Assembly (NCBI GenBank): GCA_963706025.1 | Contig: CAVPLM010000011.1 | Location: forward strand, 32,001 to 96,000 | Direction of reading: 5' to 3' | Length of the DNA stretch: 64,000 nt | From: an uncultured Actinomycetes bacterium | Lineage (GTDB): Bacteria; Actinomycetota; Thermoleophilia; RBG-16-64-13 | Part shown: positions 1 through 64,000 of the stretch, piece by piece | Numbering within the stretch: position 1 is the stretch's first letter | How the letters are laid out: each line of letters begins with the position of its first letter | Position numbers and translations under genes: made by a program | Notes under the pieces: model-generated | The model's database searches: none | What the model was told of the DNA's origin: nothing | Seen by the model: only the letters and a program-made list of their open reading frames with translations

Positions 1-542
1 GTGGTGGCCACGTTCGGGCTGTGGTACCTGCTCATGTCGAAGCCAAAGTCCTCGGGGCTCACGAAGTCGATCATCACCCGGGCCACGCCGGAACCGATGC
101 TCTCGATGGCGATGTGGCCCGGTCCAGGGTTCTGCAGTTTACGTTCCATGGGAACGCTGGGATCGGAGAGCATCCGGCGATCTTCGTCCTTGATATCGCT
201 GCCCATGTGGTCGCGGGGGAACCAGATCTTGTAGCGCAGATCCTCACTGATGAACCAGGCGAACCACCACCTGATCATCTCGGCGGTGACTCCGGGCATC
301 TTGTGATTCAGGGCCACGAAGCCGGAACCGTCCGGCATGACGCAGTACCCGGTCTCGGTCGGCAGAGTACCGGGGTTCAGCATGTCGTTCAGCCGCTGGA
401 TGGGCAGGGCCAGCCCGGGGTCGACCGCCCGGGGATGGTCGATCAACTCCATCATCTCCGGCGGCCGGGGGAACTCCAGGTAGTAGTACTTGGAGTAGGG
501 CTTGGCCCTCTCTTCCGCACTCAGTTCGGCGAGTCCTGCCAC
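1..542 (-). CDS. Phloretin hydrolase / DAPG hydrolase (PhlG/Phy)-like protein, runs off window edge
   Basis: Not in ORF track; read manually from GTG after AAGGAGG: MAGLAELSAEERAKPYSKYY...ETGYCVMPDGSGFVA...MPGVTAEMIRWWFAW...DLRYKIWFPRDH...HIAIESIG, motifs of the PhlG/Phy family. Confidence 0.8.
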   Translation of the reverse strand, partial: MAGLAELSAEERAKPYSKYYYLEFPRPPEMMELIDHPRAVDPGLALPIQRLNDMLNPGTLPTETGYCVMPDGSGFVALNHKMPGVTAEMIRWWFAWFISEDLRYKIWFPRDHMGSDIKDEDRRMLSDPSVPMERKLQNPGPGHIAIESIGSGVARVMIDFVSPEDFGFDMSRYHSPNVAT

Positions 543-594
543 GGGGTCACCTCCTTGGGAACGCGGCCTGCCACGCTGGTCCGCGTGACCTTCG

Positions 595-1401
595 CTAGTT
601 GTGATTCAGCCCGCCGTCCACCAGAAGCGTCTGACCGGTCATGAAGTCACTGTCGGCGGAAGCCAGGAAGAACGCGGGTCCGGCCAGGTCGTCCGCCTGC
701 TCGTTGCGCTCGGGCAGGCACTGACCCAGACGCGTCCTCTCCCAATGGTCCGTCACGCCTGCAGCCTGCTCTCTGTTCGCCTCCGTGAGGGTGAAACCGG
801 GAGCGAGCGCGTTGACCCTGATCCCCTCCGGACCGAGTTCCCGCGCCAGAGCCCGAGTGAAGCCGATGATCCCTCCCTTGCTGGAGACGTAGTGGATGAA
901 TCCGGCCACGCCTTCCCAGAAGGTGGAGGAGGTGAGGTTGATGATCTTGCCGTAATGCTGAGGCTTCATGTACGGATAGACGGCGCGGGCGCAGAACCAC
1001 ATTCCCCGCAGGTTCACGTCCAGGATGTAGTCCCAATCCTCCACTTTCCATTCGTAGAAGCGTTGCCAGGGCTGCTTGGACATGACCCCGCGAAAAGCGG
1101 CGGCGTTGTTGACGAGGATGTCGATCCTGCCCCCGTAGGTGTCGGCCAGCAGCTTGGCCGCCGCCTCGCACTGGTCGAGGTGGGTGATGTCACAGGTGAT
1201 GGGGATGGCGTCCCCTCCGGCCGCCTTGATCTCGTCGGCCACCCACACGGCGCTCTCGCCGTCTATGTCGAGCACGCCGACCTTGGCCCCCTCCTTGCCG
1301 TACCGGAGAGCGATGGAGCGACCGATGCTGTTGGTGCCGCCCCCACCCGTGATCAGTGCCACTTTGCCCTGCAGACGTTGTCCTTCGACTTCCGTGCTCA
1401 T
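595..1401 (-). CDS. SDR family NAD(P)-dependent oxidoreductase
   Basis: TGGGGTNSIG, NNAA, YVSSK catalytic motif, C-terminal MTGQTLLVDGG. Confidence 0.95.
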   Translation of the reverse strand: MSTEVEGQRLQGKVALITGGGGTNSIGRSIALRYGKEGAKVGVLDIDGESAVWVADEIKAAGGDAIPITCDITHLDQCEAAAKLLADTYGGRIDILVNNAAAFRGVMSKQPWQRFYEWKVEDWDYILDVNLRGMWFCARAVYPYMKPQHYGKIINLTSSTFWEGVAGFIHYVSSKGGIIGFTRALARELGPEGIRVNALAPGFTLTEANREQAAGVTDHWERTRLGQCLPERNEQADDLAGPAFFLASADSDFMTGQTLLVDGGLNHN

Positions 1402-1478
1402 CGTGCTCTCCTTCTTCTCAGGCCTTGCTTTGCTGAATCTCCGCGTGGTCGGCCGTGAATCAGTCCGCGGTGGATCGC

Positions 1479-3443
1479 CTAGATGTCCAGGGCGGCTTCG
1501 AAGCCCTCGTGTATGGCGTTGAAGAGGATCCGGGGCGCCCTGCAGTCGCCTACCACGTGTACTTCCGGAGCCGAATCCTTCAGCGCCTCGACTACGTCGC
1601 TTCGGGACCGCAGGTTGGGCGCGACTACCACGGCATCGGCGGGCAGTTCCTGCTCCTGGCCGCCGGCGTTGCGGACGGCGACCTTCCCTTCCAGCACCCG
1701 CTCCAAGACCACGCCTTTCCGCACCCTGATGCCGTGTTGCTCAAGCATGTCTTCGAGGGCCATCGCATCCACGAAGTTGACCGTCTGGTCTTGCGCCGAG
1801 CCCCCCGGGATCTCGATGATGGCCACCTGCTTGCCCTGACGGGCGAGATGGAGCGCCGCTTCCTGCCCCATGCCTCCATCGCCTACGACCACCACGCGGT
1901 CGCCGGGCACCTCCCGGCCACACATCACGTCGCCGGCCCAGAGGACGTTCGGGCCCCTGATACCCGGCACGTCCGGCCAGGCCGGCTCCGCGCCTACGGC
2001 CACGACCACCTCATCGGGCGCCTCCGCCCCCACCAGCTCGGCCGTCGCCTCGGTACCCAGTCTGACCTTGACGCTCGACTTCTCCATCTGTCGCAGCAGG
2101 TACTCGAGGAATCGTTTCCAATCGTCCTTGAAGGCCGGTCCAGACGAGGCCCAGAGATTGCCACCCAGCCGGTCTTCCTTCTCGAACAGTGTCACCTCGT
2201 GACCCCGGGAGGAGGCGATGAGTGCCGCCTCTATCCCGGCCGGGCCACCTCCGACCACCACTACCTTCTTCTTGGCGGCTATCGGAGGCAGGCAGCGGTA
2301 GTAGTCCTCCCGCACAGCCCAGGGATTGACGGCGCAACGCACGGGCAGGCTGTGCGCCCCGCGGACCAGACACGTGTTGCAGCGGATGCAGGGCACGGCT
2401 TCCTCTTTGCGACCGCGGAAGGTCTTCTTGGGCAGAGCCGGATCGGCGATGAGCGCCCGGCAGAGGGCCACGAAGTCCACCTTGCCGGCGGCCACCCAGT
2501 CGCCGGCCTCGTCCAGATCGACTATGGCCCCCACCACTCCGACCGGTACGGTCACGGCCTTCTTGATCTCTGCCGCCCTATCGACGTTCTCGCCGTGGGG
2601 CAGATAGACCGAAGGGTGCGTGTAAGGGTAGGTGCGGGGTTCGGCGATCATTCCGGCCGAGACGTGGAGACAGTCCACCTTGTCCTGCATGAGGAGCGCG
2701 TACTCAACCGCGTCGGCTATCTCCAGCCCCCCGGGGACCAGGTCGCTGGCGCTCATTCTCCATTCGATGGGAAAATCGGGACCGCATCTCTCTCTGATCG
2801 CGTCGATGACTCGGATGCCGAAGCGGACCCGATTCTCCAGGCTGCCCCCGTACTCGTCGGTACGCTTGTTGACGGCCGGGGAAACGAACTGCGAGATCAG
2901 CCAACCATGACCGGCGTGGATCATGACCATGTCGAAGCCGGCCTTCTGGGCGCGGAAAGCGGCCTCCGCATAATGGTCGATGACCTCGTCGATCATCGCC
3001 AAGCTCATCTCTTCGACCACCTGCTCGCCCCGGCGCCTGTCCTCGGTGAACACGCCCACCATGGCCGACGGTCCGATAGGGTTCCTACCCCCGTTGAGCT
3101 GGCTCACCGCCTGACGGCCGCCGTGATTGAGCTGGATGGAGGCCAAGGCCTCCTGACTCTTGATCGCTTCTACCACCGAGGTGAGGGCGGGGATGTAGAA
3201 GTCGCTGCCCAGGTTGAGCTGCGTGGGTTGGGTGATGGCCCTATCGGAATCGATGGCAGTCTCCAGCACGGTGATGATGCCGGCGCCGCCCTTGGCCTGG
3301 GCCCGGTAGAACTCCACCAGCTCCCGGGACACCGACTGGTCGGCATGAGCGATGCACGTGAGTGTCGGAGCGGCTTCGATGCGGTTCTTAGCCGTCAGCG
3401 AGCCGATCCTGATCGGTTCGGTCAAGGCTTCCCAGGATGCCAT
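1479..3443 (-). CDS. NADH:flavin oxidoreductase (OYE barrel + 4Fe-4S + FAD/NADH domains; FadH/BaiCD/Fcr-like ene-reductase)
   Basis: KNRIEAAP, HAGHGWLISQF, NKRTDEYGGSLENR, CIRCNTC..C, GGGPAG. Confidence 0.93.
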   Translation of the reverse strand: MASWEALTEPIRIGSLTAKNRIEAAPTLTCIAHADQSVSRELVEFYRAQAKGGAGIITVLETAIDSDRAITQPTQLNLGSDFYIPALTSVVEAIKSQEALASIQLNHGGRQAVSQLNGGRNPIGPSAMVGVFTEDRRRGEQVVEEMSLAMIDEVIDHYAEAAFRAQKAGFDMVMIHAGHGWLISQFVSPAVNKRTDEYGGSLENRVRFGIRVIDAIRERCGPDFPIEWRMSASDLVPGGLEIADAVEYALLMQDKVDCLHVSAGMIAEPRTYPYTHPSVYLPHGENVDRAAEIKKAVTVPVGVVGAIVDLDEAGDWVAAGKVDFVALCRALIADPALPKKTFRGRKEEAVPCIRCNTCLVRGAHSLPVRCAVNPWAVREDYYRCLPPIAAKKKVVVVGGGPAGIEAALIASSRGHEVTLFEKEDRLGGNLWASSGPAFKDDWKRFLEYLLRQMEKSSVKVRLGTEATAELVGAEAPDEVVVAVGAEPAWPDVPGIRGPNVLWAGDVMCGREVPGDRVVVVGDGGMGQEAALHLARQGKQVAIIEIPGGSAQDQTVNFVDAMALEDMLEQHGIRVRKGVVLERVLEGKVAVRNAGGQEQELPADAVVVAPNLRSRSDVVEALKDSAPEVHVVGDCRAPRILFNAIHEGFEAALDI

Positions 3444-3464
3444 CTCGATCCCCCTTCTCGCGCC

Positions 3465-4133
3465 TTAGTGTCGCCAGCGACAGGTGTCGCTCAGGTCGCA
3501 GAACTCGCAGGGCGTCCGCACCTCGGTCGACGTGTAGTCCGGGCCGATCCCCACCATGAGCGAAGCCGACTTCTGCGGTACCAGCATACCGGTGCTCGTT
3601 ACCGTCACCCCGATCGCGTCGGTGTCGAGCAGGCTGCAGAGCAGCTTCTGTTCCTCGATGCTCCATCCGTTGAGTTGACCGGGAGCAAGTTCCGCCCCCA
3701 CGCCCCAGCTTCTCCGAGCGGCCTCTTCTTCGGCCATCCGGTGCGCCCGTTGCATGAGCGATCCCACCGCGAAGACCCCCGCCTCCCCCAGCACGTAGCT
3801 CTCGAGCGCCCTGCCTGCAGCTCCCAACTCGCGAGCCTGCTCCTCCAGCCGGAGACCGATGGTGACCACGCTGACGAGAGCTTCTTGGGCCGGCGCCAAC
3901 AAGTTGGCATGCCTTCCCAGGGTGAAGAGCATCCCGCCCACCCGCACCCGCCCATCGTCGACCGTATCCACGGTGAGCCACTCGTAGGCGATCGCGGGCA
4001 CGATCAACCCGCGCGCCTCCTCGAGGGCCCAGCGGGCCACCTCCCTGACTTCTGGGCGACGGAACGCCTCCCCTTGGGCTTCAAGGAATCGGTCGAACTC
4101 GAGATCGCACTCTGAGTCGCTGAGAACGGTCAT
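3465..4133 (-). CDS. Stand-alone B12-dependent methionine synthase activation-domain-like protein
   Basis: VTIGLRLEE, APGQLNGWSIEEQ, IGVTVTSTGMLVPQKSAS, C-terminal CEFCDLSDTC. Confidence 0.8.
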   Translation of the reverse strand: MTVLSDSECDLEFDRFLEAQGEAFRRPEVREVARWALEEARGLIVPAIAYEWLTVDTVDDGRVRVGGMLFTLGRHANLLAPAQEALVSVVTIGLRLEEQARELGAAGRALESYVLGEAGVFAVGSLMQRAHRMAEEEAARRSWGVGAELAPGQLNGWSIEEQKLLCSLLDTDAIGVTVTSTGMLVPQKSASLMVGIGPDYTSTEVRTPCEFCDLSDTCRWRH

Positions 4134-4178
4134 TCTCGCAGCTCAGATCTTCGGCTCGCCGTCACTATCCACCGCCCA

Positions 4179-5327
4179 CTATCCGACGACCACTCCGAGG
4201 TTGGCGGTCACTCGTCGGGCTCCCGGTCGTCGACAACGCACACGGACCCCTTCGCCCTTCGTGCCTGTAACAAAGCATCTGTTGTCCGAGCGGCAGGAGG
4301 AGGGCCTGCGGTCTCCCGATCTCCAGCGGTTCACCAGGTCCGGTTCCCGTATGAGCGGCCGGCACAGGGAGATGTAGTCGGCCACCCCACCGGCGACCAG
4401 CCTCTCGGCCGTCTCGAAAGTGCGGATCCCCCCCACCAGCATCAGGGGCACAGGGATCGTCTGCTTGTATCGGACGGCGGCCGCCTCGTAGTAGGCTTCC
4501 GGCTCTTCACGCGCAGCGTCGCCCGGGCGCATGGCCGTTCTGTCGCCCGAGAGGAAGGTACCCCCACTCAATTCGATCGCGTCGATGCCGGCTTCGGCAA
4601 GCATGGCGGCGGTCTCGAGCATGTGGTCGACGATGAGACCTCCGGGGAGGAAATCCTCCGAGTTCATCTTGATCAGGACCGGAAACCCGGGGCCCACCGC
4701 TTCCCGCACCGCCTCGACGACCTCGATCGGCAGCCGCGCCCGGTTCCGGACGCTGCCGCCGTAGGCATCGGTCCTCTTGTTGAAGAAGGGAGAGAGGAAT
4801 TGGCTCAGCAGATACCCATGCGCCGCGTGGATCTGCACCGCGTCGAAGCCGGTGTCGCGCGCCCGGGCGGCAGCCTGAGCGAACGCCTTGGTGACGGCTG
4901 CCAGATCGCTCGCGTCCATCTCTCGCCCGACCTGACCCTCCTCTGTCTCGAGCACCGACGGACCCAGGGCCGGCGGCCCTCCAGGAGGGCTCAAGCCTCG
5001 AAGTCCTGCGTGCGCGATCTGCAGGGCGATGACGCCGCCGGCCGCGTGCACCGCGGCCGCCAGGTCCGCGAGCCCGGGGTTCATCTCCTCCGAGTCCGCG
5101 GCAAGCTGCCATGGTCCCGCCCGGCCTTCGGCGCTCACGTACGCGTGACCGCTGATGATCAGACCCACGCCACCCCGGGCAAGAGCGCACGACATCTCGT
5201 TCAGCGCCGGGGTGGAGGAACCATCCGGAGCGGCCAGTCCTTCCCAGGTCGCCGAGCGCACGAATCGATTGGGAACGACCATCCCTCTGATGGTCGTCGC
5301 CTCGAAGAGGCCGGGTGACTCCTTCAC
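4179..5327 (-). CDS. NADH:flavin oxidoreductase, single-domain old yellow enzyme family
   Basis: NRFVRSATWEGLA, HAAHGYLLSQF, NKRTDAYGGS; GTG start overlaps upstream stop (GTGA). Confidence 0.92.
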   Translation of the reverse strand: MKESPGLFEATTIRGMVVPNRFVRSATWEGLAAPDGSSTPALNEMSCALARGGVGLIISGHAYVSAEGRAGPWQLAADSEEMNPGLADLAAAVHAAGGVIALQIAHAGLRGLSPPGGPPALGPSVLETEEGQVGREMDASDLAAVTKAFAQAAARARDTGFDAVQIHAAHGYLLSQFLSPFFNKRTDAYGGSVRNRARLPIEVVEAVREAVGPGFPVLIKMNSEDFLPGGLIVDHMLETAAMLAEAGIDAIELSGGTFLSGDRTAMRPGDAAREEPEAYYEAAAVRYKQTIPVPLMLVGGIRTFETAERLVAGGVADYISLCRPLIREPDLVNRWRSGDRRPSSCRSDNRCFVTGTKGEGVRVRCRRPGARRVTANLGVVVG

Positions 5328-6010
5328 CTCACGAACACCGTGAACTCGTCGACCGGTACGCGCGTCCGCGGGAAGCGGTTGATCGGCGCTCCCCACTCGG
5401 GGTATCCGAGGGCGATCGCTATGACGAAGCTCTTGTCCTCGGTGCCCGGGATCACCTTCCTCAGCAGGTCGGGGTAGCGGACCAACGAGGCCGCGATGCA
5501 GGTCCCCAGACCGCGGGCGTGAGCTGCGAGGGCTATGGATTGGGCGAACAGTCCGGCGTCGAAGCAGCCATACGGAACCCCGATGCCCTTGGGCATGGCC
5601 AAGACCAGGAGTAGGGGCGCCCCGTAGACCTCAGCCGCCACGACCATGGGGGGAAGTGGCGGAACCTGCAGCGGTACACCCATCCTTCCCTCCTCGGCGG
5701 CGATGAAGGATGCCCTGGTCTGGAACAGATCGTCCTGCCTTGCCTGCAGAAGAGGGGGCAGCTCCGGGCTGCCGCCCAGGTCGGGCGCCGGCGGGGCCTC
5801 GGACAGGGCGTATTCGCGGAGGTCGGCTCTGAACTGCCGGAACGGCTCGCCCGAGAGCACGTAGACATAGGTGGATTGGGTATTCGTTGCCGAAGGCGCC
5901 CACCTGGCCTCGGTCAGTATCTCCCGCACGAGGTCATCGGACACCGGCTGAGGCAGATACCTCCGGATGGCCCGCCTCTCCGTGAGGGCTGTGTTGGTCG
6001 TCGCGCTCAT
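5324..6010 (-). CDS. Nitroreductase family protein
   Basis: RRAIRRY, ARWAPSATNTQ, LAAHARGLGTC, IALGYP. Confidence 0.92.
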   Translation of the reverse strand: MSATTNTALTERRAIRRYLPQPVSDDLVREILTEARWAPSATNTQSTYVYVLSGEPFRQFRADLREYALSEAPPAPDLGGSPELPPLLQARQDDLFQTRASFIAAEEGRMGVPLQVPPLPPMVVAAEVYGAPLLLVLAMPKGIGVPYGCFDAGLFAQSIALAAHARGLGTCIAASLVRYPDLLRKVIPGTEDKSFVIAIALGYPEWGAPINRFPRTRVPVDEFTVFVR

Positions 6011-6343
6011 TCTGTCTTACCTCCCCTTCGAACTCCTACTCGGGTCTGAACCCAGAGTCACATGTTACAGGAACTGCCTGGCAAGACCGGCAAGATGGAC
6101 TTCCAGTGGGGGCGCCCGACCGGCGCGGAGGACCGCGTCCAGCCGGCCGGGAAGGCGGTCTCCGGGATCTGGTCTGAAGCGGCGCTCTGGTTCCGGCGGG
6201 GGCTCTTACGCCCGCCGGTGCGCGGCAAGGGCCGGCCGGCGATCGGCTGGGCGACTTCGTCCGAGGACCGGCTGGTATACTCTCGACAACCATCACCGGC
6301 ATTTCCCGGCTGCGCCCGTACGCCCGGGAAGGAGGCGCGAACC

Positions 6344-7601
6344 ATGGCCTTTTCTGATGACGTCTTCCCTCCGGACGACCAATGCGAGATCTGCGGAGCC
6401 CGGTTGGACGACGAGATCGTGATCCAGGAGTTCGCCGACGGCAGCCTGGCCCGCTTGTGCAACGAATGCGCGGCTGGTGCCGCTCTCGGGACGGAAGAGC
6501 ATCAGGGACATGATCCGCTGCAGCCGGGCTTTGAGAGCCGATCTCTCGCCGATTCGGACCCTCTGGAAAGGACGAGAGAGCTTCTTACACCGGTGGTCGA
6601 CCTCATCGGGCTGCAGAGAGAGATGCAGGCCGCGCTGGAGCGGCTGGCTGCGTCGCTCGAGACCTTCGCTGCCGGCGTCCTCACCGAGAACCTGGACAAG
6701 ACGGCCACTGTGGAGGACCGGGTTCAGAGCCTGGAACGGGAACTGGAACTGACCCGCCTCCGCCTCCAGGAGGCGGAGGCGCTGCTGGGCGCGGCCGCCA
6801 TCATCCCGGCGAGCGCCGAAGCGGGTGCGGTGACGACCGGCCCCGGCCCCGCCGCGGGCGCGGCGCTGCCGGCCGCGGCGACCGCCGGGACCGTCGGAGC
6901 CGCCCAGGCCGGCGAAGCCGCCGCCGGAGCCCGTCGCACCTGGGATCCTGCCAGCCGCCGGTGCCGGAACCGGAGGTGGTCCCGCCGCCACTCCTCGCGG
7001 AGGGTGCGGAGTCGACGTGGCCCGCCACCCGTCCCAGCCCGCCACCTCGTCCCAGCCCGCCACCGGCGCCGCCGCGGCTGCGGCGGCGGCCATCGTCGAC
7101 GCCACCCAAGCCCCTGCAGCAGCCCAAGAAGAGGCGCCGCGGCACGGCTTCCGGATCGAAGAGGTGCAGGCGGCCCAACGCTACTTCAACGAGAGCCCCT
7201 TCACCGGCAAGACCCGGGACGTGAGCCGCAGCCTAGGAAAGCCGCGCGCCAACCTCACCCGCGCCGCGGGCACCGAGCCCCGGGCCTTCATCACTATCGC
7301 CTGGGACATCGTCTGGTATCAGTATCTTGTGGATATGCGCCTCGATATCCCCAGCGACCAGCGTGTCGTCCTGTATCGGGAGGGCATGGACCTGGACGAA
7401 TTGGCCCACTACTTCAAGGAAAAGAACGCCACCGCCGACGACAACGGGCGGCTCGACGCCTCCGAGTTGGAGGTCAAGCTGCTCAGCGACCCCTCCGCTC
7501 TCATCACCGAGATGACGGTCGACGAGGAGAGGGCCCTGGAGGACGCCACCGAGGAGATCTGGGACCAACACATAAGCCCCGAGTTCAAGTGGGATGACTG
7601 A
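6344..7601 (+). CDS. Hypothetical protein (N-terminal CxxC...CxxC, coiled coil, Ala/Pro linker, globular C-terminal domain); frame broken in linker
   Basis: AGGAGG before ATG 6344; CEICG...LCNEC; C-terminal part in ORF 7017..7601. Confidence 0.7.
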
Positions 7602-8040
7602 GAGGAGCACCGACATGCTGAGCGTGCAGGCATCGATAGGCCCGGCATACGTGCTCAAGCCCCCCTTCGGGAGCGACCTTCTCAGAGAACTCGAGGACTT
7701 CGTCCGGGCCAAAGGGATCAATCTGGCCTGGCTGTCGGGGGTCGGCGCCGTCTCCCGGGCCACCATCCGCTACTACGACCAGCCGAAGCAGGAATGGATC
7801 GACCTGGAATTCGACCAACGCATGGAAGTGGCCGGCATGCTGGGCAACGTGTCGCTGATGAACGGCGAGCCCATCGTGCACGTGCACATCACGGTGGCCG
7901 ACGAGCAGGGCCGCTGTTTCGGCGGCCACCTGGGGCACAACACCCAGGTCTTCAATCTGGAGATCCTGCTGACGACCTTGTCCGGTCCCCCGGTCACCCG
8001 CAAGATGGACCCACAGACGGGACTGACTATCTGGCATTAG
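7594..8040 (+). CDS. PPC/DUF296 domain protein
   Basis: GVGAV, GNVS, HVHITVAD, GGHL motifs. Confidence 0.92.
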   Translation: MTERSTDMLSVQASIGPAYVLKPPFGSDLLRELEDFVRAKGINLAWLSGVGAVSRATIRYYDQPKQEWIDLEFDQRMEVAGMLGNVSLMNGEPIVHVHITVADEQGRCFGGHLGHNTQVFNLEILLTTLSGPPVTRKMDPQTGLTIWH

Positions 8041-8078
8041 GCGGGCGGGGCTGCCCAGGCCGCGGAAAAGCCTGGGAT

Positions 8079-9599
8079 CTAGCGAACCGGGATCGAAACC
8101 ATGCCCTGGGCCACCATCAGCAGTTCTTCCCGCTCTAAGCTGTAGAAGAGCGTGTTTGAGACCCAGCTGAGAACCCCGTCCTTAGTCCACCAGACGCGAT
8201 CCACCTTGCCGTCGATGCCCACGACAGTGAAGGTGACTCCGCCGTGTTCCACGCCTTCTCCCGGGCTCGCTGCAGGAGCATCAAGCCAGGCGGTTTCCAT
8301 GATCCCCATGTACTGGTCGGTTCTTCCGTCTCGATAGACCGCCTTCATCGCGGGCCGCGCCCCACTGGCGGTGGAGATCTCGTAGACACGTCTCTCCACG
8401 CACGTGTACCCCGCGGGTACGTAGGTGGGCCCCTGCAGCGCAAGACCGGCCTCAGGAGCGAGGGCTCGCCATTTGACGCCGTCGACAATGCTGTCTGCGG
8501 AAGGGAGATCTCCCCCGGAGGACTCGATAGACGTGGTCATCGTATTGCGGATTTCGCCACCGCTGCCGACCGCGGCGCTCAGGGACAAATCCTCGACCGT
8601 GGTTGGAGGAGACAAGAAGTCCCCCACCGCCTCCTGGACTGCCGTGTCGGAGGAGACAACGTAGGAGACTCCGTCTATCGTTTGGATATCACCGGGGATG
8701 GCGACCTGCTTGATCTGCGTCCCCCGCAGGTTCACGAGCCAGTAGGCCAACTTGATCACTTCGGTGGCGCTCACCTCGGTGCTCACGTTCTGGAACAGGC
8801 TCTTCACCAGACTCGGCAGCTTGAAGGCAAGATCCCACCCCATGGCCTGCTCCCGGACGGCCCTCAAGAAGCGCTGCTGCCGTTCGAGGCGGCCGAAATC
8901 CGTATTCTGATCGTGCCGAAAGCGCACGTAATCGAGCGCCGCGGCCCCGTTCAGAAGCTGATAGCCGGGCGCGAGCTTGATGTTCTCGTAGTCAAGCCCG
9001 TCGTAGTAGTAGCGGCGGTCGACATCGACATACACGCCGCCGATGGAAGTGGTCACGTTTTCAAAGGCACCGAAATCGATCTCCAGGTAGTGATCCACGT
9101 CAACACCGGTCAGGTTCTGCACCGTCTCGATCGCTAGGGCAGCGCCGCCGAAGGCGTAGGCTGCGTTTATCTTCTGGAAGCCATGTCCGGGCACCTCCAC
9201 CCGCAAATCCCTCGGTAGCGACAAGACCGATATGAAAGCGTTCGTCGGGTCCACGTGAACAAGCATCAGGCTATCTGACCGACCGAATGCTTCGTTGCCG
9301 GTGCTGCGCTTGTCTGAACCCAGAACGAGAAGATTCATCCCCTGAAGCGTTTCCGGCAAAGAGAGCGTGCTCGCCGGCGGCTTGTTGTCCAACACATTCT
9401 TGGCCGCTGCGACGGCAGCTCCACCGGAGGCTTCACTCACCACTCCGTGAAGCCATAGATAGGAGCCCCCCGTGAATGCAGCAGTCAGCACTGCCAGCAA
9501 GGCAAACCCCCACAGCAGCAGGCGTTTCCACTTAACACGGCGCCGCCGTCTTGCTGTGGACCGGGTGGGTTGCCGGGTGTAGTGGTCTCTTGTCAGCAT
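8079..9599 (-). CDS. LCP (LytR-CpsA-Psr) family cell-wall glycopolymer transferase
   Basis: N-terminal TM, LVLGSD, RSDSLML, SLPRDL, KINAAY, YVRFRH..DFGRLERQQ. Confidence 0.93.
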   Translation of the reverse strand: MLTRDHYTRQPTRSTARRRRRVKWKRLLLWGFALLAVLTAAFTGGSYLWLHGVVSEASGGAAVAAAKNVLDNKPPASTLSLPETLQGMNLLVLGSDKRSTGNEAFGRSDSLMLVHVDPTNAFISVLSLPRDLRVEVPGHGFQKINAAYAFGGAALAIETVQNLTGVDVDHYLEIDFGAFENVTTSIGGVYVDVDRRYYYDGLDYENIKLAPGYQLLNGAAALDYVRFRHDQNTDFGRLERQQRFLRAVREQAMGWDLAFKLPSLVKSLFQNVSTEVSATEVIKLAYWLVNLRGTQIKQVAIPGDIQTIDGVSYVVSSDTAVQEAVGDFLSPPTTVEDLSLSAAVGSGGEIRNTMTTSIESSGGDLPSADSIVDGVKWRALAPEAGLALQGPTYVPAGYTCVERRVYEISTASGARPAMKAVYRDGRTDQYMGIMETAWLDAPAASPGEGVEHGGVTFTVVGIDGKVDRVWWTKDGVLSWVSNTLFYSLEREELLMVAQGMVSIPVR

Positions 9600-9732
9600 C
9601 GTGGCGGAGGAGAGGAGGCAAGGCCCGCCTCGCGAGAGGCGGGCCTTGCCCTGCATCCTTCAGACGTGACTCGCGCTAGTCGGAGTCAGTGTCTGGTTCT
9701 TCGGGGGTCGCGTCATCGTCGTCGGGGACACC

Positions 9733-10212
9733 TTACCCGGGAGGCTGACCGTTCTTGTGCGGTCCACCGGCCCAGGGCGGGCGACCGCTGCCTTCGCGGA
9801 CGGTCGCTATCGTCGTCGTCCCCGTCTCGTCCGCCACGGTGAAGATATCGATCTCGGCGGCACCTTTGCCATCCTTGCCCCGGTCGACCTCACCAGTGAC
9901 GGTGTCCCTGGCCGATTAGCGAGCCGAGAGCCTTGGTACCAGGCCGGGCCCCCCTCGATCTTGATCGGTCGTGGTGCCGTCGGTGAGCATGTATTCGTTG
10001 CCCTCGATCACGGTGGCGATGGTGCCTGAGACTGTAACCATGTCGCCGCTCTTCGCGTCGACAGCGTCGGCGATGGAGATCACCGCGCTCGCGCCTGACA
10101 CCGGTCGTCGTGGTAGTTGCGGCCAGAGCAGCGCCCGCCATCAGACCGACGAGGCAACCTACCGTGGCGACAACGACCGCCGCTCCGGTAGAGCCGTCCT
10201 TCTTAGTCTCAT
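9733..10212 (-). CDS. Secreted OB-fold (BOF/YgiW-like) protein, frame broken
   Basis: GAGGAGG-ATG 10212, signal peptide, VTVSGTI...YMLTDGT...VTGEVD across ORF fragments. Confidence 0.55.
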
Positions 10213-10362
10213 GCGAGTACCTCCTCTTGCTGGACAATACGTCGCTGGGCGGTCATGTCCCGCTCATGGTGACCAGTCTAGGTAGTCAACCTTGGCGTTC
10301 GATTGCGAAACAGGGCTGAATTCCGCAATGTTTTCGCAATGTTCCTGCGCGATAATCGGGGC

Positions 10363-11036
10363 GTGCGAGTCTTGGTAGTGGAGGATGATCGCAAGCTGGC
10401 CCGCCTTGTCGCCCGAGTCGTGAGCGGCGAGGGGATGGACGTCGACCTCGCTCATGACGGCGACGAGGGCATTGAGCACGCGCTGCGGGGGACCTATGAC
10501 GTGATCGTCGTCGACTGGATGCTCCCCGGACGGGACGGACATCGCTCTGCCGGGCGGTCCGGGCCAACCGGCTCCCGACCGGCATTCTCATGCTCACCGC
10601 CCGCGGACAACTGGAAGACCGCGTGATGGGTCTGGACAGCGGGGCCGACGACTACCTGGTCAAACCCTTCGCATTCGAGGAGCTCCTGGCCCGCATCCGA
10701 GCGCTTGCGCGGCGAAACACGGCCGCTGCCGTCACCGATTCGTGGGAACTGAGATACCAGGATCTGGTGCTCGACCTCCGTGCACGCTCGGCCCGTCGGG
10801 GCGACACCGCGATCGAGCTCACTCCCACAGAGTGGCGCCTCCTAGAGTTCTTCCTCCGCCACCCCGGCCAAGCGCTTTCTCGTCGGCAGATCGTTGATTA
10901 CGTCTGGTCATACGGCGACCCGGTTCAACTTACTCAGGTGGACGTGTTCGTCTCCTTCGTGCGGCGCAAGCTTCATCGTCGCGGACAGCCTGAGTTGATA
11001 ACTACCGTGCGCGGCGTCGGCTATCGTCTAGGTTAG
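10363..11036 (+). CDS. OmpR-family response regulator (frame break ~10540)
   Basis: VLVVEDD, DWMLPG, MLTARG, GADDYLVKPF, TVRGVGY. Confidence 0.92.
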
Positions 11037-12509
11037 GTGGGGGGCAACTTGTTCAAGGGACTGCGCTTTCGCCTGACCGCCACCTATGTCGCAGCCGCTC
11101 TGGGTTTGGTCCTGCTTATGGGACTGGGAACCTATGGACTGCTCCGCTACTACTTCCAGTCCGACAACGACGCTGCCCTACGGTATCGGGTGGCATTGGA
11201 ATACGAGAGTCTACGGGATAGAACCGCCTCCGGACCTGCGAGGCCGCCAAGAGAGGACTGGCAGTCTCGCCATAGACGAAGTGGAGGCTGACTCCGCCCT
11301 TCCCCCCGGGCTCGCCCGTAAGGCAGAAGGGGGTGAGGATAGATGAGCCGGATGAGGTGAGCGAACCCGGAGACGAGGGGCGGTCCGCCGTGGAAGACAT
11401 ATCCCGATTCCGAGCTCGCTCCCCTGTTCGTGCTCCACCTGGATGCGAACGGCAACCTAGTGGCAGATCTCTCCTCCTCCGAGAACGAGTTGCCCGCTCC
11501 CTGTCGCCGAGGGACACGAGGCCGCAGCCGGCGTTCCCGACGTACGCACGGCGACGCTGGCGGACGGCACGCGAGGTCAGGGTGGCCACTTATCGCTTAC
11601 CAACGGCGGCCGTCTCGAATAGCCAGCCGATCGCTTACATCCAAGTGGGACGCCTGCTGGCCGACCAGGACCGCGTGCTCGGCCAGATCCTGCTTACGGT
11701 GCTTCTGGCCTGCGGGGGGGCGGCGATCGTTGTCGGCCTGGCCAGCTGGTATCTCGCCGGCCGGTCTCTCGGGCCGGCGCGAAAGGCCTGGGAGCAGCAG
11801 CAGGTCTTCGTCGCCAACGCAAGTCATGAGCTCCGGACACCTGTGACCCTCATCCGTGCCAGCGCGGAGTACGCCTTAAGACAGTGCCCGGCGACCGGCA
11901 ATCGCTGAACGGCCCGGCGGAGAGGCTTCCCCCGACCCGGGCATGGCAGAGGTGCTCACAGATGTTGTCACAGAGACCGATCACCTCAGCCGACTTGTCG
12001 ACGACCTTGTTCTTCTCTCGCGTATCGACGCCGGCAAGATCGACTTGGAGGTCCAACCGCTCTCGGTCACCGAGCTGTTCTCAGACCTTTCCCGCTCCTT
12101 CGGGAGGCTGGCGGAGCAGAAAGGAGTGATCTTCCGGAGCACCGCGAACGAGCGGAACCGTCCGTACCGACCGCACGCGGCTTCGCCAGGTGATCCTCAT
12201 CCTTCTTGACAATGCGCTTCGCCACACCCCTCCCGGGGGCGCCGTTCGCTCGATGCCAACGTGTGAGGGACGAAGAGTCACGGTAGTCGTAGCCGATACG
12301 GGCAGCGGGATCGCTCCCGAAGACCTGCCGCACGTCTTCGATCGCTTCTATCAGGCTCGCGCGTCGATCAGAAGAGAGCCGAGGAAGCGGACTCGGGTCT
12401 CTCCATTGCAAAGAGCCTAGCGGAGGCCCTCAAGGGACGAATCGACGTAGCCAGTAGCCCTGGCGAGGGAACACGGGTGACCCTATCCCTGCCCCGCGCG
12501 GACGCATAG
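11037..12509 (+). CDS. Sensor histidine kinase (several frame breaks)
   Basis: Two TMs, FVANASHELRTP H-box, LLDNALRHTP N-box, DTGSGI, FDRFY. Confidence 0.88.
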
Positions 12510-12513
12510 CCAG

Positions 12514-14648
12514 CTACACCGCCACCAATATCGGCCGGTGGCAGCGCAGGCAGCGGTCGGCCTCGGCGGTCACCTGCTCCAGCGTGTAGCCCAGCTCGGT
12601 TGGGTCGAAGGTGTGTTTGCGCACCTCGGGCGGCAGCATCGGCATCTTCTGGCGTTCGCCGTAGTCGACGCAATCGGACAGCGGTTCCACGCTCTTCTGG
12701 GCTCCCAGATAGACGGCCAGCCGCCGGGTCTTGTCCTCGATATCCTCGACCACCGGCTCGCCCCGCAGGTACTTGTCGATGTACTTCGCCGCCACCTTGC
12801 CCGCGTTGATGGCCTCGATCACCGTCCCGCCACCGCTCACCGCGTCGCCGCCCACGAACACGCCGGGTTTGCTGGTCATGAGGGTGTAGGGATCGCACTC
12901 CATGTAGCCGTACTTGTTGAGCTTGATCGCTTCATCCCCTTGGAAAGGTTCAAAATCTGGTTTCTGTCCTACCGCGGCCAAGACGCTGGAGGCCGTGAGC
13001 ACGAACGGGGCCATGTCGGTCGGGACGGGGCGCCGCCTGCCGCTCTCGTCGGGTTCCCCCAGTTCCATCTGCTGGCAGACCAGCGTCTCCACCCCGTCTT
13101 CGCCCACGCACTGCATGGGAGCGGCCAGGTAGTGGAAGACCACGCCCTCTTCCTCCGCCTCCTCGATCTCCCAGGCGTTGGCCGGCATCTCGTCCCGGGT
13201 GCGGCGGTAGACCACGGTGACGTTCTTCGCTCCCAGACGGATGGCGGTGCGGGCCGCGTCCATGGCCGAGTTACCCCCGCCCAGCACCAGAACGTCGTCG
13301 CCGATCTCCACCTCTTCGTGGAGCGCGACCTTGCGCAGGAACTCGATGGCGTCCAAGGAGCCCGGAAGATCTTCGCCGGGGATGCCCAGCGGCCGGCCCA
13401 GGTGGGCGCCGAGGGCCACGAAGGTGGCCTCGAAGCCCTGGGCTTCCAGGTCCTCCCAGGAGATGTCGCGACCCAATCGGGTGTTGTAGCGGATCTCGAC
13501 GCCTTCCTGCTCGATGAGCTCGGCCTCCCGGTGGATCACATCGCGGGGAAGCCGGTACTCGGGGATGCCCACGTGCACCATGCCCCCCGGCACCGGCAGG
13601 TCTTCGAAGATCACGGGCGCGTATCCGCGGCGGGCCAGGTAGTAGCCGGCGGAGAGCCCGGCCGGCCCGGCCCCGATGATGGCCACCTTCTTGCCGCACG
13701 CCGCCTGCTTGTCGTCGAGCCGGCAGCTCACCTCGACAGGCCGCTGGCTCATCTGGACGGTGGTCAGCTCGCTCACCTCATGCGGACCACCCGCGATGAG
13801 CGCCGCGCCGCCGGCGGCCTCCACACCTCCGGCTCGGCGCCGGCCGTCGGGTCGGCCAGACACCCCGAGATACAGCGGTCGTCGACCAGGTCTTCCGCCC
13901 GGTCGGCGCACCAGCGCTTGATGTTGTTGATGGCCACCGGCTTGCCGGTCGGCGCGAGGGTGCAGTTCTCCTCACAGGGGTGCGGACAGGTACGGCCGAT
14001 GATCGCCGGCAGAGGGTTGTCCCGCTTGACGATGGTCGTGGCCAGATGAGGATGCTCTTCCAGAGCCTGGAAGATATAGGCGGCGCAGTCCACCGTGGAG
14101 GGGCACGTGGAGCGGCACGGGGCGGTGACCCAGCCGTGGGTGGTCTCGGGCCCACAGGCAGCGCCGGCGGCGTGCTCGAAGAAATGCTCGGCTCCCAGAT
14201 CGAGCAACGCCAAGATGGGGTCGCGGATGGTGTTGGCTATCCCGCACCAGGCAGAGTCGTCGATACATTCGGCCAGGTGCCGGATCTGACCGACGGTCTC
14301 CTCCCCCCCTTCACCGACGGCGAGCTTCTCGAACAGCTCCCGCATGATGTCCACGCCGATACGGCAAGGCCCGCAGCGGCCGCAGGATTCCTCTTGGATG
14401 AGGCGCAGGTATTGACGGGCGAGATCGACCAGGCATACATCGCCGTTCACCACGACACCCCGCCAGGAGACCACCGCTTTGACGTCCTGCATGTCGGCCT
14501 GCTGAAGACGGTCTAGAACCTGTTCTGCCTCTGGACCCTGGTATCGCTCCGACAAGATCGCCACGGGCCCTTCACTCGTCACTGCTGGCGCCTGGGCCGT
14601 TCCCACCAAAGCCTCCTTGACTCTCGCTTCGTAGCCGATCTCGGTCAC
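12514..14648 (-). CDS. NuoF-type 4Fe-4S domain fused to GltD/SudA-like FAD/NAD(P) oxidoreductase (frame break ~13790)
   Basis: ESCGRCGPCRIG..C, APCRSTCP, GRTCPHPCEENC, GAGPAG, GGGNSAMD, EADRCLRC. Confidence 0.88.
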
Positions 14649-15064
14649 CGATCCCGCCGCGGGGCGACTTCAGATCGATAGCCGGGCCCGCCGAGAGGGC
14701 CGGGCCGATCCGAACCGGATCCCGGGCACCCGGAGTCCCGATGATATCGCATCGAACCGCCCTACGCCCACGCGCGCGGCAGGCGCACCCACGCCGTGGA
14801 GCCCAGCGAGCCTGGGCGACGCCGGCCTGGGCGGCCGGGCCGAGCCTGTGCAGCTCAAGGCCATGTGCGGCCGACGACCTGGGCCCGGCAAGGCGATCCG
14901 CGACCGCGCCGGGCCGCAGCGCTGCCGCAGGCTCCGCGCCGCGGCGACCCAAGCGCGGGCCCCAGCGTGCCGCGAGCCGAGCGTGTCGGACCCGCGTGCC
15001 ATCGGCGATACAATCGGCGGAGCGAGGCGATCAGGCACTCCGACACCGGGGAGAAGGAGCGGAT

Positions 15065-15562
15065 ATGGAAAGGCTGTGGGCGCCGTGGAGGCTGGAGTAC
15101 ATCACCCAAGAGAAGTCGGGAGGATGCATCTTCTGCGAGAAACCCCTGGCCGGCGACGACCGCGCCGCATACATCGTGCGGCGGGGCACCCATGCCTTCG
15201 TGATGCTGAACACCTTCCCCTACAACAACGGCCACATCATGGTGGCGCCGTACGCCCACCTGGCCGACCTGGAGGACCTACCGCCTCACACCCTGCACGA
15301 GATGATGGACCTGTCCCAGCAGTGCACCCGGGCCCTCAAGCTGGTCTTCAGTCCCGACGGCCTCAATCTCGGCTTCAACCTGGGAGCGGCGGCCGGCGCC
15401 GGCATCAAGGATCATCTCCACCTGCACCTGGTGCCCCGCTGGCAGGGTGACACCAACTTCATGCCGGTGCTCGCCGACGTCCGGGTGATCCCCCAGTCGC
15501 TGGATGAGTCGTATGAGCTGCTCTCCAAAGCGTTCGCAGGTTTGGAGCGCTCGGAGGAGTAG
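15065..15562 (+). CDS. HIT family nucleotide hydrolase (Ap4A phosphorylase-like)
   Basis: LWAPWRLEYI, CIFC, NTFPYNNGH, HLHLHLVPRW. Confidence 0.93.
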   Translation: MERLWAPWRLEYITQEKSGGCIFCEKPLAGDDRAAYIVRRGTHAFVMLNTFPYNNGHIMVAPYAHLADLEDLPPHTLHEMMDLSQQCTRALKLVFSPDGLNLGFNLGAAAGAGIKDHLHLHLVPRWQGDTNFMPVLADVRVIPQSLDESYELLSKAFAGLERSEE

Positions 15563-15646
15563 GCGGGCGCTCCACCGCCGGCACGGACGCGATCTCAGGC
15601 CGGCCTTCCCCGGCGGCGTGCCTTCGCCACCGCGTCGAGGCCGGTA

Positions 15647-16462
15647 CTACTCCGAGGAGAACTTGTGCCGCGGCACGGTGATGGGCGCCTCACCCTTCAC
15701 GCTCGAAACGACATCCCAGGCTTTGTCGATGTTCTCCGCGGTCCCTTCCAGAAGCAAGACCACCGCACCCTCACTCCCGCCGATGCCGCCGCTGGCCACG
15801 TGCCGAGCCTTGACCCCCGCCAGTATGCCCAGAGCCTGGATCTCGGTCACGACCAGACCGCAGGTCACCGGAACGAGCCAGACGTTCTCGCCCATGCTGC
15901 GATAGAGGGTGAGCTGGCCCCATCCGGCCGCGGCCTCAGGCACCGAAGGCACCAGCTTCTCCAAGCCTACGGGGAAGATGATGGGCAGTCCCCGCACGGC
16001 GATGAAGCTGAGGAGCGCCCCGATCGTCCCCGCCTGCGGGTTGCTGGCCAGGACGCCCGCGTTCCCCTGCGGATCCACGGCATTGGCACCCTTGATCACG
16101 GCATCGCCCTTCTCGAAGGTATCGAGAAAGGCCAGGACTTCCATCTCCACCCGCTCACCCTTCACGAAGAAACGCGCGACTTCGCGATCGTCCTTATGGC
16201 TGGTGGTCAACATGCCGTCGGCCACCATGCCGATGCAATATGAGTAGGGCGGCAGCTTCTCGCCGGTCAGCTCCTCCAGTACCAGGGCGCTGGTCGAGCA
16301 GGTCGATACGGAGAGTCTGCCGTTGGCGTAGGCGTTCTTGATCTCGGGGAGGCCGGCCACCGTCTTTGCCAGCAGGCGCTTCGATTCCGCCGGGTTCAAC
16401 ACCAACGTGGCCTGCTTGACCTGCGACGGGTCGGTCGGGGCATATTGGACTGGATAGAACAT
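15647..16462 (-). CDS. Conserved hypothetical protein
   Basis: Clean 271-aa ORF with GAGGTGG RBS; IKGANAVD, GGIGGSEG motifs. Confidence 0.75.
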   Translation of the reverse strand: MFYPVQYAPTDPSQVKQATLVLNPAESKRLLAKTVAGLPEIKNAYANGRLSVSTCSTSALVLEELTGEKLPPYSYCIGMVADGMLTTSHKDDREVARFFVKGERVEMEVLAFLDTFEKGDAVIKGANAVDPQGNAGVLASNPQAGTIGALLSFIAVRGLPIIFPVGLEKLVPSVPEAAAGWGQLTLYRSMGENVWLVPVTCGLVVTEIQALGILAGVKARHVASGGIGGSEGAVVLLLEGTAENIDKAWDVVSSVKGEAPITVPRHKFSSE

Positions 16463-16600
16463 GCTCTACCACCACCTCGTCTCTGGATGTGCACAAGTGC
16501 GATGAACAAGCATACCGCGCCCGGCCGCCTCAGACCGGGTAGCAGCGACGGATGCGGCGCGCTAAGTGCCGTCCGAGCGCCTCTCCCCCCGGCCGCGACC

Positions 16601-17774
16601 TTAACCAGAGGCTTCCTCGAGCCGCAGCAACTCGGCCAGCGCCCGCTCCCCTACTTCGAGCTGCTCGGCGGTGGGCTCGGTGGTGGTAAGGCTTCTCTGG
16701 AGGGCGCGGCCGGGCAGGAGCAACAGTCTTGCGAGTATCGAATCGCCGTTCCTGGTCGCCCAGCGCAGAGCCTCCAGAGCCGCGCCCAGGCTGACCGCCC
16801 CGGCGATGGCCGACGCCGCGGGCGTCTTGCGGCCGGAGCGTCCGCGCACCAGCAGGTTGGTGGCCACGGTCGCCAGCAAGTAGGGCCCGACCAAGTTCGA
16901 GCCGCAGCGGTCGTGCTCCTTGGCCGCGGCGGCCGAAGCCGAGGGACGCGGTCTGGACGAGGCAGACGCTGCGGCCGCTCCGCCGGGCCCCTCGCGCCCG
17001 GCCGTCGAGGCAGACGGTGCGGCCGCCCCGCCGTGCGCTTCGCGCCCGCTCTGCGAGGCGAGCGGAACGGCTCCAGAGCCCGGGGCGTCTGGAGCGGCTC
17101 CAGGGGCCCGGCCTAGCGGAGCGGCTCCGGAGGCGGCTCCAGACGCCGGTGACGGCCTGGTCGAGCGCAACGCCGCCTCTCGTCCGCCGATCACCTTGTG
17201 CTCCGCGCCGTGGTATCCCGAGATACGGGAGTTCTTGAGAGCCAGCACAGCCGGCACGAAAGCGGCCAGCGCGATCCCCGTCTCTTGCACGAGCGCCGAT
17301 CTCGGCGCCAGGGCTTTCACGGCCGATGTCGCCGCTATCGACCCGATCAGGGCCCCCGCTACCCTTCCACCCTCAAGGGGGAGCTCCGCCTGAGGAAGCT
17401 TGATCTTCACTTCGGCCAGCACCAGCAGACTCTCACCGAACCGACTCAGACCGCGGAGCAGGGGCACGCCTTCACCGCCCTCGCCGCCCCAGCCGGCTTC
17501 GCCTCGGGCTACGCCGCCCCGGCCAACGCCGCCGCGGCCAAAGCCCCGCGCCCCCGCGTGGCCGACCAAGCCGCCGCGGCCCCCGTGGCCGCTCAGACCG
17601 CCCCCAGGCAATCGGGGTTTGCGCCCCGAGGCCACGCTGATATCCCCGCCCGTGTTCCGGACGGCGGCAGCCCAGTAGCGCTCTGTAGATCACCACCACG
17701 CCATTCTTGAGAGCGATGCCGCCCATTCGCGGCGGCTGAGTCTTCGGCGGCTGGATCCTCGATGGCCGGCTCAC
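16601..17774 (-). CDS. DUF1385 family membrane protein with Ala-rich insertions (frame break ~17685)
   Basis: MGGIALKNGV start, YHGAEHK, HDRCGSN, TTTEPTAEQLEV. Confidence 0.8.
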
Positions 17775-19141
17775 TTGTCCTCCCCCACCCCGGCCGCTGC
17801 CGGAGTCAGTTCTTCCCGAGTGCCGGACGCGGTCGCGGCGGCCGCCACCCAAGCCATGCCGGCACTGGTGTGTAATCCGAGCGCGGCTTCCGCGGCCGCC
17901 TCCCTAGCCTCGCAGCGCCGCGCCCCCGACGCCACCGCCGCGGCCCGGGCGGCCCTGGCCCGCCGGCCGGCCGCGGCTCGATAGGGAAGGTAGATGACCA
18001 ACGTCAGCCCGATCCCGGCCAGACCCGCCACCAGGAAGAGCCGGGTGATACCCAGTGCCTCCCCCAGCACTCCGCCCAGGAGAAAGCCGGCGGTGGTCCC
18101 CATCTGGCCGAATCCGGCCCGCACCGCTATCAGCCGGCCCTTGTCCCTTGCCGCCGGCGTCTGCTGGAACATCGTGATCGAGGGCACGAAGATCCCCACG
18201 TTCGCCATTCCGCCGAGACCCATCAATACAACCGACAGGTAGAAGAAGTCGCTGAAGCTCACCGCCACCAGACAGATCCCCATGGCCACCAGCGAAAAGG
18301 CCACGTAGCGGTTCTTGTCCCCCCGGAGCGACAGGCGGCTGAAGACCAGCCCTCCCACGATCAGACCGGACGCCACGAAGATCTCCAGGACCGCCAGTCC
18401 CGATGCCCCCCGATCGAACACGTCCAGGGCCAGCCCGTAGGAGTTGGGCACGCTCATCATGACGGCTGCCGCCGCTATGGTAGCCAGCAACAGATTGACG
18501 CGCAGTCCGGGCTGCCGCCACAAGCGACCCAGCACCTTCGGAGCCTCGACGATGAGCGGCACCAATCGCGGCACCGGTCCTATCCGCGGCAAGGCCTTGG
18601 GGAGTCCCAGCAAGAGAAGACCCGACACCAGGTAGCTGGCCGCATCGATCATGAAGGTCAGGGTGTAGCCCACATAGGTAACCAGCACGCCGGCCGCCAG
18701 AAAGCCCATCAGCTCGGCTCCATCTCGGGAGACACTCAAGTAGGAATTGGCCTTCACCAGGTGCTCCCCGTCGACCAACTCGCCCACCAGCTTGATCTGC
18801 CCGGGATTGAACAGGGCCGAGCACACCCCGATGAGCGCCGCCACCAGATAGATCAGCCCCACCGCCTCCTGGGCCAGGAAGGGCATGGAGAAGATGAGCG
18901 CCGCCCGGACGACATCCGCGAGCACCATGACGTTCTTGGCGCTGAACCGGTCGAGCACGGCTCCGCCGACGAAGCTGGTCACCACCAGGGGGAAGGTGGA
19001 GATGGCCATGACCCCGCCCATGTGCAGCACCGACCCGGTGAGCTGGTACACCATGAAGGCCAGGGCCACGGTGGACATCGAGGTCCCGAGGCTGGATAGA
19101 GCCTGCGCGACTAGGATCCGGCCGAGCACGCGAAAACGCAT
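17771..19141 (-). CDS. MFS transporter
   Basis: ~12 hydrophobic segments, GAVLDRFSAK motif A. Confidence 0.92.
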   Translation of the reverse strand: MRFRVLGRILVAQALSSLGTSMSTVALAFMVYQLTGSVLHMGGVMAISTFPLVVTSFVGGAVLDRFSAKNVMVLADVVRAALIFSMPFLAQEAVGLIYLVAALIGVCSALFNPGQIKLVGELVDGEHLVKANSYLSVSRDGAELMGFLAAGVLVTYVGYTLTFMIDAASYLVSGLLLLGLPKALPRIGPVPRLVPLIVEAPKVLGRLWRQPGLRVNLLLATIAAAAVMMSVPNSYGLALDVFDRGASGLAVLEIFVASGLIVGGLVFSRLSLRGDKNRYVAFSLVAMGICLVAVSFSDFFYLSVVLMGLGGMANVGIFVPSITMFQQTPAARDKGRLIAVRAGFGQMGTTAGFLLGGVLGEALGITRLFLVAGLAGIGLTLVIYLPYRAAAGRRARAARAAAVASGARRCEAREAAAEAALGLHTSAGMAWVAAAATASGTREELTPAAAGVGEDK

Positions 19142-19261
19142 GGTCCTCCCAAACTGGGCGACATTCCAACAGATCTGGATTCGCCCGCCGCGGCGGGAAT
19201 CCTGGAGTCCCCGCGCTGCCGGTCCGCCGAGGTGGCGCGGCCGGAAGCGCCCCGCCTGGGC

Positions 19262-20774
19262 CTACGCGGCCGCCCCCGCCGCCTCGTCCTCTGTCTCGGG
19301 AGGCAACTCTCGCTCCCGGAGGAACTTGACCTTCTGGAACTCCAGGAGGAAGTCTACCTTCTCGCCCCGACGATAGTCGTCGTCGTGGGAGTCGAGAAGC
19401 TCGAGGAAGCAGTCCACCACCGCGGGATCGAACTGGGTGCCCTTGTTGTTGACCAGCTCCGATATGGCTACCTCGGTGGAGAGCTTGGACCGGTAGGGAC
19501 GGTCGCTGACCATGGCCGAGTAGCTGTCGGCCACGCAGAGGATGCGGCTGATGAAGGGGATCTCTTCGCCGGCCAACCCCACGGGATAGCCCTTGCCGTC
19601 GTAGCGCTCGTGGTGATAGAGCACCACTTTGGCCAGCTCCCGGAACTCCCCGATCTTGCTGAGGATGTTGGCCCCATCCCGGGAATGGGACTCCACCATG
19701 GCCCTGCCGATCGCGTCCAGCTTGCCCGAGGACTTGAGCGCCTCGTCCAGCATCACGATCTTGCCGACGTCGTGCATGAGGCTGGCCACGTGGGTCAGGC
19801 TCACCTCGTACTCGCTCAGGCCGAAGCTCTGGGCCATGTCCATGGCCCAGCGGGCGACGGCCGCCGAATGCTTGCGGGTGTAGTTGTCCCTGACGTCCAA
19901 GAGCGGTCACCAGGCTGGCGACGGCCTCCAGGGCCAGACGCTCGTTGCGTACGGCGAGGCGCGCGTTGTACTGGGCCAGCTCCCGCTGATGGGCGTAGGC
20001 CCGGAAGGCGTAGATGAGCCCCAGCACGGGAAGGAGGGAGACGATGATCAGCAGGGTGGATTTGAATAGCAGCCCCGGTGGTCCCGGCGGGAACCGCAAG
20101 GACGTAGTTGCGATAGATGAAGATCAGGCCCAGGCTGATGGCGAGGAAGAAGAAGTGGAAGGGCAGGAAGGGCTGAAAACCTTCCAGCCAACAGCGCTCT
20201 TCGGCGTGACTCCTCTGCGCAGCCACACCACAGGGCACGAAGACCACGAAATTCAGAACCTGAAAGAGCGATACCGGCAAGAAGCCCGATGCCAGCCACC
20301 ACCACTTCTGATGCGCCGAACTCGGCCAGCTAGAGCCCAGTAGAAGAGACCCGATCACTCCCGCGAGCGTCGCAAAGGCGCTTGCAAAGAACAGTCCCTT
20401 CTGCCAGTCTTTCCGCCGAAAGATCCATAGTTGGCTGATCGCGGCAACCACGAAGGCCCCAAGTGGACCGACGATCGCGGCAGCAAGGAAGAAGGCAAGA
20501 AACCCCGCGGACACCTCCGACCTGCGACCGAATTGCCACCCTGTACCTTTCCGTGAATAGCCCTACCGCGATAAGGAGGATAAGGCCGGGCCAGGCAAAT
20601 ACCTGCGGGGAAACGGAGGAAGGCCACTTGACCTGGGCCAACGACCAGGAACACGAGAAGCGCAATAGCGGACGCCGCCATAACGCCAACATAGAGCCCG
20701 AGCAAACTCGTTCGCCGCAGCGGAGACCAGACGATGCTCGGGCTCGACACGCTAGCGATGCTTCCCCGGCCCAT
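19262..20774 (-). CDS. Membrane-anchored HD-GYP c-di-GMP phosphodiesterase (several frame breaks)
   Basis: N-terminal multi-TM fragments; HSAAVA, HDVGKI, HHERYDGKGYP, SDRPYR. Confidence 0.85.
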
Positions 20775-21095
20775 AGACTCACCTGCTGAGTGCTTCAGTC
20801 CATGTAGTCTATCGGCGCGGGATTCCGGAGCCTTAACGCTCCGGCGTTCTTAGCGAACGATGACTACCAACTCGCGTATCTCATTCCTTTCTCCTCTCGC
20901 GCGAAATGGTCGGCGGAGACTGCTACTCCGAATCCGCTGAAGCGCGGTGGGCTAGCCCCGACGGCTCCCTTCTCCTTCTGGGCATGCCCACACGGTCCCA
21001 TTCACCGCATGGACTCCCAGTTCAGACCCTCAAGTCCCCCATCCGGACCTTGATGAGGATCTCCCAGCATGTCCAAAGAACACATTGTGCATACT

Positions 21096-21124
21096 AGCCT
21101 AACTACAAGATCTCGACTTGTCAA
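21096..21124 (-). promoter_or_regulatory. Sigma70-type promoter towards the HD-GYP gene
   Basis: TTGACA-17 bp-TAGGCT on minus strand in an AT-richer intergenic region. Confidence 0.6.
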
Positions 21125-21549
21125 TGATTATGATACGAACTATGAGGCAATTGTGAGAACCAGGTCCAAGCTATGCTTAACGTAGGAGTGAACTATTATT
21201 CCTAAGGTATAACTAACGATGTTAGGATTTGGGATAAATGGTTCCTTCTTGTCGTTATGGTGAAAGAAATGCCGCAAGACACTCGGTGTTTTGCGGAGCA
21301 CCAGGGCGGACTGGATAAGACAACAAGGGATTGGCTTTTTCGTCAAGAGTGACTTGCTTGTCATGGATTGACGTTTCCGCCACGTTCGGGGGACTTAGGC
21401 AACTCGGGGGAGCCAAGCCGGTCAGCGTCTCCGGAGGTCCCCTTGCCCTCGTTGTCGCCCCCGGTTCTTCTCCTCCGTCTTCTCTGCCAATCCCGACCGG
21501 CTATTATGCACCTCGTAGGAGCGACCCCACACCGGAGCCAACGGCAGGC

Positions 21550-21775
21550 ATGACCACCCTCAGCATCCTCAGCTATCTCTCGCGTGCCTATCACGCCAAT
21601 CCCGAGGCCGAGGTCTCCGGGGTCGAGCTTCAGCGCGAGTTGGGCTTGGACGCGGCCACGGTCCAGGCGTGCTGTGGCCGAACTGGCCCGTCAGGGTCTG
21701 GTGGAGTGGGATCCCCTGCTCAGTAACATCTGGCTCCGCATCACCGACAAAGGCTTGGCGGCGGCGCGTCGGTAG
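21550..21775 (+). CDS. Small winged-helix-like protein (frame break ~21670)
   Basis: MTTLSILSYL...ELQRELGLD..AVAELARQGLVEW...LRITDKG. Confidence 0.6.
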
Positions 21776-21844
21776 CCCTGAGCCGCTGCGCCCCGATTGC
21801 CCTGAGCGACCACCCCCGGACCACCCCCAGGCCGCCCCTACCCC

Positions 21845-24461
21845 CTACTCCTCGGTCTGCTCCCAGGTGATCAGGGGCAGCTCGTGGGGCACCAGCACGT
21901 CGCCGTGGCAGGGGAGCACCCGCACCGCATATCCGTGCAGGCCCGAGACCCGGCTGGGCACGCTGCCCCGGTAGACGTGCTCGCCTCCCTCGCGCCCCAC
22001 CCATTCCAGCTCGGTGCCGTGGCCGTTGCTGAGCGACCCGTCCGGACGCAGGCGGCTGTAGTAGGCTTCCACCACGACTTCCTCTTGACTCAGCTCTCCC
22101 AGGTGGACCTTGGCCGTCACCTCGACGCCCTCGCCCACGGCTATGTTGAAGTGACCCCGTTCCTCCACCCCCACGACCTGCACCTCGCTCCAGGCTTTGC
22201 GCACCCGGGCCTTCCAGGCCGCAAGCTCTTTGGCCAGGGCGTATCCATCGGCTTCCAGGCGGCGGAAGTGCTCGCTCGCGGGCAGGTAGAAGCGTTCCAC
22301 GTACTGCTTGACCATGCGGTCGCCGGAGAAGGTGGGGGCCAGGATGCGGATGGAGTCCTTCATCATGGCGATCCAGCCCCGGGGTAGGCCGTCGGCGTCG
22401 CGGTCGTAGAACAGGGGGATTATCTCGCGCTCCAAGAGGGAGTAGAGAGCCTCGGCATCGACCTCGTCCTGATACCCGGTGTGGACGAATTCTTGCCCGT
22501 CTCCTATCGCCCAGCCCACGCCGGGCCGGTAGGCTTCGGCCCACCACCCGTCGAGCACCGAGAGATGGAGCCCCCCGTTGGGCACCACCTTCATGCCGCT
22601 GGTGCCGCAGGCCTCGTAGGGACGGCGGGGCGTGTTCAGCCACACGTCCACCCCCTGCACCATCATGGCCGTCTTGCGCACGTCGTAGTCTTCCAGGAAC
22701 ACCACCTGGTCGGTCAGACCCTCGCGCCGCACCATGTCCAGCATGCTCCGGATGAACTCCTTGCCCGCTCCGTCGCGGGGATGGGCCTTGCCGGCTACGA
22801 GCAGCTGCACCGGCCGGGCCTCGTCCAGGAGGAGGGCCTTGAGACGGCCCGTGTCCCGGAACAGGAGCGTGGCCCGCTTGTAGGTGGCGAAGCGCCGGGC
22901 GAAGCCGATGGTGAGGGCGTCGGGACGCAGGGGCGGATGGGTCGGCGGCCCTACTCCGGTCGCGCTCCGTCGCTCGCGCCCCTGCAGCTCGGCCTGCTCG
23001 CGCGCGTAGGCCACCAGGCGCTCGCGCAGGCGGGAGTGGGTGCGCCAGAGCTCCAGGTCGGGGATGCGTTCCACCCGCTGCCAGGCCTCCCGGGCCGAGG
23101 CGTCCTCCCGCCACCGGGGTCCCAGGTAGTGGTCGTAGAGCTGCCCCATCTCGGCCGCCATCCAGGTCTCGGTGTGCACCCCGTTGGTGATCGACTCGAT
23201 GGGCATGTCGCCCCGGGGGAAGTCCGGCCATCCGGGCTCCATCATCCGGGCCGTCACCCGGCGATGCAGGCGGCTGACGGCGTTGCGGCGCGGCGACAGG
23301 CGCAGGGCCAGCGCGGCCACGTTGAACTCCTCGTCCGGGTCGCCGTTGACCCGGCCCATGCGCATGAACTCCTCCGGCTCCAGCCCCAGTTTCTCGAGAT
23401 AGGTGCTCAGGTAGTCTTCGATCAGCTCCTGGGAGAAGAGGTCGAACCCGGCCGGGACCGGCGTGTGGGTGGTGAACAGCGTGCCCGCGCCGGTGGCTTG
23501 GCGGGCCTCCAAGAACGAGAGCCCGGCAGTACCCATCAACCCGCGCAACCGCTCCAAGCTGGCGAAGACGGCATGTCCCTCGTTGAGATGGCACATCTGC
23601 GGCTCGATGCCCAGGGCCCTGAGGGCCCGCATCCCGCCGATGCCGAGCACCAGCTCCTGGGCCAGCCGCTCCTCGGTCCCTCCGCCATACAGCTCGTTGG
23701 TGATGCGCTGGGCGGCAGGCGTCGTTCTCGGGGATCACCGTATCGAGCAGGTACAAGGGGATGCGCCCCACATCGACCTTCCACACCTTGACCCAGACGG
23801 GGCGCCCGCCCATGTCGATCAAGACCTTGAGGGGCGCGGCAGCCGCGGCGGCCGCGCCGGCGCCCGCGCCCGGACCCGGACCAGACGCCCCGGCGCTCGG
23901 GGCCGGCACCGGCCGTATGGGCAGCGTGCTCAGATCGTGCACGTGATACTCCTCGTGCTGCCACCCGCCGTCGTCGAGGTGTTGCACGAAGTAGCCCTTG
24001 TTGTAGAGGAGACCGACCGCCACCAGAGGTATGTCCAGCCCGCTGGCCGCTTTGAGATGATCGCCGGCCAGCACGCCCAGACCCCCGGAATAGATGGGCA
24101 GGGAGGCGGTCAGCCCGTACTCCATGCAGAAGTAGGCCACGCGTAGGTCGGCGCGCTCGGGATACCGCAGCCGGAACCACCCCGGCTCGGTCATGTAGCG
24201 GCGCAGATCGTCCAGCGCCCCATCCAGGTGGGTGAGGAAGGCCGCGTCGCCGGCCGCCTGCTCCAGCCGCTCCCGCGAGATGCGGCGCAGCAGCGACACC
24301 GGGTTCCCGGCGTACTTCTCCAGCATCTCCGGGTCGAGGTGCTGGAACACCTTGAAGGCCCGGCTGTCCCAGGTCCAACGCAGGTTGTACGCCAGCTCCT
24401 CGAGCCCGCTCAGGCGCGCGGGAACCTCGGGATGGACGCTGAAAGTATGGATCTTTAGCAC
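21845..24461 (-). CDS. glgP: Alpha-glucan (glycogen) phosphorylase (frame break ~23715)
   Basis: YSGGLGVLAGD, HLNEGH, ARRFATYKRA, EACGTSGMK PLP lysine, LDGWW. Confidence 0.95.
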
Positions 24462-24705
24462 TTCTTGCCCCTCACAGGCGCCGCGGTCCGCCCTGCCGCT
24501 CCGCGCCCCCTCATGTCGCCACGCCCTCCGGCCACGGGCCCAGGCCCGGGTGGGCCGGCCGCCGGCTTCAGCCGCCGACTTTCACAGTAACCATTATCGG
24601 CAAATCCGACCGATTATCCCATACGACGGAAGGGGATCTCCTCCTGCAGGCCGGGCGTTATCGGGCCGCCCAACCACCGGCGCTCTACAGACGCCGGTCG
24701 GGAGC

Positions 24706-25149
24706 CTAGTCGCGCCCCGCTCGAGCCGAAGCATCGCGCCTGCGCGCCGCCTCCCGGGCTAAGTGAGCGATCGTCGTCCCTTCGAATAGATCATCCAGGA
24801 GCCGGGCGGCCTCCATCCAGACATCGCGGGTCGGACAGGTGGATGATCTCTCGCAATCATGTGCCGAGTAGCACGGTGCCGGGGCCACCCTACCCTCCAC
24901 CGCTCGCAGCACGTCCGCGATGGTGGTGGTCTCCGGATCGGAGGCCAGCGAGAATCCGCCGGCCCTTCCGCGGTGGCTCGCGACCAGGCCGGCAACCTTG
25001 AGCCGGATCATGATCTGCTCCACGTAGTCTGGCGAGATCGCCTCCGCGCGGCCGATCTCGAACTTGCTGACAGGTCTGCCCGGTTCTTGAGAGGCCAGAA
25101 AGACCATGATCCTGGAAGCGAATCTGCCCTTGGTGGAGATAGGCATCAT
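24706..25149 (-). CDS. Rrf2 family transcriptional regulator with three Cys
   Basis: ISTKGRFA, YVEQI, RGRAGGF, C-X5-C-X5-C. Confidence 0.92.
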   Translation of the reverse strand: MMPISTKGRFASRIMVFLASQEPGRPVSKFEIGRAEAISPDYVEQIMIRLKVAGLVASHRGRAGGFSLASDPETTTIADVLRAVEGRVAPAPCYSAHDCERSSTCPTRDVWMEAARLLDDLFEGTTIAHLAREAARRRDASARAGRD

Positions 25150-25190
25150 GGCCGAGACTCCTCACTGTCCTCGCTGCGTTTAAAAGATGA

Positions 25191-25219
25191 TTGACATGGT
25201 TATCTTACTCATGTAATAT
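25191..25219 (+). promoter_or_regulatory. Sigma70 promoter overlapped by an inverted repeat (possible Rrf2 operator)
   Basis: TTGACA-17 bp-TAATAT; ACATG-N11-CATGT dyad at 25194-25214. Confidence 0.6.
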
Positions 25220-25451
25220 ACACCATAACGCAGCCGGGGGCCATACCCCGCAGAGTATGTGAGGGATGGTCCCGAAGTGCGGCAGCACCAAACGCGCCAC
25301 ACAACAGTATTGATCGCGGGAGAGAGGAGCTGATATCTGAGCAAGCGTCGGCGTGTTCCTGTGTAGCAATGCTGGTGGGTAAACACGAGTGCACTCGGTC
25401 CAGTTCATGGATGTCTGGATCATTGACAAGTCTCAAGGGGGACGAATTTTC

Positions 25452-25937
25452 ATGAGAACAGTAATGACCATAACCGCGATTGTGTTGGGCGTCGCCGTAC
25501 TCGCCTGCGGTATAGCCTCGATAACCCTTAGCCATACCAACGCCACCGACCTTGCCGACCGTCTGAAGCAGGAGAAAGTGTCTCTCCGCGTTTTCGATGA
25601 GACCGCGCCGGAGGACGCCATCATCACCAACGCGGCCCAGGCCCGCGCAGCCGCCGATATTCTCAATGAACACCGTAAGGGGATCTCCCCTACCTATTCC
25701 GAACTGCTGGGTGGTAAACGCTTCGACGCGACGAATCCCAAGCAGCTCACCTACATGGCGGGGATGACCCTCGAAGGTCAGCTGAACGTGGCGGCATTGG
25801 CCTTCGGACTCACGACTGTGCTCTTGTTCAACGGCATAGTCATGATCCTCATCGGCATCGCGCTGATCGTGGTGTCGGTGGCCGTCTGGCTCTATCACGT
25901 GCATCCCAAGAAGGAACCCGCAGAAAACGTGGTTTAG
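25452..25937 (+). CDS. Hypothetical membrane protein (N- and C-terminal TM)
   Basis: ORF with terminal hydrophobic helices, RBS AAGGGGG. Confidence 0.75.
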   Translation: MRTVMTITAIVLGVAVLACGIASITLSHTNATDLADRLKQEKVSLRVFDETAPEDAIITNAAQARAAADILNEHRKGISPTYSELLGGKRFDATNPKQLTYMAGMTLEGQLNVAALAFGLTTVLLFNGIVMILIGIALIVVSVAVWLYHVHPKKEPAENVV

Positions 25938-26035
25938 ATCCGGGCGGTACAAGTACGCACGGCGTGAACCAGACTGGTCGCGCCACTTGCCGACGAGGCT
26001 CCCGCTAGACCCGGGAGCCTCGTCTCTTCGGACCC

Positions 26036-26999
26036 CTACCGGGCCGGCTTGGAGTACGACAGGTAGCTCTTGTACTTGGCCACCTTCGTTGGGCAGTTCG
26101 TCCACGTTTGCCGGCCACACCAGGGACCTGTTCGCCAGTTCTTCCAGGTGCTCGAACTTGCCCGAGAGGAGCATATGGGAGTGGACCTTTTCTTCTTCCG
26201 GGACCTCGAACCTGACCTTGCCGTCGACGACGTTCAAGGTCCCCCTCACGCCGCAGATGCCGCAGATGGTGGGATAGCTGTCCTCGGCGTTGCGGATCTC
26301 CAACAGTTTGGAGTGACAGATGGGGCACAGGCCCGGCTGGCCGATGTACTCCGCTTCTTCCAGGGGCTTCTTCAGCGTCTCGGCCACGTGCCGGCCCGAC
26401 CTGTGGGCCCGCTCCAAGAGATCGTCCCTTAGGGCGACCACCTTCGGTAGTCCGACCCAGTTGACCACGATCTTGTCCACCACCTCGATCTGCATGGAGA
26501 GGGTGAACAGGTGCATCAGGGGTAGAGCCAGCGTGTCCCACTCGCTCCCCCCCACGGCTATGAGGGAGGCAGCCCGGGGTTTGAAGGCCCGTTCGTCCGG
26601 GCCCTCACCGGTGGTGATGCCCCGCTCGGCCCGCATCTTCTTGGCGGCCATTCGGAAGGCCTGGTCGTGCGAGGGGCCCATGCGGTCGTTCAGGCATTTC
26701 AGCTGGCCACTGGGAGTCTTCTCGTAGATGGGAGAGCCGAGGATGAGCCCGTCGCACTCCATGATCTTCTCGTCTATGAAGGGCAGGTCGTCGTTCTTGA
26801 TGGTGCAGCGGCCCGGGCCGCACTTCTCGAACAGGTCGATCACGCAGGAGTTGCAGCCGGTACAGGGCTTGATGTTGAGATCGTGCAGGTGCACGAGTTC
26901 GACCTCGGCTCCCGCCTCCTCCGCGCCCATCAGCGCCTCTTTGACGAGGATCTCGGTGTTGCTCAGCCGCCTACCACAGGAAATGCCCAGTACCTTCAT
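26036..26999 (-). CDS. Flavodoxin-fold FMN reductase with C-terminal Zn-finger, flavone/flavonol reductase (Flr)-like (frame break ~26090)
   Basis: MKVLGIS, EALMGA, CTGCNSC, SPIYEK, DRMGP, VGGSEW, CPICHS..CGICG, SGKF..H; true end KYKSYLSYSKPAR* in shifted frame. Confidence 0.8.
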
Positions 27000-27351
27000 C
27001 GAGATCGCTCCTTAGAACTCGTTTCAGAATGAAGCTCCGCCGCCAGGGACACCCTGGGCGAGCGCGAGAGAAGAACGCAGGAAGCGAGTATAGCAGCGCT
27101 ATTTGCGCGACCGAGGACGTACGGTCGTGCCGTCCAGGGTGCACTAGGCGGCCGCGGCTTCATTTTGAAACGAGTTGTTAGCCCTTATGAACGGAGGGTG
27201 GTTTTCCGCGCACGGCACGTCGTCGCGAGAAACACGAACGGCCGCACAGACAGCGGCCATGATACCGGAAGGCATTTGTTTTGGCGCGGGCCGGGTGTCC
27301 GCGTGGCCGCCCGCAACGTCCCGGGATCGGCTTCAGCGCTCCGCGCCGGGG

Positions 27352-27408
27352 ATCGTCTAGAACGGCGCGGACGACCACCAATCGTCTAGAACGGCGCGAA
27401 CGACCACC
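27352..27408. repeat. 28-bp tandem duplication covering the 3' end of the small wHTH gene
   Basis: ATCGTCTAGAACGGCGCG(G/A)ACGACCACC at 27352-27379 and 27381-27408. Confidence 0.85.
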
Positions 27409-27661
27409 CTTTCCGCTCGAGGCGTTCCGCCCGCCTCAGCCCCACGTGCGTGAGGGCTATGTGTCCCAGAGTGGTCCACTCGAGGATGCCGCGGTCGGCC
27501 CAGAAATCGCAGGCGCTCTCCGCTTCGTCCTCGGAGTGGCCCGTCTCCACGCGCACTTCCACGAACGAGACGCCACTCTTGGCCTTCCTGTCTGCCAGCT
27601 CGTACACCGTGCGCAGATAGTCCCGCTCGAGGCCACCCATGGCATGGGGTGCAAGCGTCAT
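27386..27661 (-). CDS. Small winged-helix-like protein
   Basis: GAGGAGAGAGG RBS; DRGILEW...IALTHVG wing-like pattern, resembles 21550 protein. Confidence 0.65.
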   Translation of the reverse strand: MTLAPHAMGGLERDYLRTVYELADRKAKSGVSFVEVRVETGHSEDEAESACDFWADRGILEWTTLGHIALTHVGLRRAERLERKGWSFAPF

Positions 27662-27853
27662 CGCGCCTCTCCTCTCTCCTCAGGGGAGCAGGGAACGATT
27701 CATTCTTGCCCAGAAGCCCTGAATCTATCCTGAACGCTTAGGAGGGTCTGCATGCCCGAGGGGGGCATCACGGCACACCCCCCGTCACCGTGAGCGCGGC
27801 CGGGCCGCCGATGTGAGCTGGGTCCGCCCGCCCCTCGCCAGGGGCCGTCCCCC

Positions 27854-28006
27854 CTATCCCCGATCCTCAGGCTTACGCTCCTCGGGCTTATGCCTGCCTT
27901 CGCGCTGCAGCCTGCTGATGCCCCAGAAGAGCACCCCCAGTCCGGCCAGAAACGCGCCTATTCCGATGGGCCCACTCCAGAACAGAACGGGGAACAGATC
28001 CTCCAT
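27854..28006 (-). CDS. Small single-TM membrane protein (50 aa)
   Basis: AAGGAGGAGG RBS, MEDLFPVLFWSGPIGIGAFLAGLGVLFWG. Confidence 0.7.
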   Translation of the reverse strand: MEDLFPVLFWSGPIGIGAFLAGLGVLFWGISRLQREGRHKPEERKPEDRG

Positions 28007-28209
28007 CTCCTCCTCCTTTGGACGGGACACACGCGCTCCTCGAGCGTAGACCAGGGCGCACGAAGATCCTCGCGCCCAAGTCGAGTCTAGGGCGAAGACC
28101 GTTAGCACTCAAGAGAGGCTGCTGGTCAATGGGGGCCAGACTCCGACGTGGGCCCATGAGGATCCGGCCGGTTGGTCTCTCGTCTGGCCAGTACGGCGTC
28201 GCGTCGCGC

Positions 28210-30762
28210 CTATCCCCCCAGCCGGTACGTCTCAAACCCCGCAGCCGCCATACGCTCGGGTACATCGCGGACTTGCCTCCCGATCCTTTTCCTTCTCGGC
28301 CTCGGACAGCTGGTCCCAGGGCACCATGCACGGATGCGTCTTCTCGACGTCGCTCTTGACCGGCCCGAAGACGTAACCGGCGGCCCGCTTCTGCGCCCAC
28401 CAGCGCTCGTGCTCCATCTGGGCGAGCTTCTCTATCTCCGCCGCACTGAACTCCACGTGCCGGGGGCTTTCATCCTTGGCCGGGAGAAAGCCGCAGCCGA
28501 TCGCCTCGAGGTAGGTTGGGAACCAATCCGCCTGCTCGCGGTTGGACTCGCGATCCTCCTCGGTCAGATCGTCCCAGGGAAGCATGCGCTGACCCTCCTC
28601 CGGCGTAGTGGCGACGTTGTCTTCGGTGAAAGCTTCATGAATGGCCTGCGCGATCCTCTCTCGGGCGGCGCCGACCAGGACGTCGCGCGCTACCAGCCGC
28701 ATGAACGTCTCGGCATCGACGTGCAGTTCCAATTGAGGGGCCGGAGGGAGAGCCGACTGCTCGAAGATCTCTCGGCCACTCAGCATGCTCATGTCGATCA
28801 GGGATTCGAGCGAGCGCATGCCGTGCCGGTACTCGGGGATCTTGATCAGAGCTCGGAGCACGCCCGGGTCGATCCTGATGCGGCCCGAATGGTCCATGAG
28901 CTGTCTGGCGCCCATCTCGAGCTGAATGCGCAAAGCCACCGCGCGCCTGATCAGGTAGAGAAGATCCTCGTCGCCCCTCTGGTTGATCCCCAGGATGTCG
29001 ACGTATCCGCGGAGACGGCTGACGAAATCGGGACCTTTGACCATGCGGAACCGCTCGATCGTCTGGCCGTCGCCTCCCTCGCGCGTGAATTCGGCGAGAG
29101 AGTCGCTCGTGGCTCCGGCGAAGACGAAGATGGCCTTACCGATGGGGTGGCTCGACTCCCCGTCCTTGAAGCGCCCGTCCTGCATGGGATCGAGGAAGAA
29201 CTTGAGCCACCCGAGCGGTGCCCCCTCGAACGAGGCGTCGAACTCGTCGAAGAAGACGAGAGGCACCTTGCCCTCGAGCACAACGTCCCGCACGCGGTGG
29301 AGCGCGCTTGCCAGGTCGCGCGGAGACTCCCACTGGGCGACGTTGAAGCTCACGCTCTGAACCAAGCCCTCTCCGACGCTCTTGGCGATCTGCGTGACGG
29401 AGAAGGTCTTGCCGGCCCCGGGCGGTCCGAAGACGCCGATGCAGAGAGGACGCTTGACGTAGCCGGCCGCCAGGTATTCCGAGATGAGGTTCTTGACGCT
29501 GCGGTAGCCTTCGATCTCGGTACGGTCGATGGTCTTGAGCTTGCCGAAGCGTCCCACCGGAACCCGGTCCAGAACCGGGTCGGTGCCCCTCTCCACATAG
29601 TTGAGAGCCACCGCCTCCAGGCGTTCGTGCGTCGACTCCTGCAGGATGGTCCAGAAGTCGGGATCGGCCGAGGTGAGACTGCTCTTGACGGGGACCACGA
29701 CGTCGGCGATGACCGGATCGTGGGGAGAGGCCTCGAAGAGCTCGTCGAGGGTCCAGTCCGGATCCCGGCCCGACGTGCCGAACCCCGCCACAAGCAGCCG
29801 GCGCGAGGCGGCGATGCCGGCGCGGGCCCCCTCTCCCACCTGATCGAGGCCCCCGTTGGCCACCTGGCCGGCAAGGGCGGCAAGGAAGGCAGTACCCAGC
29901 CCCATCATCTCGCCCGGGTGTTGCTCGTCGTACTCGCCCTCGATGCGGGCCGGATCGTAATAGAGGACCGCCGTGGTCCGATCGCCGGCCACGGTGCGGT
30001 GGATGGCGCCGTCCAGCCCGAAACGGACGACCAGGTTGCGGCAGGCGGCAAGGGCGGCAAGCCTGCGGTTGTTGGCCATCTGCCACACGAAATCCTTGGC
30101 GGTGCGCTCCCAGGAGAGCCGACGAGAGACGTTCGCCCCTTCGCAGCGCAGGTCGTCCCCATCGATGACCACGACCAGCCGATCGGAGTGGCTGCGGGAA
30201 AGCTCCTGGAACAGGGGGCCCACGGCCAGAGGCCGGCTCATCTTGAGCAGGATGAGCGGCTGGCTGCCGGCAGCGACAAGGGCCTGCGGCCAGACCGATG
30301 GTTCGTCGCGGAAGCCGTTGCCGGCGTCGTCCAGGATGACAAGGTCCGCAAGCGGGTCGTCGGAAACGAGTCTCAAGGGCTGCAGTCGACCGCCGTCCGG
30401 CCCGGTGTAGCCGCAGTTGTCCTTGACGCGCCACACCTGGTCCCTGCCGTCGCCGTCAGCCGAGACGGCGAAAGCGAGCAAGCCGAACGTGGGAGTGAAG
30501 CACGTCGGTGGCCGGGACTCCCTCAAGGTCGAGAATCTCGGGAGCGGCCACGGTGGCGATGCCCGCTCCCCGCAACAGGCCGGCGAGCAGAAGCGCGCCC
30601 CCGGGCCTGGCGGTCAGCCGGATGCCGTCATGGAGTTGCCAGTTGCTGGAGCAGGTGGCATTGGTGGCGCGGCAGCCCCTCATGTCTTGCAGCCACCGGC
30701 CATTCGAGCCAATCGACGGTGACATCGCCTGCGACTACGGCCTTGAGCTGCTTCGTCTCCAT
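28210..30762 (-). CDS. PfkB-like N-terminal domain + AAA+ ATPase + RyR-repeat protein (frame breaks at both ends)
   Basis: VVAGDVTVDW...GGALLLA; GPPGAGKTF Walker A; VFFDEFD Walker B; LAQMEHERW...KTHPCMVPWDQLSEAEKEKD RyR motif. Confidence 0.85.
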
Positions 30763-30936
30763 AGTGCCCCTCATCGATGAAGAAACAGGCGTCCGCATGG
30801 CAGAGATCATTCCACTTACACGTTATCACTCAAGAACAAGAGGCGCAGGCAATATAATCCGGCAAGACAAGGTCCAATGCCAAGTGCCCGAGAGGTTGAG
30901 CTCCCCAAGAGCGAGTGCCCCACGAAAGGAGTCTTC

Positions 30937-31380
30937 GTGAAATCGATCCTGGTCGGTGTGGATGGTTCCGAATGTTCGCTCAGGGCCCTTGATTTTGCCG
31001 CCGAGGAAGCGGCCCTTCGTGGCGCTCGCCTTCGCATCGTGTGTGTATGGGATATGCCAGAAATAGGGTATGCGGTGTCGGCCTATCCAGAGGAGGTCTT
31101 AGAGGACGTCTTCGAGGGTATCCGGGAAGAAGCAGAAGCAATAGTGGCGAAGGCTCGTGCCCGCGCAGCCGAACTCAAACCAACGCTCACCGTCAAAACC
31201 AAGGTCGTCAAGGGTCACCCAGGTGCCATCCTTGTCAGAGAAGCGAAAAGCGCAGACCTGGTTATAGTGGGAAACCGCGGCCGAGGCGGCGTTGCAAGCC
31301 TCCTTCTCGGCTCGGTCAGCCACCACGTGGTTCACCTCGCCCAGTGCCCGGTGGTCGTCGTGCGGGTCGCTGCGTGTTAG
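30937..31380 (+). CDS. Universal stress protein (UspA family)
   Basis: ILVGVDGS, VGNRGRGG..LLGSVS..CPVVVV. Confidence 0.95.
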   Translation: MKSILVGVDGSECSLRALDFAAEEAALRGARLRIVCVWDMPEIGYAVSAYPEEVLEDVFEGIREEAEAIVAKARARAAELKPTLTVKTKVVKGHPGAILVREAKSADLVIVGNRGRGGVASLLLGSVSHHVVHLAQCPVVVVRVAAC

Positions 31381-31455
31381 CTGCCAGATGAAGCGCACAG
31401 GTGGTGCGTCCAGGGGGAATCGGCTCTTGACCTACGGCTGCGAGTTGGTGTCTCA

Positions 31456-31709
31456 TGGAGGACGCCACCGAGGAGATCTGGGACCAGCGTATGGAAGTGG
31501 CGGGCATGCTGGGCAACGTGTCGCTGATGAACGGCGAACCCATCGTGCACGTGCACATCACGGTGGCCGACGAGCAAGGCCGCTGCTACGGCGGCCACCT
31601 GGGGCACAACACCCGGGTCTTCAACCTGGAGATCCTGCTGACTACCCTGTCCGGTCCCCCGGTCACCCGCAAGATGGACCCCCAGACGGGACTGACTATC
31701 TGGCATTGA
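31456..31709 (+). pseudogene. Diverged, internally deleted copy of the DUF296 locus (7537-8040)
   Basis: Matches 7537-7567 joined to 7818-8040; 250-bp deletion at GACCAAC microhomology. Confidence 0.9.
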
Positions 31710-31764
31710 GCCTCCGGCAAGCTTCCGGCACTGACCCTTTAGTTGAGGTCCAGGTCGTTTCGGC

Positions 31765-33364
31765 CTAAGGCGTGTAGGCCCAGGTGTCGTTGAGAAGCGA
31801 GTTATCGCCCGGATCTCCCCCGAACATGATCAACCGGCCGCTCGGATGGATCGAAGACCATCGACTGACCGAAACGTGCGGCCGGGAGCGCCCCCCCTGG
31901 GTCCAACTCGGTCCAGGTGTTCGTGCTCGGGTCGTAGGCCCAGGTGTCGTTCCTGACGTCGCTTATGTGAGCGCCTGCCAGTCCTCACGAACATGATCAG
32001 CCGCCCACTCGACTGGATCGAACACCATCGACTGCCACCAGCTAGCGGGGGGCCGCGGCCCGGACGGGCTGAGATTCGTCCACGTGTTGGCGACCGGGTC
32101 GTAGGCCCAGGTGTCGTCCAAGCCCTCCAAGCTCGAGGATGGGTTCGGGCTACCCGACAACCCTCCGAACATGATCACCCGGCCGCTGGAGGGATCGTAG
32201 GCCATGGCCTGAGCGCTACGCGCAGGAGGCAGTGTCCCTTGCGGGCTGAGGTCGGTCCACGTGTTGGCGACCGGGTCATAGGCCCAGGTGTCGTTGAGAC
32301 GAACACCGAAGTCGTCGAACCCCCCGAACATGATCACCCGGCCGCTGGTGGGGTCGTAGGCCATAGCGTCATCGGCGCGTCCAACGGGTGACTGCCCCGC
32401 CGGCGCTGAGCTCGCCCCAGGTGTTGGTCGTGGGATTGTAGACCCAGGTGTCATTGAGGACCCCACCGATCTCGTCGTTGAAATCTCCTCCGTCGCCGCA
32501 TGAGCCTCCGAAGAGGAACAGCCGGTGCGTCGACGGATCGTAGGCCATCGAGTGGCAGAAAGCGCCCAGGAGGCAGCGCCCCGGATGGACGGATTCTGGT
32601 CCACGTGCTCGCGGCCGGGTCGTAAACCCAGGTGTCATTTGCGTTCGCGGCGGATAACGAGCCTCCGAACAAGATCACGCGCCCGGTATCGGGATCGTAC
32701 GCCATCGCGTGCCATGCCCGCGGCTGGGGCAGGGTCCCCTGCGGGTCGAGCTTGGTCCAGAAGTTGTGGCTGGGCGGACTGGACGCATAGATGCCACCGA
32801 CGGTGGCGGCCGCGATGACCAGAAGCGCCGCGAAGGTGATGGCCCAGGTCCTGCGGTTCCATCTTTTCGGCCTCGCGGCCTTCTCGCCGGCAGAGGCCCC
32901 GGTTTCATCGCCGGTTGCGGCAGCCGTCATTCCGTCTTCTGCCGGGCTCTCGACCGCAGCCCGGGCCCGGTCAGTTGTCCCCGCACGGCGGCCAGGATCT
33001 CTCCCTGCTTGCCCTCCACTCCTCCGCGGACTTCCAGCCACTGCCACAGGTTGAGGTAGTACTCGATCGAGGCACTGGGAACGACGTCGTCTATGTGGAG
33101 GGAGAGCACGGGCCGGTCGTAGGCTATCGCCCGTTCGATCTCGCGCAGCACGTAGGGGGAGCTGTTGGCCGAGGTGGAGAAGATGAGCAGCACAAGGTCC
33201 GACGTGCGGATTGCATCGAGAGTCCCGGCAGCCGGGTCTGTCCCCTCCTTCAGGTCGCGGGGGGCCATCCAACAGCCGATACCCTCTGCCTCGAGCATAT
33301 CGCAGACGTGGGAGGCGACCTCGCGATCCTCCGCGGCGTGGCTCACGAAGACCTGATGCGCCAA
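31765..33364 (-). CDS. TIR - TM - Kelch beta-propeller protein (subtype 2), frame broken
   Basis: HQVFVSHA..SPYVLREIERA TIR; WAITFAALLVIAAATVGG TM; repeated MAYDP..FGG..DTWxYDP blades, ends WAYTP*. Confidence 0.88.
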
Positions 33365-33389
33365 AGACGCCCCCTTCACTGCTGTCGGA

Positions 33390-34935
33390 TCACGGAGTAT
33401 AGACCCAGGTATCTCCTAGGTCACCCTCGGTGCTGGAGAACCCTCCGAACATGACCATCTGCCCGCTGGACGGCTCGTAGACCATCGACTGATCTTCCCG
33501 GGCGGAAGGCAAGGTTCCCTCCGGGGTGATGTCGCTCCACGTGTTCACCGTGGGATCGTAGGCCCAGGTGTCGTTGGACCCGCCTCCGAACATGATCATG
33601 AGGCCGCTGGCGGCATCGTAGACGAGGGACATAGCCAGTCTCGCGAAGGGCACCGCGCCTTCCGGGCTGAGGTCGGTCCAGGTGTTGGCGGCCAGGTCGT
33701 AGGCCCAGGTGTCGTTGAAAGTGACCGTGTCTCTGAATCCTCCGAACACGATCAGCCGGTTGCGCGACCGGGTCGCAGGCCATAGAGTGCAAGGCGCGCG
33801 CCGGGGGCAGCGTTCCCGAGGGCTTGAGCTCGGTCCAGGTGTTGGCGGCGGGGTCATAGGCCCAGGTGTCGTTGAGGAACTCGCACTGTCGGCGCCGTCA
33901 CCCGACTGCCCCCCGAACATGATCAACCGGCCGCTTGAGGCATCGTAGACCATCTGGTGACCGGCGCGCGCAGGGGGCAGGGTTCCTGCCGGGCTCAGTT
34001 CGGTCCAGGTGTTGGCGGCCGGATAGTAGGCCCAGGTGTCGTTGAAACGAGTCCCCGCCCCATCGAATCCTCCGAACATGATCAGCCGATGGGTAGCCGG
34101 ATCGTACGCCATCGCTGGGTTCACGCGCGCTATGGGGAAGCGGCCCCGCGGGTTTCAGCTCGGTCCAGGTGTTGGCGGCGGGATCGTAGGCCCAGGTGTC
34201 GTGGAGGAGATTCGCCCGAGCGGCATCGCTCTTGAGAGTCGGGCCACCGCCGAACATGATCATCCTATGGGTGTCGGAATCGTATGCCATCTCGTGGCCG
34301 CTGCGCGCCGACGGCGTCCCCTCTGGGTAGAGTTCGGTCCACGTGTTGTGCCCCATCAGGCCCGGCGACGCCATGTGGCCGCCGGTATGTGTGGCCGCCC
34401 AGGTCCCTCCAGCCGCTGCCGCGGCGACGAGCACGACGGCGGCCGCCGCGAGGATCCACCACCGTCGGCGGGCCCAGCGGCGCATCTTGACAGCCTTCCT
34501 GGGGACACCGGCCTGCGATTGCCCCGCAGCTTTCGATGCACGGATCGCGTCCCGCACGGCGGCTACGATCTCCTCTTGCTTCTTCTCGACTTCCGCTGCG
34601 GCCTTGAGCTTCTGCCACACGTTCACGTAGTACTCGATGGAGGAGTTGGGCACGGTGTCGTCCGTGCGCAGGGCGAGCACGGGCCGCTGGTAGGCCACGG
34701 CCCGCTCGATCTCGCGAAGCACGTAGGGAGAGGCGTTGGAGAAGGTGGAGAAGATCAGGACCACCAGTTGCGAGTTTCGGATCGCATCCATGATGGCCGC
34801 GGCGTAGTCCGTGCCCGCTTCGACATCACGGGGGGCCATCCAGCAGACGATGCCGTCCGCCTCGAGCAGCGCGCAGACGTGGGCGGCCGTGTCGGCATCC
34901 TCCGTGGCGTAGCTCACGAAGACCTGATGCGCCAT
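33390..34935 (-). CDS. TIR - TM - Kelch beta-propeller protein (subtype 1), frame broken
   Basis: MAHQVFVSYA..SPYVLREIERA; RRRWWILAAAAVVLVAAAAAGG TM; six Kelch blades, ends WVYTP*. Confidence 0.9.
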
Positions 34936-35082
34936 GGACACCTCCGCTGCGTCCGGACTGCAACCGAGCTCATAACACACAATAGAGCAGCGGCCGTCGA
35001 CGCGCTAGTGGCGAGTCACAGCCCGCGTCTTACGCCTTCGCAAGAGATAGCGCCGCGGAGAGGTCGGAAAGGGGACCGTACG

Positions 35083-35271
35083 ATGGGCACCATGATCGGA
35101 ATCGTCGGAACGCTGGGAACAGTATTCGATCTCCTCCAGGGGCTCTGGGACTCGTTGGACAGGGCCGGGCTGGGCCAGGACAAGAGGGAGAAGATCATTG
35201 GTGACTTCTTGGATCGTTTGAGGCACGGGGAGCGGCTTACCAGGCTGGGACTACAGTGTCGTCATGCCTAG
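35083..35271 (+). CDS. Small hypothetical protein (62 aa)
   Basis: AAAGGGG RBS then MGTMIGIVGTLGTVFDLLQGLW..; protein-like composition. Confidence 0.45.
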   Translation: MGTMIGIVGTLGTVFDLLQGLWDSLDRAGLGQDKREKIIGDFLDRLRHGERLTRLGLQCRHA

Positions 35272-35317
35272 GACACAAGGGTCATGGGGGAGGAAACCGG
35301 CCGGTTGCTTTCGACCA

Positions 35318-35440
35318 TCCTCCCGCGTCTGCGCCATGCTCGAGGGGAACGGCATCGGCTGCTGGTCAGCATCGTGCGATGCAACGGCCAGGAAAGACAA
35401 GGCGGCCGCGAATCTTCAGGCCCTCCACACCTCGGACCTG
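35318..35440 (+). pseudogene. Decayed TIR fragment, subtype 2
   Basis: SSRVCAMLEGNGIGCWSASCDATARKDKAAANLQALHTSDL aligns to ATRVCTLLEADGIGCWLASRDATSSEDKASATIEAIRRSDL of the 38251 gene. Confidence 0.75.
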
Positions 35441-35567
35441 GGGACGGCTGGCTCTCGGTAGCCCGCGCTGTTAGCCGGAGGGGACCTGCAGGACCTTCTC
35501 CAGATAGGTCGCAGCCGTGTCAGAATAAGAAGACTTGTGCCACAATCCGTCGCATGAGAGGGCCGCT

Positions 35568-36231
35568 ATGACCGATGAAGTCGCCGCCGAGTATCGCTAC
35601 TGGGCGTTCATCAGCTATAGCAGCAAAGATGAGGCGCACGCCAAGTGGCTTAACCACGCAATTGAGACGTTCGGCGTGCCGGCAAAACTCGTCGAGCACA
35701 ACCACAAGACGCCAACTGGCGAGTCGGCACCTAGAACGGCTCCGTCCGGTCTTTCGTGATCGTGACGAACTACCTGCATCATCCGATCTGGGTCACACCA
35801 TCCAAGATGCACTGGTCGCCTCGCGCTATCTGATCGTGGTCTGTTCTCCCAATGCGGCCACGTCCGTGTGGGTGAACCGGGAGGTGGAGACGTTCGCCGC
35901 AATGGGTCGCAGGGAACGCATCTTGGCGTTCATCGTAGATGGCGAGCCCTATAGTGGTGGTGAGCAGGAATGCTTCCCGCCGGCGCTGAAACAGCAGGAA
36001 CCCCTCGCGGCTGACGCCCGACGGCTTGGTGATGGCAGGGCGGACGCCCGCTTGAAGCTCCTTGCCGGGATGCTCGGGGTGGGCTTCGACGCGCTGAAGG
36101 ACCGCGAACGCCGTCGCCGCATGCGCCGCCTCCAGATCGTGACCGCAGTGGCCACTGCATTGGTTCTTGTCTTCGCCATCTTGGCGTACTTCGCATACTC
36201 CCAGCGGCAAGGCCCGGGTCCGGTTCATTGA
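35568..36231 (+). CDS. TIR_2-type domain + single TM, lacking a C-terminal sensor (truncated or adaptor); frame break ~35735
   Basis: YWAFISYS, FRDRDELPASSDLG, CSPNAATSVWVNREV, EPLAADAR, TM IVTAVATALVLVFAILAYF. Confidence 0.8.
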
Positions 36232-36503
36232 CATTGGGGCTCACTCGCCTTATGATTCGTGTTGCCACCCCTGGGCTATATGCGCAGGGCGCGAAGCCGC
36301 TTCAGGGCGGTTTCGCATTTTTGTGGGGCCATGTTCTATCCTACAGTCTTAAATAGCGGCTGTGGAAATCGTTTAACCAGCCGCAGAGATGCGCACTCCG
36401 CCTCCGCTGACGTCGCACTCCTGCGGATAGAACAAAGCTGCTGACCTTAGGCCCGTTCACACCCTCCCCAGGAGCGCAAATCCCCTGATTCTGCCCCCCA
36501 TCC

Positions 36504-36577
36504 CTTCGGGGTCCGGGCTCGAACCGGGGACACCACAATCATCAGTCATGAACTCTGCCCGACCGAGCCACCACGTC
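36504..36577 (-). pseudogene. Degenerate tRNA (tRNA-Phe-like scaffold, anticodon now GAT)
   Basis: GACGTGG TG GCTC..GAGT CATGA CTGATGA TTGTG GTGTC CCCGG TTCGAGC CCGGA CCCCGAA; D, anticodon and T arms recognisable, acceptor stem broken. Confidence 0.65.
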
Positions 36578-36687
36578 GCTGGTGGAGGCTGCCCGGTCAG
36601 CGGCCTGACGATAAGCGCAACCTACAGTTGACTTACCCGGCTCTGTAGTGTCTTATGGATTCTGTCGCAGTCGTCGGGAGCGAGGTG

Positions 36688-38249
36688 ATGTTCTTGGCGC
36701 ATCAGGTCTTCTTGAGCCACGCTACGGAGGACCGGGACACGGCCCTCCAAGTCTGCGCCGCGCTCGAGCCGGAAGGGATCCGCTGCTGGATAGCACCTCG
36801 CGACGTGCCGGCGGGCACCGACTACGCCGCCGCTATCCTGGACGGCATCCGGACCTCAGACCTTGTACTGCTTATCTTCTCCGCGCATGCCGACGCCTCC
36901 CCCTACGTTCTGCGTGAGATCGAGCGAGCCGTGGCATATAAGAGGCCGGTGCTCGCACTCCGGATAGATGACGCTGCCCTCAGTTCCTCCATCGAGTATT
37001 ACGTGACCCTGTGGCGGAAGCTCGATGCATCCGCCGGGATCGACACGAAACAGGCCGAGATCGTGGCCGCCGTGCAGGCCGCGCTGGTCGCTGGGGCGCC
37101 CGCTTCAGAATCAGGGTTGAGGGCGGCAAAGCGCTCCCGCCTGCTGGGTGGTTGGAGTCGGAGGAAGAAGGCCATCGCCCTCGCTGCGGTGGCGACAGCA
37201 GTAGTGGCGATCGGCCTCGGTCTGGGGCTCGGCCTTGGTCTCGCCCAGAACCACGGGGCCTCGGGAGCCGGCCTGACACCCGGCCAAGTGATCTGGAAGA
37301 ACCTCCACCCGAAGGAACCGCTGCCTCCCGCGCGGTACCTTTCAGAGATGGTCAATGACCCGACCAGCGGACGGCTGATCATGTTCGGTGGGGCCGTGGA
37401 CACGCCGGAAGGCGGTCGGGAGCTCATCGGCGACACGTGGGCCTACGATCCTTCGGCCAACACGTGGACCGAGCTTGGCCCCTCGGGTCCCCCTTCTGCC
37501 CGTGAGGCCCCGGCAATGGCCTACGACCCGGCTACTCGCAGGGTCATCATGTTCGGTGGCGGAGAGTCCATCGACGGTACCAGCTCAGCGATACCTGGGC
37601 CTACGATCCGGCGGCCAACACCTGGGCGCAACTCAGCCCCGCAGGCCCGGCGCCGATGGGTCGAAGCGGCCACGTGATGGTCTATGATCCCCCCAGCGGC
37701 CGCATACTCATGTGGGGAGGCGCGGGGGGAGAGGGGGTCTTCTTCAATGACCTCTGGGCTTTCGACGCAACCACGAACACGTGGACCGAGCTCATACCCA
37801 CAGGAGCTCTGCCTGCGGGGCGCTCCCAAGCGGCCATGGCCTACGATCCGGTCACGCGCAGGATGATCCTCTTCGGCGGCTGGGCTGACGAGTCCGCATT
37901 CGGCGACACCTGGGCCTACGACCCGGTGGCGAACGCCTGGACCGAGCTCCAGCCTGGGGGCACGCTGCCGTCTCCGCGCTACGCGCACGAGTTGGTCTGC
38001 GACCCCTCGCGCGGGCTCCTCGTAATGTTCGGTGGTGGAGATTTCTCTCGTGATTACAACGATACCTGGACCTACGATCCGGCGGCGAACATCTGGACCA
38101 GACTCAGCGCTCTTCACGGCGCGGCGCCCTCCCGGCGCGGGGCACACGCGATGGTCTACGACCCTTCGGGAGGACGGCTGATAGTGTTCGGGGGCGACTC
38201 GTCCGCGCACGGCATCCTCAACGACACCTGGGCCTGCACTTTTGAATGA
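36688..38249 (+). CDS. TIR - TM - Kelch beta-propeller protein (subtype 1), frame break ~37590
   Basis: HQVFLSHA..SPYVLREIERA; AIALAAVATAVVAIGLGLGLGLG TM; six blades ending DTWACTFE*. Confidence 0.9.
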
Positions 38250-38250
38250 C

Positions 38251-39804
38251 ATGCCCGCCGGTAACGTCTTCCTAAGCTACACCGGGCGGGACGAAGAGGC
38301 GGCCACGCGGGTCTGCACCCTGCTCGAGGCAGACGGCATCGGGTGCTGGCTGGCTTCGCGCGACGCGACATCGAGCGAGGACAAGGCGTCCGCGACCATC
38401 GAGGCCATCCGCAGATCGGACCTCGTGCTCCTCATCTTCTCCGCTTCTGCGAACTCATCGCCCTACGTTCTGCGTGAGATCGAAAGGGCGATCGCGTATG
38501 AGCGCCCTGTCCTTTCCATACATCTTGACGACGCCGTTCCCAACCCTTCCCTCGAGTACTACCTGAACCTGTGGCAATGGCTCGACGCCCCCGGCAGTCT
38601 CGAGGAAAGGCGGGAGGAGATCGTCGCGGCGGTTCGCCGGCAGTTGGCAGGCACGCCCGGACCGCAACTGTTCGAGCCGGATTCACCGGCTCCGTCTGAG
38701 ACCACGGAAGAGCCTGAGCCACTGCCGCCCGAGGACGTGCCGCACCCCCGTCGACGCCGGCTCAGGACGTGGATCATCGCCTTGGCCTTGGCAGTCTTGG
38801 TGGCAGCCGTCAGCCTCGGGCTTATCCTCGGGCTGGGCGTGACGCGAGAAGGGGACATCTGGACCGAACTCACCCCAGAGGGCGCCCGCCCGCCGCTCGC
38901 GGCGGCCACGACATGGTCCTCGACTCCTCTGCCGGTCTCCTGATAGTCTTCGGGGGGAAACGGCGCGCGCAGGAGACTTCAACGATACCTGGGCCTACGA
39001 TCCGCTCGCCAACACCTGGAGCGTCCTTGCCCCGTCGGGCGCACAGCCTGAGGCACGGTATGACCACGCGATGGCGTACGATGAGGCCACCGATCAGGTC
39101 ATCATGTTCGGCGGATACAGCGGCCCCGAGGACGGTACCGGCGACTACTACGACGACACCTGGGCGTACGACGCCAAGGCCAACGCCTGGACCAAGCTCG
39201 AGCCGTCCGGAGCAGTGCCCCCCGCTCGCGCGTACCACACCATGGCCTACGATCCGGTGACCCAGCGGACGATCATGTTCGGGGGAGCCGGGACGGAGGA
39301 CGTCTTCGCCGACACCTGGGCGTACGACGCCAAGGCCAACGCCTGGACCAAGCTCGAGCCGTCCGGCGCTGTGCCCCCCGCCCGCGCGGGCCATACCATG
39401 GCGTATGACCCGGACGTGCATAGAATGATCCTGTTCGGCGGCGGCATAGTTACAACTGCAAGACTCGACGACACCTGGGCTTACGATCCCGACCTCAAAC
39501 ACCTGGGTCGACCTCACCCCGGCGGGGAGCCCGCCTGCGGGTCGATTGGGTGCGGCGATGACCTATGACTCCGCCAGCGACCGAATCGTCATGTTCGGAG
39601 GGGACCGACGAAGTGGGCCTCTGCTCCGATACCTGGGCTTACGACTCGAGCAAGAACCGCTGGACCGAACTGAACTCGGAGACCCATCCCGTCCCGCGCT
39701 TCAATCTCTGCATGGCCTACGACCCTTCCACGGAACGCGTCATCATGTTCGGAGGGACCAGCCCGGGGGGCGCCCGGTCGGATACGTGGGTCTGCACACC
39801 ATAG
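38251..39804 (+). CDS. TIR - TM - Kelch beta-propeller protein (subtype 2), frame broken
   Basis: NVFLSY..SPYVLREIERA; WIIALALAVLVAAVSLGLILG TM; six blades ending DTWVCTP*. Confidence 0.9.
39154..39366 (+). repeat. 57-bp identical direct repeat between adjacent Kelch blades
   Basis: 39154-39210 = 39310-39366 (CGACACCTGGGCGTACGACGCC...GAGCCGTCCGG), 156 bp apart. Confidence 0.9.
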
Positions 39805-39925
39805 TGGGCGTCGACCGAATGAAGCATCTGAACCTTCGCACCATCTACCCCGGCCACGGGAAGCCTTTCCCCTGGTCAGAGTTTGCCGCGAAACAGTGAC
39901 CGGATTGCGGCCCTAGGCTGCTCTT

Positions 39926-40155
<230 letters not shown>

Positions 40156-40199
40156 CTTCAGAAAGCCAAGAACGGCACGTCCGGCCCGGCCCCAGGTGG

Positions 40200-40504
40200 C
40201 CGGGTTTTCGCGTCTTCGGGGCGAGTTCGGGGGCAAGTCGGGGGCAAACTCGATAGCAGTCAAGGGACTTGGACGGACGCAAACGGACTACGCAACAGAA
40301 TGGCGTCCCCTGGAACTCCGTCTTGTGAAATCCGTTGGATTGACGCAGAGTGGAACCGGCCTATACTGAATCCATGCGGGGAGTGAGTCACTCTCCCGAT
40401 TTGTAGCTCGGGGAGGCCGTGAAGACGGGGCCTTGCACGAGTTTCGACCCGCGCCTCGCTCCGTGCGGACACCGATTCTGCCCGAGGGGGAGGTGCGTCC
40501 TATG
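40200..40504 (+). promoter_or_regulatory. Conserved ~300-bp upstream module copy 1 (arm-type-like repeats, promoter, structured leader, RBS)
   Basis: Homologous to reverse complement of 62845-63149; TTGACG-16-TATACT at 40340-40367. Confidence 0.8.
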
Positions 40505-41536
40505 AAGCCCAAAAGAAGTTTTGTGCTGGGCTTGCGTGTGCAGGTAGCGTCGAGCGTGGGCAGCCGGAGGAGGCGCATAGCTGGCCTCGCTGCGGTCCTA
40601 TCGGTGCTAATACTCGTGCCGCTTATTTCGGCCTGTGGCAATCCCAAACTGTCCTATGTCTTCGTCGACGGCGACCACCAAAAATACAAACTGAGCATGG
40701 CTGTCGCCGAAAAGGGTCCGAACGGGGAAACGTTGGGAACGGTCACGCTTGAAGCCCTGCTGCATATTGATGCCAACATCGACAAACCGCATCGCTGTGC
40801 GAGTTTCGTTACGGTTGATTACGAAGACGTGAAGATAAGCACGACTGGCTCCGCCCAGAGCAGCGGGAACCAAATCCCAACAGCCTACTTCCACTTGTGC
40901 GAGGACCGTTTGCTCACTTTCAGCGGGCCAGCGCCGAGAGGTGACAACTATTCCGTCGAACTTGCGAGGACCGGTCCCAACGGTTCATTAAGCGTCATGC
41001 TGCTGAACACGCTGGTCGGCAAGTGCTTCGCACAACCGCGACGCGATTCCCTTCACGAGTTGACGACTGGGAACGAGTGGACAACGACGCGGCAGCTTCC
41101 GGACGAATTCATGACGTATCTGTACACGGGCAAACGTCCGACTGACGACCAGAACAGGGAAACCACGCAGGTAGAGGTGACTGGGCTGACGGGGGAAGGT
41201 GCGTTCGCGGAGTTGGCCTGGTCTTCGGTCACTCCCCTTTCGTGGCAGGTCGACCGGACTGAAAGGCTTCTGGAGTCGGGCATGGACCCCTCGGAAATCG
41301 CTGTTCTTACCGCTGATGAGGGGGAGGCGACCATGGCGATGTCCGGTTCGCACAATTGCTCGGGGACCGCCTTCGTTCGAACGTCAGACGGGTGGCCGCA
41401 ACGAGCATCGATAGACCGGATGACCGTTGACCTCACTTCTTCGTGGGGCTACCCAGACGATCTCTCGTCGTCCGAGGAGGCTGGGCCAGTGGAAATGATT
41501 CTGGAGATTACGGGGTCAATCGAAGCGATTTCCTAG
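40502..41536 (+). CDS. Putative lipoprotein
   Basis: GGAGGT RBS, hydrophobic stretch then LISAC lipobox; lower GC. Confidence 0.75.
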   Translation: MKPKRSFVLGLRVQVASSVGSRRRRIAGLAAVLSVLILVPLISACGNPKLSYVFVDGDHQKYKLSMAVAEKGPNGETLGTVTLEALLHIDANIDKPHRCASFVTVDYEDVKISTTGSAQSSGNQIPTAYFHLCEDRLLTFSGPAPRGDNYSVELARTGPNGSLSVMLLNTLVGKCFAQPRRDSLHELTTGNEWTTTRQLPDEFMTYLYTGKRPTDDQNRETTQVEVTGLTGEGAFAELAWSSVTPLSWQVDRTERLLESGMDPSEIAVLTADEGEATMAMSGSHNCSGTAFVRTSDGWPQRASIDRMTVDLTSSWGYPDDLSSSEEAGPVEMILEITGSIEAIS

Positions 41537-41600
41537 CTGTACCGGAGGGCAGTGGGGGGGAATGGGTTGTCCACCCAAGAATAGTCAGCGAGCGACAATG

Positions 41601-41630
41601 ACGGAGGTCCTTCGGGGCCTCCGTTCTTTT
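41601..41630 (+). terminator. Rho-independent terminator
   Basis: ACGGAGGTCC-TTCG-GGGCCTCCGT-TCTTTT. Confidence 0.8.
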
Positions 41631-41892
41631 GGCACCGGGCCAGAGATCAGGGGACGAAACGCTCGCTAGTTCGCGGCCCGTCTTACTAGGTACGTTTCCT
41701 CTCCCCTCTGCGCCATCTTCACGTCCTCGTTGCCTTTGAGCGCCCTTCGTAACCCGGCCCTTAACGTGGCGGGCTTCGTATGGGCGAAGGTATCCCACTT
41801 GTTGTCAGATCTGCAGGTAGAAGAGTGGAACGAGAGTAGAATTCCCTCGTCTAAGGGCTGAGGGGTGACAGGTTCAAGAGGAGGCGCACTCC

Positions 41893-42885
41893 ATGGTCGT
41901 CTCGGGAAGAAAGCTTGGACTCTTGGCGGCAGTTGGGCTTCTTCTCGTTGCACTTCTCCTAGTTGCCTGTACCAATGCCCCCTCGACCCCCACGACCACC
42001 CTCCGAACGAGCACCTCGACCTCCACCTCCGTCTCCAAGACTCCCGGCATCTCCTCGACCTCCAGCCTCCCGCACATCGGCGAGACACAATCGACCATCC
42101 TCATAAGTAGGACAAGCCCGTGGGAGGACTATTACCTAGCACTCCACCGCCTGGACGCGCTCCTGCAAGCGGACGACCTACGGATGTCCCAGGTAGCGAC
42201 GGACATCAACCGTACCGCCCCCGACATACCACAGGCGGTCCACGACGAAATTGGGAAAATGTTCATCGCGCTCCAGCAAGCGGAGATGACCCTCGACCAG
42301 GTACCGGACATTCCCGCTGAGTATCGCGAAGCCCACGACCTACTGCTCCAAGCGGCCAACCACATGCTCATGAGGATTAACCAGACCGGCGTCGCCGTCC
42401 AGGATATCTTGAACAGCGGGGACCCCACATCCGGCAACCCCTACTTCCAAGTGGCGCGCAACTATCGGGACTACTACCGGCAGACGTTTGCGCAGTACCA
42501 AGCCGCACTTCCAGGAGGCCAACCGCCCACCGCCGCGGGCGCACAGGAAGGACCCACCCCCAGCCCCCCCTCGACCGCCGATACCAGTCCGGAGGCGCGT
42601 CTAGTCTCCGACCTCTCCGGTGATGGCTACGCCGCCTACGTGGTGAACCACCTGAACGAGGGCGGGACGACGGTCATCCTGGTCGGGGTCTGGGTGGACA
42701 TCTACATCTACGAGAAGACTCAGACCACCTACGATGCCATCTACGAGCATGCCATCTCGTCAGCGAAGCAGCATGGGGTTGCCGCCGGTGAAGGAGAGCT
42801 GCTTAGGGTTGAGCTGGTAGAGGCGCCACCCGGACAGAAGATAATCGAGTCACGAGACTTCGACCTCAGTGGCGCTGAGGGGTGA
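41893..42885 (+). CDS. Putative lipoprotein with Ser/Thr-rich linker and helical domain
   Basis: GAGGAGG RBS, LLVAC lipobox, PSTPTTT linker. Confidence 0.8.
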   Translation: MVVSGRKLGLLAAVGLLLVALLLVACTNAPSTPTTTLRTSTSTSTSVSKTPGISSTSSLPHIGETQSTILISRTSPWEDYYLALHRLDALLQADDLRMSQVATDINRTAPDIPQAVHDEIGKMFIALQQAEMTLDQVPDIPAEYREAHDLLLQAANHMLMRINQTGVAVQDILNSGDPTSGNPYFQVARNYRDYYRQTFAQYQAALPGGQPPTAAGAQEGPTPSPPSTADTSPEARLVSDLSGDGYAAYVVNHLNEGGTTVILVGVWVDIYIYEKTQTTYDAIYEHAISSAKQHGVAAGEGELLRVELVEAPPGQKIIESRDFDLSGAEG

Positions 42886-43050
42886 GAGAGCCATGAGAGC
42901 ACCACCTCTCGCGCAACTTTACGATGATAGGGTTGGGCCTCCACCGACTCTTTGAAGGCGTTTGGAGTCATGCGCACAGTAGACGGCCCTCTGGGACCGA
43001 GAGGTGCTACAGGAGCCAAGTGGGAACATGCGAGAAGTGGAGGGAGGGAG

Positions 43051-43497
43051 ATGATGGGGCAGATGGCCGAAGACCCTAATGTCCGGACAAGGAGGAAGTG
43101 GCCGTTTGTCGTTATAGGTTTGGCCATCCTCGTCGGTTTGGTGGTGGGCGCTTTCGTGGGCATCGTTGGCTATCGGGCGGTGCTCACCAAAGAGCCTGCC
43201 GACATGACCGTCTGGCTTAGTAACCCGGTCACCCCGAATCAAGTCGGTGCGCTAACGACGGAGATTGCCTCCTGGCCGGAGGTTACAGATGTTACGTTCG
43301 TGAGCGAGCTGGAGCGCTACGACAGGCTGAAGCGCGCAGCTGGAAGCCTTCACCTCATGGAGTGGATGCACGGCAATCCCTTCTCTCCTTCGTTCGAGGT
43401 CACCCTCAGCCAGCCGGTACCAGGTCTGGAAGTCCTCCGGCGCTTGCAGGAGAACTTCGAACCCGGACTTGTGGACGGGGTCGGCACAAAGTACTAG
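43051..43497 (+). CDS. Single-TM protein with stand-alone FtsX extracellular-like domain
   Basis: TM then MTVWL..PEVTDVTFVSE..GNPFSPSFEVTL, resembling FtsX ECD. Confidence 0.6.
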   Translation: MMGQMAEDPNVRTRRKWPFVVIGLAILVGLVVGAFVGIVGYRAVLTKEPADMTVWLSNPVTPNQVGALTTEIASWPEVTDVTFVSELERYDRLKRAAGSLHLMEWMHGNPFSPSFEVTLSQPVPGLEVLRRLQENFEPGLVDGVGTKY

Positions 43498-43624
43498 TAC
43501 GACGCCACCGATTGAGGATCCACCCGCGTTCCAACGGCACGAACAGGACGCGCTGTTTCAGGCACCCGCTGTCGTAGACCCACCACAGAAGGAGAGCCTC
43601 TTCCCGCCGGAGACATTGTCTTAG

Positions 43625-43852
43625 CTAGGGGGCCAAGTCTGTCGGTGGCCTTCTTGGGCGCTCACGTTCCTCCGGTGGGAGGTCTTCCTCGTAGCCGTTG
43701 CGCATCTCGTCCTGGGCCACGTCCGGGAACTGGGTGTGCCTGTACGCGCCCACCTCCATGCGTCTTTTCCGTGAGAAAGCCCTCAGTCTGAAGAAGCCGC
43801 TCACCACGAGGAGAACAACGAGAACGGCGACGGCAATCCAAAAGAGCCACAT
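43625..43852 (-). CDS. Small single-TM protein
   Basis: GAGGGG RBS, MWLFWIAVAVLVVLLVV, charged tail. Confidence 0.65.
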   Translation of the reverse strand: MWLFWIAVAVLVVLLVVSGFFRLRAFSRKRRMEVGAYRHTQFPDVAQDEMRNGYEEDLPPEERERPRRPPTDLAP

Positions 43853-44140
43853 GTCCCCTCGCCACCAAGATTCCAGCATGTTCGCTCCCTAGCCTCCCCG
43901 ATGCCGGTTCAGCTCTTCCTGGTGCGGCACGACTTCTACTATCCAGCATAGCCGGTTTTCCTACTACCCACTGTCGTCACCCCCACCCAGGGCGGAGCTA
44001 TGCCCAAAACCAAGAAAAGGAGGACGACCATGCACGTCTGGACCGACAAGGAAATTGAACAACTGCTACGAGCCGCTGTCATGGATGAAGACTGTTGGGG
44101 ATGGTCGACTACCCGCGAACCTTCGTCCAGGCGATACCAC

Positions 44141-44602
44141 TCATGGAGGTGTGATTCCTCCCTTGTTGGACTCGTCTCGTGCTCTCATCTGCTGTCGTCT
44201 CGGAAGAAGCAAAGACGCAATCCCGATGACCGCCACAAAGGCTGCGGCATACTGCACATAGGAGCCGGGTACGGAGAAGTCCATCAGTCTGCTAGGAAGT
44301 ATTGACCGGCTTAGTGAAATACTTAGTGATATATCAATAGCATAAGCGAAAGTGAAACCGAGCCCAACTACCACGAACACCGATGCAACCAACATATCTC
44401 TTTTGAGCCGGAATACCACATACCACGATAGAAGCATCAACGCAATCGACAGAATAATGACAGCAAAGGAGGCAAACCATAGATATGGCCTCATATCTGT
44501 GGTAAGACCTGCTTCTAGGCGCAGATGCATGAGGACCCGTGAAAGGTAATGGGCCACAACAAATACACCTACCAAGCCAGCAAATGAAACCAGTTTTGAC
44601 AT
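44141..44602 (-). CDS. Four-TM hypothetical membrane protein, low GC
   Basis: GGAGG RBS, four hydrophobic helices, AT-richer DNA than flanks. Confidence 0.7.
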   Translation of the reverse strand: MSKLVSFAGLVGVFVVAHYLSRVLMHLRLEAGLTTDMRPYLWFASFAVIILSIALMLLSWYVVFRLKRDMLVASVFVVVGLGFTFAYAIDISLSISLSRSILPSRLMDFSVPGSYVQYAAAFVAVIGIASLLLPRRQQMRARDESNKGGITPP

Positions 44603-44969
44603 GATGCGCCTCCAGGTGCTGTCTGGTGCCACACTGTCCGAAAAGGACATGACAATCTTACATCCATGTGCTGTCTCTTCGTCAGAAGCCACTCCCCAAC
44701 CAAAGTGAGTCTAACCTCCCCGATAGCAGCCATTTCTCGGGCTATCGGGGGATTGGGACCGGAGGCAAAGACGAGGGCAGTGTCACAGAGGTACCGGAGC
44801 CAGTGTCGCCCAGGTATCGGAGCCGCGTCCCGGAGTGCCACACGGCTACCGGAGCCAATGTGGAAAGTATGTACCGGGACCGCACATCTAGGGCGAAGAT
44901 ACCGAGAAGGCAATGTGATACAACCATTCCTGAAGCTGCTTGCACTATAGGCCGTTTCGGGGGGCAAAG

Positions 44970-46317
44970 ATGTCGCAGAACGAAGACCGAAGCAGTCCAG
45001 ACCCGCAGGCGACGCGGGAGACGCGAGGGGCACAGGGACCGCAGGAGGCGCAGGCCGCCCACGCGCAGACCGCGCAGACCGCGCAGGCGGCGGCCCAGGC
45101 CCTGCGCGACCAGTTGGAGCCCTGGCATCGGGCGGTGGCCGACCCCGCCCAGGCCCAGGAGACCGTGCTCCGCCGGATCCTTCGCGACTATGCGCAGACG
45201 GGCTACGGCACTGCCCATGGCGCAGCGGAGGTCGCCGGCGCCGAGGGCATCGCGGACCCAGCGGGCGGCGATGGCGATCGCCCGAGCGGCGACGGCGGGC
45301 CGGCCGGCGGCGCCGCCGGCCGCCGCCCGGATAGCCGCCCTCATCGCCGCGTACCGGCGCGCCTTCCCCGTCATGACCTACGACGACTACAAGCCCCTCA
45401 TCGACGCCGTCATGGCCGGCGAGACCGGCCTGCTCCTGTGCGAGGAGCCGGTGGGCTGGGCCATCACCCGGGGCACGGTCGAGGGCGAGTCCAAGTTCAT
45501 CCCCATGACCCCCACCGACCTCCGCATGCGCGTGAGCGCCGGCCGGGCCATGATGGCCTACGTGGCCGCCACCAAGCGGCTGGACCTCTTCGCCGGCGTC
45601 AACCTCAACCTCAACTTCCCCTCCACTGTGGGCACTGTCCGCGTGGGCGACCGGGAGCTCGAATACGGCTACAGCTCCGGCATCTACACCAAGCACGTGT
45701 CCAAGTTCACGCCCATCCGCTCGGTCCCCGCCCAGGAGGAGATCGACGCGCTCGGCGGAGGCACCACCCGCGCGACTGGGACGACCGCTTCGAGCTGGCC
45801 ATCGAGAAATGCCGGGGCGAGAATGTCACGCTGGTCGGGGGAGTCTGCCAGACCGCCCTCGAGTTCGGGCGCTACCTAAGCCGGCGCCACGGCGTCTATC
45901 CCAAGCAGCTCTGGAAGACCCAGATCATGACCCTGGGCAGCACTCCGGGCATCAACACCCGGCACGCCGCCCAGCTCAACGCCCTCTACGGGCCGGTGGC
46001 CATCCGGGAGATCTACGGCGCCACCGAGGGCATGTTCGGCCAGCAGCGCGACGACCAGAAGGCCTGGGTGCCGAACTATGATCTCTTCTTCTTCGAGGTG
46101 CTCGACCCGCTCGGGCATCAAGATGCTCCACGAGATGAAGCCCGGCGAGACGGGCAGCCTGGTCGTCTCGACCCCCATCCTGGCCCGCTACCGCATCGGC
46201 GACACCATCCTGGCCCTGCGCCCGCCCTACTTCCGCTGCATCGGCCGGGAGTACTGGTGGACGCGCCTCGACTACCACTGGCACGAACTGAGCAGCTTCA
46301 ACCTGGGACGGCTCTAG
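44970..46317 (+). CDS. GH3 family acyl-adenylate/amido synthetase-like protein (frame breaks)
   Basis: AQETVLRRIL, YDDYKPLI, TRGTVEGESKFIP, EIYGATEG, LARYRIGD. Confidence 0.82.
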
Positions 46318-46467
46318 CCGCCAACCAGCGGATCTCAAGACCGCCCAGGCGGAAGGTGAGGGTCGATGTCATTGTTCCTGGCGTTTTCGACTGCCTGCAC
46401 CTTTCTGTTCCGCACGATGCCTTCGCTTGACTTCCGCCTGCTCCGCTGCTAGATTGCCTGCGGCATC

Positions 46468-46490
46468 TAAATGAGTATCATTCTCATTTA
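46468..46490. promoter_or_regulatory. Zur/Fur box
   Basis: Near-perfect palindrome TAAATGAGTATCATTCTCATTTA upstream of the Fur-family gene. Confidence 0.85.
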
Positions 46491-46539
46491 GCCTCGCACA
46501 ACGTGCCTCACACCCGGCTAACTGACTACTGGAATCGCG

Positions 46540-47016
46540 ATGCTCGATCTGTCCACGGTGATCTCGGAGCTCTCCCACCACGGGTTCAAGCAAACCCGCC
46601 AGCGCCTCGCGGTGCTCGAGGTGATTGCGGGCGCTCAGGCGCGTATGAGCCCTGCCCAGGTCCACGAGCAGGCTCGGCAGCTCTGCCCCGACCTGGGACT
46701 GGCCACCGTCTACCGCACCCTGGAGATCCTGGACCGGCTGGGGGCCATCCGCCGCGTGCACATGACGGACAACTGCGAGGGCTTCGCGCCCGCCGGCCTG
46801 GGCAAGGGCCATCATGTGGTGTGTGTCAACTGCGGAAGGGTGGCCGAGTTCACCGGCTGCAACGTGTCGAAACTCGTCCCGATGGCGACGCGGCAGACCG
46901 GGTTCCACGTCCAAGAGCACTTCTTGGAACTAATGGGTACCTGTGACGACTGCTACCGGGCCGCGGCGGGCATGGCAAACGCGCACGAGGATAGGAGAAG
47001 CAGATGCGCGTGCTGA
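46540..47016 (+). CDS. zur: Fur family regulator, likely Zur
   Basis: TRQRLAVL, GLATVYRTL, HHVVCVNCG, GTCDDC; upstream of Zn-binding protein. Confidence 0.85.
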   Translation: MLDLSTVISELSHHGFKQTRQRLAVLEVIAGAQARMSPAQVHEQARQLCPDLGLATVYRTLEILDRLGAIRRVHMTDNCEGFAPAGLGKGHHVVCVNCGRVAEFTGCNVSKLVPMATRQTGFHVQEHFLELMGTCDDCYRAAAGMANAHEDRRSRCAC

Positions 47017-48008
47017 GGCAGAAGCGGGCTGTCGCAGTCGGCCTGTGGGTGACTGTCGTGGTCTTGCTGATGAGTGCGATGTGGGCGGCGGGTTGTGGCT
47101 CCGACCAGGACGGTGCGCTTGGAACGACCGCAGTTGGCGGAACCTCTCTTAGCGTACTGGCCGCTGAGACCTTCCTGGCCGACATCGCCCAGAATGTGGC
47201 CGGCGACAAGGTGCAGGTGCAGTCCCTCATGCCGGTAGGGGCGGATCCTCACAGCTTCGAGCCCACCCCGGCCGACGTCGCCCGCGTGGCCGAGTGTAAC
47301 GTGCTGATCGTGAACGGCGCCGGCTTCGAGGCCTCCTTCAACGAGATTCTCATGAACGCCGGCGAGCAGGCCCAGTTGATCGAAGCGGCTGCCGGGCTCA
47401 CGAGCCGCACCGCGCGTGAGGGGGAGGAGGCCGTCGTGCTCGACACCGATCTGGCCGACGGAGGCCATCACCATGATGAGGGCGACCCCCACTTCTGGCT
47501 GGACCCGACCCTTGTGGTGAAATACGTCGAGAACATCCGCGACGGCCTCAGCCAAGCCGACCCGTCCAACGCAGCCGCCTACGCGGCGAACGCGGCCACG
47601 TACATCGCCAAATTGAACGAGTTGGATGCGTGGATCAAGGAGCAGGTGGCCCAGATCCCGCCCACGCAACGCCTGCTGGTCACCAACCACGAGAGCTTCG
47701 GCTACTTCGCCGATAGGTACGGCTTCAAAGTGGTAGGCACCATCATGCCCAGCGTGAGCACCGGCTCATCGCCGTCTGCGCAGCAGCTTGCCCGTCTGAT
47801 CGATACGATAGAGCAGACCGGCGCCCGCGCCGTCTTCCTGGAGACCGGTTCCAATCCGCAACTTGCAGAGCAGGTGGCCGCGCAGACCGGAGTCACGGCG
47901 GTGACCGAGCTCTACAGCCACTCGGTCACGGAGGCCGGTGGCCCTGCCCCCACCTACCTGGACATGATGAGAGCCAACACCCAGGCCATAGTCGGGGCCC
48001 TGAAGTAG
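47004..48008 (+). CDS. znuA: Zn/Mn ABC transporter substrate-binding lipoprotein
   Basis: DPHSFEPTP, His-rich loop, DPHFWLDP, HESFGYFA. Confidence 0.88.
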   Translation: MRVLRQKRAVAVGLWVTVVVLLMSAMWAAGCGSDQDGALGTTAVGGTSLSVLAAETFLADIAQNVAGDKVQVQSLMPVGADPHSFEPTPADVARVAECNVLIVNGAGFEASFNEILMNAGEQAQLIEAAAGLTSRTAREGEEAVVLDTDLADGGHHHDEGDPHFWLDPTLVVKYVENIRDGLSQADPSNAAAYAANAATYIAKLNELDAWIKEQVAQIPPTQRLLVTNHESFGYFADRYGFKVVGTIMPSVSTGSSPSAQQLARLIDTIEQTGARAVFLETGSNPQLAEQVAAQTGVTAVTELYSHSVTEAGGPAPTYLDMMRANTQAIVGALK

Positions 48009-48099
48009 ACGTCATGGCCCGCTCCGGTCGCAGGCCGGCCGGAAACCCTGTCGGAGCATGGAGAACAAGTCCGGTCCAGGGCTGCCGGCCGGGCGGCCC

Positions 48100-48588
48100 C
48101 TAGCGCCGCGGCACCAGCCGACCGACCAGTATGCCCACCCCGATGGCGATGACCACCACCGGTCCGATGACCTCCCAGTTCCCGAACCAGAGGCCGAAAC
48201 CCACCCCCAGCCAGATGGCGCACCAGATCAAGGAACCGAGTACCGGTCGCCGCCACCTGGGAACGACGATCCTGAGCAGGACTTCGGCGAGGAAGATGAC
48301 TCCGCCTCCCCAGAAGAAGACGGCCCACCCCTGATCTTCCTCTCTGAAGACGTCTTGGTTCTGCAGCAACAAGGTCACGCCGAACCAGATGATCACAAGC
48401 GCCCAAGCAACGAAGCCCAGCGGGTTGCGCCGGTACTTCTCGTCCAGATTTCGGCCCTTCTCCTGTTTCTTCTCCTGCCCTTTTTCCTGTTGCTTCTCGT
48501 CCTGTTTCTCGCCGCGATGCTGCTCTGGTGGCCGCTGCTGTTGCAGCGGCTGGTTTTGTGGCTGCTGGTCTTGCTGCTCTGGATCCAT
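48100..48588 (-). CDS. LiaF/DUF5668-like four-TM membrane protein with Gln/Glu/Lys-rich N-terminus
   Basis: Four TM helices, WEVIGPVVVIAIGVGILV. Confidence 0.65.
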   Translation of the reverse strand: MDPEQQDQQPQNQPLQQQRPPEQHRGEKQDEKQQEKGQEKKQEKGRNLDEKYRRNPLGFVAWALVIIWFGVTLLLQNQDVFREEDQGWAVFFWGGGVIFLAEVLLRIVVPRWRRPVLGSLIWCAIWLGVGFGLWFGNWEVIGPVVVIAIGVGILVGRLVPRR

Positions 48589-48790
48589 AGTCGCCTCCCA
48601 AAACCGGAACTCTGCCACGACGCTTCGATCTCGCGATCACTACCCTTTCGATTCTACACGGATTGATAGCTTTGTTGAACCGCTCGTCAAGCACCGGCCA
48701 AGCGGGTGCTACGCTGTAGTCTGATCGAGATTCGTCAAGGGCTTTTGCGGGGGCGGAGGCGCGACAGGTGCGTAGATACGAAGCGCGGAG

Positions 48791-49570
48791 GTGGACGTGG
48801 GCAGATTGAGAGACAAGGTCGCCATAGTCACCGGCGCGGGCTCGGGGATAGGCCGGGCAGTCGCGATCGCATTCGCCAAGGAGGGCGCGCGCGTCGTGGT
48901 CAACGATCGCCGGCGAGACGGGATGGGCGAAGAGACCGTCGCCTTGATCGAAGCGGCCGGCGGCGACGCCGTCTACGTCGACGCCGACGTCAGCCGGGAA
49001 GCGGAGGTCGAGCGGCTCGTCCAGACGGCGGTCGACACCTACGGGCGACTGGACGTCCTGGTGAACAACGCCGGCGTGGCGATATACAAGCCGCTTCAAG
49101 AGCTGACCGAGCAGGACTTCGACCTCGTGGTCGCCGTCAATCAGAAGGGGACCTTCTTCGGGACCAAGCACGCCGTCCCGGCGATGATCGCGGCCGGAGG
49201 AGGATCGATCATAAACACGGCTTCCATCGCCGCGGACCACGGCCAGCACGGCTCCTTCGTCTACGGCGCCACCAAAGGGGCGATCCTGTCGATGACCAGG
49301 ATCGCCGCTGCCGAACTGGCGCAGTTCAACATCCGCGTGAACGCCGTCCAGCCCGGTGTGATCAAGACGGGCATGGCCGCCGCCGGCGGCGAGCACAGGG
49401 CCCGGGTGATGGAGCGGTGCGCCCGGGAGACCCCGCTGGGGAATCGGATAGGGACTACCGAGGAGTGCGCGCCTCTCTACGTCTTCCTGGCGTCGGACGA
49501 ATCCAGCTTCATCACGGGTCAGAAGATGGCGGTGGACGGCGGCATCCTTGCCGAGAGCCACATCATATGA
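48791..49570 (+). CDS. SDR family oxidoreductase
   Basis: TGAGSGIG, NNAG, YGATK, VDGG. Confidence 0.95.
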   Translation: MDVGRLRDKVAIVTGAGSGIGRAVAIAFAKEGARVVVNDRRRDGMGEETVALIEAAGGDAVYVDADVSREAEVERLVQTAVDTYGRLDVLVNNAGVAIYKPLQELTEQDFDLVVAVNQKGTFFGTKHAVPAMIAAGGGSIINTASIAADHGQHGSFVYGATKGAILSMTRIAAAELAQFNIRVNAVQPGVIKTGMAAAGGEHRARVMERCARETPLGNRIGTTEECAPLYVFLASDESSFITGQKMAVDGGILAESHII

Positions 49571-49641
49571 CCCGCGCCGGCGGAGACCTGGTCTAGCGGA
49601 GACCTGCCCCAGGGGATCCCCGCCCTTGGCGGATCCCCGCC

Positions 49642-50403
49642 CTAGGAGATCCCGAGGATCTTGTGTATCTGGAGCGACAGGCGCCACTCTGGATGGTCCA
49701 TGACGAGCGCGATGGCCCGCCTGCACGACTCCTGGTAGGGGCCGGCGTCCCCCCCACCCCTCCCGGCCACTCCCCCCGCCCCGGCCATCCCGGCCACCGC
49801 TCCTTCCCCGGACGCGGGCTGCAGAAAGACGACGGCGCCCGGGTGCGACGCGGCCAGCCGCTCCGCGGTGGCCGCGTCCAGGTGGTCGTCGACCACCAGC
49901 TTGAGTTCGTCCACGGACCCGGCCCACTGCGAAGCGACGAAGTAGTCCGGCGGCTTGGGGCTGATCACGACCCAGTCGAAGGCGCATCGGGCGTCGGTAG
50001 CCCCGCTCGAGGCCGCGCCGGCGCCTTCCCAGGCGACGGTCGGCCCTTCGCGCGGGACGAGGGGCGCCGGCGGGTTCACGGTCCCATTGGTCTCCAAGTG
50101 CACCCGAATTCCCCACCTGTGCGCCTCGGCCACAAGCTCTCCCACAACATCAACTTGAAGTAGAGGTTCACCTCCGGTGAGGCAGAGGCGCGGCAGATGA
50201 ACCCGGCGAAGGATCTCGGCGACCTCCAGCTCTTCACCGGCGCCACGGTCCCAGCTGCCGGGCGTGTCGCACCAGGCCACACACCCCAGTCCCAGCTCCG
50301 GACCGTTACATCCGGACAGGCGGACGAAGGTCATGGGAGTGCCGGTCCAGTAGCCCTCACCCTGGAGCGAGTCGAAGATCTCCAATGTTCGCAGGGTGGT
50401 CAT
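49642..50403 (-). CDS. queE: 7-carboxy-7-deazaguanine synthase (radical SAM)
   Basis: EIFDSLQGEG, FVRLSGCN..C..WCDT, TGGEP, ETNGT, LSLQIHK. Confidence 0.93.
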   Translation of the reverse strand: MTTLRTLEIFDSLQGEGYWTGTPMTFVRLSGCNGPELGLGCVAWCDTPGSWDRGAGEELEVAEILRRVHLPRLCLTGGEPLLQVDVVGELVAEAHRWGIRVHLETNGTVNPPAPLVPREGPTVAWEGAGAASSGATDARCAFDWVVISPKPPDYFVASQWAGSVDELKLVVDDHLDAATAERLAASHPGAVVFLQPASGEGAVAGMAGAGGVAGRGGGDAGPYQESCRRAIALVMDHPEWRLSLQIHKILGIS

Positions 50404-50457
50404 CGCGGCAGGGTGGTCATCGCGGCAGGGGCATCGATATCGCCGTCTGCCTGCCTG

Positions 50458-50820
50458 TCAGGCAGTGACTTCCACGTACGTGTTCGGCCCCTCGGCCAGA
50501 CGCACCCGCACCACCGGTAGACCGGCATCCTGCAGGCGGCCGAAGACCCAGGCCGCCACGGCCTCCACCGTGGGCACGAAATCGAAGAGCTCATTGAGGA
50601 GCTGGTGATCGAGGTGGTCGATGATCAGTTCGTCAACCCGTTGCCGAAGGTCGGCGAAATCCATGACCATCCCCGCCGCGGGGCCAAACTGCTGAGGCTT
50701 GCCCTCCACCGTCACTTCCAGGCCATAGGTGTGGCCGTGCAAACGGCAGCATTTGCCCTCGTGCTCGGGCAGCCGGTGGGCAGCGGCGAAAGTGGCGGCA
50801 ACTGTGATGGTGGTCTTCAC
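50458..50820 (-). CDS. queD: 6-carboxytetrahydropterin synthase
   Basis: FAAAHRL, CCRLHGHTY, LDHQLLN, PTVE. Confidence 0.93.
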   Translation of the reverse strand: MKTTITVAATFAAAHRLPEHEGKCCRLHGHTYGLEVTVEGKPQQFGPAAGMVMDFADLRQRVDELIIDHLDHQLLNELFDFVPTVEAVAAWVFGRLQDAGLPVVRVRLAEGPNTYVEVTA

Positions 50821-50837
50821 GACGGAGCCGGGAGTCC

Positions 50838-51711
50838 TCAGCTGCCTGCGCGAGGATTCGCCGCGCCTTGGTCGGTTGCCGCGCCGTGGTCGGTCGGCGC
50901 GACTTCGTCGACCGCCGCGCCCCCGCCGGCCGTTGGGCCCCCGCCGGCCGTCGCGCCTTCGCCGTGGCCACCGGCCTGCTGCTCGTAGGGGATGGGGTCG
51001 ACGGCACCGGCGCTTCTGAAGGCAGCCAGCCTTGCCTGGCACGTATCGCACACGCCACAGGCCGGCCGGCGGCCCTGGTAGCAGGAGTGGGTCAGCTCGT
51101 AAGGGACGCCGTGGTCCAGGCCCCAACGGATGATGTCGGCCTTAGACCAGTGGACGAACGGCGCCTGCACCCGCAGTTCGTACTGCGTGCCCAGCAGCAC
51201 CGCCTCGTCGGCGGCCGCCACGAACTCGGGCCGGCAGTCGGGGTAGCCGGTGTGGTCGTCGTGATGGACTCCCAACCACAAGACCCCGGGGCCGAAGGCG
51301 TCCTGGAGACTGGCCATGTGCGCCAGGAAGAGCAGGTTCCGCGCCGGCACGTACGACGGCGCCACCCCACTGATGCCCGCGAGATCGCGTCCCTCGGGCA
51401 GGGCCACTTCGGCGTCGGTGAGCGCCGAACCGTGGATGGGAGCAAGCTCGATCAGGAAATGCTCCATCCCGAACGCCGCAGCCACCGTCCGGGCGGCCTC
51501 CAACTCGACGACGTGCTTCTGACCGTAGAGGAAGGTGTAGGCCTTGACCGGTTCCCCCGGATGCTGCTCCCTTATCCAAGCGGCGAGCGTTGTCGAATCC
51601 AGACCGCCGCTAAGGAGCAGGCAGTGCGTCGACTGTCGCGGGCGCCGGCGCGGGCGCCGAAGCCAGCCGCGGTCCGGGCGCGGGCGCCGCGCCGGCCGCC
51701 CGCTCGCTCAT
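50838..51711 (-). CDS. queC: 7-cyano-7-deazaguanine synthase (frame break ~51620)
   Basis: LLSGGLDS, YGQKH, YVPARN, YPDCR, SCY..CGVCDTC. Confidence 0.92.
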
Positions 51712-52118
51712 GTCCTCTCCCGGCAACCGTGCTCGGCTCGCACCACGGTCTTGATGTTGCCGCGCACGCTGAAATCGGCGGTGACCCGCATCCAGCGGGG
51801 TTGGAGAAGCGTCACGAGATCGTCCAGGATTTGATTGGCAGCCGCCTCGTGTGAGATATGGCGATCCCGGTAGCCGTTGATGTACAGCTTGAGGGATCTC
51901 AGCTCCACGATCCACTCGGCCGGCTGGTAGCGGATCTTGATCAGGGCGAAATCGGGGAAGCCCGAACGAGGGCAGAGACAGGTGAACTCCGGGATGTCCA
52001 GCGAGATGAGGTAGGCCCTCTCTGGGTGCGGATTGGGCCACGGCTCGAGCTTGTTCTCGCGGATCGCGATGGTGCCGTAGAGCTCGCTCGGCGCTTGCTT
52101 GTCAGGGCCGTTTTCCAT
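51708..52118 (-). CDS. queF: NADPH-dependent preQ0 reductase
   Basis: PEFTCLCP..PDFA, VELRSLKLY, SHE. Confidence 0.93.
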   Translation of the reverse strand: MENGPDKQAPSELYGTIAIRENKLEPWPNPHPERAYLISLDIPEFTCLCPRSGFPDFALIKIRYQPAEWIVELRSLKLYINGYRDRHISHEAAANQILDDLVTLLQPRWMRVTADFSVRGNIKTVVRAEHGCRERT

Positions 52119-52282
52119 GCCGGCAAGTATACCGTGCTGATATAGTGGCGACGGTTTCAGTGATGGCACGGGGAGAGACGAATGCAAGACCTCATTTTCG
52201 ACAGGCGCCGACTCCGGCGCAACTACGGCGCGACCACGAAGGTTCGCCCCATCCACGCCGGATCGCCGGCGCTGGTGGCCCG

Positions 52283-53047
52283 ATGAGACGCGGCGGCCGG
52301 CGCTGGCTCGTGTTTCTGGGCATTGGGCTGGTGCTCCTGTCGGCCATACTCTTGAGCATCAACTTCCTCGTCTTCAGGGACGCGCGCAACATCTTCTTCT
52401 ATCTGGTGTTGGATCTGGCCTTCATTCCCCTGGAAGTCCTCATCGTGGGCCTGGTCATCGAGCGGCTCATCTCGTTACGCGAAAAGCGCGCCCTTGCGCA
52501 CAAGCTCAACATGGTGATCGGCGCTTTCTTCAGCGAGTTGGGCACGCCTCTGCTCGCCGAGCTATTGCCCGCGATGTGTCAGGCGCCCGAGATCAAGGAG
52601 CGGCTCCATGTGAAAGCATCCTGGAAAAGGGAGGATTTCGCCCGAGCCTCGCAGTATGCCCGCGACCTGAAGTGCGACCCTGACTTGAGCCGTATCGATC
52701 GAGATGCGCTCAAGGCTCATCTTCTGGAGCAACGCCAGTTCGTGCTCCGCCTGCTGGAGAACCCCAATCTCATGGAGCACGAGCGCTTCACCGACCTGCT
52801 ATGGGCCGTGCTCCACGTGGAGGAGGAGTTGGAGGCGCGGGACTCGCTCACGGACCTCTCCCCCGCGGACGAAGCTCACCTACAGTTGGACGTTCGCCGA
52901 GCCTACAACGCGCTGCTGGCGGAGTGGCTGCTGTACGTGGAGCACCTGAAGGCCGACTATCCCTACCTGTTCTCGCTGGTCGTGCGCATGCACCCGTTCC
53001 AGGAGGCGCCCGACCCGGTGGTGACCGACCAGCCGGCGTCCACCTAG
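52283..53047 (+). CDS. Conserved hypothetical membrane protein
   Basis: Two N-terminal TMs, KLNMVIGAFFSE, LLENPNLMEHERFTDLLWAV, YPYLFSL. Confidence 0.8.
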   Translation: MRRGGRRWLVFLGIGLVLLSAILLSINFLVFRDARNIFFYLVLDLAFIPLEVLIVGLVIERLISLREKRALAHKLNMVIGAFFSELGTPLLAELLPAMCQAPEIKERLHVKASWKREDFARASQYARDLKCDPDLSRIDRDALKAHLLEQRQFVLRLLENPNLMEHERFTDLLWAVLHVEEELEARDSLTDLSPADEAHLQLDVRRAYNALLAEWLLYVEHLKADYPYLFSLVVRMHPFQEAPDPVVTDQPAST

Positions 53048-53086
53048 GCGGCGTCAACCTAGGGAGCGTCCACCTAGGCGGCGTCC
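53035..53086. repeat. 15-bp tandem repeat (~3.5 copies) at convergent gene ends
   Basis: GGCGTCCACCTAGGC / GGCGTCAACCTAGGG / AGCGTCCACCTAGGC / GGCGTCC. Confidence 0.85.
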
Positions 53087-54216
53087 GACTCCCGGCTGCG
53101 CCGTGAGGGTTGGCTGCCGGCTGTGAGCAGCTTGACGGTGCCTTTTGCGCGCTCCTGATAGTTGGCCACGATCCGGCCTCGGACATCACCCAGCAGTTGC
53201 TCGTGGGCCTCGAGCACGTACGCGGTGACCTGAGGCCTGGCCATGATCATGAAGCGACGCAGTTCGTCCTGCATATTCACACGCATCTGGCCCGTGGGGT
53301 TGACGAGGCGGTCGAATACTCCCCCCAGAGCCGCCCCGGCCGCCGCCCCCACGATAGGCAACGCAAGCCCGCTCGACGCCGCGCTGCCAACGAACAACCC
53401 GGCCATACCCAGAGCGGCGGTGGTGCGCCGTCCCCGGCGCAGCGCCACCTCAGTCTGGAACTGAGCGCCCTGCTCGATCTGAAACGGGACCACGCTCAAG
53501 GGTTCCACTTTCTCCCGCGCTTTGCGCCTCCTGCGTACCCACCACCAGTAGGTTAGGAAGGACGCGATCGCGGCGAGGACCAGCACCGCCACAGAGACCC
53601 ACCGGCGGACCGGCCCGCCCCATCCAATGACGGCGGTAAGGGCTGCGGCCACGGCCACCAGTATCACGAAGACCTCCCAGAATCGCCTTCGCCAGGCGAA
53701 GCGGCGGAGTTCACTCCGGTACATCTCGTCGAAAACCGCCTGGGTACTCTCGACGTACCAACTCTCGTAGCTCTGCAGGATTGAATCGCATCTTGTATTG
53801 CATCTAATGAATAGCGCACTAATAGTTGCATCCCAGGACATCCGGAACTTGGTGCTGAACTGGCGCAGCTCACTCCGAGAGGCCGACTGTATGTAGCTCA
53901 TCATCCGGGTCTCGAAGGCCCCCAGTTGAGCAAGGGTCTCGGCTTCGGCCCAGCGCTGGTGCTCCCGGAACTCCCCGACGATACTGTCGATGACGGCACG
54001 GAGGTCGCTGGGGATGGGGATGTCGTCCTCGGGTGGACCCTCTTTGAGGAAGGCGGAGAGGATCTCATAGGCAGCTCGGATCCTTATGAACGCGGCCGCC
54101 TCGCCCCCCCGATCCGGATGGGCCTCTGAGACCAGCCGCCGGTAGGCCGCCTTGACCTGGGCAGCCGTGGCATCTCGGGGCAGGCCCAGGACCTGGTATG
54201 CCTCTTGTAGCGTCAC
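53074..54216 (-). CDS. J-domain membrane protein
   Basis: AYQVLGL..AYRRL..HPDRGG..AYEIL; downstream TMs. Confidence 0.88.
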   Translation of the reverse strand: MTLQEAYQVLGLPRDATAAQVKAAYRRLVSEAHPDRGGEAAAFIRIRAAYEILSAFLKEGPPEDDIPIPSDLRAVIDSIVGEFREHQRWAEAETLAQLGAFETRMMSYIQSASRSELRQFSTKFRMSWDATISALFIRCNTRCDSILQSYESWYVESTQAVFDEMYRSELRRFAWRRRFWEVFVILVAVAAALTAVIGWGGPVRRWVSVAVLVLAAIASFLTYWWWVRRRRKAREKVEPLSVVPFQIEQGAQFQTEVALRRGRRTTAALGMAGLFVGSAASSGLALPIVGAAAGAALGGVFDRLVNPTGQMRVNMQDELRRFMIMARPQVTAYVLEAHEQLLGDVRGRIVANYQERAKGTVKLLTAGSQPSRRSRESDAA

Positions 54217-54347
54217 GGCAACATGATAACAGGGGGTTCGGAACGCCTAACAGGCTGCTGAAGAGTGACGCTTCGCCACCGGACTGCGATGGGTATCGCG
54301 CCGCCCAGTGCTTTCCGGTGGCCGGGGCTTCGTTTTTCGGCAGCCTT

Positions 54348-55202
54348 CTAGAGCGGGTCCGCCGAGAACGTGTCCCCCAGGGAGAAATCCCCTGTCTCGT
54401 AACCCAGCTTGAACCAGCGGGAGCGTTGCTCCGACGTCCCGTGGGTGAAGGAGTCGGGCACCACGTAGCCCTGGGATCGCATCTGGATCCTGTCGTCGCC
54501 GATGGCGCTGGCGGCGTTCAGGGCCTCGTCGATATCCCCGGGCTCGAGGACCCCGATCACGTTCTGGGCATAATGGGCCCACATCCCGGCGAAGAAATCG
54601 GCCTGCAGCTCCAGCCGTACCGATAGATCGTTCGCCTCCTCCTCGCTCACCCGCTGCTGGGCGGCGGTCACCTGGTCCAGGATGCCCAACTGGTTCTGAA
54701 CGTGATGCCCCACTTCGTGGGCGATCACGTAGGCCTGAGCGAAATCACCGGGTGCCTGGAAACGATTGCTCAATTCCTCGAAGAAGCTGAGATCGATATA
54801 GACCCTCTCGTCGGCGGGAGAATAGAACGGCCCCGTGGCCGAGGTGGCGAACCCGGAACCGGTCTGCGTGCTATCCGAGAAGAGCACGAGGGCAGGCGCC
54901 TCGTAGACCCGGTTCAGTTCCGTGAACTGCTGGGCCCAGAGGTCCTCGGTGTCGGCCAGGACTACCGAGACGAACTGCTTCATCTCATCGTTGGCAGGCG
55001 CCACGGTGGACGCCGGTGAACCAGGTATCTGCGAGCCCTGGTTTTGCTCGAGGATCGTCCCTGGGTCGCCCCCCAGGAAGAGGACGACGAGGGCGATTAT
55101 CACCGCGCCGATGCCACCCCCGACTCCAAGTCCGACCTTGCCGCGGCTGACGCCGCGCCGGTCCTCAACGTTACTGCTTTGTCGCCTTCCGACCCAACGC
55201 AT
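54348..55202 (-). CDS. Neutral zinc metallopeptidase (YpfJ family)
   Basis: SSNVEDRRG, GPFYSPAD, AHEVGHHVQ, ELQADF, FTHGTSEQR. Confidence 0.93.
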   Translation of the reverse strand: MRWVGRRQSSNVEDRRGVSRGKVGLGVGGGIGAVIIALVVLFLGGDPGTILEQNQGSQIPGSPASTVAPANDEMKQFVSVVLADTEDLWAQQFTELNRVYEAPALVLFSDSTQTGSGFATSATGPFYSPADERVYIDLSFFEELSNRFQAPGDFAQAYVIAHEVGHHVQNQLGILDQVTAAQQRVSEEEANDLSVRLELQADFFAGMWAHYAQNVIGVLEPGDIDEALNAASAIGDDRIQMRSQGYVVPDSFTHGTSEQRSRWFKLGYETGDFSLGDTFSADPL

Positions 55203-55510
55203 GCGGTCCTCCTACCCGATGCCCGGGTCTCGCCGGTGCCGGGGTCGCGCTTCCTAACACCCAGATGATACCTTCGTCGGGCAGGAGCGAAACCGCGGAC
55301 GAAAGCGCGCCGCTTCCGCGAGAGCGGCTCTCGATGAGGGTCGCGATGAAGTCCGCCGAGAGACGGCAGCGGCAAGCCTTGTTGCTGCAGGCTCCAGGGG
55401 TTGATATTGTGGGCCTGCCTCGGGCGGACCGGGTCGTCGCCATCACGACGCCCCGCCGTCATAGCTTCGTCGCCGTCTGATCGACCGGCAATCGTCCTCG
55501 ACCCAGTGAG

Positions 55511-57064
55511 GTGACAGTGACCGTAACCGACACGGCCATCTCGAGCCCCGGCGCCCGGCGCGCGCTTGCCACACTGAGCGGCATCCTTTTTCTGACCTTC
55601 CTGGACACGACCATCATGAGCGTCGCGCTCCTGAATCTGCAGGAGACCCTTCACTCCACCGTCTCGCAGATGCAATGGATCGTCAACGCGTACGCGCTGA
55701 TGTTCGCCAGCCTCATGCTGGCCTTCGGCTCTTTGGGAGACCGTCTAGGTCGAAAGCGCGTCATGCTTGGAGGGGTGGTCGTCTTCATAGCGGGCTCCCT
55801 TCTTGGAGCCCTAGCTCCCAACACGGGAACGCTTATCGCCGCCCGAGGGATCATGGGCATCGGGGCGGCTGCCTGTGAGCCGGGTACGCTGTCCATCCTG
55901 CGCCAGCTCTATCCCGATCGCGCGGCGAGGGCCCGGGCTCTTGGGGCCTGGGCCGCCATCGCCGGGCTTGCCCTCGCGATGGGGCCGGTGATCGGCGGGA
56001 TCTTGGTGGGCCTCAGTGGCTGGCCGGCCATCTTCTGGTTCAACGTCGCCGCCGGGGTGCTGGCCCTCGTCGCCGCGCAACGCACGGTCCCGGAGAGCTC
56101 CGACCCCGAGAAGGGCCGTTTCGACTTCGCCGGGTTCATACTCGGACCGACCGCTCTCGCCACGATCGTCTTCGCCATCATCGTCGGTGAGACCGCAGGA
56201 TACGTGTCGGCCCCGGTCTTGGCCCTCTTCGCGATCGGCGCCGTCGCGGGGGGCCTGTTCGTATTTGTCGAGCAGCGCAGCCAGGCGCCCATGCTGAAAG
56301 TCGACTACTTCAAGAAACCCGCATTCTCGGGATCGTTGTTCGTCGCCTTCGCGGCGTACTTCGGAGTGTTCTCCATCTTCTTCTTGACCGCGCTCTACCT
56401 GCAGATCGTGATCGGTTACACGGCTTTACGCATCGCCACGCTGTTCGTCCCCATGGCGCTCGCGATGATCATAGCCTCGGCCTTCGCAGGCGCTTGGGTG
56501 GCCCGTTCCGGGCCTCGCCTGCCCGTCGCGGTCGGCTGTTTCGCCGCGGGGGTGGGCGTGTTGTTCACCGAACTGGCCCTGGCCGGCGAGGTCACCTTCA
56601 CGCCCCTCATCCTGTCCCTCACTCTGACCGGCGCGGGCTTCGGCATCGCCGTGGTGCCGATCACCTCTGTGGCGCTGTCGGTGATCCCGGCCAGGCACTC
56701 GGGCATGGCGGCCTCCGCCACCACTACCAGCCGTGAGGTCGGTACCGTCATCGGGGTGGCGGCGCTCGGGTCGCTCTTCAACACCAGGCTGATCGACTTC
56801 CTCACCGAGCGCCTCATCCAACTGGAGGTGCCCCCGGAGTTCCGCGATATCGTGATCGACGCCGTCCTGACCGGGCAGTTCGCCACCGGCGCCGAAGAAG
56901 CGGAAAGAATATACGGCCCCATCGTCGCCAAGGTGGTCGACGCCTCGTACGATGCCGTCCGAAGCGGGGTGAGTTTCGCGCTCCTGGTGGCCGGCTGTGT
57001 GATCCTCTTATCGGGGCTGGTAGCCTGGCTTACCTTCTCCCCGCGGCGAATGGAATTGGAGTGA
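55511..57064 (+). CDS. MFS drug:H+ antiporter (DHA2, 14-TM)
   Basis: LDTTIMSVAL, GSLGDRLGRKR, GPVIGG, WPAIFWFN. Confidence 0.92.
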   Translation: MTVTVTDTAISSPGARRALATLSGILFLTFLDTTIMSVALLNLQETLHSTVSQMQWIVNAYALMFASLMLAFGSLGDRLGRKRVMLGGVVVFIAGSLLGALAPNTGTLIAARGIMGIGAAACEPGTLSILRQLYPDRAARARALGAWAAIAGLALAMGPVIGGILVGLSGWPAIFWFNVAAGVLALVAAQRTVPESSDPEKGRFDFAGFILGPTALATIVFAIIVGETAGYVSAPVLALFAIGAVAGGLFVFVEQRSQAPMLKVDYFKKPAFSGSLFVAFAAYFGVFSIFFLTALYLQIVIGYTALRIATLFVPMALAMIIASAFAGAWVARSGPRLPVAVGCFAAGVGVLFTELALAGEVTFTPLILSLTLTGAGFGIAVVPITSVALSVIPARHSGMAASATTTSREVGTVIGVAALGSLFNTRLIDFLTERLIQLEVPPEFRDIVIDAVLTGQFATGAEEAERIYGPIVAKVVDASYDAVRSGVSFALLVAGCVILLSGLVAWLTFSPRRMELE

Positions 57065-57104
57065 TGGGCAGCAGCTGCAGCAACGGGCGGCACAGACCCG
57101 AGCG

Positions 57105-58865
57105 GTGAGCGCAGCCCCGAAGCCAGAGCCGGCGCCGGGACCGCCTGCCGGACCCACAAGCGTATGGAAATGGCTGCCGGGGCTACAGACCGCCCGGACG
57201 TACGAGCTTGGCTACCTGCGCAACGACCTCGTGGCAGGCCTCGTGTTGTCGGCGCTGCTGGTGCCGGCGGGCATGGGCTACGCGGAGGCTTCTGGTCTGC
57301 CCGCCATCTATGGGCTCTATGCGACCATCGTGCCGTTGCTCGCGTACGCCCTCTTCGGCCCGTCGCGCATCCTGGTGCTGGGTCCCGATTCCTCCCTCGC
57401 TCCCCTTATCGCGGCCGCCATAATCCCGCTGGCGGCGGGAGACGAGGCCCGAGCCGTCGCGCTCGCCGGCGCCCTCGCCCTGTTCACCGGCCTGGTATGC
57501 ATCGTGGCCGGACTGGCCCGTTTCGGCTTCATCGCCGACCTACTCTCGAAGCCCGTGCGCTACGGCTACATCAACGGCATCGCCCTCACGGTGCTGGTCG
57601 GGCAATTGCCGAAGTTGTTCGGCTTCTCGGTGGAGTCCGATCAGCTGCCCGGGCGGATCGGAGAGTTCATCCAGGGCCTACTGCAGGGCGAGAGCAACAC
57701 CGCGGCTACGCTCATCGGCTTGGCCAGCCTGGCCGTCATCCTGGCCTGCAGGCGATGGGCCCCCCGCGCCCCAGGCGTCCTCATCGCAGTCGCGCTCTCG
57801 ACCGTGGCCGTAGGCGCGCTCGAACTCGCCGAGTCGGGCGTGTCGGTGGTCGGGGAGATACCCGCCGGCCTGCCCGCGTTCCAGCTCCCTTCGATCGGCC
57901 TCTCCGACGTGGGCCCGTTGCTTGCGGCCGCCCTGGGTATTTTCCTGGTCGCGTTCGCCGACACCAGTGTGCTATCCCGAACGTTCGCCATCCGCGGCGG
58001 TTACCGAGTAGACCCAGACCGAGAGGTCATCGGGCTGGGGGTGGCCAACGCCGCAGCCGGACTCTTCCAGGGCTTCCCGGTCAGCAGCAGCTCCTCGCGT
58101 ACACCGGTGGCCGAGTCGGCTGGTGCGAAGACCCAGATGACCGGCGTGGTCGGTGCGGCGGTCATCGCGGTGCTGCTGTTGTTCGCCCCCACCCTGCTCA
58201 AGAACCTGCCCACGGCCGCTCTGGCGGCCGTGGTCATATCAGCGGCGATCAGCATAGCCGAGATCGCCGGGGTGCGGAGGCTCTATCGAGAACGTCGCTC
58301 GGAGTTCATCCTGTCGATAGTGACCTTTCTGGCGGTGGCTCTGCTCGGCGTCCTGCCGGGCATGGCGGTGGCGGTTGTCCTCTCGCTTCTCAACTTCGTG
58401 CGCCGGGCCTGGCGCCCGCACGACGCCGTCCTCGGGGCGGCGGAGGGCGTTGCGGGCTTCCACGATGTGACCCGCTACACCGGCGCGCGCCAGATCCCGG
58501 GCCTGCTCATCTACCGGTTCGACGCCCCCCTCTTCTTCGCCAATGCCGAACGGTTCGGAGAGAGGGTCCGCGAGATCACAGCGGCCTCGGACACCCCGGT
58601 CCGGTGGGTGGTCGTCGAGGCCGAACCGATCACCGATGTCGACACCACGGCTGCCGACATGCTGCTGGAGTTGCACAAGGATCTGGAGGCCAGCGGGGTG
58701 TGCCTGGCATTCGCCGAGCTCAAGGACCCGGTCAAAGACCGGCTCAACCGTTACGGGCTCACCGACCGCATCGGCCACCAGCACTTCTTCCCCACCATAG
58801 ACGTGGCCGTCGAGACCTACCTCAGGGAAGCCGCGAGGCAGCGGGTAGACGAGCCCCAGGGCTAA
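57105..58865 (+). CDS. SulP family anion transporter with STAS domain
   Basis: DLVAG, PAGMGYA, GLYA, SSSRT, YRFDAPLFFAN, DVDTT. Confidence 0.93.
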   Translation: MSAAPKPEPAPGPPAGPTSVWKWLPGLQTARTYELGYLRNDLVAGLVLSALLVPAGMGYAEASGLPAIYGLYATIVPLLAYALFGPSRILVLGPDSSLAPLIAAAIIPLAAGDEARAVALAGALALFTGLVCIVAGLARFGFIADLLSKPVRYGYINGIALTVLVGQLPKLFGFSVESDQLPGRIGEFIQGLLQGESNTAATLIGLASLAVILACRRWAPRAPGVLIAVALSTVAVGALELAESGVSVVGEIPAGLPAFQLPSIGLSDVGPLLAAALGIFLVAFADTSVLSRTFAIRGGYRVDPDREVIGLGVANAAAGLFQGFPVSSSSSRTPVAESAGAKTQMTGVVGAAVIAVLLLFAPTLLKNLPTAALAAVVISAAISIAEIAGVRRLYRERRSEFILSIVTFLAVALLGVLPGMAVAVVLSLLNFVRRAWRPHDAVLGAAEGVAGFHDVTRYTGARQIPGLLIYRFDAPLFFANAERFGERVREITAASDTPVRWVVVEAEPITDVDTTAADMLLELHKDLEASGVCLAFAELKDPVKDRLNRYGLTDRIGHQHFFPTIDVAVETYLREAARQRVDEPQG

Positions 58866-58937
58866 CGGGACAGGCGCCGTCGCACGGGACTGGGCGAGGC
58901 TCCCGTCCGATCATCTCGGTAGAGACGCTAAATCACT

Positions 58938-59960
58938 TCACGCGTCAAGTCTCAGAAGCGTCGTGACGTTACCTGCGAATATCATCTGCTTTTCTGCGTC
59001 AGGGATATCCATCGCCTCGATAGCGCTGATAGTTTGGGAATAACTTCTCATACCAAACGTGGCATCTCCCAATGGCATGTCTGCTCCGAACAGGAGATGC
59101 TCGGCTCCCCAGAAACTATACGCCAACATTAGGGCAGGAGTATTACCGTGAATAGCGGTATCGTTGTAAAACATCTTGTAGTATTCGATGGGAGGCTTTT
59201 TCAAACCCTGCAAGTAGTCCCCATAGTCGTGATATTTCGAACCTAGCTGACCATAATGTTGTACTATTCTTTGCTCAAAGAACGAAACCATTCCCCCACC
59301 GTGGTGTGTGACCAGCTTCAACTCGGGGAATCTCTCGAAAAGCCCACTGAACACGATACGTGTCATCGCGGCCGTCGTCTCATACGGCCAACCGAACGTG
59401 CTGGCGATGGCGTACTTGGATTCGGTCTCACCTGGATATTCTGGATAGTCGTTGCCCCGCCAAGGATGGATGTATATCGGTAGGTCGTAGGCCGCCATCT
59501 TCTCGAACAACGGCAGGAATTCAGGTGCGTCCAGGGGTCTACCGTTGATATTGCTATGCACATAGATCCCCTTGAATCCCAGCTCTTTGATCGCCCGGTC
59601 GCTCTCTTCTATCGCCGCCTCGACGTCATTCATCGGAAGAAGCGCGATCGCAGCCACAAACCTTTCGGGGTATTTGCTCACCAATTCGGCCATCTCATCG
59701 TTAGCCAATCTGGCCAACTCCACTGCTCGTCCGGGATCCGCGAAGACCTCGAGGGGTGGGACCGGCCCAACGGTCAACACCTGGGCAATGGGTCCGAAGG
59801 CGTCCATCACCTTGAATCTCGCCTCCATGTCGAAAAGAGGCGGAGTACGCCCCAATATCTGCTTGTAGAATCCGGGAAACTCCCTCCGAAGGGCCTCCGT
59901 GTACTTCGGCGGAGAGATGTGAGAATACCCGTCGATCTTCACTGCAGCCGTATCGCTCAT
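58938..59960 (-). CDS. Amidohydrolase-2 family protein (aromatic decarboxylase/hydrolase-like), lower GC
   Basis: IDGYSH, IYIHP, HHGGG, LFGADMP. Confidence 0.9.
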   Translation of the reverse strand: MSDTAAVKIDGYSHISPPKYTEALRREFPGFYKQILGRTPPLFDMEARFKVMDAFGPIAQVLTVGPVPPLEVFADPGRAVELARLANDEMAELVSKYPERFVAAIALLPMNDVEAAIEESDRAIKELGFKGIYVHSNINGRPLDAPEFLPLFEKMAAYDLPIYIHPWRGNDYPEYPGETESKYAIASTFGWPYETTAAMTRIVFSGLFERFPELKLVTHHGGGMVSFFEQRIVQHYGQLGSKYHDYGDYLQGLKKPPIEYYKMFYNDTAIHGNTPALMLAYSFWGAEHLLFGADMPLGDATFGMRSYSQTISAIEAMDIPDAEKQMIFAGNVTTLLRLDA

Positions 59961-60115
59961 CGCCGAATCCCCCCAAGTCATCCTGATTCGTTCCGGACGC
60001 CGTCGGCGCGCCCTGCCTTGCTCTCGGCAGCGGAGGCACACCAACGGAGGCATACGAATAGTACTGGAAGAAAGGACCCCGCGTGACCGGCTTCAGCAAG
60101 GGGCGCCGCGCCGGC

Positions 60116-61186
60116 CTATGCCAGGACGAAAGCCATGCCTTGAGTGTAGAAGTGATCCCCGGCGGCATTCCGCCCCGTCATGGGCTGGGTGACCCGCACC
60201 TCCTGGATCACCCGCACGGGACCGGCAGCCGCGAGTGAGCGGACGACATAGTCGCGCTCGGCATCGATATCCGGATCGATGTGGTGGATGGGCAAGGGGA
60301 AGAGGCGCCCCATCCCCACTCCTGCGTCGTAGGAGGCCGTGGCCGCCCACACCTGCGTGCCTTCACAGGTGAAGTCGGTGAGCCACCAGCGGGCATGATG
60401 CCGACGGCGTGAGGAGCCTCCCTCATCGGTCCTCTGAAAAGCCACGTCGTGCAGCTTCCCCTCGAGAAAGACGGGGAGCACAGGGGCGCAAGGATAGGGT
60501 CGGTTGAGCACCCCGCAGGCGAATGCGCGCAGGGCGCTGCGCGGGGTGATCCGGTCGGCCGCACACCACCCGGCCGCCGCGAACACCTCGAGCAGATCGG
60601 CGCCACTGCCCAGGAAGATCAGGCTCACCGGAGCCTGCGTGGCCCCACTCATCTTTGCCGAAAACCGCGGAAGCAGGCCGAGATGATCGTGGTGGATGCC
60701 AAGACGCCCCGCGCCACGCGTGACCGGCCAGAGCGGCCGCGGCACGTGCGCGACCTTGATGGCGGCATGAACCGCGTCGGCCTGCGCTCCTCTCAGGAAG
60801 ACTCCCACCGCGACACACGATGCCCCGAAGGTCATGACGGCTCTGACCAGTCGCGTCCGAGGGACCTTCTCGGCCTTGTTGATAGTCTCGTGGGCCCAGG
60901 TGAGAAAGAGCACCGAGAGAAGCGCGATGGCCAACCCCGACAGGAACAGCATCTGCCGGCCTTCTGCATCGCTGAGTGCCGCCCGCAGGCCGGGATAGGC
61001 AGCGGCCAAGGCGCCAAGCATGGCGAAACGAGCCAACCAGATGGGCCAACGCCGAACGGCGACCGGCTCGAGACCCGCCTGCGCTCGCACCGGAGTCGGC
61101 TTGGTGGTCAGAATATGCAAAAGCCCCTGAGCGGGGCTGGGGATGAGTTTTTGGCACAGGACTCCTTGTCGGAGCAAGGATACCAT
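60116..61186 (-). CDS. LssY C-terminal domain membrane protein (start uncertain)
   Basis: AAAGW, YPCAPV, RHHARWW, ASYDAG, HHIDPDIDAERD, GDHFYTQG. Confidence 0.78.
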   Translation of the reverse strand: MVSLLRQGVLCQKLIPSPAQGLLHILTTKPTPVRAQAGLEPVAVRRWPIWLARFAMLGALAAAYPGLRAALSDAEGRQMLFLSGLAIALLSVLFLTWAHETINKAEKVPRTRLVRAVMTFGASCVAVGVFLRGAQADAVHAAIKVAHVPRPLWPVTRGAGRLGIHHDHLGLLPRFSAKMSGATQAPVSLIFLGSGADLLEVFAAAGWCAADRITPRSALRAFACGVLNRPYPCAPVLPVFLEGKLHDVAFQRTDEGGSSRRRHHARWWLTDFTCEGTQVWAATASYDAGVGMGRLFPLPIHHIDPDIDAERDYVVRSLAAAGPVRVIQEVRVTQPMTGRNAAGDHFYTQGMAFVLA

Positions 61187-61320
61187 CCAGGGACCACCCG
61201 CGGTAGCAGGATGGTCCCCGCACGGCAGGCTCCCGTCGGCGAGTGGAAGCCCGATCGAGCCCGCCGAGTGCCCGCGTCGGCCTCTCAGTCTAGGTCCTCA
61301 GCTATCACCAGACGTGCAGA

Positions 61321-62847
61321 TCAAGGGCGCCAGGCAGAACCGTCCCACCAGGTGTGTAAGAGGCCGTTGTCGGTCCCGCGCGCGAAGACATGGATGCGGT
61401 CAGGCGCCAAGGAGACGGCGTCGGGATCGGAGGTGATGACCCCGCCCAGGTTCTCCCAGCTTGACCAGGTTCCGCCGCTATATGACTTGTGCCACAGGGA
61501 ATACGGCCGGACCGCGCACGAACACGTCGAGGCGGCCGATCGCCCCAAGAAGCCGCTCCCGGACCGGAGGAGAGGATTCCGCCCAGGTTCTCCCACTCTG
61601 ACCAAGCGCTGCCGTTCCACGACATGTGCAGAGAGGCCGTTGTCGGTCCCGCGCGCGAAGACATCGATACGGTCGGGCCCCCAGGAAACGGCGGCGGGAT
61701 CGGAGGTCAAGACTCCGCCCAGGTTCTCCCAGCCGGACCAGGACCAGTTGCTCGAAGATTCGCTGGTGCCGCTGCCGATGTTATGCCACAGGGCATTGTC
61801 GGTTCCGCGCGCGAACACGTCGACGCGGGTGGTGGTCATCATGGCCACCGCCGGGCCGGAGGTGAACGTCCCCCCCAGACTGTGAGACGCCGACCAGTTG
61901 TTCTTCCACCCCTTGTACCAGATGGCATTGTCGGTGCCGCGCCAGAAGACACCGCCCCAGACGGGACCTCGGGCCGCGGTCGCAGGATCGGAGTTGAGGA
62001 CTTCTCCAACACTGGATCCCACGTGGTACCAGGTTCCGTCCTCCTGCCTCCGTCAACCAAAGGGCATCGTCGGCACCGCGGGCGAACAAGATGAGCGCGC
62101 CGCTACCCTCGGCCGGTTGTGCTCGCACACTCCCGGACCGGAGGTGAACTCTCCGCCCAGGTTCTCGAAGTGCCCGGGACCTCCGCCCTGCAAAAAGATG
62201 AGGTTGTAGAGCAGTTGGGCGCATTCCCCCCGGCTGGCGTTGGCATATGCGTTCCAGCTGTAGGAGAGGCCGTCCAGGCCGTCCAGCAGGTGATTGAACT
62301 CGGCCTTCCTGATGTTGGCCCCATGGGTGGAGTCGGAATAGTTGAGAACCCCTACCCAATCAGCCGGGGGAGTCTCAAGATCAGCCCCACCGGCTCTCAC
62401 CACCATGGTTATCACTTGTTGCCGGGTGATCTGGTTGAAGGGCCGGAAGGTATTGTCTGGATAGCCCGTGGTGAGACCGGTTCGCGCCGCGACCGCGATG
62501 TAGTTATCAGGGTAGAGCGGATCCACGGAGTCGGCGGGCAAGACATCCTTGAAGGTGCAGACGTCGGCTTCTGTCGTCTGGAAGCCCATGGTAAGGACGA
62601 TCATCTTGGCGAACTGCTGCCGCTTGACCAGATCCTCCGGTCCGAAGTTGCCGTTCGCATATCCGCCGATGATGCTCCGCGCGGAGAGCTCGGTGATGGC
62701 CGATGCGTAAGGGTGGTTGGAAGGAACGTCAGGAAAGGCAGAAGCAGCAGAGGCAGGCAGGGCAAGAACGAAGCCCATCCCGAGCAGGAGTACTATCAGC
62801 GCCATTCGCAGTCTGAGCGGCGACACGGGGCTTGGCGTGGCTCTCAT
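61321..62847 (-). CDS. Secreted S-layer homology (SLH) protein with lectin-like (PLL/DUF346-type) beta-propeller repeats, frame broken
   Basis: Signal peptide, FPDV..IIGGY..FGP..KRQQFA SLH; repeats WENLGG..S.PAAVSW..RIDVFARGTDN. Confidence 0.85.
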
Positions 62848-63149
62848 GGAACGCACCTCCTCCTCGGGCAGGATCGATGCCCGCACGGGGCGATGCGCCG
62901 GTGTCAACTCCAGCGAAGCCCCGTCTCCAAGGTTTCCCCGAGCTATGAATGGGGGGAGTTCCTCACTCCCCGTATAGGTTCAGTATAGGCCGGTTCCACT
63001 CTGGGTCAATCGAAACGGATGTCGATAGGTCGAGCCGTAGGAAGAGGATCCTGGTATCCGGTGTCTTCCCGTCCGTCCGCGTCCGTTCCTTATCGTCGAC
63101 TTTGCCCCCGACTTGCCCCCGAACTAGCCCGAAATGCCCGAAAACCGGG
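62845..63149 (-). promoter_or_regulatory. Conserved ~300-bp upstream module copy 2
   Basis: Reverse-complement homologue of 40200-40504; TTGACC-16-TATACT at 63009-62982. Confidence 0.8.
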
Positions 63150-63211
63150 CATTCTGGGGTGGGACCATTCGCCCCCATTGCGCGTGAACTCGCCGCGGAC
63201 AATCCGTCGAA

Positions 63212-63239
63212 TTGACAGCGTATTGGGCCAGCCTATACT
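63212..63239 (+). promoter_or_regulatory. Sigma70-type promoter
   Basis: TTGACA-16 bp-TATACT before gene at 63318. Confidence 0.65.
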
Positions 63240-63317
63240 TAGCCTAGGCGAGATAGAGCCTTCTCGTGGCCTCTGCCGAGCGACGCACTGTATCTCCAGT
63301 TTGGGAGGAGGTCGAAC

Positions 63318-64000
63318 GTGAAGCGGGCTAGAGTTGTCACACTGCTTGTGGCGATCGCACTAGTGCTCCTGGGTGCCGGCGCCACGCTAGCTGCATCTGA
63401 GACCTTCATCATCGTTCAGATCACCGTCAACACCGTCACCGACCACCCTCCGAAGGTTTCAGGGGACCGCATAGTATGGACCGCCGCTCAAGGGGCGGAT
63501 GGGGGATCTGACTGGGAAGTCTTCACCTGTACTCCGGCGACCGGCACTGTACAGCTGACCGAGAACAGCGACACGGATACCTACGAAGAGGTCTCGGGAG
63601 ACCGAGTCGTCTGGTGCGGCAAGGGAGGAACCGATGGCGGCACCGATGATGAGATCTTCACCTGGACTCCAGCGACCGGCATCGTTCAGCTGACGACCAA
63701 TGACGACGATGACTTCGATCCGAAGCTCTCTGGAGACCGGATCGTGTGGTGTGTCAAGGAGGCTGACGGTTATGGCGATATCCTCACCTGGACCCCCCAG
63801 GGCGGCACGGTTTGGATCACCGGAAGCAAAGAACTGGGAGACCACAATCCGGCCGTCTCCGGCGACCGCGTGGTGTGGGAGGGGCAGGCCGGCCCCGGGG
63901 ACATGAAGGATAGGGAGATTTACACCTGGACACCCGGCGGTGGCGTAGTCCGCATTACCAGAAACGGCACTGACGACATCTTCGCCAGTGTCTCCGGCGA
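63318..64000 (+). CDS. Secreted beta-propeller repeat surface protein, runs off window edge
   Basis: Not in ORF track; GGGAGGAGG-GTG, signal peptide MKRARVVTLLVAIALV, repeats VSGDRVVW..EIFTWTP..VQLT. Confidence 0.82.
   Translation, partial: MKRARVVTLLVAIALVLLGAGATLAASETFIIVQITVNTVTDHPPKVSGDRIVWTAAQGADGGSDWEVFTCTPATGTVQLTENSDTDTYEEVSGDRVVWCGKGGTDGGTDDEIFTWTPATGIVQLTTNDDDDFDPKLSGDRIVWCVKEADGYGDILTWTPQGGTVWITGSKELGDHNPAVSGDRVVWEGQAGPGDMKDREIYTWTPGGGVVRITRNGTDDIFASVSG

What the first reader, a model, noticed from the sequence alone, without database searches (positions are those of the whole stretch)
31765..39804. Cluster of four bacterial Toll-like-receptor-like proteins: TIR - single TM - Kelch propeller
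Seen: four paralogues (31765-33364, 33390-34935, 36688-38249, 38251-39804) each have an N-terminal TIR domain, an Arg/Lys-rich patch immediately before one TM helix, and ~6 Kelch blades. All four keep SPYVLRE with the Glu at the position expected for the catalytic residue. Established: the positive-inside rule puts TIR in the cytoplasm and the propeller outside; bacterial TIRs (ThsB, CBASS/Pycsar effectors) are oligomerisation-activated NADases that deplete NAD+ or make cADPR-type signals. Inference: a family of surface receptors that bind an external ligand (phage particle, glycan, other cell) and switch on TIR activity across the membrane, topologically like animal TLRs with Kelch replacing LRR. 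I do not recognise this as a characterised system.
Basis: partly seen in the sequence, partly recalled or inferred. Interest (0 to 1): 0.92.

Follow-up and report, generated by a model that had tools for sequence, protein, structure and literature searches.

The report
Membrane TIR-Kelch sensors, RyR partner
Four neighbouring bacterial genes encode membrane proteins with a TIR signalling domain inside the cell and a Kelch propeller outside, next to a gene whose RyR domain is of the kind that binds TIR-made signal molecules, which suggests a new outside-to-inside alarm pathway, although every copy in this assembly is interrupted by what are probably sequencing errors.

Summary
Four paralogues at the stated coordinates each carry TIR_2, one TM helix behind an Arg/Lys patch, and six Kelch blades, and all keep SPYVLRE. 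None is an open frame: 14 one- or two-base frame breaks. The neighbouring AAA-RyR gene has 3 more. I read most as assembly errors (about 0.7): no in-frame stops, dN/dS 0.07-0.43 against orthologues broken elsewhere, and intact orthologues exist.

The family is real: 70 uninterrupted 483-579 aa homologues. In 69 of 70 the charge bias places TIR inside. The loops after FGG are hypervariable.

New here is a conserved partner. In 11 of 14 loci the array sits beside either an NTPase with a RyR domain or a TIR-cyclase-AAA_16-TPR protein. Two 2026 preprints show that phage RyR domains bind or cleave TIR-made cADPR isomers, and the window's RyR keeps those residues. In Actinomycetota, 7 of 11 other RyR genes lie within 7.3 kb of a TIR gene.

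Best reading: a Thoeris-like system that senses outside the cell. It is untested and I found no description of it.

The parts
31765..33364 (-). g1: TIR_2 - TM - six-blade Kelch, 6 frame breaks
   Evidence: Pfam on the fragments. Frameshift-aware alignment to P0024 places breaks near 32964, 32558, 32401, 32010, 31982 and 31843, with no internal stop. Start TTG, stop TAG.
33390..34935 (-). g2: TIR_2 - TM - six-blade Kelch, 3 frame breaks
   Evidence: Pfam. Alignment to P0002 places breaks near 34113, 33877 and 33759. dN/dS against the L011 orthologue is 0.245 overall and 0.07 in the TIR.
35318..35440 (+). Remnant of a further TIR domain (41 residues)
   Evidence: tblastn of P0002 residues 17-57: 58.5% identity, E 4e-9. 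Also visible in the three-frame translation.
35568..36231 (+). Fifth, divergent TIR-TM gene without a Kelch part; one frame break near 35733-35737
   Evidence: TIR_2 at E 3e-9 on the 218-aa ORF. The N-terminal piece lies in another frame. The hydrophobic tail is visible. No tblastn match in 74 related loci at E 1e-8.
36505..36576 (-). tRNA-Ile (GAT) between the two divergent gene pairs
   Evidence: ARAGORN.
36688..38249 (+). g3: TIR_2 - TM - six-blade Kelch, 1 frame break
   Evidence: Pfam. The break is near 37583, in the loop after FGG. A contig of run X4 bridges it with 17 fewer letters, which puts both sides in one frame. P0042, a 90%-identical orthologue, reads through this point.
38251..39804 (+). 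g4: TIR_2 - TM - six-blade Kelch, 4 frame breaks
   Evidence: Pfam. Breaks near 38897, 38962, 39497 and 39606. The near-identical orthologue P0053 (538 aa) is uninterrupted across all four.
28210..30762 (-). Partner gene: N-terminal domain of no known family - AAA ATPase - RyR domain (about 846 aa), 3 frame breaks
   Evidence: Pfam RyR at 1e-14 and AAA at 1.4e-5. Alignment to P0121 (93% identical, 846 aa) places breaks near 30666, 30470 and 28270. The RyR stretch has H, W, K, H, K, D at offsets 0, +3, +18, +25, +41, +42. The same gene lies beside TIR-Kelch arrays in L003 and L005.
30877..31709 (+). Usp (30877-31380) and PCC-domain (31455-31709) genes between the partner and g1; membership of the system is uncertain
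   Evidence: Pfam Usp at 6.8e-34 and PCC at 2.1e-13. Usp also lies beside AAA-RyR in L005, and PCC beside the g1 orthologue in L011.

Best explanation
The four genes encode single-pass, N-in (type II) membrane proteins. Each has a cytoplasmic TIR domain, a basic juxtamembrane patch, one helix, and an extracytoplasmic six-blade Kelch propeller whose loops after each FGG motif are hypervariable.

I read them as the sensor and signal-generating parts (like ThsB) of a two-part system.
1. Binding of an outside ligand to the propellers clusters the receptors (inferred).
2. The clustered TIR domains turn NAD+ into an ADP-ribose-derived signal such as a cADPR isomer (inferred from the family and the conserved Glu).
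3. The divergently encoded partner reads that signal through its RyR domain and acts through its NTPase and N-terminal module. The partner here is an AAA-RyR protein. In other loci it is a cyclase-AAA_16-RyR protein beside a cNMP-binding protein.

Shown: the gene linkage. Inferred: that the RyR domain binds the TIR signal, by analogy with phage RyR proteins.

Several diverged receptor paralogues per partner would widen the range of ligands. The biological role is most likely defence or recognition of foreign particles or cells, but the trigger is unknown.

In this assembly the genes are interrupted by indels that are most likely consensus errors.
For: Architecture and topology. The Kelch module is also found behind SLH (an S-layer homology, cell-wall-binding domain) and behind GYF_2-TM. 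16 of 17 more distant TIR homologues have one TM after the TIR, with other C-terminal domains.

TIR site: the Glu of LRE aligns with the second Glu of ROQ1 'CLEEL', with RPS4 'VRELE' and with Cat1 'WDELE'. The column is 55 Glu, 14 Asp and 1 Gln of 70.

Selection: TIR dN/dS is 0.07 and 0.18; Kelch dN/dS is 0.24 and 0.41. Mean top-residue frequency is 0.25 in the loops after FGG against 0.72 in the strands.

Partner, in 14 loci with full TIR-TM-Kelch genes (the window, L001-L007, L010, L011, L087-L090):
- 6 have a RyR-bearing NTPase: the window, L003, L005, L006, L088, L089.
- 5 have TIR-Guanylate_cyc-AAA_16-TPR: L001, L002 (partial), L004, L007, L010.
- 3 have none in the DNA held: L011, L087, L090.
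Sources.

L088 reads cyclase-AAA_16-RyR, then cNMP_binding, then three uninterrupted TIR-TM-Kelch genes.

Seven contig lengths are shared between TIR-Kelch hits and AAA-RyR hits.

Among 41 relatives, RyR exceeds its cut-off only in G000 and G003, and in both it lies within a few kb of the TIR array.

RyR ligand: phage RyR-domain proteins cleave or bind 2'cADPR and 3'cADPR through H75, W78, H100 and D117 (PMC13232231), or through H129/W132, K147/H154 and K170/D171 (10.64898/2026.06.04.730250). The window's RyR has the same residues at the same spacing.

Wider linkage: 12 of 401 Actinomycetota genomes have RyR. Of the 11 other than the window's, 7 have a TIR_2 match 0.08-7.3 kb away on the same contig. 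My arithmetic from the same tables gives about 0.09 expected by chance.

Pfam confirms three adjacent TIR + RyR pairs in L169, L175 (TIR-TM-PknH_C) and L177. It also confirms archaeal TIR + TrkA_N-RyR operons in L070 and L072.
Against: - No enzymatic, binding, topology or expression data exist for any member.
- 15 of 70 homologues lack the Glu (14 Asp, 1 Gln).
- 5 of 14 loci have a partner without RyR, and 3 have none in the DNA held.
- The window's RyR keeps the His/Asp pair that is catalytic in RyDEP. It could therefore destroy the signal rather than sense it.
- PADLOC gives only weak, partial TIR matches and nothing for the partner. NCBIfam gives nothing above its cut-offs.
- The window shows no known defence genes around the locus.
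- All copies here, and the partner, are frame-broken.
- Loci from one MAG or one sample series are not independent.
Confidence: 0.5

Rival explanations
1. The TIR domains are direct suicide effectors. Ligand-driven clustering makes them deplete NAD+ (abortive infection) with no downstream messenger. The RyR protein is only a scavenger or brake that hydrolyses stray cADPR-type products.
For: The TIR fold with the conserved Glu. The window's RyR keeps the His and Asp that form the glycosidase dyad of RyDEP. Many bacterial TIR effectors are plain NADases (established knowledge, recalled).
Against: In L006, L088 and L089 the RyR domain takes the C-terminal sensor position of a cyclase-AAA_16 protein, and in L088 a cNMP-binding gene follows it. 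This looks like a relay, not a brake. A brake would not need an 846-aa ATPase.
Confidence: 0.15
2. The TIR domains are non-enzymatic adaptors, as in animal TLRs. Receptor TIRs recruit the TIR of a cytoplasmic TIR-cyclase-AAA_16-TPR protein by TIR-TIR contact.
For: Five of 14 loci have such a partner, whose TIR is of the same subtype: 63-68% protein identity to the g3 TIR by tblastn. 15 of 70 receptors lack the Glu.
Against: The window's genome has no such protein: all 6 of its TIR_2 matches lie in this locus. Six loci instead have RyR partners without a TIR. Glu or Asp is kept in 69 of 70.
Confidence: 0.12
3. In this genome the locus is a decaying array of real pseudogenes. This concerns the state of these copies, not how the family works, so its odds stand beside the others rather than summing with them.
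For: 18 or more frame breaks in about 11.6 kb, while rpoB and rpoC are open. A TIR remnant lies at 35318-35440. The g1 orthologue in L011 has 12 breaks and 2 in-frame stops. No run holding the same strain was available (best share of words 0.29).
Against: - The read-throughs of g1-g4 and of AAA-RyR have no in-frame stop.
- dN/dS is 0.07-0.43 against L011, whose breaks lie mostly elsewhere.
- P0053 is uninterrupted. P0042 and the X4 contig read through g3's break.
- 12 of 17 breaks are of the +1 class.
- An ordinary glgP-like gene is split as well, and a frame model finds other break-dense patches.
- Contigs of up to 1.2 Mb suggest a long-read assembly.
Confidence: 0.3
4. The Kelch part is an extracytoplasmic enzyme or lectin of cell-envelope sugar metabolism (mutarotase or oxidase type), and the TIR is merely a cytoplasmic anchor or regulator. 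On this reading there is no sensing system.
For: One source names 46 of the 70 aligned homologues 'N-acetylneuraminic acid mutarotase'. Weak NANM and YjhT matches.
Against: The mutarotase matches lie far below their cut-offs: 51 bits against 416, and 49.5 against 256. The most variable parts are the propeller loops, not a conserved active site. This reading does not explain the conserved partner genes and the paralogue arrays.
Confidence: 0.06

Closest known systems
Thoeris anti-phage systems (ThsB TIR sensor plus ThsA-type effector)
   Same: One or several TIR genes lie beside a single gene whose ligand-binding domain would read a TIR-made ADPR-derived signal. The catalytic Glu position is conserved. 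Several diverged TIR paralogues accompany each effector.
   Different: The TIR proteins here are membrane-anchored with an outside Kelch propeller. The ThsB proteins I recall are cytosolic. The putative reader domain is RyR, which the main text of the Thoeris survey preprint does not mention: 0 'RyR' and 0 'Kelch' (its supplementary tables could not be opened). PADLOC ThsB models match only weakly. No defence phenotype is known.
Animal Toll-like receptors
   Same: An outside repeat domain, a single TM and an inside TIR. In some loci a second TIR protein could act as an adaptor.
   Different: The orientation is reversed (TIR N-terminal, type II). The ectodomain is Kelch, not LRR. The TIR probably works as an enzyme. 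This is an analogy, not homology of the whole protein.
Phage RyR-domain proteins RyDEP and RyR Tad (PF02026)
   Same: The partner's RyR domain belongs to the same Pfam family and keeps the ligand-contacting residues at the same spacing.
   Different: The phage proteins are small anti-defence sponges or glycosidases. Here the domain is host-encoded, fused to AAA or cyclase-AAA_16 modules, and linked to TIR genes, so it would act as a receptor rather than a counter-measure.
STAND/AAA_16 signalling NTPases with a nucleotide cyclase and TPR (large actinobacterial cyclase-ATPase regulators)
   Same: The alternative partners are Guanylate_cyc-AAA_16 proteins with a C-terminal TPR or RyR region. They partly match TIGR03903, below its cut-off.
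   Different: They carry an N-terminal TIR of the receptor subtype or a C-terminal RyR, and they lie beside TIR-TM-Kelch arrays.
Single-pass extracytoplasmic sensors such as PknH-type kinases
   Same: A cytoplasmic output domain, one TM and an outside sensor domain. L175 has a TIR-TM-PknH_C protein beside a RyR protein.
   Different: The output domain is TIR instead of a kinase.

Membership tests
TIR domain (Pfam TIR_2, PF13676) | Profile match above the curated cut-off | tested here: met
   63.8-73.1 bits against a cut-off of 28 for all four genes.
TIR domain (catalytic type) | Glu at the catalytic position after the S..S motif | tested here: met
   The LRE Glu aligns with the Glu of the ROQ1, RPS4 and Cat1 TIRs. 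That this Glu is the catalytic one in those proteins is recalled, not shown by a call. All four window copies have Glu. The family column is 55 Glu, 14 Asp and 1 Gln of 70.
TIR domain (catalytic type) | NAD+ cleavage or cyclisation activity | not testable with these tools
   Needs biochemistry.
Six-blade Kelch propeller | Six Kelch repeats matching whole-propeller profiles | tested here: met
   Six FGG...DTW units. Profile positions 204-517 align with whole Kelch domains of solved structures, E down to 1e-34. No structure model could be made.
Single-pass N-in membrane protein | One hydrophobic helix, positive-inside bias, no signal peptide | tested here: met
   Median 24-residue segment with Kyte-Doolittle 19-mer mean of at least 1.83. 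K+R median 5 before against 1 after; 69 of 70 have more before. The next most hydrophobic 19-mer reaches at most 1.86. This is my own script, not a dedicated predictor.
Thoeris | Match to known ThsB and ThsA models | tested here: not met
   PADLOC ThsB hits only at E 7e-5 to 9e-3 over part of the TIR. No hit for the partner.
Thoeris | TIR gene(s) adjacent to a gene with a domain that binds the TIR product | tested here: inconclusive
   The adjacency is conserved. Binding is inferred from phage RyR proteins and conserved residues, and was not measured.
Thoeris | Protection against phage | not testable with these tools
   Needs phage challenge with uninterrupted orthologues.
Toll-like receptors | LRR ectodomain, type I orientation, C-terminal TIR | tested here: not met
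   Kelch ectodomain; the TIR is N-terminal.
CBASS / Pycsar TIR effectors | Adjacent CD-NTase or Pycsar cyclase, with TIR as the effector of its signal | tested here: not met
   PADLOC gives only weak SAVED_TIR matches to the TIR part (E 1e-7 to 1e-5). The cyclase in some loci is a class III Guanylate_cyc domain fused to AAA_16.
RyR domain (PF02026), for the partner | Profile match above the cut-off, and ligand-contact residues | tested here: met
   55 bits against a cut-off of 27.4. H, W, K, H, K, D lie at offsets 0, +3, +18, +25, +41, +42, as in RyDEP and RyR Tad by the residue numbers those papers give. No direct alignment to the phage proteins was made.

The most novel reading that the evidence does not exclude
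Prokaryotes have a widespread, undescribed signalling axis in which host TIR proteins make cADPR-type messengers that host RyR-domain proteins read. Many of these TIR proteins are single-pass membrane receptors with outside sensor domains (Kelch, PknH_C and others). The RyR readers are fused to AAA, STAND, cyclase or TrkA modules. The TIR-TM-Kelch arrays would then be bacterial cell-surface immune or recognition receptors that signal across the membrane. The animal link between cADPR and ryanodine receptors would descend from this ancient TIR-RyR pairing.
Probability: 0.35. Interest if true: 0.92.

Novelty: new variant of a known kind. Interest (0 to 1): 0.8.

Why it matters
The bacterial TIR systems I know of sense trouble inside the cell. 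A TIR enzyme wired to an outside propeller would be a way to raise an alarm, or to recognise a partner, before anything enters.

The conserved pairing of TIR genes with host RyR-domain genes gives a concrete, testable candidate for the missing reader of the signal. It extends two 2026 findings on phage RyR proteins to the host side. It also bears on the old question of whether cADPR-type molecules act directly on RyR domains.

The L088-type operon offers uninterrupted genes for a direct test. It encodes cyclase-AAA_16-RyR, a cNMP-binding protein and three receptors.

Tried and rejected
1. Read-level test of the frame breaks. No run held the strain: the best share of words was 0.29. The four runs I laid gave short contigs of relatives. 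Only the g3 break was bridged, by X4 record 29. Parts without cover say nothing.

2. A codon-position Viterbi model to map frameshifts. It called most of the TIR-Kelch locus 'non-coding', so it cannot compare break density there. Of its other candidates I checked only glgP.

3. Homopolymer explanation. The contexts of the 14 breaks are mostly not long homopolymers, so this was not pursued.

5. The N-terminal 350 residues of AAA-RyR.
- No Pfam match even at E 5.
- No NCBIfam match.
- No usable Atlas hit through the homologue P0134.
- A profile search of solved structures returned RyR hits only among the 60 shown.
- My recalled impression of a PfkB-like kinase motif was tested by hhalign against the genome's own PfkB gene and rejected (probability 0.3%).

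6. A strict regular expression for the RyR contact residues matched only 32 of 128 sequences. It is too strict to measure conservation. In alignment A3, H781 is invariant and D823 is kept in at least 90%.

7. Literature. I found no paper on TIR-Kelch, on membrane TIR receptors of bacteria, or on host TIR-RyR systems.
- Searches.
- Passages read.
- Supplementary tables were closed. Table S1 of the Thoeris survey, 10.64898/2025.12.03.692087, could list such operons.

9. Blade repeats as the sole cause of the errors. Rejected, because the non-repetitive AAA-RyR gene also has 3 breaks.

Full report
OBSERVATION

Their N-termini match Pfam TIR_2 at E 3.9e-18, 9.2e-19, 3.6e-20 and 2.8e-17. The remainder matches Kelch families.

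I aligned each interval to its best uninterrupted homologue with a frameshift-aware routine. This recovers the same order in all four genes: TIR, an Arg/Lys-rich patch, one hydrophobic helix, and six FGG...DTW blades. The four TIR domains are 52-67% identical to g3, and all read SPYVLREIERA.

The genome has 6 TIR_2 matches, all in this locus. Four are in these genes. Two are pieces of a fifth, divergent TIR-TM gene at 35568-36231. A 41-residue TIR remnant lies at 35318-35440. A tRNA-Ile lies at 36505-36576.

The layout is two divergent pairs: g2 then g1 leftwards, and g3 then g4 rightwards.

THE FRAME BREAKS

None of the four genes is an open frame. There are 6, 3, 1 and 4 breaks in g1 to g4, 14 in all. 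Each is a one- or two-base indel. The read-throughs contain no in-frame stop. The neighbouring AAA-RyR gene has 3 more, and the fifth TIR gene has at least 1.

rpoC and rpoB are open over 1444 and 1253 residues, so the assembly is not bad everywhere. But breaks are not confined to this locus:
- A glgP-like gene is split near 23.7 kb.
- A rough codon-position model finds 35 candidate frame switches away from stops on the 128-kb contig, 26 of them at C11:3.5-31.2 kb. It finds 22 in a 130-kb stretch of C3, 15 of them within 11 kb. I verified only glgP. The model is blind in the TIR-Kelch locus itself.

Contigs reach 1.2 Mb, which suggests a long-read assembly. That is an inference.

Evidence that the breaks are errors or very recent:
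- P0053, the near-identical g4 orthologue from another assembly, is uninterrupted across all four g4 breaks.
- P0008 (97% identical) and P0042 (90% identical), both g3 orthologues, are broken at other places, and P0042 reads through g3's break.
- A 600-nt contig of run X4 bridges g3's break with 17 fewer letters, which puts both sides in one frame.
- Locus L011 is 88% identical to window 31482-35038 over 3598 nt. Its g2 orthologue has 4 breaks. Its g1 orthologue has 12 breaks and 2 stops. These lie mostly at other positions.
- dN/dS between the window and L011 is 0.245 for g2 (TIR 0.07, Kelch 0.24) and 0.43 for g1 (TIR 0.18, Kelch 0.41). The genes were therefore under purifying selection for most of the time since the two lineages split.
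- 12 of 17 breaks are of the +1 class.

Against this reading: the two stops in L011's g1 orthologue, the TIR remnant, and the lack of any run holding this strain (best share of words 0.29). I put artefact at about 0.7 and real decay at about 0.3.

THE FAMILY AND ITS TOPOLOGY

Of the 120 listed homologues of the g3 fragment, 70 are 483-579 residues long and carry both TIR_2 and Kelch families. Source names are 'TIR domain-containing protein' or an automatic 'N-acetylneuraminic acid mutarotase'. NCBIfam has no model above its cut-off.

Across the 70 sequences:
- There is one hydrophobic segment, starting at a median of residue 170, with median length 24.
- K+R in the 15 residues before it has a median of 5, against 1 after it.
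- 69 of 70 have more K+R before than after.
- No N-terminus looks like a signal peptide.

By the positive-inside rule, the TIR is cytoplasmic and the propeller is outside.

Independent hints agree:
- The same Kelch module occurs behind GYF_2-TM in seven loci (L009, L013-L017, L020) and behind SLH (an S-layer homology, cell-wall-binding domain) in one (L023).
- 16 of 17 more distant TIR homologues have one TM after the TIR, followed by other domains such as BON, PPC, LCCL, an NHL-type propeller and FGE-sulfatase.
- L175 encodes TIR-TM-PknH_C.

TIR-TM-Kelch is thus one member of a wider class of N-terminal-TIR single-pass proteins.

DOMAINS

The Glu of LRE aligns with the second Glu of ROQ1 'CLEEL', with RPS4 'VRELE' and with Cat1 'WDELE'. 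That this is the catalytic Glu in those proteins is recalled. In the family the column is 55 Glu, 14 Asp and 1 Gln.

Mean pairwise identity is 0.62 in the TIR, 0.29 in the linker and 0.49 in the Kelch part.

Within the propeller, the loops after each FGG have a mean top-residue frequency of 0.25, with insertions of up to 13 columns. The loops before each blade's first strand score 0.54. The strands and short turns score 0.72. In Kelch propellers these two loop sets lie on one face (recalled), which is the usual binding face.

DISTRIBUTION

At E <= 1e-15, this TIR subtype is found in 3 of 41 genomes: the window's own and 2 of 3 others in its genus. It is found in 0 of 37 genomes of other genera in the family and class. 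It recurs in other Actinomycetota MAGs.

Arrays of two to five copies are the rule. Each window paralogue has closer relatives in other genomes than in its own array, so the array is old.

THE PARTNER

This is the main new result. I examined 14 loci with full TIR-TM-Kelch genes: the window, L001-L007, L010, L011 and L087-L090.
- Six have a RyR-bearing NTPase next to the array. It is AAA-RyR in the window, L003 (95% identical) and L005 (85% identical). It is Guanylate_cyc-AAA_16-RyR in L006, L088 and L089.
- Five have TIR-Guanylate_cyc-AAA_16-TPR: L001, L004, L007 and L010 by Pfam, and L002 partially by tblastn.
- Three show none in the DNA held: L011 (22 kb), L087 (6.6 kb) and L090 (5.9 kb).

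These loci are not all independent. By their record titles, L002 and L010, L003 and L011, and L006 and L007 each share a MAG. L087-L090 may be one sample series.

L088 is a short-read contig. It reads cyclase-AAA_16-RyR (minus strand), then a cNMP-binding protein, then three uninterrupted TIR-TM-Kelch genes.

Seven 'longest contig' lengths are shared between TIR-Kelch hits and AAA-RyR hits: 35227, 17547, 14059, 6032, 5723, 41187 and 5530. This suggests further shared contigs, but it is an inference.

Among 41 relatives, RyR exceeds its cut-off only in G000 and G003. In G003 it lies about 2.9 kb from the TIR matches.

WHY RyR MATTERS

Two 2026 preprints report that phage RyR-domain (PF02026) proteins act on TIR products.
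[quoted passage not shown] The contact residues are H75, W78, H100 and D117 (PMC13232231; I read the abstract and sections 4 and 5).
- RyR Tad binds 1''-3' gcADPR at 43 nM, and also 1''-2' gcADPR and cADPR. It does so through H129/W132, K147/H154 and K170/D171 (10.64898/2026.06.04.730250; I read passages).

In both proteins the offsets from the first His are +3, +25 and +42. RyR Tad adds +18 and +41.

The window's RyR stretch has H, W, K, H, K, D at exactly 0, +3, +18, +25, +41 and +42. So do the L088, L006 and L070 proteins for H, W, H, D. In 46 AAA-RyR homologues the first His is invariant and the Asp is kept in at least 90%.

I made no direct alignment to the phage proteins. In the parts I read, neither paper describes host RyR genes linked to TIR genes.

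A WIDER TIR-RyR LINK

RyR occurs in 12 of 401 Actinomycetota genomes. TIR_2 occurs in 80 of 401, with 154 matches (this tally includes six unpublished genomes).

Of the 11 RyR genomes other than the window's, 7 have a TIR_2 match on the same contig. The distances are 0.08, 0.47, 0.56, 0.85, 3.4, 4.2 and 7.3 kb, in G422, G208, G270, G343, G282, G334 and G069. Four have none: G359 (a 3.5-kb contig), G400, G054 and G211.

From the numbers of TIR matches and the genome sizes of these genomes, I expect about 0.09 such cases by chance (my arithmetic). G208, G270 and G282 share a genus, so five genera are independent.

Pfam confirms these pairs and proteins:
- AAA-RyR with TIR-TPR in L169.
- A RyR protein with TIR-TM-PknH_C in L175.
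- A RyR protein with a TIR protein in L177.
- A RelA_SpoT-TPR-SLOG-RyR protein in L171.
- An archaeal operon, Vps4-like AAA, TIR, then TrkA_N-RyR, in L070 and L072. L149 and L154 match it by tblastn.

MODEL

An outside ligand binds the variable face of the propellers and clusters the receptors (inferred). The clustered TIR domains make an ADPR-derived messenger (inferred). The RyR domain of the partner binds it and switches on its NTPase and output module. In some loci this feeds a cyclase and a cNMP-binding protein (inferred from gene order).

Paralogue arrays, variable loops and a patchy distribution fit a recognition or defence role. But no known defence genes surround the locus, so an ordinary environmental-sensing role stays open.

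Rivals:
- Direct NAD+ depletion, with RyR acting as a brake.
- Adaptor-type TIR-TIR signalling to the TIR-cyclase protein.
- A dead locus in this genome.
- An envelope enzyme.

KNOWN AND NEW

The system works most like Thoeris, but it fails the PADLOC ThsB/ThsA models and differs in membrane anchoring and in its reader domain. It is not a TLR: the orientation and the ectodomain differ.

The following found no description of TIR-Kelch, of membrane TIR receptors in bacteria, or of host TIR-RyR systems:
- searches;
- the TIR survey PMC7075850, with 0 'Kelch';
- the main text of the Thoeris survey, with 0 'Kelch' and 0 'RyR'.

Supplementary tables were closed.

I rate this a new variant of a known kind.

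LIMITS

Many related loci come from a few sample series.

Noticed in passing
window 36505-36576 (-): A tRNA-Ile (GAT) gene lies in the 1.7-kb middle region between the two divergent TIR-Kelch gene pairs, next to the divergent TIR-TM gene and the TIR remnant. It may mark an old insertion or rearrangement point.
   Followed up: no
window 21741-24461 (-): A DUF3417/alpha-glucan phosphorylase gene is split into two frames near 23714. The N-terminal part lies in the 906-aa ORF, and Phosphorylase profile positions 219-580 lie in the 601-aa ORF. It is an ordinary gene with a frame break outside the TIR locus.
   Followed up: partly
G000:C11:3521-31170 and G000:C3:611130-621829: A rough codon-position model finds dense runs of same-strand frame switches here: 26 and 15 candidates. 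The assembly therefore seems to have patches of poor consensus or decayed genes. The gene content of these patches was not examined.
   Followed up: no
L009, L013-L017, L020; L023: The same TM-Kelch module occurs with an N-terminal GYF_2 domain instead of TIR (seven loci). It also occurs as an SLH-Kelch protein (L023). The outside propeller is thus combined with different inside or wall-anchoring modules.
   Followed up: partly
L003:10408-12948 (+): An 847-aa TIR-TM-Kelch protein with about twice the usual number of Kelch repeats (10-11 repeat matches). It may form a double propeller.
   Followed up: no
L070:8449-13715; L072:5509-9192; L154: Archaeal (Methanomicrobiales/Methanoregula) gene row: Vps4-like AAA ATPase, a 254-aa TIR protein, and a 565-aa TrkA_N-RyR protein. 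In L070 a PPK2 gene follows. It is a TIR + RyR pairing far from the Actinomycetota.
   Followed up: partly
L171:8978-11737 (+): A 920-aa RelA_SpoT-TPR-SLOG(LSDAT_prok)-RyR protein. It joins two putative nucleotide-signal-binding domains to an alarmone synthetase domain. No TIR_2 match at E <= 1e-6 was found in that genome.
   Followed up: no
L175:7947-9551 (-): A 535-aa TIR - long linker - TM - PknH_C protein lies directly downstream of a 793-aa RyR protein. It is a second kind of membrane TIR receptor, with a known extracytoplasmic sensor domain.
   Followed up: partly
window 40433-41536 and 41893-42885 (+): Two ORFs of no Pfam family with lipoprotein-like N-termini lie just downstream of g4. 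The first has a 74%-identical relative 3 kb from the TIR-Kelch pair in L002.
   Followed up: no
A1 column of the LRE Glu: 14 of 70 receptors, a recognisable subgroup reading VLRDIERA, have Asp at the catalytic Glu position, and one has Gln. They may be inactive partners or use altered chemistry.
   Followed up: no
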